Shown piece by piece: positions 1-64,000 of a stretch of 64,000 bases of DNA. Source of the stretch: Chiloscyllium plagiosum (taxonomy: Eukaryota). The notes beneath the pieces were generated by a model that saw only the letters and a program-made list of their open reading frames with translations, was not told where the DNA came from and searched no databases. Where the stretch lies: positions 71,722,433-71,786,432 of the forward strand of contig NC_057718.1 of assembly GCF_004010195.1 (NCBI RefSeq), in the 5' to 3' direction. The position numbers were made by a program, and so were the translations under genes. Each line of letters starts with the position of its first letter. The first letter of the stretch is position 1.

Positions 1-1380
1 CTGGAGGTTGCCTAACATGGTGCCACTGATTAAGAAGGGTGGTAAGGACAGGCAAGGGAAATATAGACCAGTGAGCCTGATATTGGTGGTGGGCAAGTTG
101 TTGGAGGTAATCCTGAGGGACAGGATGTACATGTATTTGGAAAGGCAAGGACTGATTAGGGATAGTCAACATGGCTTCGTGTGTGAGAAATCATCTCTCA
201 CGAACTTGACTTGAGTTTCTTGAAGAAGTAAAAAAGAGCACTGATGAGGACTGAGCGGTGGACGTGATCTACATGGACTTCAGTAAGGTGTTCAACAAGG
301 TTCCCCATGGGAGACTGGTTAGCAAGGTTAGACCTCATGGAATACAGGGAGAACTCGCCATTTGGGTACAGAACTGGCTTAAATGACCAGTGGAGTGCCA
401 CAAGGATCGGTGCTGGGTCCATTTCATTATTTATATAAATGATTTGGATGTGAGCATAAGAGGTATAATTATTAAGTTTGCTGATGACACCAAAATTGGA
501 GGTGTAGTGGACAGTGAAGCAGGTTACCTCAGATTACAATGGGATCTTGATCAGATGGGCCAATGGGCTGAGAAGTGGCAGACGGAGTTTAATTTAGATA
601 AATGCGAGGTGCTGCATTTTGGAAAAACAAATCTTAGCTGGACTTATACACTTAATGGTAAGGTCCTAGGGAGTGTTGGCTGAACAAAGAGACCTTAAAG
701 TTCAGGTTCATAGCTCCTTGAAAGTGGAGTGGCAGATAGATAGGATGGTAAAGAAGGAGTTTGGTATGCTTTCCTTTATTGGTCAGAGTATTGAGTACAG
801 GATTTGGGGAGGACATGTTGGGGCTGTACAGGACATTGGTTAGGCCACTGTTGGAATATTGCATGCAATTCTGGTCTCCTTCCTGTTGGAAGTATGTTGT
901 GAAACTTGAAAGGGTTCAGAAAAGATTTACAAGGATGTTGCCAGGGTTGGAGGATCTGAGCTATAGGGAGAGACTTGAATAGGCTAGGGCTGTTTCCCCT
1001 GGAGTGTCGGAGGCTGAAGGGAGACCTTGTAGAGATTTACAAAATCATGAGGAGCATGGATAGGATAAATAGACAAAGTCTTTTTCCAGGGATGGGTGAG
1101 TCCAGAACTAGAGGGCATAGTCTTAGGATGAGAGGGGAAAGATATAGAAGAGACCTAAGGGGCAGTGTTTTCTCACAGAGGGTGGTACGTGTGTTGAATG
1201 TGCTGCCAGAGGAAGTGATGGAGGCTAGTACAATTGCAACATTTAAAAGGCATCTGGATGGGTATATGAATAGGAAGGTTTGAAGGGATATGGTCTAGGT
1301 GCTGGCAGCTGGAACTAGATCGGGTTGGGATATCTGGTTGGACCGAAGGGTCTCTCTCTGTGCTGTATATCTCTATGATA
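1..1380 (+). mobile_element. CR1-clade LINE, 3' part (RT, C-terminus, 3' UTR), frameshifted
   Basis: ORF pieces YRPVSL, SQHGF, INDLD..KFADDTK, LVRPLLEYCMQFWSP, RTRGHSLR; ends in a ctctatga tail. Confidence 0.92.
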
Positions 1381-1649
1381 ACTCAACTGACCCAATACCA
1401 CTATTTAACTAAGGAGCTGTTCCAATTCTTGTAATATCCCATAAACACACCCCTTTGCAAAAGGTACGTTCAAAATCCCGTTCTTAGGAGCAAGACAAAT
1501 TTCAGAGAGCGAAGTCAGTTAAGAATCACCTGTTGAAGCATGACATTTTTTTTGCACTGTTGCAGCTTCTGACTGCCTGCTGAAACTAAACCAAACTGGA
1601 AAACACCTCAAATGGGAGAATTGGCCACTCCCTAACCATCATTAATGTA

Positions 1650-1905
1650 AGATGTGGAGGTGCTGGTGTTGTACTGGAGTGGACAAAGTTAAAAATCACA
1701 CAACACCAGGTAATAGTTCTCACTTTTTCAGAGGCTGCTTCTTCATCAAGTAGCTAATGGGGCAGGATCACAGGACATAGAATTTATAATAAAAGATCAA
1801 AATGTCATACAATTGGTGTGAAGATTGCTGTCAAGTCTTTAATCATCTGAGGATGCAGGTTTCGAGTGACTAATATGTAGATCCCAGAACTTCTTTCAAG
1901 TCACA
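1650..1905 (-). mobile_element. Probable Penelope-like terminal repeat fragment
   Basis: Degenerate hammerhead-like TTGATGAAG..CTCTGAAA on - (about 1722-1752), next to a repeat recognised from memory as common in sharks. Confidence 0.4.
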
Positions 1906-1914
1906 GTCCTCCAT

Positions 1915-3080
1915 TCGAAGAAAATACTCTTCCATCAAAAAGGTATTATTGAGTTTGGCACTGGCCTTCCAACATTTTACTGTTGATGTGATGAACAATG
2001 TGCCAGAGACAATTGTGTACATGGACCACAATCCTCTTACATTCGTAGAGAGATTTAAAGGCAAAAATATGAGACTATTTCATTGGAGTCATCTGTTACA
2101 GGTTTTTAATTTACAAATTGTGCATGTTGTGTGTCATAAAAGTGTGATAGCAGATGTATTAAAGTGAATTTGACAGAAAAAATGTAGATAAGATTTGACT
2201 GATTCCAATGTTATATATTTGTGCAGAAATTAATATGAATAGTATAACTTAGATTAATGACATATGTATTTCATTGTATTGGAATTAAGAATTAGAGAAA
2301 AAAAGTGAAGCCATCTTCTCATAATGATGGTTTACTTATTTCTTAAGAGGGAGGTGTGATGAAATTTGAGAGAGAATGCTGTTTGGAACTGAGAGATTAC
2401 AAGCACCTGTGAATGTGACTAAATGACAGTCCCAGAGTGTACTGGAAAATTGAAAATATATAACATTTGGCTATGAAATGGATACCTGAGTTTTGGTTGC
2501 TGTTTTGACAACAATTTGAATTTAACCAATTAGTTTAAATTATGCCCCAGGATTGTGAAACCCAATCAAGTTTGAATTTATTGTTTTGCCAACATTGAAC
2601 CAATGAGATGATTCGATGTTGGGTCGTATAAAATGTAGACATTTTGAAAATTGGTCAGAGAGCAACTGTTGTAGAGCCAGAGAGTTATTTGCCAATATGA
2701 CATGTTGCTCTCCAAGAATTTAGGAAACCCTCTCTATCAAAGGTATCTTTCCATGTGAAATATACTCTCAGTAAAAAGAAAGGAAACGACCTAGCAGCTG
2801 GAAGATGGAAGACACAGAAGAAGGAAGCTACTGTGTGGTTTTGAAATTAAGTTGATATATTTTTAATGAGTGTCTTATGGAAACAGTATGATGTTATAGG
2901 TTTGGAGGCAGATAATAGGCAGTTAAGAGAAAAGAGGGCTTGGCATTGTGAATAGGTTTTTAATGTTCACTTTTAGAGTTAAAAAAAGATCTTATTTTCT
3001 TCAAATAATGGAATCTGGGAGTTCTTTGTCACTCATATTTTAAGAGATTACGAGGCGAGATTAGCTTTTCAGGGTGTTTG
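1915..3080 (+). mobile_element. Gypsy-superfamily LTR remnant: RNase H C-terminus, PPT and 3' LTR (Gmr1-like order)
   Basis: ORF 1949-2167 LALAFQHF..TIVYMDHNPLTF..RLFHWSHLLQ..VIADVL is retroelement RNase H. Polypurine tract AAGAGGGAGG at 2345-2354 is followed by TGTGAT. LTR 3' end uncertain. Confidence 0.7.
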
Positions 3081-3357
3081 ACTGGATTGCTCCACAGGCA
3101 GCTGTGTGGACTCAATAGACAACCAGTGCTCTAAATGACTCTTGAGTTTTAGCAAAAATATGTGAAGCAATTGCAGATTGAATGGCTGGATGCCTGAGTA
3201 CTATAACTAAGTTTGTACTTAGTAGAATAATTTTGAGCATGGATCAATGGTGCAAGATTGATCAATTACTTGTTATATTTCCTGACAATCCACATGTCTA
3301 CACTTAGGAAAGTAGCTTATCATGACTTTTACAGCATGGGCATTTCACTATATTTAG

Positions 3358-3615
<258 letters not shown>

Positions 3616-4570
3616 TAGAAAAAGTGGTTTTGGTCTCGATCAGGGAATTTCAGCCTTCTTCTGAGAGTGCTAACACTGGGGTAATGATTGTATGGTCTTG
3701 CATTTGTCAGTGTTGACAGTATATCTTATAGGCTATTTGATTGTAGAGAGGACATCTCAACCAAGCCAACCAAACAGCTTGATCTTTCTGAGCAGTAATG
3801 TACATTTACAATTCCAGCAGCAACCACTGCATTGCAGTTAGTGGCTGAGCCTTTCCCTTAATTCAAAAACATCAGGATCATTTGCATTGACAAGATTAGC
3901 ATGAAAGTGTTGAATGAACCTTAAACCTTTGAGGAGCTGGCATCACTTACTTCTGTAACAGCTGTAAACCCTCATAGCTGCATTTAATCTGTATACCCCC
4001 ACAATTGTTGTACTGAACACTGTGATTATAACAGCATATAAAACTCAATACTGATGCCACAAGTTCATGATGTGGTCTGTAGTGCTACACCAAATAACAA
4101 GAACAATATCTTTCCTAATTCTGGCAGTGCTCAAGGCAATAAATTCTAATCATATTCTATGGTGTCTGATAATCTTGGGGCTGCAGAAAATAACCAGGTC
4201 ACGTGAGCTGCTGATCTCCTAAATTACACATGACCTTCTGAAACCTATCTAACATGAAATGTGATCATGTCAGTTTGAACTTCTTTTGGCAATTGAAAGG
4301 AACTGGAAAAACTGGACCAACACCTCGGTCAGAACTTATTGCTGCTTTTTTTTAAACTAGCGCTGCCTCTGGAAATAAAGTGGATAAATCCATGATGGTG
4401 AGGAGGTATCTATGAATTAATATAGTCCTAGGAAAGCATCTTTTCCTTATTTCATGGTATGTGTCATCACTGGCAATGCCAACATTGATTTTTCAATGGC
4501 TGTTGAATTAACTGTCTTGCTAAGCAATTGCAGAGGGCGACTTAGAGTCATGGTGTTGGTCTGGAGTTTG

Positions 4571-5230
4571 CAGGTTCTCCCCGCCTCTCTGTGGGTTTCT
4601 ATCGGGTCCTCCGGTTTCCTCCCACAGTGGAAAGATGTGCAGGTTAGGTGGATTGGCCATGGCAAACTGCCATGTAGTGTCCAGGGATGCATGACTACTG
4701 ACTAATCTCACCAGCATTAATTTTGATTATGTGACACTGAGCATTTATAGCGGTACCACATACATTTTAGGAATTTGCTGATTTTTTTAATAGTCTTGTG
4801 CCACAAAGTCTCCGAAGGTTTGCTGACTGCTGACATATTATACCAGGTAAACCTAGTTGCCTATCAGCCTTCAGCTCAATTTTTGTGTGTGCTTCCCATA
4901 TCTGCTAATTCTCTGAGAGACCAGAAATCTGTCTTAACCTTAGATAAATTCAGTAATTGCACATCTACAACCCTCTGGGTTAGAGAAATCCAAAGATTTA
5001 CTTTCTTTTGAGAGAAGAGATATGTCCTCATCTAAGTGACAGGTTCTCTCCGTCTCTGTGTGGATTTCTGTCGGGTCCTTGGGTTTTCTCCCACAGTGGA
5101 AAAATGTGCAGGTTCGGTGGACTAGCCATGGCAAACTGCCCTGTAGTGTCCAGGGATACATGACTACTGACTAATCTCATCAGCATAAATTTTGATTATG
5201 TGACACTGAGCATTTGTAGCTGTACCACAT
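4571..5230 (+). repeat. Local ~190-bp direct duplication (SINE fragment plus flank) at 4571-4761 and 5040-5230
   Basis: Both copies read caggttctc..ccacagtggaaa..gtgtccagggat..catgactactgactaatctca..ttttgattatgtgacactgagcattt..taccacat. Confidence 0.85.
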
Positions 5231-6044
5231 TTCATTCAAGAACCTTTCATTATTGATTTCCCAGCCAAGGTAAAACATGGGCCGGCAAGGAGATTTTCTG
5301 AGAAGTGCCGATTTGTGCTAGAACAAAAGAATTCCTGTTTTGGGATAAGAGATCCAATCATTTAGGAAGTGAGGAGAAACCTCTCATAGATTGCTGCACT
5401 GCCCCTTTTTATAAAAGGAGGGGACTCTGCATTCCTGAAAACTCCTTCAGAATTGTGGAACTGTACTTCCATTCTGACAGTTGTTTTACCGTGCCAGAAT
5501 GTCGGAGAAAGAAAATAGTGCCCCATGTTCACAGAAGTTTCCTGTTGTATTGTGTAATTTTAAGGTCCAAACAGCTTCTGCCAGATGCTAAGTACATAAA
5601 GTGTGATGTTAGGATGCAGGGAGAGTAGGGTGCCAGACAGGTTGGAGTATGGGTAGAATGCAAGGCTGCAAAGGGGCTAGGTAATGCATGCAGTGTTTAG
5701 GGTATATCTGGATGGGTGGGGGATGTTGAGTCCTGCAGTAGGAATGGTTCGGTATGGAGCAGGGAAGGATCCATCAGTGGGGGAAAGAGTGAGCATGCTT
5801 AATGTCATGGAGAGAAATAACAGTGTCCAAAAGCAGGGGAAAGGAGGTTGTTAAAGAGCAGGTGAAGTGGTTTGAATCCAGAGTAAGGGAAGGAGGGGTC
5901 GGTCCCAGGGATGTCAGGTCAAGGTCTAGGGAGGTGTAGTTAGGCATGTGTAGTTTAAATATGGCGACAGTGAAACAGTTACCCAGGAGACAGACTTCCT
6001 TTTAGTCCAAATTTTCTTCTCCAAATTTTGATTTTAAACTGAAT

Positions 6045-8690
6045 TAGACCATAAGACATAAGGCCATTCGGCCCATCGCGTCCACGCTACCATTCAGTCA
6101 TGGCTGGTGGCATTTCAACACCACTTATCCGCACTCTCCCTGTATTCCTTAATTCCTTGCGAGGTTAAGAATTTATCAATCTCTGCCTTGAAGACATTTA
6201 GCGTCCCGGCCTTCACTGCGTTCCAAACAAAAAATTCTACAGGCCCACCACTCTCTGGCTGGAGAAATGTCTCCTCATTTCCGTTCTAAACTGACCCCCT
6301 CTAATTCTAAGGCTGTGCCCACGTGTCCTGGTATCCCGGCCTGATGGAAACAAATTCACAGCGTTCACCCTTTCTAAGCCATGCATTATCTTGTAAGTTT
6401 CTATTAGATCTCCCCTCAACCTTCTGAACTCTAATGAATACAATTCCAGGATTCTCAGCCGTTCATCATATGTTAGGCCTACCATTCCAGGGATCATCTG
6501 TGTGAATCTCTGCTCCAGTGCCAGTATGTCATTCCTGAGGTGTGGGGCCCAAAACTGAGCACAGTATTCTAAATGGGGCCTAACCAGAGCTTTATAAAGT
6601 CCCTGTAGCACATCACTGCTTTCACATTCCAACCCTCTTGAGATAAATGACAGCATTACATTTACTTTCTTAACCACGGCCTCAAGCAGCAAGTTAACCT
6701 TTAGAGAATCCTGATCTAGCACTCCCAGATCCCTTTGTACTTTGGCTTTATGAATTTTCTCACCGTTTAGAAATTAGTCCATGCCTGTATTCTTTTTTTC
6801 AAAGTGCAAGAACTGGCATTTGCTCACATTGAATTTCATCAGCCATTTCTTGGACCACTCTCCTAAACTGTCTAACTCTTTCTGCAGCCTCCCCACCTCC
6901 TTTGAACTACATGCCTGTCCACCTAACTTCGTATCATCGGCGAACTTCACCTGAATGCCCCCAAGTCCCTTCATCCAGATATAAAGTGAACAGCTGTGGC
7001 CCCAACACTGAACCCTGTGGGACACCACTTGTCACGAGCTGCCATTCCAAAAAATAACCTTTTTATCCCAAGTCTGTGCCTTCTGTCAGACAGCCAATCC
7101 TCGATCCATGCCAGTAGCTCACCTTGAACACCATAGGCCCTCACCTTACTCAGCAGCCTCCCATGAGGCACCTTATCAAAGGCCTTTTGGAAGTCTAGGT
7201 TGGTAACATCCACTGGGTATCCCTGGCCTAACCTACTTGTTACCTCTTCAAAGAATTCTAACCCCCCCTTACTAAATCCATGCTGACTTGTTCTAATCCG
7301 ATCCTGCACTTCCAAGAATTTAGAAATCTTATCCTTAACGATGGATTCTAGAATTTTACCTACAACCAAGGTTAGGCTAATCGGCCTATAATTTTCCATC
7401 TTTTGTCTTGATCCTTTCTTGAACAAGGGGGTTACAACCAACACCTCCGTGTTTCTTCAGCCACCTCCCTCAGAACTCTAGGATGTAGCCCATCCGGGCC
7501 AGGAGATGTATCAATTTTTAGCTTTTCTAGCACTTACTGTTTTGTAATGGCTACCATGCTCAACTCTGCCCCGACTCTCCTTAATTGTTGAGATATCACT
7601 CATGTCTTCCACTTTGAAGACTGACACAAAGTATTCATTAAGTTCTTCAGCTATTTCCTTATCTCCCATCACTAGCTTTCCTGCATGAATTTGGAGCGGC
7701 CCAATTTCTACTTTTGCCTCTCGTTTGTTTCTTATGTATTGAAATAAACTTTTACTATAATTTCTAATATTACTGGCTAGCTTACCTTCATATTTGATCC
7801 TCTCCTTCCTTATTTCTCTTTTTGTTATCCTCTGTTTTTATAGTCTTCGCAATCTTCTGACTTCCCAGTGCACTTTATATGCTCTCTCTCTATGATACAT
7901 TTCCTGACTTCCTTTGTCAGCCATGGCTGTTCCGACCCCCGAATAATCCTTCTTTTCTTTGGGATGAACTTCTGTGCTGTATCCTCAACTACACCCGGAA
8001 ACTTCTGCCATTGTTGCTCTACTGTCTTCCCAACTAGGCTGTGCTTCCAGTTGATTTTCGTCAGTTCCTCTCTCATGACCTTGTAATTACCTTTATTTAA
8101 CTGACACCATTACATCCGATTTTGCCTTCTCTCTTTCAGACTGCAGACTGAACTCTACATATTATGATTGCTATCTCCTAAGTGTTCCCTTACTTTCAGA
8201 TCTTTTATAAAGTCTGGCTCATTACATAACGCTAAGTCCAAAATGGCCTGCTCCCTTGTGGGCTCCATCACAAGTTGTTTCAAAAGCCATCCCAGTAAGC
8301 ATTCCATGAATTCCCTTTCTTTGGATCCACTGGCAATATTATTCACTCAGTCCATTTGCATATTGATCACTGTGACCTTGCCTTTCTGGCATGCCCTATC
8401 TATTTCCTAGTACATCTTGCGGCCCTGGTCCTGACCACTGCTGGGAGGTCTGTACATAACTCCCATTATGGTTTTTTTGCCTTTGTGGTTTCTCAACCTC
8501 ACCCACACAGACTCCACATCATCTGACCCAATGTCATTCAGTGCCATAGATTTAATTTCATTCTTAACTATCAATGCGACCCTCCCTGTCTTTTTGATAA
8601 GTTATAAATCCTTGGATGTTTAACTGCCAGTCCTGAACCCCCTGCAACCACATCTCTGTGATGCCTACCACATCATAATCATTAACGATT
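6045..8690 (-). mobile_element. CR1 LINE ORF2 (endonuclease + RT), 5'-truncated and decayed
   Basis: Minus-strand ORFs DYDVVGITE.W, EHLGDSNHN, NYRPISLT, DFQKAFDKVPH, KFADDTK, RPHLEYCAQFWAP; 3' (TCTTATGG)-type tail. Confidence 0.92.
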
Positions 8691-9019
8691 AGGAAGGGCT
8701 TTTCAAAGGGTTCCAGGCTTCCACAATCTTCAATTTCTGGACATTTCCTTTGGAGTGTGCTATGATGGGGATTCCACAGGGTACCCCCAAGCAACTTTTG
8801 TTTATGTTGGAATGACTGTTAGGTCATTGGAAAATCCAGGCTAATGTCTCTGTCTTCCAGAGAGTTCACTCTGCTGCCTCCATTGCAAATATGCTATTTC
8901 TTAAATATGGAGAACAACACTGCACAATGTCTCAGGTGCCCAACACGATTACAGCAAGACAACTTCATATTTGTAGCCTAACTCCTTACAGTGCAGGCCA
9001 GCATGCCATTTTCATTCTT

Positions 9020-9520
9020 AATTGCTTGATGTCATAGTCACAGGTGAGGCGCCAGAAGACTGGAGGTTGGCTAACATGGTGCCATTGTTTAAGAAGCATG
9101 GTAAAGACAAGCCAGGGAACTCTAGACTAGTGAGCCTGACATCGGTGGTGGGCAAGTTGTTGGAGGGAATCCTGAGGGACAGGATGTACGTGTATTTGGA
9201 AAGGCAAGGACCGATAAGGGATAGTCAGCATGGCTTTGTGTATGGAATATCATGTCTCACAAACTTGATTGAAGAAGTAACAAAGAGGTTTGATGAGGGC
9301 AGAGCGGTGGACGTGATCTAGATGGACTTCAGTGAGGTGTTCGACAAGGTTCCCCATGTGAGACTGGTTAGCAAGGTTAGATCTCGTGGAATACAGGGAG
9401 AACTAGCCATTTGGATATAGAACTAGCTCAAAGGTAGAAGACAGAGAGTGATGGTGGAGGGTTGTTTTTCAGACTGGAGGCCTGTGACCAATGGAGTGCC
9501 ACAAGAATTGGTGCTGGATC
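9020..9520 (+). mobile_element. CR1 LINE RT fragment (same subfamily as 1-1380)
   Basis: PEDWRLANMVPLFKK..SQHGF..CLTNLIE; nucleotide sequence closely matches 1-420. Confidence 0.88.
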
Positions 9521-12500
9521 CCAAGAGCAAAGAGAACGAAGAAAATTTACAGCCCAGCAACAGGCTCTTCAGCCCTCCGAGCCTGTGCCTATCCAAATCC
9601 ACTGTCTAAACCTGTCGCCCAATTCCTAAGCTCCCCACCTACTCATGCATCTGTCCAGACGCATCTTAAATGATGATCTACTACTTCTGCTGGCAACGCA
9701 TTCCAGGCACCTACCACCCTATGTATAAAGTATTTGCCATGTGTATCGCCCTTAAACCTTTCACCTCTCACCTTGAAAGCGTGACCTCTTGTTATTGAAT
9801 CCTTCACCCTGAGAAAAAACACTTATCTCTATCGACCCTGTCTATATCCTTCATGATTTTGTAGACCTCAATCACCGTCCCCCCAGATTTTCCTTTTTTC
9901 TAATTAAAACAATCCTAACCTACTCAACGTCTCTTCATATCTAGCACCTTCCATACCAGGCAACATCCTCGTAAGCCTTTTCTGCACCCTCGCCAAAGGG
10001 TCCAATTCTGTTTGGTAATGTGGAGACCAGAACTGTATGCAGTATTCTAAATGCGACTGAACAATGTCTTGTACAATCTTAACACGACCTGCCAGCACTT
10101 ATACTCAATACCCCGTCCGATGAAGGCAAGCATACCATATGCCTTCTTTATCACTCTATCCACCTGTGCAGCAAACTTCAGGGTACAATAGACCTGCACT
10201 CCAAGATCTCTTTGTTCATCAACTTTTCCCAAGGCTCTTCCATTTACTGTATAATTTGCCCTACAATTAGACTTCTCAAAATGCATTACCTCACATTTGC
10301 GTGGATTGAACTCCATCTGCCACTTCCCCACCCAACTCTCCTATCTATATTCTCCTGTATTCTTTGACAGTCCCCTATGCTTTCTGCCAATCTTCGTGTC
10401 ATCTGCAAACTTGCTGATCATACCAACAATGCTCTCTTCAAGATCATTTATGTATATCACGAACAGCAGCGGCCCTGTTTCCTTTTGAACACCACTTTGA
10501 GAAACTCCCTTCAACTATTACTCTCTGTCTCCTGTTGCTCAACCAGTTCTTTATTCACCTAGCTAGAACACCCTGCACACCACATGACTTCACTTTCTCC
10601 ATTAGCATACCATGGGGAACCTTATACAAAGTCCATGTATATGATATCTACAGCCCTTCCTTCATCGATCAACTTAGTCACTTCCTCAAAGAACTCTATT
10701 AAGTTGGTAAGGCACGATCTCCCCCGCACAAAACCATGTTGGCTATCACTGTTAAGCCCATTCTTTTCCAAATATAAGTAGATTTTATCCCTCAGTACCT
10801 TCTCCAGCAACTTTCCCACCACTGACGTCAGGCTCACTGGTGTGTAGTTACCCGGAATATCCCTACTACCCTTCTTATATAGGGGCAACCCTCCAGTCCT
10901 CCGGCACCTCACCTGTGTTTAAGGATGCTACAAAGCTATCTCAGGGCCCCATCTATTTGCTGTCTTGCCTCCCTCAGCAATCTGGGGTAGATCTCATTCG
11001 GTCCTGGGGATTTGTCTACCTTAATAACCTCTAGCCTACCCAACACATCTTCCCTACCTAGGTCAACATGATCCAGAATAATCAAACTTCTATCTCTAAT
11101 CTCAATATTCATCATGTCCCTCTCCTCAGTGAACACTGATGCAAAGTAATCATTCAGAATCTCACCCATTACCTCAGGTTCGATACATAGCCTTCCTTCC
11201 TTATCTTTTAGTGGACCAATCCTTTCTCTAGTTATCCGCTTGCTTCTTATATAAGAGTAAAAGGCTTTGGGATTCTCCATAATTCTGCTCGATAAAGCTA
11301 TTTCATGACCCCTTTTATCCCATTTGATTCCTCGTTTAAATCTGGTCCTACTCTCCTGATATTCCTCCAGGGTCTGTTCTGTTCTTAGCTTCCTGGACCT
11401 TATATACACTTCCCTTTTTCTCTTGGCTAGTCGTACAATTTCTCCTGTCATCCACGGTTCACGAATCTTGCCTTTCCTATCCTTTGCTTTCAACGGGACG
11501 TGCCTATCCTGTACTATCTTTAACCCATCTTTGAAAGCCTCTCACATATCAAATGTGGACTTGCCTTGAAATAGCAGTGTTCAATGCACATTTCTAACTC
11601 CTGCCTAATTTTGATATAATTGGCCTTTGCCCAGTTTAGTACTCTTCCCTTAGGACCACACTCATCTTTGTCTACAAGTATTCTAAAACTTTCAGAATTG
11701 TGGTCGCTGTTCCCAAAGAAATCCCCTGTTGTAACTTCTACCATCTGGCCTGACTCATTCCTTAACACCAGGTCCAATGGGCTCCTTCCCTTGTCGGACT
11801 ATTAACATACTGCTCTAGAAAACTCTCCTGGACGTTTCTTACAAATTCTGCCGCATCCAGACCTCTGACACTAAGTGTATCCCAGTCACTATTGGGAAAA
11901 TTAAAATCTCCCATTACCACCATCCTGTTGCCTCTACATCTTTCCATAATCTCTTTACCTATTTGTTCTTCTACCTCACGCTCACTGTTGGGAAGCCTGT
12001 AATACAGCCCCAACAATGTAACTGCACCCTTCTTATTTCTCAGCTCCACCCATAATGCCTCTCTACACAAGCCCCCATAATGGCCATCTTGAGCACAGCC
12101 AGGATATCATCCTTGACCAGCAATGCAACTAGTACCCCACCTTTTACTTACCTCCCTGTCCTGTCTGAAGCGTCTATATCCTGTAACATTTAGTTGCCAA
12201 TCATGCCCTTCCTTCACCCAAATCTCTATGATTGCAATAACGTCATACTCCCCAGGCACCAATCCAAGCCCTAAGTTCATCTGCCTTACCCACTATACTC
12301 CTTGCATTAAGGTATATGCACTCCGGGCCACCAGTTCTTTTGCGTTCATCTCCTCTCTCCCTACTCTTCCCCTTATTAATGCTAACTTCATGATTCTTAC
12401 AGTCTCCAGTTTCCATCTCGCTGTCTATTTGTCTTCTCTTCTGGTTCCCAGCCCACTGCCACATTAGTTTAAAACCTCCCTAACAGCAGGAGCAAAAACT

Positions 12501-13040
12501 CCCCCAAGGACATTAGTTCCAGTCTGGTTCAGGTGTAGACCATCCAATTTGTAATAGTCCCACCTTCCTCAGAACCGGTCCCAATGTCCAACCAGTCTGA
12601 ACCCCTCCCTCCTACACCATCCCTCAAGCCACGTGTTCATCCTGTCTATTCTTACATTTCTACGCTGGCTAGCAGGTGGCACTGGTAGTAATCCCGAGAT
12701 CACTACCTTTGAGGTCCTCCTTTCTAACTTCTCTCCTAGCTCCCTGAATTCTGCTTTCAGGACCTCATCTCATTTTTCACTTATATCATTGGTGTTGATA
12801 CGCACCAAGACTGTTCACCCTCCCCTTTCAGAATGCTCTGCAGCCGATCGATTACATTCCTGACCCGAGCACCTGGGAGGCAACATACCATCCAGGAGTC
12901 CCATTTTCGTTCACGGAACCGCCTATCTACTCTCCTCAAAATAGAATCCCCTATGACTATGGCCCTATGAGTCTTTTTCCTGCCCTTCTGAATTACAGTG
13001 CCTGCCATGGTGCTATGATCCTGGCAACTGCTGCCCTCCC
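9521..13040 (-). mobile_element. Near-full-length CR1 LINE including ORF1 esterase region and ORF2, decayed
   Basis: ORF1 IVIGDSILRRVDRRF..VCCLPGARV (SGNH esterase-like); ORF2 CIYLNARSI, GLYYRLP..MGDFNFP, SDHN, KSPGP, SCLTNLIEFFEEVTK, HLEYCIQFWSP. Confidence 0.92.
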
Positions 13041-13199
13041 CGGTTTTCATTTTTATGATGAAAATAAATAACCTCATACTTCCCCACATACTATAAAACT
13101 TATTTTCACTCAATTCAGCACCCTGATATGTACTGAGGGCAGCTGAATGAAGGTCATTCTCTGCACCCATTGAAGCCAAATGTCATAGAGTGACAGATT

Positions 13200-14340
13200 C
13201 ATATAACACAGAAACCGAACTCATCCATGCTGCTCAAGGTTCCCAAACTGCTCCGAGGAGGACCAATTCCACCATAGAACATCCCAGATGGCCTCTTTCT
13301 TCAAGGACCACAATTTCCCCTCCCATGTGGTCCGACGATGTCCGCCAGCACATCTCTTCCACCTCCCACACCTCTGCTCTTGAACCCCACCTCTGCCCTT
13401 GAATCGCAACAAGGACAGAACCCCCCCCCTCTACCCCACTAACCACCGGAAACAGCATATCATCTTCCACCATTTCCGCTGTCTACAAACAGACCCTATC
13501 AAAAGGGATCTATTTCCTTCCCCACCCATATCAGCGTTAAGCAGAGATCATTCTCTCCATGACTCCCTTGTTAGGTCCACGCCCCTACCAACCCACCATC
13601 CACTCCTGGCACCATCCCTTGGCACCATCCCTTGCCACCATAAGAAGTACAGAACCTACGCCCACACACCCCTCCACCACCTCTGTTGAAGTCCCAAAGG
13701 ATCCTTCCACATCTGACAGAGATTTGCCTGTACTTCCACACACGTCATCTACTGTGTCTGTTGCTCACGATGTGGTCTCCTCTGCTTTGGGTAGACAGAA
13801 CGCCAACTTATGGAATGTTTCAGAGAACATAACTGGGACACATGCACTATACAATCCAACCGCGCTGTGGCTGGACACTTGAACTCCCCCTCCCACTCTG
13901 CCAAGGATATGCAAGTCCTGGACCTCCTCCACTGTCAAACTCTAGCCACCCAACACCTGGAGGAAGAACGCCTCATCTTCCACCTTGGGACCCTCCAACA
14001 CACGAGATCTATGTAGATTCCACCAGTTTCCTAATTTCCCCCCCACCTACCTCATCCCAGATCCAGCCTTCCACCTCGGTACTGCTCTCTAAAACTGTCC
14101 TACCTGTCCATTTTCCTTTCCACTTATCCCCTCCACCTTTCTTTCTAAACTATCACCCTCATCCCCACCTCCATCTACCTATCACAATGCCAACTACCTT
14201 CCCCACAGCCCCACCCCCTCCCATTTATCTGTCAGCCTCTCTCATTCCTGATGAAGAGCTTATGCATGATATGTTGACTCTCCTGCTCCTCTGATGCTGG
14301 CTGACTGGCTGTGCTTTTCCAGCACCACACTCTTTGACTT
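13200..14340 (+). mobile_element. Penelope-like retroelement 3' part (GIY-YIG region plus terminal repeat)
   Basis: HVIYCVCCSRCGLLCFG..ECFREH..VAGHLNSPSHS..LEEERLIFHLGTLQ; terminal repeat with ctgatgaag hammerhead-like motif at about 14248. Confidence 0.82.
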
Positions 14341-15104
14341 TGCCCCACCATGTCTATGCCAGCCAACAAACACCATGACTACACTAATTTCATTTGCCTT
14401 TGCTTAGTCATATCCTACGTTGTCCTATCCAGATGCTTCTGAAATGTTGCAAGAGGACCTGTCTTCATTACCTTCTCAGGGCAGCATATTCCATATTTCT
14501 GCCATGCTTCACATTTTGAAAACATTTTTCCCTGATCTCCTCTGAAGCACTTCCATCACATCTTAAATTTGTACCATTCAGCTTTAGACACATCTACCAC
14601 GAGCAAATATTTCTCATCATCTGCCTCTCATAATTTTGCATACCTTTGACACAGCCTCCTCTATCCTTGGAATCTCCTTCATTTTTGCACATCTGCTAAT
14701 GCTGGAATAATCTTGTAGATGACTTCTCCCTTTACAAAATTTTCTCATTTGTTTTTCATTCCTGATTTTAGCCACTTTCAATATTACCTCTGTGCAAACT
14801 ATAGTAAAATGGATTCTGCACTGAGTGAAAAACCTTCCTGAAAAACATAAACTCGTGTATCAAGGCAGTGAATGTAGAAAATAGGAGCAGAGGTTAAGCC
14901 ATTTGGCCTTCAAACCTTCTTTCCCATTCAATGATCATGGTTGATAATCCAACTGGATACCATGTTCTCACGTTCTCCCCATACCCTTTGAGTCCTTTAA
15001 CCCAAAGGGCTACATCTAACTCCTTGAAAAGATTCAGTGTTTTGGCCTCAAGCACATTCCTTAGCAGAGAATTCCACCACTCTCATCTCAGTGCTAAATG
15101 GATA

Positions 15105-16225
15105 AAAACAAGGACTGCAGATGCTGGAAACCAGAGTGGTGTTGGAAAAGCACACCAGGTCAGGCAGCATCCGAGGAGCAGGAAAATCGATGTTTCGAGC
15201 AAAAGCTCTTCATCAGCAATAGAAGCAGAGTGCCTGCAGAGTGGAGAGATACATGAGAGGGGGGTGGGGGTGGGGAGAAAGTAGCATGGGGGTGGGGATG
15301 GAGCNNNNNNNNNNNNNNNNNNNNNNNNNNNNNNNNNNNNNNNNNNNNNNNNNNNNNNNNNNNNNNNNNNNNNNNNNNNNNNNNNNNNNNNNNNNNNNNN
15401 NNNNNNNNNNNNNNNNNNNNNNNNNNNNNNNNNNNNNNNNNNNNNNNNNNNNNNNNNNNNNNNNNNNNNNNNNNNNNNNNNNNNNNNNNNNNNNNNNNNN
15501 NNNNNNNNNNNNNNNNNNNNNNNNNNNNNNNNNNNNNNNNNNNNNNNNNNNNNNNNNNNNNNNNNNNNNNNNNNNNNNNNTTTTTTGGAGCCTTAGATGG
15601 ACGTGAGGAAGGAGGTGTGGGCGCAGGTTACAATTCCTGTGGTGATAGGGGAGGGTTCCAGGAAGGGAGGGTGGGTTGTTGGGTCGAGGACCTGACCATT
15701 TAGTCACGGAGCAAATGGTCTTTGCAGGAAGCGGAACTGGGTGGGAAGGGAAATATATCTCGGGTGGTGGGGTCCATTTGGAGGTGTCGGAAATGTTTTC
15801 AGATGATGTGGTTTATGTGAAGGTTGGTAGGTTGGAAGGTGAGCACCATGGGGTTCTGTCCTTGTTACGGTTGGAGGGGTGGGGTTTGAGGACAGAGCGG
15901 TGTGGTGTGGACGAGATGCATTGGAGGCCATCTTTAACTATGTGGGAAGGGAAATTACGATCTCTAAAGAAGGAGGCCATCTGGTGTGTTCGATGGTGCT
16001 CAAGGCCATCTGGTGTGTTCTGTGGTGGAACTGGTCCTCCTGGGAGTAGATACAGCGGAGGCAGAGGAATTTGGAATACGGGATGGCATTTTTGCAGGAG
16101 GTAGGGTGGGAAGAGGTGTAATCCAGGTAGCTGTGGGAGTCGGTGGGTTTGTAAAAAATGTCAGTGGCAAGTCGGTCGTCATTAATGGAGATGGAGAGGT
16201 CCAGGAAGGGGAGGGACGTGTCAGA
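15105..16225 (-). mobile_element. Penelope-like element (same family), spanning the N gap 15305-15580
   Basis: Terminal repeat gctggaaaagcac..aggtcaggcagcatcc with hammerhead core at 15189-15216; RT C-terminal sequence (KPTDSHSYLDY) on -. Confidence 0.8.
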
Positions 16226-16356
16226 GAATTTGTCAAAATTCCAGTGAATTTATTCCTAACTGATCCAGATTTTCTTTGTACATCAATCCTGCATTCCTGC
16301 AAATTGGCCGTTGTTGCAATTTCTGCATAGCCAGAACATGCTTCCTCAGGTAAGGT

Positions 16357-16485
16357 TAGAGACAAAAAAAAGCTGCAAATGCTGGACTCCCAAATTCAGG
16401 ACTAAAGAAGGGTTTGACCCGAAATGTAGACTTCTCCACCTTCTGAAGCTACCTGGCTTGCTGTGTTCTTCCAGCCTCCTGCCTG
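16357..16485. mobile_element. Short rearranged PLE-derived insertion with 14-bp TSD
   Basis: TCCTCAGGTAAGGT at 16343-16356 and 16486-16499; interior made of PLE terminal-repeat pieces in opposite orientations. Confidence 0.8.
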
Positions 16486-16683
16486 TCCTCAGGTAAGGTA
16501 ACCAAAATTGCACACAGTGCTCCAAATTAATACATTTTATCTTTTGGCTTGACATAAATGGGATGTGATGTAGATCTTAGTTTTCATGTGAAAAGGACTC
16601 TAATGACCCTATACAAAAGTCTACCTCAAAATGATTACAGGAGTGTTTTGTGTTAGCTTTTGCTTGTAAATAACTGGACATAG

Positions 16684-16827
<144 letters not shown>

Positions 16828-16869
16828 TGATGCATCTTTCCTTTAACCCTGGTCATTTTCATCACTTGA

Positions 16870-17202
<333 letters not shown>

Positions 17203-17984
17203 TAATTCTGTTAGGAAATCAGTAGGAAGTCTATTCTTTTAGAAAACTGAAACCATTTAATTTACAAGGAGATCAGTCCTTAGTTTTCCAATTTCTTCAG
17301 TCCTTATCAAAATCTCTCAAAGTTGGTAACACCTGGTTAATCTTTTCTATATCATTTATAAATTTCCAAACTGTAGTTCCCAGGATTGCCCAGTTGAGGC
17401 TTAACCATTGATTCATAAAGCTCTCTCTGCTTTAATATGCTGTACCTCTGTTTAATAAATCCAAATAGTTTATGTGTTGCTTAACCATCTTTAAGAATTT
17501 GCGTATATGGTGACTGCGATCTCTACTCACCTGCACTTTTCGAAATTATGCATTTTAGCCATCTTTCATATTGGTCATGTTAAGGCAACTTAGGCGCTGT
17601 GGTATGGCAACTTAAGTGTTACATTGTGGCGACTTTGTTTTGTAAACAATACAAGTGACAATAATGACTCTTCTATTCAAGTCTTTTGAAAATGTATCAC
17701 TTCACACTCTTCACATTGAACTCCACCGTCATTTCATCATCTCTGTGTCATCCATAAGCTATAAACTTTCATCCTCACTATCTACTGCTTTTCTTGCTAT
17801 AGTTGAGACTGAGTCATTCATAAAATTTGAGAAGATTAAAATTAATCCTTGAGGAACATCACTACAAATCACTACTCCGAGAAATTTCAGTTCATCTTTG
17901 TCTCTTGCACTGATAGGCTTTTATATCTAAGCCAGAAACAGAAAATGCTGGAGAACCCCAACAGTTCTGAAGAGTCATATTAAT

Positions 17985-18440
17985 GAAACTGGGATACTAC
18001 CAGCAAATCTAACATCATTTACAAAATACCATGCAAGAACTGTAAAAACCACTACATTGGACAAACAAGCTGGAAACTTGCCACCAGGATACATGAACAC
18101 CAACTAGCCACCAAAAGACACTACCCACTATCACTAGTTTCCCTACATACAGACTATAATGGACACCACTTTGACTGAGACATCACACATATCCTAGGAC
18201 AGGCAAAACAAAGACACACACAAGAATTCTTAGAGGCATGGCATTCTAACCAGAACTCAATCAATAAATTCTCTTGGAAAAAAAAGAACTAGAAATTACA
18301 TCACCCATCCTAAGAAACCAAGACCTATAAATAGAAAGTTGGGATATACCACCAGCGCTTCACTGGAGACTCTCAGTGATGATGTTACCTAGCAGGGTGA
18401 TGGAACGTCTGAAAACAAATCTTCGAGCTCAGCGAGCCTT
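17985..18440 (+). mobile_element. Penelope-like element, second family (GIY-YIG endonuclease end)
   Basis: IIYKIPCKNCKNHYIGQTSWKLATRIHEHQLATKRH; same family as 49921-51267 and 54760-55570. Confidence 0.85.
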
Positions 18441-19069
18441 ATTTATATACTGGACTAAAAATGTTAACTCTTTCTTTCTCCACAGATGCAGTCACACCTT
18501 CAATATTTTCTGTTTTTATTTCAGATGACCAGAATCTGTAGTATTTCGCTTTCATACCTATACCACTACTTCCCCATAATTCTACGTGCTTTTATCTTTT
18601 TACAAGTCCCTTTGTTGATTGCCTTCCAAAGTTCTTACATGCAGTATCTACAGATCTAACTTGATCAATATTCTGTATTATCCTATCAAATAATTTATTG
18701 GAGTTTGTGATTTACAATTTGAATTTAACAAATCTTGGATTAACCATGCCTCTCTATAGACCAGGTTTCTGTACTTCTTATCAGAAGTAAATAGATTCTA
18801 AGTACAGTTTAGAATTTCCCCTTCCCGGCCCAATCCTACTGTGCATTGTGCCACTACTCTGCTGAATATGGCCTGTAAATGGGGCATGTCAAACCCAGGA
18901 AAGATGATGGTCGTTTCTGAGACATATGCTGTCAGGTCTGCTTTGGTTCAGGTAACTATGTTGCTTGACTAATCTGTGGGGCAGCTCAGTCTTGGCACAA
19001 GTCGTACTGAGGTTGATTTTCAATGGTCAGCAGGGTTGGGGTCGGCATTGTCATTTCCAGTGCTCAAGT

Positions 19070-22000
19070 TGCAGTAATTGTAATGAGGTCAGCCAGGTAG
19101 ACCTCATAGAATATGAGTACCCCTATTGGGGCTTTGAATCTGGTCCAATCGGGAAGCCTTGCTAACAGATGCAAACAAGATTTTCAGAAGTTCTGTTCAC
19201 TCTGAGAGCTTGCTCTGAGGCAGCTGGATCAGTATCGAGGACTTTCCATGTGTAAGTAAAGGAAAAGGTGTTTGTGGAATTATTTCAGTGGTGACAAATG
19301 AAAAACATAGTCCTAACTGAACAGTCAAATTTTGAGTTGGGGCGAGCAGTTCTGGCTTGGTACCATTATTATTTGGGAAGCTTGACTCGTTTGATCCTGC
19401 TGTTGAAAATTGGCCCAATATGTGGGAAGAATGCCTTATTTTCTTTAGGCAAATGACATTGGGACAGATGGAAAGCCATGAGTAATTCACTAAACAGCTT
19501 GTGGACCCGCAACGTTTTCAGTTATTAGGGCCCTAAATTTCCCTGAGGCACCAAATACTAAAACCTTGCAAGAATTGACAGATTTAGTTAAGGAATATCA
19601 TGAATCCAAGCCTCCTGTAATTCTGAGATACTATGGATTTTACTTGGCAATTTGAGAACCAGACGAGTCTGTATTGAGATTTTTGACTAGATTAAGGTGA
19701 CTGACAGAGGTTGTTTTAACCTTCAATGAGATGCTGAGTGACCATTTGGTATGTGGGAGAAGTGGTGTAACCATGCCCATTAGCTGAAGTTCAAACTGGT
19801 ATTACAACTAGCTTTAAAAGTGGAAGATGCAGCAAATGGAGCATATGGGTTACAGGTTCAGTAAAACTTGGGAACACCACTTGAATGAAGGCACAAGCTC
19901 ACTCAGGTCATATCCTAAACAAAGGGACTCTAGGTCAATCCACAGAGCAAAACCCCAAAACAAAACCAAGCCTTGACCAAATGATTAAAATTTTCTTCAG
20001 GATCTGGGCCAGCAAGCCATTGAAGTTGCTGCTGGTATGCAGATTCAAGACAGCAAAAGAGTTCCACTAGACCTAATGGAGTAAGAGAACTCATAGGATG
20101 GTATCCAGGAGTGTGCACACTCTGGAAAGTCCACCTTTGATTTGGACCATTCAAATTGCTTAGCAACATCCAAATCAAACCAATCAAAATAAACATCTAG
20201 TTAAATGGTCCAATAGACCCTATTCTAATAGAGGTCGATACCAATATGGCCCTTTCAGTGATCGCAGAACCATTCTTTAACAAAATTCTCTCTGGACTCT
20301 AATCCTTACGTTTACGCAAGACCTCAGCTGGAGAACCTATACTGGGGAACCTTTGCAGATTAAGGGTACAACTTCCATTCTGATTTCTTCTGAGAAACAT
20401 CTGGTTCAGTAGAAGGCTTGGGCTAAGGCTGATGGGGCAAAATTGGTTGAGAAAGATTAACCTGGATTTTTCAATTAGAAAATGGTTACCTGAGTGAAGT
20501 CCTAATTAAATATCAGGAAAGTCTAGGGGCTCTCAAAGGAGCCAAGACCACCTTGCCTGTTGACCAAGAAGCAATTTCACAATTCTGCAAGGTCTGTGCA
20601 GTGACATTCGCCTTATGGACAAAAATACAGGCAGAAATTCGAAGTTTGTAAAGCGAAGGAATAATCACACCAGTCCAGCTTGCGGAATGGGCAGCACCGT
20701 TCTACCAATTGTGAATCCCAACGAGTCAGTTCGCCTTTGTGGGGATTTTAAACAAACAGTAATCAATTTTTTATGACTGGTTAAGTACCCAATCTGTTTC
20801 ATAGAGGATTTATGTGCAAAGCTGGCAGGAAGGCAGAAAGCTGGACATGAGCCATGTGTACTTGCAGATGCAATTGGATGAGGATTCCCAGCAATTAATA
20901 TCCATAAGGGTTTTCACTAATATATGAGACTGGCATTTTGGGTATTGTCAGCCTGTGCAATTTTTCAACGGATGATGGAGAACATTTTGCAAGGTCTACC
21001 ATAGGTCACTATTTATCTTGATGACATGCTAATAACAGGGGAAGCCAATATGGAGCACCTAGAGAATTTGGACATAGACTTTAAACATTTATCCCAGGCC
21101 AACTTTCACCTTGGAAGGGTAAAATGTGTACTTGGGCTACAGAGTTGATAAGATTGGGTTACATCCATTGGAGAATATAGTGAAAGTGATCAGAGGAGCC
21201 CTGGCACCCACATCTCTCCTGGAACTTAGGTCTTTCTTTGGGCTGGTGAAGTATTGTGGAAAGTTCATGCATAACCTGGCCTCCATTATGGCACTTTTGC
21301 ATCAACTCTTAAAAAAGGTCAGACTTCGAAATGAATGCAAAGCAAAGCCTTAACTTTCAGAGAAGTGAAGAAACAGCTATCCTCCTCTACAGTGTTGGCA
21401 TACTATGATCCAGAGTGAGATCTGGTATTGAAATGCGATGACCTCTTGTATGGCATATAAGCTCATAGCTGGCCCAGTGAAGAGTACACATTAGCTCAAT
21501 AGAGTACACATATGGACTTTGGCTAATGCAGGACAAAAAGTATGCCCCCAGACAGAGGAAGTTTTGACAGTCATATTTGGAGTCAGGATGTTCTACCAAT
21601 ACTTTTACAGTTGCAGGTTTGTAATATTATGGACCGAAAATCTCTGGAAGGTCTACTTAAAGAGGACAAGTCAGTGCTGCCAATAGGTTGAGATAGAATT
21701 GAGCGGTAGGCTGTAACACTAAGTGCGTATAAATACAGGTTGGAACACCATCTGGAAATCCAATGTCAAATGTGAATGTATTGAACTGCCTCCCATTAGC
21801 AGATGAACTGCTGGTGGTACTGCCGTTGGAAGAGTCTGTTCGGTTTTAAATTTTGCAGTCACTGATGACAATATCAGACTTTGGACGCAGAAAAGTTTGC
21901 TCCTGGCAAAACTGAAACAGCTGGTGGTGATGGGGGAAGCCAAAGAATTGAAAACATTTTGGACCTGGAGAGATCAGATCATGATATTACTATGTGGAGC

Positions 22001-22970
22001 TACAGTGGTTGTCCTGAGCAAAGGTCGCTGCAGGAACTCCACCAGGATCATCCAGGGGTTTCCAAAATGAAGATGTTAGCAAGATGTTCTATGTTCTCTG
22101 TTCTAAATTAGATGGCAAACTGTCTATAGCAGCTGCAACCTATTTGGATGCTGCGGCATGTGGATTAGCAGTCACTTTGGTCAAGGCTGGGTTCTATTTC
22201 CCAGTATGCTTTAATCATTGTTCATCTTTTGTGACTCCATGGTAAGTTTATTATTGTCCATCAGAAGTTCATTATTTCGGATGGTCCTTCTGGCCACAGG
22301 AGGGCAAAACACATCAAGAACACCAATGTCGGACATAAAACTCTGTACGGTGGTGAAGAGACAGTTTACTTCAGGGAACAGAGTTTTATGTAGGAACCAG
22401 GAGAGTGATTCTGCATGGGTAAGAGACATGGTCAATGTGAAGTCACATCCAGTGCCATATGAAGTTGGGGTAGGTGTGATGATCCTGAACAAGCACATGA
22501 CCATATGAAAGCTGCAAATTCGCAAACCAAGTGGGAGCAAAACATACCTAGCACCTGCACTGGCATTCCAACTGTTCCAGAACCTGTGGGCTTTCCCTAA
22601 CCATCAAACGTTGAAGATATCTCGGAATTTGAGATGGACCAGGCGGATGTCGCCGCCTCAACAGTTTTGCTGCCTGAAGAGGAGAATGAATTTCTTTTGA
22701 GATGCTCCAGGTGCAAAATGTAAGCCACTATGCATTACACTCCGCAGGCAGAGTTGGAGGAGGAGCTACAAAACAAGAAGAATAACAGGGGGAGGAATGT
22801 AGTGATTATAACAAGATCAGCCAAGTGGACATCATAGAATATGAATTCCCTTTTTTGGGCTATTAATCTGTTCCAATCGGTGCCCTAGCTTACAGATACA
22901 AATGGAGTGTCAGTGGTTCTGTTCACTGTGAGAGCTGGCTCTAAGGAAGTTAGATCAGTGTCAAGGATTT
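19070..22970 (+). mobile_element. Degenerate Gypsy (probably Mag-like) LTR retrotransposon with both LTRs
   Basis: 5' LTR 19070-19287 (TG..CA) followed by a PBS-like TGGTGAC. Remnants of gag LFGKLDSFDPAVENW, protease-like IEVDT, RT VTIYLDDMLITG (about 21004), ELRSFFGLVKY, integrase start LQELHQDHPGVSKMKMLAR. PPT AGGGGGAGGAA 22787-22797; 3' LTR from 22798 aligns with the 5' LTR. Confidence 0.88.
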
Positions 22971-23786
22971 TTGCTGGGTGGTTCATCCCGTTTCATTTGT
23001 TTCTGACCTTGCAGCAATTTAATATCACTTAGTGGCTAACAGGCTTTCAAAAGGCATGTAAAAGTCAACCACGTTGTTTTTGGTTTGGGCTCATACATAG
23101 GCTAGACTAGTTAGAACATGTTTCGTTTCCTTGAGGCATTAGTCAATCAGATAGATTTTTACAACAATGAATTCAGGGTAGCTGTTACTGAGACAAGCTT
23201 TTAATTCCAGATTTTTAATGCATATAATTTAAATTCCATCAGCTACAACAGTGGAATTTGAACCTTTTGTCCCAGTGCCTTTGGATTACTAGTCAATTAA
23301 CATTACCCTTGTATATGTTACCAACAAAATCAAGAATCTAATATAGTCGCAAAAAAGACTGTATATCACTGTGACCATTTGCAACTCAATATATGTTTGT
23401 AAGTATACATTTCTTCTTGTCCAATTTCTTAACTCCATGAGCTGTGTGCACACCAACCTGTCTTGATTTAATGTTTCTGTCACACATTCTGTGATTGGCT
23501 TGGTGTTTTGGTCAAGAAACAAGTAGCTGAGAATAAGAGATGTGACATTGTGAAAATAGTTCTTCCAACAGCTTAATTCTGCTCCTGTACTATATATACT
23601 GATTTTATCACCTTTTTGCTGTTATCACCCATGATGATAATTAATTTGCCATTCAAGTATTCCCACAAACAAATCTACAAGACATTGCACCAAAAGATTT
23701 GTTTTTTCAAAGTCTGGTGGAATACAAATTATGTTCAACTACTGCTAAACCATGGTTTTAATTTACTGACATCCTAAATTTACTAG

Positions 23787-23927
<141 letters not shown>

Positions 23928-25286
23928 TGAGATGGCGTACTTGGGAAAAAGCACATATTAGAAATTAAGAATTGTAGAAGCTATATATTCAAGCAGGTTG
24001 AAAGGCGTTTGTGTCATGATCCCTCTACAGTCTGCAGCCTATACACTGTGTATTCCCTTAAAGACTGCCACCTAAGTCATCTATGCTTCTCATTGAGCAG
24101 TTGATTTGTCAGGTGCAACAAGCTCCATGAAATATGGAGGGAGTGTCGTTGCCAGTATCAAAAACAGACTCGTCTTTCAAACAACCCTGATGTATTTTTT
24201 GTCCAAAACATCAGAGAATATCACAGCTCCATTGCATGATAATTTTAGCTTTGGATGTTTAAGATCTTTTTATATTTGATCTTTGCTCAGGTTCTCGACT
24301 TTCCATGACTGCTCATAGAAGGTGCCAGATCATATTGGAGAATGGCTGCAAGATCATTAATTGTCCTCTGTTCTCTCCCTCAATCAAATGCTATTTCTTC
24401 AACTGAGAGTCGGGCTGACTTTTAAAATTGGGGTATTGCAACAAAGCCACCTAATGTTCATACATTTGTTTTTAAATCAAGGACGGTTCATGTATTAGAG
24501 AGAAGAAATTACTCTTTTTTTGTCACCAGCACTCTTCTTAATGGCTGAGGTCAGTTGTCCATATGGAATTGTGTTTAGCTAACGTAGCCCAGATTATGCA
24601 TTGGAGTTTATGCTGTAGACTGCACAGGGAAACACCTTGCTTTAATTTAGAATCATAGAAACATTTACAGCAAGGAATTGTTTTTTTTTCCACATTGAGT
24701 CCATGTTGGTTCTCCATGAAGCAATCCAGTCAGTCTCAGATTTAGTTAATTAAAATGCCCATCCATTTTCCTTTTGAAATTGTTGATTATTTCTGTTTTC
24801 TCCAAACTCAGAGGCAGTATGTTCTCTGTCATTACCTCTTACTGTGCAAAAGATTCCTTCTCAAATTCACTTTGCATTTCTTGTCAGTCTTAAATGCGTG
24901 TCCTTAGCACTCGTATGACCAACTAATGGGAACAATTTTTTTTGTCTATGTCCAAATTTGTTGTAATCAAATCAAACGCTTCCATCAAATTTGCCCTCAA
25001 GTTTTTTTAAGCCAAGAAGACAAAAGCAACTTTTCCAACCTAATCTTGCAACAAAAATCTATGGATATTGAATCGTTCTGGTAAATCTCCCCTAGTATCT
25101 CTCAAGGATCTTCACATCGTTTATAAATTGGACCCTTGTGATGAGAATTGGGTGTAATACCCTACTTGGAGCCTTACCAGGCATTTTTAAAAGTTCAGCA
25201 TGATTTCCTTGTTTTTACAGTCAGTGCCTCTGTTTTATGAAGCCCAAAATCCCATTTGCTATCTGAACTGCCTTTAAAGATCTATG

Positions 25287-25492
25287 GTAGACAAACATAA
25301 GATAGAAGAACACAGCAAGCCAGGAGATGGAGAAGTCAACATTTCAGGTATAGCCCTTTTTGAGTCCTGAAGAAGGGTTGTTCTCAAAATGTTGACTTCT
25401 CAACCTCCTGATGCTGCCTTGCTTGCTGTGTTCTTTTAACCTCCTAGTTGTCTACTTTGAATTCTAGCATCTGCAACGTTTTTGTTTCTAAT
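25287..25492. mobile_element. Foldback PLE-derived mini-element with 15-bp TSD
   Basis: CTTTAAAGATCTATG at 25272-25286 and 25493-25507; inverted copies of the PLE terminal repeat around an agtc-CTGAAGAAGGG motif. Confidence 0.82.
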
Positions 25493-25629
25493 CTTTAAAG
25501 ATCTATGTGCATGCAATCCAGGTCCCTCGGTCCCTGAATAATCTTTGCCTTTTCCAATTCCTTCTGCTAAATGTATCACTTTGCATTTCTATGTATTAAA
25601 CTAGATTCACAGAGTAAATTCTAACTATG

Positions 25630-26140
25630 AAAAAAAGTGAGGACTGCAGATGCTGGAGATCAAAGTCGAAAAGTTTTTTTATATTCGTTCACAGGATGAG
25701 GGCGTTGGCCAGCATTTATTGCCATCCGTAATTGCCCAAAGGGCAGTTAAGAATTAAGCATATTGCTATGGATCTGGAGTCACATGTAAGCCAGCCCGGG
25801 TAAGGATGGCAAGATTCATTCCCTAAAGGACATTAGTGAACTGGTTGGGTTTTTTCAACAATTGACAATGGATTCATGGTCATCATTAGACTCTTCACTC
25901 CAGGTTTTACTGAGTTCAAATTGTACCATATGCTATGGTGGATTAACAGTCTAGCGATAATGCCACTAGGACATTGCTGGAAAAGCATAGTAGGTCAGGC
26001 AGCATCCAAGGTGCAGGAGAGTCAATGTTTTGGGCATAAAGCCCTTCAATCCTGATTGATGGGCTTACGCCTGAAACATTGACTCTCCTGCTCCTTAGAT
26101 GCTGCCTGACCTGCTGTGTTGTTCAGTGCCACATGTTTTG
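25630..26140. mobile_element. Foldback PLE-derived element interrupted by another SINE-like repeat (about 25680-25975)
   Basis: aaagtgaggactgcagatgctggagatc start and inverted gctggaaaagc..caggcagcatc / gatgctgcctgacctgctgtg arms, as in the 26564 element. Confidence 0.7.
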
Positions 26141-26563
26141 ACATTAAATTCCAGCTGCCCATTTTGATAGCTTACCTATGTTATACTGCAGGTTATTCAT
26201 GTAATCCTTACTGTTTGCCACTTGTCCACGTTTTGTATCAATGGCAAATATTGAAATTCCAATCTACATTCGAGGATTAAGTAATTAAAGAGAGAGCTAA
26301 GAAGAGCCAGGAGGAGACATGAGAAGTCTTTTGCGTATAAGATCAAGGAAAACCCTGCGGCTTTCTATAGCTATATCAGGAATAAAAGAATGACTAGAAT
26401 AAGGTTAAGGCCAATCAAACATAATGGTGGTAAGTTTTGCATGGAGGCATAGAAGAAGGAGAAGTGCTAACTGAATACTTTTCGTCAGTTTTCACTCCAG
26501 AAAAAGACAGTGTGGCCAAGGAGAATACTGAGATACAGGCTACCAGACTAGATCAGATTGAGG

Positions 26564-26756
26564 AGAAAGTGAGGTCTGCAGATGCTGGAGATCAGAGCTG
26601 GAAATGTGTTGCTGGAAAAGCGCAGCAGGTCAGGCAGCATCCAGGGAACAGGAGAATCGACGTTTCGGGAATTCCTGAAGAAGGGCTTATGCCCGAAACG
26701 TCGATTCTCCTGTTCCCTGGATGCTGCCTGACCTGCTGTGCTTTTCCAGCAACACA
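26564..26756. mobile_element. Young foldback PLE-derived mini-element (193 bp) with 15-bp TSD
   Basis: TAGATCAGATTGAGG at 26549-26563 and 26757-26771; 65-bp inverted arms 26605-26669 and 26692-26756 with one mismatch. Confidence 0.92.
26671..26707 (+). ncRNA. Minimal type I hammerhead ribozyme motif (PLE type)
   Basis: CUGAAGA(A)-GGGC-UUAU-GCCC-GAAAC-GUC: both core boxes, a 4-bp stem II, palindromic ACGU stem III and a GUC triplet. Stem I is weak and activity is unverified. Confidence 0.65.
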
Positions 26757-27599
26757 TAGATCAGATTGAGGTGCATAAGGAGGAGGTGTTAGCAATTCTG
26801 GAAAGTGTAAAAATAGATAAGTCCCCTGGGCCAGATGGGATTTATCCTGGAAAGCCAGGGAAGAGATTGCTGAGCCTTTGGCTTTGATTTTTATGTGATC
26901 ACTGTCAATAAGAAGAGTGCCAGAAGACTGGAGGATAGCAAATGTTTTTCCTTTGATGAAGAAGGGGAGTAGAGGCAACCCTGGAAATTATAGGTCAGCG
27001 AGCCTTACTTCGGTTGTGGGTAAAGTGTTGGAAAAGGTTATAAGAGAATTTATAATCATCAAGTGAGGAATAAGTTGATTAGGGATGGTCAACACGGTTT
27101 TGTGAATGGTAGGTCGTGCCTCACAAACCTTATAGAGTTCTTTGAGAAGGTGACCAAACAGATGGACGAGAGTAAAGCGGTTGATGTGCATATGGATTTC
27201 AGTAAGGTGTTTGATAAGGTTCCCCACGGTAGGCTATTGCACAAAATACAGAGGCATGGGAATGAGGGTGATTTAGCCATTTGGATCAGAAATTGGCGAG
27301 CGAAAAGAAGATTGATGGGTGGTTGATGGGAAATATTCATCCTGGAGTTCAGTTACTAGTAGTATACTACAAGGATCTGTTTTGGGCCCACAGTTGTTTG
27401 TCATTTTTATAAATGACCTGGATGAGAGTGTAGAAGGATTGGTTAGTAAATTTGCGATGACAATAAGGTTAGTAGAGTTGTGGATAGTGACGAAGGATGT
27501 TGTAGGTTACAGAGTGACATAGATAAGCTGCAGAGCTGGGCTGAGATGTGTCAAATGGAATTTAATATGGAAAGTGTGAAGTAATTCACTTTGGAATTC

Positions 27600-28100
27600 A
27601 CTTTGCCCTCTTCTAGCTCTCCTAAGTCCATCCTTCAGTTCTTTCCTGGCTACCTTGTGACCTTCTAAAGCCCTGTCTGATCCTTGCCTCCTTAATCTTA
27701 AGTAAGCTTCCTTCTTCCTCTTGACTAGATGTTCCACATCCCTTGTCACTGAAAGTTCTTTCAACCTCTTGCTTGCCTCAGTGGGACAAATCTGTCCAGC
27801 ACTATCAGCAAGTGCTTCCTAAGCAACCTCCACATTTCTGTCATGCATTTCCCTGAGAACATCTGTTCCCAATTTAGGTGCCCCAGTTCCTGCCTAATAT
27901 CATTGGAATTCCCCCTCCCCAATTTAAATACTTTCCCATACTGTCTGCTCCTATCCCTCTCCATTTGTATAGTAAAGGTTGTGATCTGTATCACAATCTT
28001 TGTGATCTGTATCACAACCTTTGTGATCTGTATCACAGAAATGCTCTCTCACTGAGCGATCTGACACCTGGCATGGTTCATTACTAAGCACCCAAATCCA
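27600..28100 (-). mobile_element. CR1 LINE fragment (endonuclease/linker region)
   Basis: IRQELGHLNWEQMFSGK..DRFVPLRQ and LVKRKKEAYLRLRR on -. Confidence 0.8.
27979..28037. repeat. 21-bp tandem repeat, about 2.8 copies, with an internal palindrome
   Basis: TTGTGATCTGTATCACAA(T/C)CT units start at 27979, 28000 and 28021. Confidence 0.9.
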
Positions 28101-28553
28101 ATAACATATTAAAAAAAATAATAGTTTGTTTTTCACTACTGGTTACGTCCACTATTGAAGATCCACATAATCCTACAATTGGTGAATTTGCAGTTTCTGT
28201 AGAGCTGATACAGTTGTAGCTGTACAACAACCAACCTTCCTGGATTTGCAGTTATATCTCAAATCACCCTGACGCAGATGCAGAGGCAGATATTTTTGTT
28301 ACTTAGAAGAGACAAATTGAGTAAATTTTAAATTACTCTGCTGAACCATCGATGATTATCCCTCTCATAACCTAACTATAAGGGAAAAACCTTTTCTCAT
28401 CTCCTGTACAATTCACTCTTTTCACGTGCATATATTGTAGGTTCAGGGAGGTTGATAGATCAACCGTTAAAGGACAACAATTAAAGGACAAAGAACTTTT
28501 GTTTTAGAAAAGATTAGTGTTGATTGACATTAGATCTGATTGTTCTTTTGTAG

Positions 28554-28724
<171 letters not shown>

Positions 28725-29055
28725 ATCAGATTTGTGCTTTAATGGCAAGAAACCCTGCACACACACCACTAAGTAACATAATTGAGCATGCAATTTACAC
28801 TGCTGCCTAGCCATAATAGAATGAAAGAGTGATTGCAAATTGTTATTACTGATTTGATTGTATTCCATGAACATCTTTGCCCAAAATTTGCTTTAAATTA
28901 TTGTGAGTCTTCCGTGCATGCAATTGTTAATGTGTAAGAAATAATTTGGTAATGAGCGAAGAGATGCCATGAATTATAAGTAGCGACAAATAGCTAAGCA
29001 ATTTCTTCTGTTCTGCTATTAATCTCATTACCAAAGTTTACCATCAACATCTTCA

Positions 29056-29345
29056 TGGGCGGCACGGTTGCACAGTGGTTGGCACCAGAGACCTGGGTTC
29101 AATTCCCGCCTCAGGCGACTGACTGTTTGGAGTTTGCACGTTCTCCCCGTGTCTGCGTGTGTTTCCTCTGGGTGCTCCGGTTTCCTCCCACCAGTCCAAA
29201 GATGTGCAGGTCATGTGAATTGGTCATGCTAAATTTCCCGTAGTGTTAGGTAAGGGGTAAATGTAGGGGTATGGGTGGCTTGCGCTTTGGTGGGTCGGTG
29301 TGGACTTGTTGGGCCGAAGGGCCTGTTTCCACGCTGTAATGTTAG
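29056..29345 (+). mobile_element. tRNA-derived SINE (HE1/V-SINE-like) in the probable ACAT2 3' UTR
   Basis: gggcggcacgg..cagtggtt head, gggttcaattcc B-box, central ggagtttgcacgttctccccgtgtctgcgtg domain, tail gggccgaagggcctgtttcc. Confidence 0.88.
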
Positions 29346-29488
29346 ATAAATCTATTCACTAGTGTCTCAAAATTGCTACATTGCATTGGAAAAACAAATT
29401 CAATACATCAGAGAACATTATGTTGTATATAGGATGCTTTTAACAGGACACTGTGTTTTTGTGACTTGCCACTTTGAAAGTAGTTAAC

Positions 29489-29494
29489 AATAAA
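29489..29494 (+). promoter_or_regulatory. Candidate ACAT2 polyadenylation signal AATAAA (a second lies at 29685-29690)
   Basis: First canonical AATAAA I found downstream of the ACAT2 stop. Usage is not verifiable from sequence. Confidence 0.45.
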
Positions 29495-29934
29495 TGATAA
29501 TTATTCTGTTCATGTACATAAAGCATGTACGCTGGATGCAAATTAAAATGGCGAAATTATTAAAACAATTAACAGCAAATAATTAGGGACTGGAACTAAA
29601 TGAATGAACCAAAAGAAATCCTAGAACACAACTTATAAAATACATTGCTGGACTTGATTGTCACTGAATCAGAATACGCAGCCAAATAAACAGTATTTCT
29701 TATCAGCAGAGAGGAAGATCATCAAAATTTAATTTGTTGTGATTTACTATAAATTAGATCACTTTCACCTTTGCCTTTGTTCTGAATTCCAATAATTAAA
29801 AACTTGACTGGACCATGCTCATCTGACTTATTCTTTTGTTCATGCATCATCAATGCAACTTGTTATTTTAATGATGAAGGGCTTTTGATGAAGGACAAGG
29901 ATAAACAGGTTACAGTTAGGGAGAGGAAAGGGGA

Positions 29935-30434
29935 NNNNNNNNNNNNNNNNNNNNNNNNNNNNNNNNNNNNNNNNNNNNNNNNNNNNNNNNNNNNNNNNNN
30001 NNNNNNNNNNNNNNNNNNNNNNNNNNNNNNNNNNNNNNNNNNNNNNNNNNNNNNNNNNNNNNNNNNNNNNNNNNNNNNNNNNNNNNNNNNNNNNNNNNNN
30101 NNNNNNNNNNNNNNNNNNNNNNNNNNNNNNNNNNNNNNNNNNNNNNNNNNNNNNNNNNNNNNNNNNNNNNNNNNNNNNNNNNNNNNNNNNNNNNNNNNNN
30201 NNNNNNNNNNNNNNNNNNNNNNNNNNNNNNNNNNNNNNNNNNNNNNNNNNNNNNNNNNNNNNNNNNNNNNNNNNNNNNNNNNNNNNNNNNNNNNNNNNNN
30301 NNNNNNNNNNNNNNNNNNNNNNNNNNNNNNNNNNNNNNNNNNNNNNNNNNNNNNNNNNNNNNNNNNNNNNNNNNNNNNNNNNNNNNNNNNNNNNNNNNNN
30401 NNNNNNNNNNNNNNNNNNNNNNNNNNNNNNNNNN
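29935..30434. other. Assembly gap between ACAT2 and TULP4 (other gaps: 15305-15580, 46358-46940, 57511-58014)
   Basis: Runs of N. Confidence 0.99.
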
Positions 30435-31364
30435 AATACAACAAATATTAACCATATTCAAGTTACCTAAACCCCGTGACAGCAAGCACTACCACTTTCC
30501 ACAGCAGTTCACATCTGCATCACCATCTAAATCAAATATAAAAAAAGCTATCTAAAAATATAGAAAATAGTAGCACATCCTTTAGCATTGCATATTTATG
30601 AATGTTTGGTCCCCCTACTTTACAGATATAACCCAAAATTAGTAATTTGCAGATCAATTTGGAAAACAATTCACTATCAGAGATACATGTCTACTTAGCT
30701 TGTCATCAGAAATAAAGAAAAACAGAGTAATAAAACTTGACAAAATGTCCAACTAAAATGATATTTAGCACTAAAACAGCTCAACAAAAACACTATTAAT
30801 TTCAAAGCAATGACTATTAAAACTTTCGACCTCAAAAATGCTTCTGAAGATTTCAATGTCCTTGTTAGTTTCAACTTAGGAGCTACTTAAATTGTTCTTT
30901 CCAGTGCTCACCAATATTGACATAACCTATTTACTAATACCATATTCAAAACTCAATCATTCCGGTTCCCAGGAATCCTGTGTGTTGTTCAAGTATTATT
31001 ACTGTTATTAAAAAAAACAGCAAAGAAAGCAAGCTCCTGTATTTGTTACAAGAAAAAAAGAAAATTACACCGTAATATAAGGCCTTCTAGTCAACAGGTA
31101 AACATATTCTACTGGGTTATTCAAACAAGCATGTAATCAGGTGGAAAGATCTACAGAACAGCAAGGTATCTGAACTGTAATCATCATGGCATGCATCTGA
31201 AAAGCATGCTCTTCCATCTTCCTGTTTGTTCAAGACTAAATAGGAGATCCTTTAAAGTCAAACGCAGTGATGTGGCTGCCCAGACCAATTCAGTCACGGT
31301 GCTTTCAACATACATCGTGGAAATTTTGATCCTCAGCTCCAGAAAACACTTTAGTTCTTCTCAT

Positions 31365-31481
31365 TCATTTCAGACGTTGGGTAACATTAGCTAATGCAAC
31401 AGCAAAAGCTTGCACTGCAGAAAATGGATACTGAAAATCTAAGATGTATGCATTACCATCAATCCTTCCAAATTGCATCAC
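31365..31481 (-). CDS. TULP4: TULP4 last coding exon (end of tubby-like domain) including stop
   Basis: ttttgcAG acceptor on -. Encodes VMQFGRIDGNAYILDFQYPFSAVQAFAVALANVTQRLK*. Phase-0 join to the large exon. Confidence 0.96.
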   Translation of the reverse strand: MMQFGRIDGNAYILDFQYPFSAVQAFAVALANVTQRLK

Positions 31482-31844
31482 CTGCAAAAGAAAATAAATT
31501 ACAGGCATTGGAAAGAAGCAATTTTTCCGATTGGAATTGGATCAAAGTTCAGTAAATGAACCAATTGATTAAAGGCTTACGTTTGCAGCATGGTATCATC
31601 TTTATTTTAACTATTGTTAATTTGTTGTTTGATTTTTAAATTAGCCTACTCAACAATACATTTTGATTACCGGCAACCAGGGTATGCTCTGTATATATTT
31701 CAGGTACATTGGTTGGGGGTGAGACTTTTTTTTCTCATGGGAGAAAGTCCTACCAATTTAACCAGCTAGGTCTTTTACCTTTCCCTGATCTCTTCTTTCC
31801 AGCCACACGGACGTAGACGTTAATTAGATACTAATTGCAGCAGA

Positions 31845-32030
31845 GGCAAACAAGCGGGAGGCTGGAAGAACACAGCAAGTCAGTTAGTATCATGAGGTGA
31901 AGAAGTCAACATTTCAGGTGTAACCCTTCTTTAGGACTCCACCTCCTGAAACTGCCTGGCTTGCTGTGTTCGTCCAGCCTTCTGCTTGTCTATCTTGATT
32001 TCCAGCATCTACAGTTTTTTTGTCTCTAAT
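31845..32030. mobile_element. Foldback PLE-derived mini-element
   Basis: ggctggaagaacacagcaag arm inverted against cttgctgtgttcgtccagcc; flanked by a short TAATTGCA repeat. Confidence 0.75.
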
Positions 32031-32339
32031 TAATTGCACTACGGCAGGAGGGAGGGCTGCATGAAGTGGGAGTCTCTAAAATTCTATAGCAAACAGATGA
32101 GGGGATCTGTTGGATATTGTGCCACAAAGTTTATATTTGTAACACATAAGAGAATGGTAAAGTTTGAAGTGGAACAATCTAAAATAAAACCTTTGAATGG
32201 GAAGAGGCAGAAATGGCAGACTGAAGATAAATAGTCTTAAAAATTAATGGCCAAATACAAAATAGTTTGAATTTATATTGTGACAAGGAATGGCATTGTT
32301 GCTGGTCCACAGTAAATGCAAATCCTAATTTTTTCTTTG

Positions 32340-33110
32340 TTTACATCTACAATTTCCAAATTGTTGGAGGAAATCCTGAAGAAGGATTTATGTGTACTTG
32401 GAAAGGCAAGGACTGAATATGGCTTTGTGTGTGGGAAATCATGTCTCACTAACTTGACTGAGTTTTTTAAAGAAGTAACTAAGAGGGCTGAAGAGGGCAG
32501 AGCAGTGGACATGATCTGGATGGACATCAGTAAAGCATTCGACAACCATGTGATGGCAACTACTGTAGACTGGTTGCCATCACGTGGAATACAGGGAGAA
32601 CTAGCCATTTAGATACAGACTGGCTTGAAAGTCGAAGACAGACGGTGATGGTGTAGGTTGCTTTTCAAACTGGAGGCTTGAGACCAGCAGTGTGCCATCA
32701 AGATTGGTGCTGAATCCACTGTTCTTTGTCATTTATATAAATGATTTGGATGTGATTACAGGAGGTCTGGTTAGTAAGTTTGCAGATGACACCAAAATTG
32801 GAGGTGTAGGGTAGCCAAAAGGTTACCTCAGAGCACAATGTGACCATGAACAGATGGGCAATTGGGCTGAGGAGTGGCAGATGGAGTTTAATTTAGATAA
32901 ATGTGAGGCGCTGCATTTTGGAAAGGCGGATCAAAGCAGAACTTATATACTTAATGTTAGGTCCTGGAGAGTGTTGCTGAATGAACAGACCTTGGAATGC
33001 AAGTTCATAGTTCCTTGAAGGTGGAGTCCCAGGTATTGAGTATAAAAGTTAGGAGGTCATCTTGTGGTTTTAAAGGACATTGATTAGGCCACTTCTGGAA
33101 TACTACATGT
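32340..33110 (+). mobile_element. CR1 RT fragment
   Basis: GKSCLTNLTEFFKEVTK..MDISKAFD; YINDLD..KFADDTK. Confidence 0.85.
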
Positions 33111-34199
33111 AATCGCTTAGAACCTTTCAGGCCCATCTTTTTCCTCTTCTATACTGATCATGAATCTACTGAAGTTATGACCTGTGTGAGAAAAAATGTT
33201 CTCCCAGTTATTACTTCAAGCACTTGTCCTCAACCACTTCATGACTTAATTTTAAGTTCAAGACCATCCCCTAATCCCGTGGGGCCTTCTACATACCAGA
33301 TTAAAAAAAGGTGTCCTGGAATTAGAAAGAATTCCATTCTTTTTAAATCTTTTACATTATGACTACCTCATTATTGCTACCAAATAACTTAAATGTTTCT
33401 CTTAAATTTGCCATTCTCAAAGCATAAATTCATCATTCAAAAAAGTGACTTTTTTTACAGCCATAATGCCATTTGAGAAATAGGTTGTTTTAACAAATAG
33501 AACTATATGGGTGCAATATACACCTCCCAACCCCAACTTATGGATGCTGTAAATAGAAAAGTTGGGATATTGCAGGCTACCTCTACTAAAATAAGTGGTT
33601 TAATTATCTGCTGTGTTTCCCACACTGATTTTTGGGATTCATTCTGCTTGGTTCATTCAGTCAGATATGATGTTGCAGATTAGATTTAATTTTCAGTAAA
33701 TAAAAAATAGATGTTGATTAAATCATTAATAAGTCTTTCAGACATATTTCTAACTTTATGACGTAAAGTCACAAATTTTCCTGCCCCAAATCACTCTAAT
33801 GATATTGCACTACTTGGTTATTATTGCGATACCAAACTGAGAACGAAAGCATTTAATTATTAATATCCATAAACAAATTCAAGAAGCAATATAATTAAGT
33901 ATTAAAATGCAAAAGATACACTTTTCTAAAGCCTGTTACAAGTGACTTTGTAATTTAAGTTGCAAAATTATTACAAAAGTCAGAGACTAAATAATAAACA
34001 GGGCCCATGTGATCAACAATTCAATGTTTTGTAGAATGCAGAGACCAGTAAAACCTATGATTTCACCTGAGATAAGTTTATTGCTGCAAATGACTATTTT
34101 ATCTCATTCATTGAAACTGCACAACTGAAACAAATCTAGAATAGAAACAAGTGGTTTCAAATAAGATTAGAAAGTATTCTGGAATTTTCATTCAACCCA

Positions 34200-34490
34200 C
34201 TGTGTCCACACCAACCCTCTGAAGACCATCCGACCCAACCAGCTCCCTCCCCTATCCCCACAACTCTGCATTTACCACAGCACCTAGTCGACACATTCCT
34301 GGACACTATGGACAATTTAGCATGCCCAATCTATCTAATCTGCACATCTTCGGACTGTGGGAGAAAACTGGATCATCTGATAGAAAACTATGTAGACATG
34401 TCAAACGTGCAAAATCTACAGTCACCTGAGACTGGGTTCCTGGAGATGTGAGGCAGCAGTGCGAACCACTGAGCCACTGTGCAGCCCATA
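34200..34490 (-). mobile_element. Diverged HE1/V-SINE-like SINE
   Basis: gtgaggcagcagtgc..ccactg head and ggactgtgggag core in reverse orientation. Confidence 0.75.
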
Positions 34491-34856
34491 ACAGAGTCAG
34501 ATTCATTCATAAAGCTTATCTCTAGATGCAAGGAAACATAACTGCTGAACACAGCTGTTCATTTTGAAGAACCCTCTTATGAAGGAATATATAGCTACAA
34601 AAGCTCTTTACACTTACAGCATTCAGTATTTTTCCTACATGAGGATTGCATGAGCAACCAGCCAAAACACTCTTTTCTGGGTATCATAAGCACCATACCA
34701 AAATCCTTCCGTGGACATTTTGAGCATCAAACTAGCACCCTCTCATAGCTTCATGAGCAGCAAAAGTGTTTAAGCCACAATGAATAAATTTAGACCACAA
34801 TGAAAGTTGACTGTGATGTGTTGCAGCAAACTATATTGTACATTATTTTACAATAC

Positions 34857-37339
34857 CTGTCGTCCTTCCAACTCAATTTGGAAGTTTTTTGCAGACTCTT
34901 GGGTCACTCTTCCTCCAAAGTCCAACTGATATACTTGTGTTGCCTCATTCCAGAGTGGCTGCTTGTTAGCCATTACATACACAAATCCTTGATTCCCCAA
35001 TTTCCCGTCCTCTTTTTCATTTGCCCTTCGACATTTCAGTTCATCCGTTTCATTCGCTGTCCTTAAGTTTCTCTTAGTTTTCCAAACCTTTTTGGCGCTC
35101 TGACTCTGATTCATGAACTCATCTCCACTAATGAATAACTCTGGCTCACTTTCTGAGCTGTCTTGAAACTCACTCATTTTATTCAGCTTTTTGGATTTTA
35201 TCTGATCTTTTTGACTTTTGATTTTTTTCTTTTCTCTTCCTAGTCTCGGGCTAGAAATTAGAGAATTGAAGTCTGTAAGCACCTTTGCGTCTTTTTTCAT
35301 TTTTCCTTCAGTTACAGCTCGCATATTTGCCTCCTCTGGTCTGCTGTCTAACCGTTTATGGCTTTTCTTGTCATATCTATCTGTTCGCAGAAGAACAGGA
35401 GATTCTGTCAGAGAGACGACCTCTTGGAAGTTGTCTGCTGTTTCGATAATTGCCTCAGTTCTCGTGTGTTGAAACTCTGTTGAAAATGAAGGCATTCCAG
35501 CTTTCTCAACAAGCACGTCTGGCTTTGAGCTCAACGTACCCTGTGAACTATGCATCAGGGAACAAGCACTGTAAGTATTCCATTGATGTAATGTAATCGG
35601 GGGGAGCTGTAGACTAGAAAATGTGTTATTGGTTGGATACATTGGTGGCAATGGACAACAGCCAATGTTAGCTGGATAACCAGATTGCACGACTACAGAA
35701 GAGTCTTGTTGTGGGTATGGAGGTGGGATTATAGCTTCTGAAGAAGGAAAAGAGGCCTGAAAGGCTGCAATAGGAGATGCGCTGTAACTTAGTGGATATG
35801 GTAATGTGAATCCAAAGTTTGACTGGAAAGTGACTGTTGGACTATTTGTAGATTTAATAGGAATGATTGGTACATGAGGTATTTCCACATGTGATTGTTC
35901 CAAGATGAGTGCTGGTGGTTTATGACACGCTGTTGCAGAAATCTGACTTGGTTGTTGTGGAATCCAAATTTCCTCACTCCCTGTTTGGTCCCACTGATAT
36001 GGGAGTGGTTGCTTCATGCTCATGTTGATCTCATTATTTAATGTAATATGTCTAATGGATTTCTCAAATTGACAATGCTGCAAAATAGATTCATCCTCAC
36101 TGAAAGCATTATTAACATATTCAGTTCTATCCTGACAGTTGTCTGGAACACTTAGCAGATTATAGGATGACTGAGAAGAGAGGGGTGATGTACTAGATGA
36201 GTGGACAATTACAGTGCTAAGCTGAGAGCCAGTCCCAGTAGGTAATTCTGATCTACTATTAATGTTACTATTGTTGCTTCCATTGTTGATGCACTGAGTA
36301 CACGTATAGAGAGCCGGTGGAGATCTGAGAGAGGTTTGCTGGTACTGTGCAGACACAGAATTGTTCTTCAGTTTATGACCATGTTGAATAATCCTATGTG
36401 AGTCTAACAGCTGAGACACTTTTGCTGTGGCATCTTTGCTCTCACTTTGCAATGGCACTTGTATAGTGTTACTATCAATACGCTGACTTCTATTGGTGGC
36501 ATCAGGATAAGGAGGTGGATCTCCACTAGGAATAACACAGTGAGCAACACTCAGCCTATTTAATGTGCCATATACCTGCTGTACCTTCTTAGCATCTGCT
36601 GAAGGCAACTGTAAAGGTGACTGTCCTGGGCCTGGAAGTGTATACGTATTTTGACTGCTTGATATTCTCATGCGAGGCCTATATACTTCTTCGACATTTC
36701 CACTGCTATCAAATGTTGTGATTCTTTCGTAACCTAGAGGGGTTTGAAGATGTCTAGTAGGAAAGAGGGAGAGATCTATTTTTTTCAGACAAATGTCTGC
36801 AGGTGGAGTAGTAGCAGAGGTGGCTGCAGAAGCTGTTATAGTCCCTGGATACGGAGGAGGTGGATGTGCATTTATTTTAGCTAACTGCACTTCGGGGGTT
36901 GTGCAGAATGGCATTGTATTGCTTTCCAGGAACTGTGGCACTGTTCGCATCGACTTGATTTTCTGAGAGTGCTCAGGTTCTCGTTCCACCTGCTCCATGT
37001 TGGGAATCTGTACAATCCCCCCAAGCTGTGGTGATTGCTGTTGTGATCCACCAGTCATTCGGCTGGTTTCCAAACTTCCAAAAATTGCCTGCCCAGGATT
37101 TGAAAACCTGTTAGAAATTGCATACTGGCTGGAATTGTCCAAACCACGTTCTGCTGCTCCTGCAATAGCTGTTTGATTTGTTAAAATATCAAGCTGCACA
37201 TTCTGATTGGCAAGTAACGATTGAACTAGTCCAATACTCTGGGTAGGGGACATTGCTTGAGCAGAACTATGGATTGGTGCAATGGGAATGTTAACAGTGC
37301 AAGGAGGATTGTTTTCTGGAGCTCCAGTTGTTCCATTCA
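34857..37339 (-). CDS. TULP4: TULP4 large penultimate coding exon (2483 bp)
   Basis: Open frame (ORF 34848-37340) with ctttgcacAG acceptor and GTattg donor. Contains PPCTVNIPIAPIHSSAQAMSPTQSIGLVQSLLANQNVQLD and the tubby-like ANKQPLWNEATQVYQLDFGGRVTQESAKNFQIELEGRQ typical of TULP4. Confidence 0.96.
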
Positions 37340-39629
37340 CTGTGCAAAGAGAAGAACAAAATTTAAAAATTCTTTATTACCGACAAAATATTTAGCTTGC
37401 CCCATAGAAAAGCATACACTGCTATTTTTCTAATGACATTCAATTGTACTGTTTGCAGCACATACGTTGTATAATTTTGAGAAATTTTAAGAATGATTTT
37501 TAGTTTGTCTATGTCAATAAAAATGCACATTTGAAGAAGAGGTATAATAGGCAGTACAATGGAGTAATCTAATATTAATCAGAAGGAAATTTGAAGAGTT
37601 AATATGAAAGGCATAATCGGACTAAGACGAGGTCAACATTACATTGAATTATAAAACACATGGGAGGCGATGGACTGTTAATCCAGAGACCCAGGTAATG
37701 GGGAGCTGGGTTCGAATCCTGCCTTGGCAAATGGTGGAATTTGAATTCAACATATATCTGGAATTAGGAACAGTACAACACAGACACAAACCCTTTGGTC
37801 CACCACATCTCTGCCAATCATGATGCCATTCTATACTAATTCCATCTGCTTAAACATGTGCACTTCCCTCTGTTCCCTGCCTGTTCATGTGTCCAAATGT
37901 CTCTTTAATTTTGCTATTACATTTGCATCTACCAACTCATCTGGCAATGTATTCCAGGCACTGACCAACCATGGTATGAAAAATGTGTCACACTCATCTC
38001 CTCAAATCAGAGGATGGCAGAGAGTCATTGAGAGGAATTCTGATAGACAGCACTGCGGGCACCACTACTGGAGAGTCGATCGTGATAGGACACCTTCGGT
38101 GACTGGCGTAAGGAGCAGCATTGAATCAGAGAGTGCAGAGATACCATTGAGAGGAATTCTGGGAGACAGCAGTGGTCTGAATATTGCAGAAGAACTGGTG
38201 TCAAGGAGTGGTTAAACCTGAACGCTACATTTGTGTTTCCCCCATTTCCTGTAAAATAAAAAAAGGCACTACAAGGAGTACAGGCAAGATAAGATTTTTG
38301 TCTTTTTTAAAATATAGATGGGTGGAGCTGGAAGTGAGGGCAGTGATATGTTCCTCTTGCCAGATGTGGGCAATACCACCTGCAGGAAGTGTTACCAGCT
38401 GCAACTCCACATAGACCACATGGATGGTTGGAGAAGGAGCTTGACACATTGCGGTGCATAGTGGGGGACACACAGTGTGATAGACACTAGCTTTAGGAAG
38501 ATGGTTACATCACAGGATTACCTGAAACATGAGGAAAAACAGATATAAGTGTAGGACGGAAGGCTTTAGATATATGGATCATTAGAATATCTCCTATGGA
38601 TGGTGGGACCTATGCAAGAAGGACGGGTTGCAGCTGAACTGGAGGGGTACCAATATCCTGGGTGGGAGGAACTACTAGAGCTCTTCAGGAGGGTTTAACT
38701 AGTGTTGTAGAGGGGTAGTAACCAGAATAATAGGCCAGTAAATCAGGGATTGAGGACAAAAGTGAGACTGCGATATGCAAAGCACAGAGTAAGAGGGAAG
38801 TTGGGCTCAGAGGAACTGAAGGTCTGGAGTGCATTGACTTCAATGCAACAAATATAACAGGTAAGACAGATGAACTAAGAACATGGATTACTGCATGGAA
38901 TTATGATGTTATTGCCATTATGGAGAAATGGTTGAAGGAGGGACATGACTGCCAGCTTAACATTCCAAAATATCGCAGTTTTACATGGGAAAGAAAGGGA
39001 AACAAAAGGGGACAACAACTGCTTTAAAGACCAGTTGATTAAAGTGCAGGATATTCATGTCCCTGCAAAACTGAAGGATAGGAATCGCAGGATTCAGGAA
39101 CCAAGAATGACGAGGGAAATTGTAAGCTTAGTCAAAAGGAAAAAGGACTCATACGATAGGTCGAGGCAGCTACAAAATGACAAATCCCCTGAAGAGTATA
39201 GGGAAATTGGGAAGGAACTTGAACACGGAATTAGGAAGGCTAAATGGAGCCATGAAATGTCTTTAGCAAAAAGGTTCAAGGAGAATGCAAGGCTTCTTTT
39301 GAATATATTAGAAGAGAGCAGCAAGGAAAAGAATAGGCCCACTCCAGGACAAAGGAGGGAAGTTATGCATGGAGTCACAGCAAGTGCGAGAGATCCTGAC
39401 TGAGTACTATGTATCGGTATTTACCAAGGAGAAAGATATGACTGATGTTGGGGTTATGGATATGTGTGTGAATACTCTAGAGAATGTCAATATATTGAAG
39501 GAGGAAGTTTTGGGTACCCTAAATTGCATTAAGGTAGCCAAGTTCCCAGGGCCAGATGAAATGTGTCAGGTTACTGCAAAAGGCAAGAGAAGTAGCTGGT
39601 GCATTAGCAGATATTATATTAGATCTTTT

Positions 39630-39945
39630 TTAGATTAGATTAGAATACTTTACAGTGTGGAAACAGGCCCTTCGGCCCAACAAGTCCATACCGACCCGCT
39701 GAAGCGCAATCCATCCAGACCCATTCCCCTACATTTACCCCTTCACCTAGCCCTACGGGCAATTTAGCATGGCCAATTCACCTAACCTGCACATTTTTGG
39801 ACTGTGGGAGGAAACCGGAGCATCTGGAGGAAACCCACGCAGACACGGGGAGAATGTGCAAACTCCACACACAGTCAGTCGCCTGAAGCGGGAATTTAAC
39901 CAGGGTCTCTGGTGCTGTGAGGCAGCAGTGCTAACCACTGCGCCA
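39630..39945 (-). mobile_element. HE1/V-SINE-like SINE nested in CR1
   Basis: Complete SINE with (TTAGA)n tail on + and tRNA-like head gcagcagtgctaaccactg. Confidence 0.9.
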
Positions 39946-40104
39946 TCCACATTCTTTTTGACCACAGGCGAGCTTCCAGAGGCCTTATTTAAGAAAGGAA
40001 GCTGGGATAATCCAGGTAATTTTCAGTTGGTGAGCCTGCCATCTGTGGTAGGGAGATCTTGGAGAAAATACTGAGAGACAAGATATATGCATATTTGGAA
40101 CAAA

Positions 40105-41842
40105 GGAAGATCGCTTAAGCTTGAGGAAGCAAGGATGTGGCACAGTTTTAATGGATTACAGGTTAACTAGAAAAGAACTCAAAATGGACTGAGGATAGCT
40201 AGGAGGGACCATGAAAAAGCCTTGGTGGGAAGGATTAGGGAAAACCAAAAAGCATTTTACACTTACATGAGAAATAAGACATTGATCAGTGAGAGTGTAC
40301 AGCCTATCAGAGATAATGGAGGTAATTTGTGCCTGGAATCTGAAGAGGTAGGGGAGGCCCTAAATGAGTTGTTTGCTTCAGTATTCACTAGAGAAAGGGA
40401 CGTTGTTGATAGTGAAAACACTGTGGACCAGGTCAATAAGCTTGAACAGATTGATATTAAGAAAGTCGATATGCTGGAAATTCTGGGAAGCATCAAGATA
40501 GATAAGTCCCCCCATAGCCAGACCACTAAGGTTACCACAGGAAGTGAGAAATGAGACTGCTGTGCCTCTGGTGATGTTCTTTGCATCCTCACTCTCCACC
40601 GGAGAAGTACCGGATGATTGGAGGAAGGCGAACGTTGTTCCTCTGTCCAAGAAAGGGAATAGGGAAATCCCTGGGAATTACAGACCACTCAGTCTTATGT
40701 CAATGGTAAGCAAGATACTGGAAAGTATTCATAGAGATAGGATTTATGAGTATTTATAAAAACACAGTTTGATTAAAGATTGTCAGCATGGATACAGGGA
40801 AATTTGACTGGATACAGAATTGGCTGGCTGAAAAAGACAGCAAGTGGTAGTGGATAGAAAGTATTCTGTTGGTGAAAGTGGTATCCTGCAGGGATCTGTC
40901 CTTGGGTCTCAGCTTTTTGTAGTTTTTAAAAATGATTTGGATGAAGAAGTGGAAGGGTGGGTTAATAAATTTGCTGATGACACAAAGGTCGGTGGTGTTG
41001 TAGATAGCGTCAAGGCAGGCTATAACAAGACAGTGACAGGATGCAGAGCTAGGCTGAGAAGTGGCAGATGGAGTTCAACCCGGAAAAATGTGAAGTGATT
41101 TACTTGGAAAGGTTGAATTTGAGTGCTGAATACAGGGTTAAAGACAGGACACTTGGAAGAGGAAGAGGAACAGCAGGATCTTGGGGTCCACGTACATAAA
41201 TCCCTCAAAACTGCCACCAAAGTCGATAGGATCATTAAGAAGGTGTTTTGGCTTTCACTAACTGGGGGATTGAGTCTAAGAGCTGCAAGGTTTTGCTGCA
41301 GTTTTGTAAATCCCTGGTTAGACCACACTTGGTATATTGTGTCCAGTTCTTGTCGCCTCATTACAGGAAGGATGTAGATTCTTTACACAGGGTGCAGAGG
41401 AGATTTACCAGAATGCCGCCTGAATTGGAGGACTTGTCTTATGAAGAAAGGTTGAATGAGTTTGGGCTTTTCACACTGGAAAGAAGGAAGAGAGGTTACT
41501 TGACAGAGGCAAGGTAATGAGAGCAGAGAGTAGATAGTCAGAGACTTTTCCCCTGAGTAGAAATAGCTGTCCCGAGGGTCATAATTTTAAGGTGATTGGA
41601 CAAAGGTATAGGGGAGATGTCAGAGGTAGATTCTTTATGCAGAGAGTGGTGGGTGCATGGAATGCACTGCCAGCAGTGGGTGTAGAGTCTGAGACATTCG
41701 GGACACTTAAGCGACTGCTGGACAAGCACATGGAAGGCAGTAAATTGAGGGATGTGTAAGTTTCGTTGATCTTAGGTTAAATGCTTGGCACAACATCGTG
41801 GGCCGAAGGCCCTTTACTGTGCTATACCATTCTATGTTCTAA
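40105..41842 (+). mobile_element. CR1 LINE nested inside the 38025-43125 CR1
   Basis: Restarts at an upstream ORF2 position (ENQKAFYTY), runs through RT to its own tctatgttct tail; the host RT resumes at NGLATDRHHGFV. Confidence 0.82.
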
Positions 41843-43727
41843 AATGGACTAGCTACTGACAGGCACCATGGTTTTGTGTGGGCAAGGTCGCATCTCACCA
41901 ACCTGATTTAATTTTTTTGAAGAGGTGAAAAAGATAATTGATGAAGGAAGGGCTGTGGATATTGTTTACATGGACTTTAGTAAGGCACTTGATAAAGTCC
42001 CACAAAGCAAATTGGTACAAAAACGAAAATCACATGGGATTTAGGATGGGGTGGCTAGATAGATACAAAACTGGCTTGGTCATAGAAGACAGAGGGTAGC
42101 GGCAGACAGGTATTTTTTCCAAATGAAGACCTGTAACTAGTGTGTCCTATAGGGATCAATCTTAGGTCCTCTGTTGTTTGTAGTATACATATGATCCGGA
42201 GGGAAATATGCGTGGTCTGATTAGTAAGTCTGCAAATGACATGAAGACTGGTGCAGTTGCTGATAGTGCCGACAATTGTGAAAGGATACAACAGGTATAG
42301 ATAGTTTGGCAATTTGGGGACAGAAATGGCAGATGGAGTTTAATCCAGACAAATGCAAGGTGATGTATTTGGAGGATCAAATTTAGGTGTAAGTGGCAGA
42401 ACCTCAGGAACATTAAGATATAGACAGATGTGGATGTGAGGTACATAGTTCTCTAAAAGTGGCAACACTGGTGGCCCAGGTGATTCAGAAGCCATGTGGC
42501 ATGCTTGGCTTCATCAGCCAGGGCATGGAGTACAAAAGCTGGCAAATCATGCTGTAGCTATATAAATCCATATGCTGCATTTGGAGTACTGTGTGCAGTT
42601 TTGGTTGTAACATTACCAGAAGAACATAGAAGCTTTGGAGAGAGTACAAAGAGGATTCACCAGGATGTTGCCTGGTCCTGAGGGCATTGGCTATGAGGAA
42701 AGTTTAAAATGTCTGGGATTGATTTCACTGGAAAGACGGTATCTGAGGGGAGACCTGATAGAAGTCTACAAACTTATAAGAGTCATAGATAGGGTGGATA
42801 GTCAGAGACTTTTTCCTAGGGCTGAAATTTCAATTAGAAGGTTCAAGGTGCGAGGGAGAAAGTTTATGTGAGATGTGCAAGATATGTTTTTCACACAGAG
42901 AGTGGTAGGACCCTTGAATGCACTGCTAGAGGAGGTGGTGGAAGCAAGCATGTTGGTGACATTTAAGAGGCATTTGATGGTTACATGATTAGGGAGGGAA
43001 AAGAGGAATTTGGACTGAATAACGGCAGAAGGTTTGTTTTCCAGTTTAGTTTGGGCATGATGATTGTCACAGGATTGGAGGCCAGAAGGGCCTGCTCCTG
43101 TGCTGTACTTCTCTTTTGTTCTTTTTGTTGTTTTGTGTTCTTAAACTTTCTCCCTCTCACTTTAAACTTGTGCCACCTAGTATTTGACATTTCCACCCTA
43201 GGAAAAAGAATCTGACTATCCATCCTATCCACAAAACACAGAACAGTAACAGGCCTTTTAGCCCACAATGCCGTGTTGAATGTATACCAAATTAAACTAA
43301 TCCATTCAATCTGCCCATGGTCCATATCCCTCCATTTCTTGCTTGTTCTATATATCTATCTAAAAGAGCCTTAACCACCCATATCATATCTGTCTTCACC
43401 ACAACCCCGTCAGAGCATTCCAGGCATCCACCACTTTGTCTGTAAAAAATGTGGCCCTCACATCTTATATGCACACTTTCTAGTATTAGACATTTCAAGT
43501 CTGGGAATAAGATTCTGACTGTCAATGCTAACTATGCCTCTCATAATTTTGTTGACTTTTTCTGCCAAGTCTCCCCTGCTCCACTCCAGAGAAAACAACC
43601 CTGGTTTGCCCAGCCTCTCCATTTAGCTCATACCCTCTAATTCAGCCAGGATCCTGGTAAACCTCTTCAGCATAGTCTCCAAAGCCTCAACATCCTTCCT
43701 GTAACGTGGCAACCAGCATCAAACGCA

Positions 43728-44045
43728 ATTAGATTAGATTAGATTTACAACAGGCCCTTCGGCCCAACAAGTCCACACCGACCCTCAGGAGAGTAACCCA
43801 CCCAGACTCATTCCCCAACCCTATATTTACCCTTGACACGATGGTCAATTTAGTATGACCAATTCACCTGACCTGCACATCTTTTGGGATTGTGGGAGGA
43901 AACCAGAGCACCCGGAGGAAGCCCATGCAGACACGGGGTTAATGTGCAAACTCCACACAGACAGTCGCCCGAGGCGGGAATCGAACCTGGATCCCTGGCG
44001 TTGTGAGGCAGCAGTGCTCACCACTGAGTCACTGTGCTGCCCAAG
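43728..44045 (-). mobile_element. HE1/V-SINE-like SINE
   Basis: (TTAGA)n tail, conserved core and tRNA-like head. Confidence 0.88.
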
Positions 44046-46116
44046 TGCACTCTTAGTGCGGCCTATCAATATGTTTTTGAAAGCTGCAACATCATTTCTT
44101 GACTTTTGTATTGCCCCAACCAATATGGCAGGCATGCCATATGCCTTTTTTACTACCCTATCTACTTGTGTGGCCACTTTCAGGGAACTACTAGGACCCA
44201 AAGATCCCTCTGTACATCAATGCTGTTAAAGGTCCTACCATTAACTGTATACTTTCCCTTAACATTTGACCTCCCAAAGTGCAACACCTCGCACTTGCCC
44301 AATTAAACTCCATCTGCTATTTTTGGTCCCATATCTGCAATTGATCTATAACCTCTATAATCCTTTGACAACCTTTTACACTAATTGCCCTGATCTTTGT
44401 GTCATCTGCAAACAAACTAACCCATCCAACTAAGTTTTCATCAAAGTCATTGATATAAATCACAAACAGCAGAGGTCCCAGTATGGATCTCTGCAAAGCA
44501 CCACTCATTATGGACCTCCAGCTGGAAAACCATCCTTCAACCACTACCCTCTTTCTTCGATGGGCAAGCCAGTTCTGAAATCAAACAATCAAGTCACCAA
44601 AGATCCCATGAATCTTGACTTTCTGGATGAGCTTACCATGACGGACCTTGTCAAAAGTCTTACTAAAATCCATGTAAACAACATCCACTGCTCTAACCTC
44701 ATCAGTCACCCTCGTCACCATCTCAAAATGTGACCTGCCCCACACAGAGTAATTCTGTCTGTCCCTATTTAGACCATGCTCTTCTAAATGTGTATAAAGC
44801 CTATCCCTAAAAATCCTCTCCAATAATTTCCCAACCCCCAATGTGGGACTCACTGCTCCATAGTTTCCTGGATTATCCCTATTTCCCTTCTTGAACAGAG
44901 GAACAACAATAGTTAATTGCTAGTCCTCAGGGATCTCTCTGTGGCTAGAAAGGATACAAAGATCTTGGTCACCCAGTAATCTCGTCCACTTGCCTCTCTC
45001 AGTAACCTGGGGTAAATCCTATCGGGCCCTGGGGATTTACCCACCTTAATGCTCTTCAAGAGAACCAACATCACTTCTTTCTTGATCTCAAAATGTCCTA
45101 GCATTTTGCATGCCCCACACTAATCTCACTATCCCCCATGTCCTTCTCCTTGGTGAATATTGATGCAAAGTACTCATTTAGGATCTCGCCCTTATCCTCT
45201 GCCTCCAAACACAAGTTCCCTCCTTTATCATTGAGTGATCATACACTCACCCTATTTATCATTTTGCTTTAAATGTATATACAACATTCCTTCGGATTCT
45301 CTTCAATCTTACTTGCCAAGGACATTTTATGGCCCCAACTTGCTCTCCTAATTTTCTGCCTCAGTTCTTTCCTGCTTTCTTTATACTTCTCACAGGTTTT
45401 AGCTTTCTAAACCTTGCATATGTTTTCTTATACTTTTTGAATAAATTAACAAACTCCCTAATCACCCAAGGGTCCCATATCTTGCTATCCTTGTTCTTCC
45501 TCTTTACTGGAACATGGTTGTCCTGAACTCTGATCAGTAGGCCTTGAAACAACTCACACAAATCAAATGTAGACTTGCCTGATACCAACTTCTCCCAATT
45601 AACTCTCCATCACTTCAGCCTATTACTGACATAATGTGTCTGCTCCTAATTTAGCACTTCACACAAGGTCCTGACTTATACTTATTCAAAGTTATCTTAA
45701 AACTTAAGGACTTGTTCGCAAAGATTTCTATGCTTCTATCAGTTGCCCCCTAGCCTCCGAAACTCTAGCGTAAACAATCCAGGTTTGTCCAATTTTTCCT
45801 TATAGCTAATAAACTCCAACTCAGGTAACATCTTAGTAAACCTCTTTTGCACCCTCTCCTAAACTCCATATCCTTCCTACAGTGGTGGCCAGAACTGTAC
45901 ACAATACTCCAAATGTGGTCTAATTAAAGTTTAATGCAGCTGCAACATGACTCGCCAATTTTTTATACTCAGTGCCTTGACCAATGAAGTAAGCATGCCA
46001 TGCACTTTTTTTAACTACCTCATCTATTTCTGTTGCCACTTAAATGGAGCTATGGACTTCGATCCCAAATCCCTCTGAATATTGATGCTGCTATCAGTCC
46101 TGCCATTTACTGTATA

Positions 46117-47508
46117 CAAGGGGACCTCGATTATCCGAACGAGATGGGCGAGCACTCTTTCGTTGGGTTAACTGATTCAATGCCTTTCCTCTGGGGTTCG
46201 GAGTTTTCTATTAAGTCTGCTCCCTGTTCAGATTAGGCAGCAGCACACCGTACGCCCCCCCAACCTCTTCCAACACCATTCCTCCACCTGCCCCAAACAC
46301 CGTCCAACACCGCGCCCTCACCCGCCCCCCCACCCTCTCCCACCTCAACCCTGTCCANNNNNNNNNNNNNNNNNNNNNNNNNNNNNNNNNNNNNNNNNNN
46401 NNNNNNNNNNNNNNNNNNNNNNNNNNNNNNNNNNNNNNNNNNNNNNNNNNNNNNNNNNNNNNNNNNNNNNNNNNNNNNNNNNNNNNNNNNNNNNNNNNNN
46501 NNNNNNNNNNNNNNNNNNNNNNNNNNNNNNNNNNNNNNNNNNNNNNNNNNNNNNNNNNNNNNNNNNNNNNNNNNNNNNNNNNNNNNNNNNNNNNNNNNNN
46601 NNNNNNNNNNNNNNNNNNNNNNNNNNNNNNNNNNNNNNNNNNNNNNNNNNNNNNNNNNNNNNNNNNNNNNNNNNNNNNNNNNNNNNNNNNNNNNNNNNNN
46701 NNNNNNNNNNNNNNNNNNNNNNNNNNNNNNNNNNNNNNNNNNNNNNNNNNNNNNNNNNNNNNNNNNNNNNNNNNNNNNNNNNNNNNNNNNNNNNNNNNNN
46801 NNNNNNNNNNNNNNNNNNNNNNNNNNNNNNNNNNNNNNNNNNNNNNNNNNNNNNNNNNNNNNNNNNNNNNNNNNNNNNNNNNNNNNNNNNNNNNNNNNNN
46901 NNNNNNNNNNNNNNNNNNNNNNNNNNNNNNNNNNNNNNNNCCCCCCCGCCCACTTGCCAACCCTATCCAACACCGCCCCAATCCCACCCTCAATCCTGTC
47001 CAACATGCCCCCATGCCCAACCCCACCCCCCACGCGCGCCCTCTCTCTCTCTCTCTCTGGGGCAGTCGGGCTGGACAGTAACAACAAGGCTGCTGCTACT
47101 GCTACTGCCTTTTGCGGGGTGAGTCTCCAAGTAGCGCGCACGCACACGCACCCAAACACACATAGTTTTATTGGAACATCTTGACAGGTTCCACCTTTGC
47201 CCTGTCCAGGACAATTTTGAAGAGATTATCTGGGGAAGGGGGTTTTAGAATACACCATTGCGTAGAACTCCAGGGAAAGTGTGAGAAGCGGGGGGGGGGA
47301 AGGGGATGGGAGGTCGGTCATTTAGAAATGATTGCACTCCCATCAGTCCATGACTGTTCTTGACAGCGCTTTTAATCATTGAAAACAAAAGACGCGATCA
47401 TTGTTGGATTTCACGTCTTTGATATAATGTTTCTGTCGGGACCTCGAGATCTCCTTCGCATAATCCGATTTTCAGATAAATGGTATTCAGATAATTGAAG
47501 TTCCTCTG
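46117..47508. mobile_element. Non-autonomous Tc1/mariner-superfamily (pogo/Tigger-like) DNA transposon with internal C-rich minisatellite
   Basis: TA at 46115-46116 and 47509-47510. Imperfect TIRs CAAGGGGACCTCGATTATCCGAAC versus (reverse complement) CAGAGGAACTTCAATTATCTGAAT, 17/24 identical, all differences transitions. Removing it restores the host CR1. Confidence 0.8.
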
Positions 47509-48600
47509 TACATTTCTCTTACATTTGACTTCCAAAAATGCTTAACCTCACCATTATCTGGATCAAATGCCATCTGCCATTTTTTTCGCCCAACTTTCCA
47601 GTTGATCCTGTTGTGTTCTTTGATAACCTTCCTCATTATCTACAACTGCATTAATTTTTGTGTCATCTCAAAACCTACTAATCAGACCATCCACATTTTC
47701 ATTGATATCATTTATATAAATTACTAGCAAGAGAGAACCGAGCACTGATCCTTGTGGAACACCACTGATCACAGTTCTCCAGTCAGAAAACATCTCTCCA
47801 CAACTACCATCAATCTTTCTTCTATGATGAAGACAATTTTGTATCCAACTCACCGTGGATCCTATGTGACTTCATCTTCTGAATTATTTCTTCTTTTTAT
47901 ACGCCAACTCTTTTGAAATAATGGCCAAATTTCCAATAACCCTTTTACCTGTGTGTTTGTTTTCTGTATTTTGAGCCCAAGTACCACCTTTGTATTGCAG
48001 CTTTCTGCAGCTTTTCTCCATTTAAATAATAGTGCCCTTTTGATCTCCCTTCCAAAATGAACTTCACATTTTCCTACAGTAAACTCCATTTGCCAAACTT
48101 ATGCCTACTCTCTTACCCACCAATATTTCTCTGTCAACCATATGTAACCCCCTCACAACTTACCTTTTCCACCTATGTATGTGTCATCTGCAAACCTGGC
48201 TTTAGTACAGCTGCTTCTTTCCTCCAAGTTATTGACATATATTGTAAACAGTTGCAGTCCCAGCAATGCATCCCACTGATTACACATTGCCAACCTGGAA
48301 AAAAACTCCTTATTCCATTCATTGGCCATTAGTTAATTCTTTAGCCATGCCAATATATTGCTGTTTCTCTGCCTAACTTTCCAATTGATCACACGACCAT
48401 CTTATGACTTAAACTTTTGTTAGGTACCTTGTCGTATGCCTTTTGGAAGTCCAATACAAACATCCACTGATACTTCCTTGAAAAAATCTAATGAATTAGT
48501 AAAACATGATTTTAATAGGAAAAATCTATGTTTAATCTATGAAACAGGTTGAGCCACATCTTAGTTTGAATATATTCAAATAAACACAGCTAAGGCTTAC

Positions 48601-48744
48601 CTGCAAGATCATCCTCATCTTCGCTGAAAACACTGGGATTGAATGTAGAGATATTGATGAAGTCCATAGATTGCTTGCGTACTTCTGGTAGATAAATAGT
48701 CATTTGTCTGGGCTGAAGATGTAGCAAGCTGGTTTTGTAGATGA
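48601..48744 (-). CDS. TULP4: TULP4 internal coding exon
   Basis: ttcttAG acceptor, GTaagc donor; 144 bp. Encodes (V)IYKTSLLHLQPRQMTIYLPEVRKQSMDFINISTFNPSVFSEDEDDLA, in phase with the large exon. Not in the ORF track. Confidence 0.94.
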
Positions 48745-49920
48745 CTAAGAATTACAAGAAATTGATGTTAATTATATTCATTCTTAAATACAACAGAATG
48801 AAGAATGAATCATATTGAAACGGAAAACAAATAGGAAAATAATCATTTACTGTCCAAATCAACCAAAAACAATCATTTCACTTGCTGTTTTGATAAATTC
48901 CTGTTGGAATTTCCCAACAAACCATAAAAACTACACTGTTACACTTCATTGGGGTACTCATCTAGAAATCAAACCTTAGTATTGTCAGAGTCATCACAAA
49001 GTTAAAGATTATAAGTACACAAGATTCCCCAATTTAGCTGTCTTCACAACTCAGGTTGTCAGAAAGCACATGCCAGATTTCTGTACTTAACTAGAACTAT
49101 GGCTTATGAAAAATAGATTCTCACCACAGATAAATAATTATGAACTGTTGACATTAGATTAAATTTCTAATCTACTTGCAAAACTTTCCCTCTATACTCA
49201 TGTATTGATAGGAACAGACATAAGAAGAAAACATTGGCATAATGGACAAAGGGAAAGACTGGGAATGTGGTGTTGCCTCTGTTCACAGGGTTTGCTGAAG
49301 TGATTCTTTTGGCTGCTCCTTGATTCTCCTTATCCTGATATTTTATGTGCTTGCAGAAGGTACAAGGCTGGTTCACAATTGCTTACAGCAATTGCTGAGA
49401 GGAAACAGAAAATGGATCTTTTCTCTATGTTTAAGGTGTTTTTACTGACTGCCTTTACGATGATCCAATGGCTTCACACCCCAAGAGTATTTAGCTAAGT
49501 TGGAGCCAATCACGTAGTTGTTAACCAACAGGAAACTTTTGTGATAACTATTCACATACATCAATCAACAATTTGTTGCTAGCCAAATCTCCATTTGTAC
49601 ACAGGCCATTAGCTCCAGCTCATCTACTACCAGGTTTCTACTATTGCTTGAACAATCAGGTGTGTAAACAGCTCTTACAATAAGAGTGAGGAGACTTGCT
49701 TTTAAAAATTGCATTAGCTTTTAAAACAGTTCTTTTCCCATTTCTGTCCATAATCAAAAACGTTGAAACATAAAAAGACATGGTCTTTATGACTTCAAAA
49801 GTAAATTACTTGGCAAGTGATCGAGTATGTCCTGAGAATTGGAAAGGTGCTATTTTAATACAGATGTATCTCCCTGTATATCCTGCTATTTCAGCTATAA
49901 AGAAAATAGGTCACATACAT

Positions 49921-51267
49921 ATGGATGTAAGTTTACTCACTGAACTGGAAGGCTTGTTTTCAGACATTCCCTTAGCAGACATTTCGTCACCATGACTAGG
50001 TAAGATAATCAGTGAGAGCCTCGGGTGAAGCGCTGGTGGTATCTCCTGCCTCTCTATTTCTAGGTCTTGGTTTCTTAAGGTGGGCGATGTCATTTCCGGT
50101 ATTTTCTTTCAAGGGAAGGTAGATGGGGTCGAAATCGATGTGTTTATTGATGGAGTTCTGGTTAGAATGACAGGCCTCTAGGAATTCTCCTGCATGTCTT
50201 TGTTTCGCCTGTCCTAGGATGTGTGTGTTGTCCCAAAGTGGAGTCCCTCTTTGTCTATTTGTGTGGAAACTTGTGTGGGTCATGTCCTTTGGTGGCTAGT
50301 TGGTGTTCATGTATCCTGGTGGTAAGTTTCCTGCTTGTTTGTCCAATGTAGTATTTTTCACAGTTCTTGCACTGTATTTTGTAAATGAGATTAGTTTTGC
50401 TGGTAGTATCTAATGGATCTTTTAGGTTAATTAGTTTAAGTGTGTTGGTGGGTTTGTAGGCTACCATGACGCCAAGTCTGAAAGTCATTTCTGATATGTC
50501 TTTGATGTAGGACAATGCGGCAAAAGTTTTGGTTGTGCTGTGTCTGCTTGTTTGGGTTTGTTTCTGAGGAATCGCGGATTGTGTTAATTGGGTACCTGTT
50601 TTTCCTGAAAATGTTGTAGAGGTATTTTTCTTCTGCTGTTTGTAGTTCTTGGGTGCTGCAGTATGACGTAGATCATTGATATAATGTCTTGATGCAGCTC
50701 TGTTTGTGGGTGTTGGGATGATTGCTTCTGAAGTTCAGTATTTGGTCTGTGTTTGTTGTTTTTCTATTCAGTAAATGGAGAGCTTCAAATTAGCGTCTAC
50801 AGAAAAACAACAAACACAGACCAAAATACCATGCAAGAACTGTGAAAAATACTACATTGGACAAACAAGCAGGAAACTTGCCACCAGAATACATGAACAC
50901 TAACTAGCCACCAAAAGACACGAACCACTATCATAGTTTCTATACGTACAGACAAAGAAGGACACCACTTTGACTGGGACAACACACACATCCTAGGACA
51001 AGTGAAACAAAGACATGCACCAGAATTCCTAGAGGCCTGGCATTCCAACCGGAACTCCATCAATAAACACATCGATTTAGACCCCATCTACCTTCTCTTG
51101 AGAAAAGTCATCACCCACCTTAAGAAACCAAGACCTTTAAATAGAGAGGCGGGACATACCATTAGTACTTCACCGGAGGCTCTTACTGATTATGTTATCC
51201 AATCACGGTGGCAAAATGTCTGAAAACAAACCTGCCAGCTCAGAGAGCAAACTTACAAATCTTCTCA
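49921..51267. mobile_element. Penelope-like element with inverted duplication and 18-bp TSD
   Basis: Minus arm (about 49925-50790) and plus arm (about 50820-51260) both encode CKNCEKYYIGQTSRKL..EH and AWHSNRNSINKHID-like sequence. AAAATAGGT(C/A)ACATACAT at 49903-49920 and 51268-51285. Confidence 0.9.
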
Positions 51268-52229
51268 AAAATAGGTAACATACATGCCTATGAAACAGAA
51301 CCTTATTTATTCTTAAGACAGAATTTCCAGTAGTAAAGGTTATTTGCAGTGACCAACTTTGGATTTTTTTGAAATACAGAACCAGATTAGCTCAGTATTG
51401 TTAAGTGGTAGTGGACTTGTTATCTGAAAATATTGAGTCATATAGCATGGCATAGAAAGAGACTATTCAGCCACTATGCCAGTTCTACACAGGACAATGC
51501 AGTCAATTTCATCCACCTCACATTACCCTCACCACCCAATCCAACTCCCCAACTCCAATCAATCCCAGTGGCTCTACAGATTTATTCCATAGAATCACTG
51601 AAAGCATCTGATCTGTAGCCTTGCAGGTTAAAGCACTTCAGGTCCAGATCTAAGTTCCATTCAAATGCATTGAGGGCTCTGCTTCTACCACGAAACCTGG
51701 CAGCAAATTCCAGACACTCACCACTGCAGAAAACAGGTTTTTCTTATGTTTCTTTTAATTCTTCTGTTGATCACCTTAAATCCCTGCTTCCTGGTAATTT
51801 ACCTCTCTGCTAAGGGAATCAGGGCTTCTCCATTCACTACATTAAAGCTCCTCATTATTTTGTAGACCTAAATTAAGTTAGCCTTCAGCCTCTTCTGTCT
51901 TAAGGAAAATCACACTAGCCTACCCAATAGTCTACTAGCCTACTCAAATTCTAACAAGATTCTTGCAAATCTCCTGTCTTGTAAATCTAGAATAATTATG
52001 TCCTTCCTGTAATGTGGTGACCAGAACTCTACAGTATCTTATATAATTCCAGCATTAGAGCCATGCTTTTGTATTCAGTACCTCCACCCAATGAAGGCAA
52101 ATGTTCTGTATGCCTTCTTTTACAAGGTTTATATATCTGCTCTGCTATTTGCATGGACCATAGTCATGCAGCCCAAGTTCTCTTACATCCAATTATGAAT
52201 CTCGGTATCCTCCCATTTATTATAAATCA

Positions 52230-52530
52230 TAGAATATATGGAGACGAAGCAGGCCATTTGGTCCCTCAAGTCCACACCAACCCTCCAAAAAGCATCCCAC
52301 CCAGACCCTACCCCATTACCCTCTCCCTGTAACTCTGCATTTCCCATGGCCAATCCATCTAACTTGTGCAACTTTGGACTGTGGTAGGAAACCAGAATAC
52401 CCAGAAGGAACCCATGCAGACATGGGGAGAATGTGCAAACTGCACACAGATAGTCGTCCAAGGGTTGTATCGAATCTGGATTCCTGGTGATGTGAGGCAG
52501 GAGTGCTAGCCCCTGAGCTACCTTGCTGCC
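52230..52530 (-). mobile_element. HE1/V-SINE-like SINE within an older CR1 fragment
   Basis: SINE core ctttggactgtggtaggaaacc..gagaatgtgcaaac and head gtgaggcagg. Confidence 0.8.
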
Positions 52531-52874
52531 CAGTATATTCCTTTGCTTCGTTCGCCCTTCTCAAATGCATAATGTCGCACATCCCAGGACTGACTACCAT
52601 TTCCCGATTTTTTGTTCATGAGCTCAAACAAGTGAATAGCTTTATCACTGTCAACTACCTGGCCTTTTTTTGTGTTGTCTCTAAATTTATCAAACATGCC
52701 TTTCGCAGTTTAAACTAAATTGTTAATATATATCACAAACAGCAAAGATGTGAATATTATGCTTTGCGTACCTCCACCGGAAACTGCTTCCCATTCGCAA
52801 ACATACTCACTATCATTACCCTTGTTTCCTAGTACTAAACTAATTTTGGATTCAACTTGGCATTTTTCTTTTGT

Positions 52875-55800
52875 TGGAGAAGTCCACGTTTCAGGTGTAA
52901 CCCTTCTTCAGGACTGGGGATGGGTGTAGGGGGAGATGCAGATAAAGGGGATGGCGGGATTAGGGTGGTGAAGTGGGGATAGGTGAAGACACGTAGAGGG
53001 TATGACCTGATTGTTCAATGGGAGGATTGAATCCAATTGGTGGCAGGGAATAGTGGAAGGGAGGGGGTAGGGCTGGGAAGAGAGTCAGGGGATGGGAAGA
53101 GAGGTTATTTTCAATTAGAGAACTCAATGATGAGTCCTCCGGGCTGTAGACTGCCAGGTGAGAGATGTGGGGTTGTTCCTCCACTTTGTGGTTTGATTCA
53201 TTGTGCATGGTGACTGGGCAGTCTGGTCGGCCCCTGAGGGCCTGACTGAGATGCTCAGCGAATGTTTGGTCTCCCCAATGTAGAGAAGACCACATCGGGA
53301 CCAGCTGATGCAGTAAACGAGACTGGCAGAGAGGCAGGTGAACCTCTGTCTCACCTGAAGGGACTCTTTGGGGCCCTGGATGGAAGTGAGGAGGGAGGTG
53401 TGTAGGCAGGCTTTGCATCGTTTCCAGTTGCAGGGGAAGGTACCTGGGTGTTGGTGGGGAGGGTGGCGCAAACCAAGGACTGTCAAAGGCAACGGTCCTT
53501 GCGGAAGGCAGAGAGGGGTGGGGAGGGGAAGATGTTCGTGGTGGCGGGGTCTAGTTGGAGTTGGCGCAAGTGTTTAACGATGATATGTTGAATGATGAAA
53601 CTGGTGGAGTGTAGGTGAGCACAAGGGGGATTTTATTGTGTTAGGAGGAGTTTAGAGCAGTGAAACAGGGAATGGAGGTGGTGAGGTGGAAGGCTATCTG
53701 GATGACAGAGAGAGGAGAAGCACATTGTTTAAAATAGATGGACATCTGGGAGACTCGCGAGTGGAAAGTCTCCTCGTCCAAGCAGATGCAGTCGAGGCGG
53801 AAGAATTGGGAGAATGGGGTAGAGTTCTTGCAGGATACTGGGTGTAGTCAAGGTAGTGATGGGAGTCTGTGGGTTTGTAGTAAATGTCTGTCTACGACTG
53901 TTGCCGTAGATGGAAATGGAGAGGTGAAGAAAGTGGAGGGAGGTGTCCGAGGTGGACCATTTGAATTTGAGGGCAGGGTGGAAGTTGTGGGCAAAATCAA
54001 TAAACTGCTCCAGTACAGTCTGGGTGCAAGATGCTGCACCAATGTAGTCATCGATGTAATGGCGGAAGAGTTAGGGCACAGTGCCTGTGTAAGTACTCAA
54101 GACTGACTGATATAGTCAACAAAGAGACAGGTGTAACAGGAGCCCATCAAGGCACCCATGGCCACCCCCTGGATTTGGAGGAAATGGGAGGAGTTAAAGA
54201 AAAAGTTGTTGAAGGTGAGGACCAGTTCGGCGAGGCAGTGGAGGGTATCGGTAGAGGGAAACTTGATGGGTCATTGGAGAGGAAGAAGCAGATGGCCTGG
54301 AGACCAATCCTTGTGGTGTATGGACATGTATAAGGACTGCACGTCCATAGTGAGTGCTGTTGAACTGGAAGCTACTGCAGGGATGGAGGGCATGGTTGGT
54401 GTCGCGGATATAGGTGGGAAGTGCCTGAACTAAGGGGGAGAGGGTGGAGTCAAGATAGGACGAGATGAGTTTGGTGGGGCAAGAGCATGCCAAGATGATG
54501 AGTAGACCAGGCTAGTTGGGCTTGTGGATCTTGGGGAGCAGGTAAACCAAGCAGTGCGGGGCTAGGGGACTATGAACTTGGAGGCACTGGAGGTGAGATC
54601 ACTGGAGGCAATGAGGGCACGGACACTGCAAGTGATTTTGACCTGATGGGTTGTGGTCGGGTTCTGGGCAAATGGGAGTTAGGACATAGTTTTAGGACAT
54701 GTCACAGTAGAACGAACAGCCAATGTGGAACTCCAAACCAGTGTCTAACAGGAAGACAATGCATACTGATCAAATACTGAACAACAGAAGCAATCAACCC
54801 AACACCCACAAACGGAGCTGCATTAGAACATTATTTCAATGAGCCAACACACACTGCAGCACAGAGGAACTACGTAGAGCAGAGCAAAATCACCTATACA
54901 GTGTATTCAAGAAGAATGGGTCCTCAATGAACACAGTCCATCGATTTCTAAGCAACAAATCTCAGAAACCCTAGCCACTCTCCCCTACATCAAAGACATC
55001 TCAGAAATGACTGCCAGACTACTCAGACCCCTTGACATCATGATAGCCCACCAACACATTAAAACAGCTGTGAAAGACCGTATACAAACAACAAGCAACG
55101 TCATTTACAAAATATCTTGCAAGAACTGTAATAAATACTACATTGGAGAAACAGGCAGAAAACTAGCCACCAGGATACATAAACATCAACTTGCCACAAA
55201 AAGACATGACCCACTCTCACTAGTATCCTTACATACAGGTGAGGAAGGACACAACTTCAAGTGGGACAACACAACCATCCTAGGACAAGCCAAACAGAGA
55301 CTCGCAGAAGAATTCCTAAGCATGGCATTCCAACCGGAAAGCGATCAACGAACATATTGACTTGGATCCCATTTACCACCTTCTGAGAAAAAGAACAGGA
55401 AATTACATCACCACAGAAAATGAACCACCAACCCAAGGAAACCTAAACACATAAATAGAAAGCAGGCCACGGCACCAGTGCTTCATCCGGAGGGTCACTG
55501 ATGATGTTCTCTGGTATGGTGATGAAAAGTCTGAAAACGAACCTTCCAGCTCAGCGAGCAAACCTACATCCAGGACGTGATGTCGGAGAGTTGGCGTTCG
55601 GCCTCTGCAGCACAGAGGTCTGTTCTCCAGACTACCACCGCCCTGCCTTTGTTAGCAGGATTGGTGGTGAACTGGGGATTGTTGTGGACTGAGTTGAGTG
55701 CTGCGCGGTGGGGGGGATTTGTGGTTGGAGAAATTGAGGCAGCCGATGTCACGTCAACAGTCTGCAATGAAGAGGTCTAGGGCAGGTAAAAGGCCAGCGG

Positions 55801-58800
55801 GGGGGGGGGGGGGATCAAGTAGAGGAGGAAGGTAAGAGGCAGGAGAAGGAGCCCTCAGAGAGTGGTTGTAAGTTTTTGTCAAAGAAGACGACTTAGAGCC
55901 GGAGGAAGAAGAGCTACACGTTGTGGTGGGTACAGCATTCAATGAGGTGGGGGCGGAGGGGTACGAATGTGAGACCTTTCCTGAAAGCAGACCGGCCTCA
56001 CAGCATTTGAGGTCAGGGGGATAGTGAATATGTGGCAAGGCTCGGGGGTGAGGTTTTGGGGGTTGGTCCCGATGTGGCTCCCATTGGTGGGGGAAGGGGT
56101 GAAGGGTGATGGCATGTGGTGGGCAAAGGTTGGGTGTGACTCCCTTCCTAGCCTATCCCCTCCCTTCCACTCCTCTCTTCCTCTAACCAGATTCATTCTT
56201 CCCATTGACCAACCAAATTATATCCTCTGCTTGTCTTCACCTATCCCTAATTCGCCACCCTGCCCCCGCCACCCCTTTTATCTGCAGCTCCCCCTACACC
56301 CAAGGCCAGTTCTGAAAAAGGGTTACATCCGAAACATTGACTTCTCCACTTCCTGATGCTGCCTGGCTTGCTGTGTTCTTCCAGCCAAAGGTGTGCAGAT
56401 TCGGTGAATTAGCTATGCTAATGTTCAGGGATGTGACAGTTTCGTGCATTATCCTCCTGCCTATCTTCTTTGGATTCCAGCATCTACAGTTTTTTGGCTC
56501 TAACTAAGTTTCTTCCACAGCAAATGTCTCTTCAAAGAATGCCCACTTTGAAGGAGTTCTCTGCCTCCATCAGAAATGCGCTCAGTCCCTTTCTCACTGC
56601 CAAAACACTGTGATCTCCTCAGCCCTCTAGCTCTTTGACCACATGATGAAACAAACTCGCCATTAGAGCCACGTGACATTCCTCAGCTGCTGTCTTAGCA
56701 ACCATCTCATCCCTCAAGGCCAACAGGTATATTTTAAACCCTCCAAAATTGGACCCACCTTTGATGCTCCATACTTGCAATACCTCCAATGCCTCCACAA
56801 ACAATTATCTGTCCAGATTCTCCACTCCACCCTCCCAGAGGCATCTCCATTCCCTCTCCTGATCCCTCCCCCAGCTCAAGGCCTCCCTTTCCCAAACATG
56901 TGGAGGACCTCGACTATTCTACATCCAACAGAGAATATAGCAGCTCAGCAAACTGCTTTTCTGTTTCATATCTGGTATAAAAAATCAGAAGTTTACAAAA
57001 TTCTGCTTTTCCTCAATCGGAGAACTAATTTGATGTTCGAAATATGCGCCCTGGTTCCAGTTGCATCCAGGTCCCGCCCCATGCTGCTGTTGCTATTAGC
57101 CTCGTGGGACATTTCATCCAGTGCTGGGCCTCTCCAGTCCAAAGTCACTTCCGGTTCTGGGTTGGTACCCATGCCATCGTGACCACCTACTGGGACTCCC
57201 AAGTACACACCCACAATTTCCGTCTCTTCTCCGGATGTCTCCTGTAGCACTAGATTCTGCTGACAATAACACTCGGACTGACCTCGACTTTCCTCCACCT
57301 TCTGCCTCTACTTCTGGCTCCATCCAATCAGCAACCAAGACCTGGACCACATTTCCCAGGGTCACTCATAGGTCCTACTGCTAACCTGTAGCCAGCCAGC
57401 ATACCAGCTCTCCCTCCTCATCCATCCACCCCCACAATGCACCTTATCGCTCCACCTCTCCCTCTTCACTTCATCCCTCCTGCACCTTTTCCAAAACCCC
57501 ACCCCACTCCNNNNNNNNNNNNNNNNNNNNNNNNNNNNNNNNNNNNNNNNNNNNNNNNNNNNNNNNNNNNNNNNNNNNNNNNNNNNNNNNNNNNNNNNNN
57601 NNNNNNNNNNNNNNNNNNNNNNNNNNNNNNNNNNNNNNNNNNNNNNNNNNNNNNNNNNNNNNNNNNNNNNNNNNNNNNNNNNNNNNNNNNNNNNNNNNNN
57701 NNNNNNNNNNNNNNNNNNNNNNNNNNNNNNNNNNNNNNNNNNNNNNNNNNNNNNNNNNNNNNNNNNNNNNNNNNNNNNNNNNNNNNNNNNNNNNNNNNNN
57801 NNNNNNNNNNNNNNNNNNNNNNNNNNNNNNNNNNNNNNNNNNNNNNNNNNNNNNNNNNNNNNNNNNNNNNNNNNNNNNNNNNNNNNNNNNNNNNNNNNNN
57901 NNNNNNNNNNNNNNNNNNNNNNNNNNNNNNNNNNNNNNNNNNNNNNNNNNNNNNNNNNNNNNNNNNNNNNNNNNNNNNNNNNNNNNNNNNNNNNNNNNNN
58001 NNNNNNNNNNNNNNCAGGGACCCGTTAACTTTAACCAGACACTCTGCGGCGGCGTACAAAAGTCGGCACCCACTCCTCCCGCTACACCACATGCAACCTT
58101 CACCCATCCACCTTTCCCTCTTCCCCCACATCAGCCATCTCTGGAAACCCCCAAAACCTGACGCCCAAGCCTTCCCACAGATTCACTATCCCCCTCGACC
58201 TCGAACTCTCTGAGGCCAAACAGCAATGTCTCAGATTCATCCCTTCAACCCCACCTCACTGAATTCTGGGCCTGCCATGATGTGGAGCTCGAGCCTCCAG
58301 CTGGACACTTACTGCAAACCCACAGATTCCCATAACTACCCCTCGACTATACCTCCACCCAATTTCCTGCAAAAACTCCATTTCATTCTCCCAATTCCTC
58401 CGCCTCCGTCGCATCTGCTCGAATGAGGAGACATTTCACTCGTGATCATCCTAGATGTTCACCTATTTCAAACAACATGCTTTTCCTCCTTCTGTCATCC
58501 AGACAGCCCTCTGCCAGACCTACTATTTCCCGTTGTACTGTCATAAACTCCACCCTCCCAATGCAATAAAGACAGAGGCCTCCTTGTCCTCACCTACCAC
58601 CCCATCTGTCTCCACATCCAATGCATCATCCTAAACACTTCCGCCAATCCTAACTAGACTCCACCACCAAGGACATCTTCTTCCCTTCCCAACCCCTTTC
58701 TGCCTTCTGCGGTCCTTCGTTTGCGCCACTCTCCCCAGAAACACTCCCTGAACCCCCATGTACATTCCCCTGCAACCAGAAAGGATGCGAAAGGTGTTCC

Positions 58801-59370
58801 TAATGTGGTCTTCTCTACATTGAGCAGACCAAACATAAACTTAGGGAACGGTTCGCCGAGCATCGCAGTCAAGCCCGCAGGGGCTGACCAGACCTCCCAG
58901 TCACTGCCCACTTTAATTCCCCTTCCCACTCACTTTCCGATCATCCTTGGCCTCCTCCAAAGCCACAATGAACCACGCTGCAAATTGGAAGAACGCCTCA
59001 TCTTCCTCCCGGGCAGCCTACAGCCCAGAGGATTCAATATTGAGTTCTCTAATTTCTAATAACCTCCCTTTCTGTCCCTGACTCTCTTCCCAGCCCCTCC
59101 TTTCCACTCCTCTCTGCCACCCTGATTCACTCTTCCTGCTGTTCAACCAGGTCGTATCCTCCACCCATCTTCTCCTATCCCCACTTCACCATCTTGCCCC
59201 TGCCAAGCCCTGTATCGAAGCTCCCCCTACACTCACCCACAGTCCTATAGAAGGGTTACATCTGGAACGTGTACTTCTCCACCTCCTGATGCTGCCTGGC
59301 TTGCTGTGTTCTTCCAGCCTCCTGCCTGTCTATTTTGGATTCCAGCATCTGCAGTTTTTTTGTCTCTAAC
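52875..59370. mobile_element. Composite Penelope-like locus: inverted RT/GIY-YIG copy on -, terminal repeat, then a + copy; includes N gap 57511-58014
   Basis: On -: PANKGRAVVVWRTDL..EAERQLSD, ISSYLDSTLSPLVQALPTYIRDT, LVYCISWSRCGLLYIGETK. On +: N-terminal-like 56640-56830, YCKPTDSHNY, CKLEERLIFLPGSLQPRGFNIEFSNF. Terminal repeats at about 52875, 56140-56500 and 59060-59370. Confidence 0.82.
54760..55570 (+). mobile_element. Second-family PLE nested in the first-family PLE RT
   Basis: ORF 55007-55360 NVIYKISCKNCNKYYIGETGRKLATRIHKHQ (GIY-YIG); ctgatgatg..gaaa motif at about 55498. Confidence 0.85.
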
Positions 59371-59684
59371 CAAATTTGAGTACATACCCATTATGCTTAA
59401 TTTGTGTTGCCTGCCACTCAACCAATTTCCTAGTCGTGTCAGTAACTTCCCTGTAATTCCATGGGTGTCTATCATCATTAACAGCCTCTTATGCTCTAAT
59501 GTGGGACTTTATCAAATGATTTTTGAAATCCATACAAACAACTTCTATAGACATTCGTCTCTACACTATCCTGGTTAGCTCTTCAAAGCAATACAATGAG
59601 GTTTGTCAGGCAAAACTTACCTGTCATGATTCCATGCAACTCTCCCTGATTAACAGAATCTAACAATTCCTCCACCGCAGATCT

Positions 59685-59998
59685 TAGATTAAATTACTTA
59701 CAGTGTGGAAACAGCCCCTTTGGCCCCTATGTCCACACCGACCCGCCGAAGCGCAACCCACCCATACCCACTCCCCTACATTTACCCCTTCACCTAACAC
59801 TACGGGCAATTTAGCATGGCCAATTCACCTATCCTGCACATCTTTGGACTGTGGGAGGAAACCGGAGCACCCAGAGGAAACCCACGCAGACACAGGGAGA
59901 ATGTGCAAACTCCATACAGTCAGTCGCCTGAGGCCGGAATTGAACCCGGGTCTCTGTCGCTGTGAGGCAGCAGTGCTAACCACTGTGCCACCGTGGCG
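59685..59998 (-). mobile_element. Young HE1/V-SINE-like SINE
   Basis: Full head (ggtggcacagtggttagcactgctgcctcac on -), core and tail; CpGs retained. Confidence 0.9.
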
Positions 59999-60365
59999 CA
60001 CCACAAAGCTAACTGGTCTGTAGTTCCTTGGTTTTCTTCTTGTATAGTTCTTAAAAAAAGTTGAGTAACATGCAAATTTCCAAAACTTAAAAATGATTTT
60101 TGTATCTAGGGAACTCTGAAAGATTATAGTTATGGAATCAATGTGTTCTCCTGCTTCCTTTACAATCAGGTCCTTGGGATTTGTCACTGTTTAATACCAT
60201 TAATTTCATCATTACTAATGCTTTATTGACATCAACCTTATTCAGATCCTGTTATCAATCGACTGTTAATTTACTTGGGACTTGCGGCAAGCTATCCCCC
60301 GTTTCTACTGTAAAAATGGAGGCAAATTATTCAGTTTGTCTGCCATTTCCATATAATCATTGACA

Positions 60366-60742
60366 TCATAATGGAAGGAGAGCCTCAGGTGGACAGTGGA
60401 AGTGCTTCAGTGATACCCTCAAGGCCTCACTGGCAAAGTGTAGCGTTTCCATAGATACCTGGGAATCACTGGCCCAAGACTGTTCAAAGTGGAAGAGTAG
60501 CATCCCAGAAGACATCATGCAGCTGGAGACTTGCTGTTGGAAAAAAAAGGAAGCCAGGCGAAAACAGCTAAAGTGGTGCTCTCCTCACAAATGACACACC
60601 CACCCCTTCCCGTGACCACCACCTGCCCTAAGTGTAACAGAACCTACAGCAGCCACATTGGTTTGCATAGTCACCTGTGGACTCACCCTGAGAATGGAAG
60701 AGAGTCATCCTTATCTGTGACGGACTTCCAATGATAATGATG
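60366..60742 (+). mobile_element. RTE-clade LINE 3' end with C2H2 zinc finger
   Basis: GRRASGGQWKCFSDTLKASLAKC..DTWESLAQD..KWK, then TCPKCNRTYSSHIGLHSHLWTH; ATG-type repeat tail; 12-bp TSD TAA(T/A)CATTGACA at 60354-60365 and 60743-60754. Confidence 0.72.
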
Positions 60743-61459
60743 TAAACATTGACACTATCCCACTTTCAGTCTTTAGTAGACCAACATTGCTCTTGATCAC
60801 CCACTTTCCCTTCATGTAACTATTATTTTTTTATTGACTTTGATATATCTTGCAGTTTCCTTTCATAATCCCTTTTAGTAGTTCTGATTAGCTGTTTTGT
60901 AGCTCTCAGCTGATTTTTGTAACTTTCCCATTTGACAATATCTCTTAGTTACCCATGGCTCCTTCTTCTGTGAAGTGAAGCTTTTCCCTCTTAAAGGTAT
61001 AAACTTTTTTTTGTATTATATTAAATGTTTTTTTAATAAGTCTTCACAGTTATTCAGTTCTTTTACCCATTAGCAGATTTTCCTCATTCAATGCTGACAA
61101 CCCATTAAAGTACACTGTTAATTTACTCGGGACATCCAGCAAGCGACCCTCCCTTTCTACTCTGAATATGGAGGTGAAGTAATTATTCAACATGTCTGTC
61201 ATTTCCGTATAATCATTGACATCATCAAAGAAAGCGAGCCCCAGGTCTCAACCCATTAAAGTCTGCCTTACCTAAATCTAAATCTCTAGTCGCTGATTCA
61301 TGCTTTTTCACTTTCAAATGTTACATGGAACTTGATCAGGTCATGATCGTTATTTGATAAATGTTCATAGATTATTCCAGACACATACAAGAAATTCACT
61401 ATCTTTCTGACAGGTCCTTGGCTACCTCTCCCAATCTATGTTAAAGTTAAAATTCCCCA

Positions 61460-63590
61460 TGTTGTCTACATGGACTTCAGCAAGGTCATCAATAAAGTTC
61501 CACATGGTAGTCAGTAAAGATAGATCACTTGGGATCCAGAGAGAGCTAGCTGATTGGAAACAAAATTGGCTTGACAGCAGGAGTCAGAAGGTGTGGAAGA
61601 TGCTTGATTTTTAGACTGGAGGTCTCTGAACAGCAGAATTCTGCAAGGATTGGTGTTAGTTTACTATTATTTGTCATTTATATAAATGATCTGGATGAGA
61701 ATATAGGAGGCATGGTTACTAAATTTACGGATGATGCCAAAATTAGTGATACAGTTGACAGTGAAGATGGTTATCTAAGAGTACAATGGGATCTTGATCA
61801 AATGGACCAATGGCCCGAGATGTGGCAGATGGAGATTAATTTAGATACATGCAAGCTATTGCATTTTGGTAAGACAAATTAGGACAGGAGTCATATACAG
61901 TTAGTAAGACCATAAGACCATAAGACATAGGAGCGGAAGTAAGGCCATTCGGCCCATCGAGTCCACTCCGCCATTCAATCATGGCTGATGGGCATTTCAG
62001 CTCCACTTACCCGCATTCTCCCTGTAGACCTTAATTCCTTGTGACATCAAGAATTTATCAATTTCTGCCTTGAAGATATTTAGCATCCCAGCCTCCACTG
62101 CACTCTGCGGCAATGAATTCCACAGGCCCACCACTCTCTGGCTAAAGAAATGTCTCTGCATTTCTGTTCTGAATTTACCCCCTCTAATTCTAAGGCTGTG
62201 TCCACGGGTCCTGGTCTCCTCGCCTAACGGAAACAATTTCCTAGCGTCCACCCTCTCCAAGCCATGTATTATCTTGTAAGCTTCTATTAGATCTCCCCTT
62301 AATCTTCTAAACTCCAATGAATACAATCCCAGGATCCTCAGCCGTTCCTCATATGTTAGACCTACCATTCCAGGGATCATCTGTGTGAATCTACGCTGGA
62401 CACGCTCCAGTGCCAGTATGTCCTTCCTGAGGTGTGGGGACCAAAACTGGACACAGTACTCCAAATGGGGCCTAACCAGAGCTTTATAAAGTCTCAGTAG
62501 CACAACGGTGCTTTTATATTCCAACCCTCTTGAGATAATTGACAACATTGCATTCGCTTTCTTAATCACGGACTCAACTTGCATGTTTACCTTTAGAGGA
62601 TCCTCAACTAGCACTCCCAGATCCCTCTGTACTTTGGCTTTACGAATTTTCTCACCGTTTAGAAAGTAGTCCATGCTTGTATTCTTTTTTCAAAAGTGCA
62701 AGACCTCGCATTTGCTCACATTGAATTCCATCAGCCATTTTCTGGACCACTCTTCCAAACTGTCTAGATCCTTCTGCAGCTTCCCCACTTCCTCAGTACT
62801 ACCAGCCTGTCCACCTAACTTTGTATCATTGGCAAACTTTGCTAGAATGCCCCCAGTCCCTTCATCCAGATCATTAATATATAATGTGAAATGCTGCGGC
62901 CCCAACACTGAACCCTGCGGGACACCGCTTGTCACCGGCTGCCATTCCGAAAAAGAACCTTTTATCCCAACTCTCTGCCTTCTGTCAGACAACCAATCCT
63001 CAATCCATACCAGTAGCTCACCTCGAATGGTAGGACACTGGGGAGTGGTGTTGAACAGGAAAATCTAGGGGTTCAGGTATCTCGTTTCTTGAAAATAGTG
63101 TCACAGGTGAACAGGGTGGTGAAATGGGCATTTGGCACACTTACCTTCATTGTTCAGAGCATTAAGTGTAGGAGTTGGACTGCCATGTTGCGGCTACAAA
63201 AACATTGATGTAGCCAGTACTTTCATACAGTTCTGGTCGCCTTGCTATAAGAAGGATATTATTAAATTGGAAAGAGTGCAGAAAAGATTGACAAGAGTGT
63301 TACTGGGAATGGATGGTTTAAGACAGAAAGATAGGCTGAATATGCTGGGACATTTTTCCCTGGAGCATAGAACATTGAGGGGTGACCTTAAAGAAAATCA
63401 TTAGGGACATAGGTAAGGTGAATAGCAAAGATCTTTTCCCTGGAGTAGCGGAACTCAAAACTGGAGGTCATAGTTTTAAGGTGAGAAGGGAAAGTTTAAA
63501 ACGGACCTGAGAGGCAACTTTGTCAGACAGTGGGTGGTACGAAATGGAGTGAACTGCCAGAGGAACTGGTAAATGCAGGTATACTTCCAA
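61460..63590 (+). mobile_element. CR1 RT fragment interrupted by a younger CR1
   Basis: YINDLDENIGGMVTKFTDDAK; resumes after 63027 with IQFWSPCYKKDIIKLERVQKR. Confidence 0.82.
61906..63026 (-). mobile_element. Young 5'-truncated CR1 LINE (same subfamily as 6045-8690)
   Basis: Two long stop-free frames (62690-62992 and 61997-62674) joined by one frameshift at a T run; (TCTTATGG)n tail. Confidence 0.93.
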
Positions 63591-63889
63591 AACCTCATAG
63601 AATCGTAGAATCCCACCCAAATCTCCACCTCTCCCCCTGCCATCCTATCCCTGTAACCTTGCATTTTCCCATGACTAATCCACTTAGCCAACACACTGAC
63701 CCTCCGAAGAGCATCCCACCCAGATCTTTGACCGTCTTCCCTCACCCCAACCCTATCCCTATAACCCCTACATTTCCCCATGACTAATCCACCGAGCCTG
63801 CACATCCCCGAGATACAATGGGAAATTTAGCACAGCCTGACTACCTAACTTGAACATCTTTGTACAGCATTTAAAAGACCTTTGGATAG

Positions 63890-64000
63890 GGGCAGCACAG
63901 TAGGTCAGTGGTTAGCACTGCTGCCTCAGAGCGCTAGGGGCCCAGGTCGATTCCAGCCTCAGGCGATTGTATGTGTGGAGTTTGCACACTCTCCCCGTGT
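63890..64000 (+). mobile_element. HE1/V-SINE-like SINE 5' part, runs off the window
   Basis: gggcagcac..cagtggttagcactgctgcctca head and gtgtggagtttgcac core. Confidence 0.85.

What the first reader, a model, noticed from the sequence alone, without database searches (positions are those of the whole stretch)
26549..26771. Pristine 193-bp foldback retro-insertion whose own antisense arm masks a hammerhead core, on the sense strand of an ACAT2 intron
Seen in sequence: an exact 15-bp TSD; 65-bp inverted arms with one mismatch and a 22-nt spacer; a complete CUGAAGA..GGGC/GCCC..GAAAC-GUC core at 26675-26702 on the strand transcribed as ACAT2 pre-mRNA; CpGs intact, so probably young. Established: Penelope-like elements carry minimal hammerheads in their terminal repeats and often insert with an inverted truncated repeat. 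Inference: the upstream arm pairs over the GAAAC-GUC half. The pre-mRNA would form a 65-bp hairpin that silences the ribozyme and could be an ADAR or Dicer substrate, which may be why such insertions are tolerated in introns.
Basis: partly seen in the sequence, partly recalled or inferred. Interest (0 to 1): 0.7.

Follow-up and report, generated by a model that had tools for sequence, protein, structure and literature searches.

The report
Double-primed Penelope hairpin stub in intron
This 193-base hairpin in the last intron of a shark-like ACAT2 gene is real but is one of many thousands of short, mirror-image stubs of a Penelope-type jumping gene, likely written by two copying starts at the moment of insertion, and its small ribozyme is likely inactive with or without the masking arm.

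Summary
In detail: exact 15-bp TSD, 65-bp arms with one mismatch, a minimal hammerhead core on the ACAT2 sense strand, last intron. The insertion is not special. A 34-mer of the arm occurs 26,616 times in this genome, and 40 of 84 consecutive sites are foldbacks. The parent is an RT + Zn-linker + GIY-YIG (Neptune-type) Penelope-like element; inverted pLTR plus one-sided tail is a published layout. The antisense arm does bury the core in silico, but the core has no helix III loop, published minimal hammerheads do not cut as monomers, and unmasked copies are about as common. So masking as the reason for tolerance is not supported. The family is informative: 72 of 74 complete foldbacks pair one tailed with one untailed arm; ends cluster 4 nt before CUGA with excess G (40 of 65 against 26% expected); priming ends show microhomology. 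This favours two cDNAs primed from the two target nicks on capped sense RNA. Family-wide RNA shows possible A-to-I edits, none assignable to this locus. The scan already reported these readings on other DNA.

The parts
26549..26563 (+). Left target-site duplication; its last bases GAGG also match the element's continuation past the tail (likely priming microhomology)
26564..26604 (-). PLE tail, present only on the left arm (about +82 to +122, counting C of CUGA as 0)
   Evidence: tail as described in PMC8557442 and PMC3846280
26605..26669 (-). Inverted, 5'-truncated pLTR arm; holds GAAACGUC on the - strand but lacks CUGAAGA
26670..26670 (.). Junction base; the exact 28-nt junction occurs at 13 genomic sites
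26671..26756 (+). Sense pLTR arm from ATTCC (-4, the family's modal 5' end) to +81, without tail
26675..26702 (+). Minimal type I hammerhead core; predicted cut after C26702; no helix III loop
   Evidence: criteria from PMC4209133
26757..26771 (+). Right target-site duplication
26285..27500 (+). Host: decayed LINE ORF2 relic interrupted by the insertion (limits approximate; the label CR1-type is recalled, not tested)
   Evidence: RVT_1, E 6e-8
23898..28553 (+). Last intron of the ACAT2-like thiolase gene

Best explanation
The insert is a head-to-head pair of short copies of the ribozyme-bearing end of an abundant Neptune-type Penelope-like retroelement, likely made in one insertion event and likely inert. 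Shown: anatomy, family size, link of this pLTR to an RT-GIY-YIG frame, one-long-one-short rule, 5' end cluster, G excess, microhomology. Inferred mechanism: the GIY-YIG endonuclease nicks both target strands about 15 nt apart. Each 3'-OH primes a cDNA on sense RNA, one at the tail-end site (about +125) and one at the inner site (about +81 to +93). Both run toward the capped 5' end at -4; their 3' ends are joined near the hammerhead, and fill-in gives the TSD. In ACAT2 pre-mRNA the arms are predicted to form a 65-bp hairpin that buries the core, but this is a by-product: a lone minimal hammerhead would not be expected to cut anyway.
For: 26,616 exact 34-mer and 165,276 exact 20-mer matches, 0 for reversed controls. 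40 of 84 consecutive sites are foldbacks; TSDs of 12-17 bp in 27 of 40. De-duplicated census: of 88 foldbacks, 5 gap-cut and 9 with a partial arm were set aside; 72 of 74 are long+short (p 1e-19 against 50%), and both exceptions are complex loci. The tail sits on either arm (20 vs 15). Priming-end microhomology averages 1.56 nt against 0.38 control over 52 ends. G before ATTCC: 20 of 36 solos and 20 of 29 foldbacks where the other arm does not template it, against 25.6% in flanks; arms starting at -3 show G in 2 of 22. Arms of one insertion share variants (7 against 0.36 shuffled; identity 0.94 within vs 0.85 between). The 13 copies of this junction fall in both tail classes (7 and 6) and at least 4 sequence variants. 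PMC11167929: a PLE protein cleaves and extends both strands, starts at two internal sites that bound the tail, and is predicted to be a dimer.
Against: This copy has A, not G, before ATTCC. In 10 of the 20 solo G cases the G lies inside the TSD, so it is also target-derived; single extra bases are G in only 2 of 3 solos. No 5'-end RNA data map a start at -4, and 292 RNA reads run through -4 from upstream pLTR sequence. Some foldbacks have discordant arms at subfamily sites (L256/L020, L035, +42 in four loci), so 'one RNA' is not general. PMC11167929 reports initiation without homology to the target, unlike the microhomology here, and no difference in start site between strands. Pfam RVT_1 and GIY-YIG hits on the parent are just under the curated cut-offs. 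The samples come from the start of one contig, except the junction and ORF sets.
Confidence: 0.75

Rival explanations
1. One reading: the antisense arm silences an active ribozyme, and this is why the insertion is tolerated in an intron.
For: Predicted complete pairing of 26692-26756. The core bases are intact and on the transcribed strand. Tandem retrozymes are under-represented in Xenopus introns (10.64898/2026.07.22.740005, passages).
Against: Monomeric minimal hammerheads did not cleave (PMC4209133). The double-hammerhead fold (-22.7 kcal/mol) is less stable than two monomers (-26.4) or the cofold optimum (-30.6). 44 of 84 sites lack an adjacent inverted arm, 36 of them keeping CUGA. Family RNA depth shows no step at 26702/26703 (513.8 vs 514.2) and no pile of ends (one sample, fragmented library, weak).
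Confidence: 0.07
2. The inversion arises by self-priming (fold-back) on an antisense template, as proposed for rotifer Penelopes.
For: PMC3846280 (passages) proposes this for head-to-head palindromes. Arms mostly share variants, and several junctions are palindromic.
Against: It does not predict the strict long+short pairing, microhomology at both outer ends, a G excess at a fixed sense 5' end, or arms from different subfamilies.
Confidence: 0.13
3. The hairpin is a non-autonomous element (MITE- or retrozyme-like) copied as a unit from a master foldback.
For: Two other loci are 100% identical over the central 91 nt.
Against: Junctions differ from site to site. This exact junction occurs only 13 times, in both tail classes and several subfamilies. 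No tandem direct array is present.
Confidence: 0.05

Closest known systems
EN+ Penelope-like insertions with inverted pLTR, one-sided 30-40-bp tail and TSD (PMC8557442 Fig. 2 legend; Adineta Pen2a_Av, PMC3846280; passages read)
   Same: Head-to-head inverted 5'-truncated copy, tail at one end only, TSD, hammerhead in the pLTR.
   Different: No ORF body; both copies are about 90-105 nt; the TSD is 15 bp (12-17 in the family) against 8-10 bp in the Adineta examples.
Minimal hammerheads of metazoan PLEs (PMC4209133, parts 1-2 of 4 read)
   Same: Extra base between 9 and 10.1, G10.1-C11.1, palindromic 15.2-16.2, no loop 3; mostly single copies, some pairs on opposite strands.
   Different: Helix II is only 4 bp, and the opposite-strand partner here is truncated and overlaps the core's 3' half.
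Anolis Poseidon PAc in vitro (PMC11167929, parts 1-2 of 4 plus passages)
   Same: Two internal RT start sites bound the tail; both strands are cleaved and extended; the hammerhead is dispensable for insertion.
   Different: Poseidon clade, not Neptune-type; no target homology reported; the passages found do not explain inverted pLTRs.
L1 twin priming (recalled, no call)
   Same: Two target nicks prime two cDNAs and give an inversion inside one TSD.
   Different: In L1 the two segments do not overlap; here both arms copy the same RNA stretch from fixed start sites.

Membership tests
EN+ Penelope-like element (parent family) | Single frame with RT followed by GIY-YIG, then the pLTR | tested here: met
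   L196, L207, L203: YIDD RT, HIIYCIRC..LYIGET endonuclease, then the same pLTR; Pfam E 3e-6 and 4e-4, below curated cut-offs
EN+ Penelope-like element | Inverted 5'-truncated pLTR with a one-sided 30-40-bp tail and a TSD | tested here: met
Neptune clade | CX2-5CxxC linker between RT and EN | tested here: met
   CNRRRCNTC in L196, L205, L207; criterion from PMC8557442, shared with Nematis
Neptune clade | RT phylogeny groups with Neptune rather than Nematis | not tested
   No tree was built; no reference sequences were held
Minimal type I hammerhead | Core CUGANGA, GAAA, UH; extra base after A9; G10.1-C11.1; palindromic 15.2-16.2 | tested here: met
   26675-26702
Minimal type I hammerhead | Self-cleavage as a dimer or with protein help | not testable with these tools
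   No ends at 26702 in one polyA run, which is weak evidence
Canonical monomeric hammerhead | Helix III closed by a loop | tested here: not met
   ACGU with zero loop; no Rfam hammerhead hit
Non-LTR retrozyme | Tandem direct units, each with a hammerhead | tested here: not met
   One core, inverted partner; definition from 10.64898/2026.07.22.740005
MITE-like foldback family | Uniform master with fixed termini and centre | tested here: not met
   Variable junctions; tail on either arm
miRNA precursor (Rfam) | Gathering score | tested here: not met
   mir-3199 55.9 of 100 bits, on both strands

The most novel reading that the evidence does not exclude
These stubs are a genome-wide record that a dimeric PLE enzyme primes both target nicks, one at each of two fixed internal sites, on a capped sense RNA that begins four bases before the hammerhead. 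This would explain inverted pLTRs, one-sided tails and the mass of solo minimal hammerheads, and replace the antisense self-priming model. The resulting hairpins in host transcripts may be edited by ADAR at hammerhead A14 and A15.1.
Probability: 0.5. Interest if true: 0.55.

Novelty: new member of a known kind. Interest (0 to 1): 0.3.

Why it matters
The locus itself is ordinary. The family matters because how PLEs make inverted pLTRs and one-sided tails is still open (PMC8557442, PMC11167929), and the counts here give sharp predictions for the existing in vitro system. If about half of the young sites are 60-90-bp hairpins, thousands lie in this genome and could be a large source of double-stranded RNA in host transcripts (extrapolated from the start of one contig).

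Tried and rejected
Empty-allele test with four contig runs: repeats collapse and no listed piece spans the site, so it gives no information on polymorphism. RNA lay: X22 laid 0 reads; X21 laid 2,457 family reads with 0-2 depth just left of the insert and 1-3 just right, where all 4 reads at 26773 differ from the window, so nothing is locus-specific. No indexed holder was on record as RNA (no RNA holder listed). Rfam: no hammerhead. TSD search on the older foldback at 25974-26124 found only a 6-mer. Master-foldback and miRNA readings rejected. Paper searches: Penelope+hammerhead+inverted+shark 0 hits; cap/non-templated G 0 hits, so the cap-G precedent is recalled; head-to-head mechanism gave only PMC3846280; twin priming with pLTR and cryo-EM/dimer gave no paper stating dual priming for PLEs. 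The library lacks most subscription papers (Arkhipova 2006 and Evgen'ev 2005 not seen), and no supplements were read; those of the bioRxiv preprint were closed. Intronic strand bias could not be tested without annotation.

Full report
Observation. The 15-bp repeat is exact. Of 11 paralogous LINE loci fetched, 7 could be displayed, and each has one copy of the 15-mer with the flanks joined, so it is a real TSD. The arms are 65 bp with one mismatch and a 22-nt spacer, z = -17.4. The mismatch is a CpG>TpG change at 26739 and would be a G-U pair in the + strand RNA. Two exons have human ACAT2 as best hit, all three match Thiolase_C, and the insert lies in the GT..AG intron 23898-28553, inside a LINE relic. 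The label shark is my reading of the repeats and of earlier notes; no call names the organism.

Identity. The arm belongs to a very large family: 26,616 exact matches of a 34-mer and 165,276 of a 20-mer, with 0 for reversed controls. Longer copies join the same pLTR to a frame with a YIDD reverse transcriptase, a CNRRRCNTC linker and a GIY-YIG domain (Pfam hits just under the cut-offs), and the sequence after the tail runs into the ORF start. The linker defines Neptune and Nematis in PMC8557442 (passages); I built no tree. The layout of inverted truncated copy, one-sided tail and TSD is described in PMC8557442 and PMC3846280 (passages).

Population anatomy. Positions count from C of CUGA as 0. 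Of 84 consecutive sites on contig C1, 40 are foldbacks and 44 have no adjacent inverted arm; a second sample picked by a different motif gave 37 of 82, partly overlapping the first. 3' ends are bimodal, near +89-92 and +125. After de-duplication over three samples and a filter of 88% identity, 88 foldbacks remained; 5 cut by gaps and 9 with a partial arm were set aside; 72 of 74 pair one long with one short arm. One exception has a deleted tail in its flank and the other an inner tandem. L362, a long/long call, pairs a young arm with a diverged one and fell below the filter. The tail lies on either arm. TSDs of 12-17 bp were found in 27 of 40 foldbacks, and the 52 scorable outer ends overlap the template by 1.56 nt on average against 0.38 in controls. 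This copy fits: long left arm to about +122 with GAGG overlap, short right arm to +81.

5' ends. They cluster at -6 to 0, not at the predicted cut at +27. The template there reads TCATTCC, an initiator-like motif (consensus recalled). 5,724 arms genome-wide start at -4 with a non-template base. I fetched 90 loci covering 93 of the first 100 rows, and 92 events were scored: 57 G, 20 A, 15 T. Leaving out 27 cases templated by the other arm, G is 20 of 36 in solos (p 1e-4 against 25.6%) and 20 of 29 in foldbacks. Arms starting at -3 show G in 2 of 22. This fits reverse transcription of a cap (precedent recalled; one search found no paper). Against it: in 10 solos the G lies inside the TSD, this copy has A, and 292 RNA reads cross -4 from upstream pLTR.

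One template or two. Arms of one insertion share variants (7 against 0.36 in shuffles, maximum 4 of 2000) and are more alike than arms of different insertions (0.94 vs 0.85), but some differ at recurrent subfamily sites. Two RNAs, usually from one source, or two pLTRs of one tandem transcript would explain both. The exact junction of this copy occurs 13 times, 7 with the tail on the core-less arm and 6 on the core arm, in at least four variants, so it recurs by mechanism and not from a master.

Ribozyme. The core meets the published minimal-hammerhead features (PMC4209133, parts 1-2 read) but cannot close helix III alone. In the insert, 26692-26711 pair with the left arm at probability 0.99-1.0, and freeing GAAACGUC costs 13.7 kcal/mol. 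So the masking is predicted, but it appears redundant: the published monomer did not cut, the anole ribozyme needed protein and was dispensable for insertion (PMC11167929, parts 1-2 read), the dimer fold is not the optimum, no other + strand core matches in the window, and 36 of 44 unpaired sites keep CUGA. Whether such sites avoid the sense strand of introns is untested.

RNA. In one single-cell polyA run, 2,457 reads of 12.96 million fall on the family; depth has no step at the cut site and no ends pile up. Changes equal to A>G at family positions 22, 23, 56 and 79 reach 12-25% in one strand class against 0-7% in the other, while genomic copies show G in 0 of 199, 1 of 199 and 0 of 210 at 22, 23 and 79 (position 56 was partly fixed by the sampling motif). 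Positions 22 and 23 are hammerhead A14 and A15.1. However, five non-editing changes are as asymmetric, the strand convention is assumed, 33 rows were not shown, the DNA control is contigs of another sample, and no read is tied to this locus. Editing is a lead, not a result.

Verdict. A real, young, ordinary member of a known kind. The dual-priming and cap readings were in my notes before I saw that the scan had reported both on other DNA, including this genome; those notes are not independent support. The searches listed under Tried and rejected found no paper stating them. Other papers were seen as listings only, except PMC2377424 and PMC8969392 (passages) and the 2026 preprint (part 1 of 5 plus passages). 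Interest 0.3.

Noticed in passing
window 25634-26124: An older, diverged foldback of the same family in the same intron (arms 25974-26047 and 26046-26124); a tail fragment at 25634-25677 is separated by about 300 bp of other sequence. Its core is degenerate and no TSD was found.
   Followed up: partly
window 31365-37373 (-): Exons that look like the 3' end of TULP4 (name recalled from the sequence), including an 841-aa open stretch, tail to tail with ACAT2.
   Followed up: no
window 19300-22600 (+): Decayed LTR-retrotransposon-like gag-pol frames inside an ACAT2 intron (label recalled).
   Followed up: no
window 14241-16475 and 52876-59318: Older PLE relics with RT or GIY-YIG fragments and degenerate hammerheads; 12 family-like hits in the window in all.
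   Followed up: partly
L137-L140, L171, L182, L185, L187: Short partial tandems in which the ORF start jumps back to ATTCC, giving two direct pLTR copies about 200-300 bp apart; these could form dimeric hammerheads.
   Followed up: no
L256 (same site as L020): Foldback whose two arms carry different subfamily variants at +38 and +42, which suggests two templates.
   Followed up: partly
L198:1841-2629 (-): A 263-aa frame that resembles a retroviral envelope transmembrane region beside a PLE fragment (resemblance recalled).
   Followed up: no
L273 and L274 (C1 about 1.468-1.470 Mb): Near-identical old foldbacks 1.5 kb apart, probably a local duplication.
   Followed up: no
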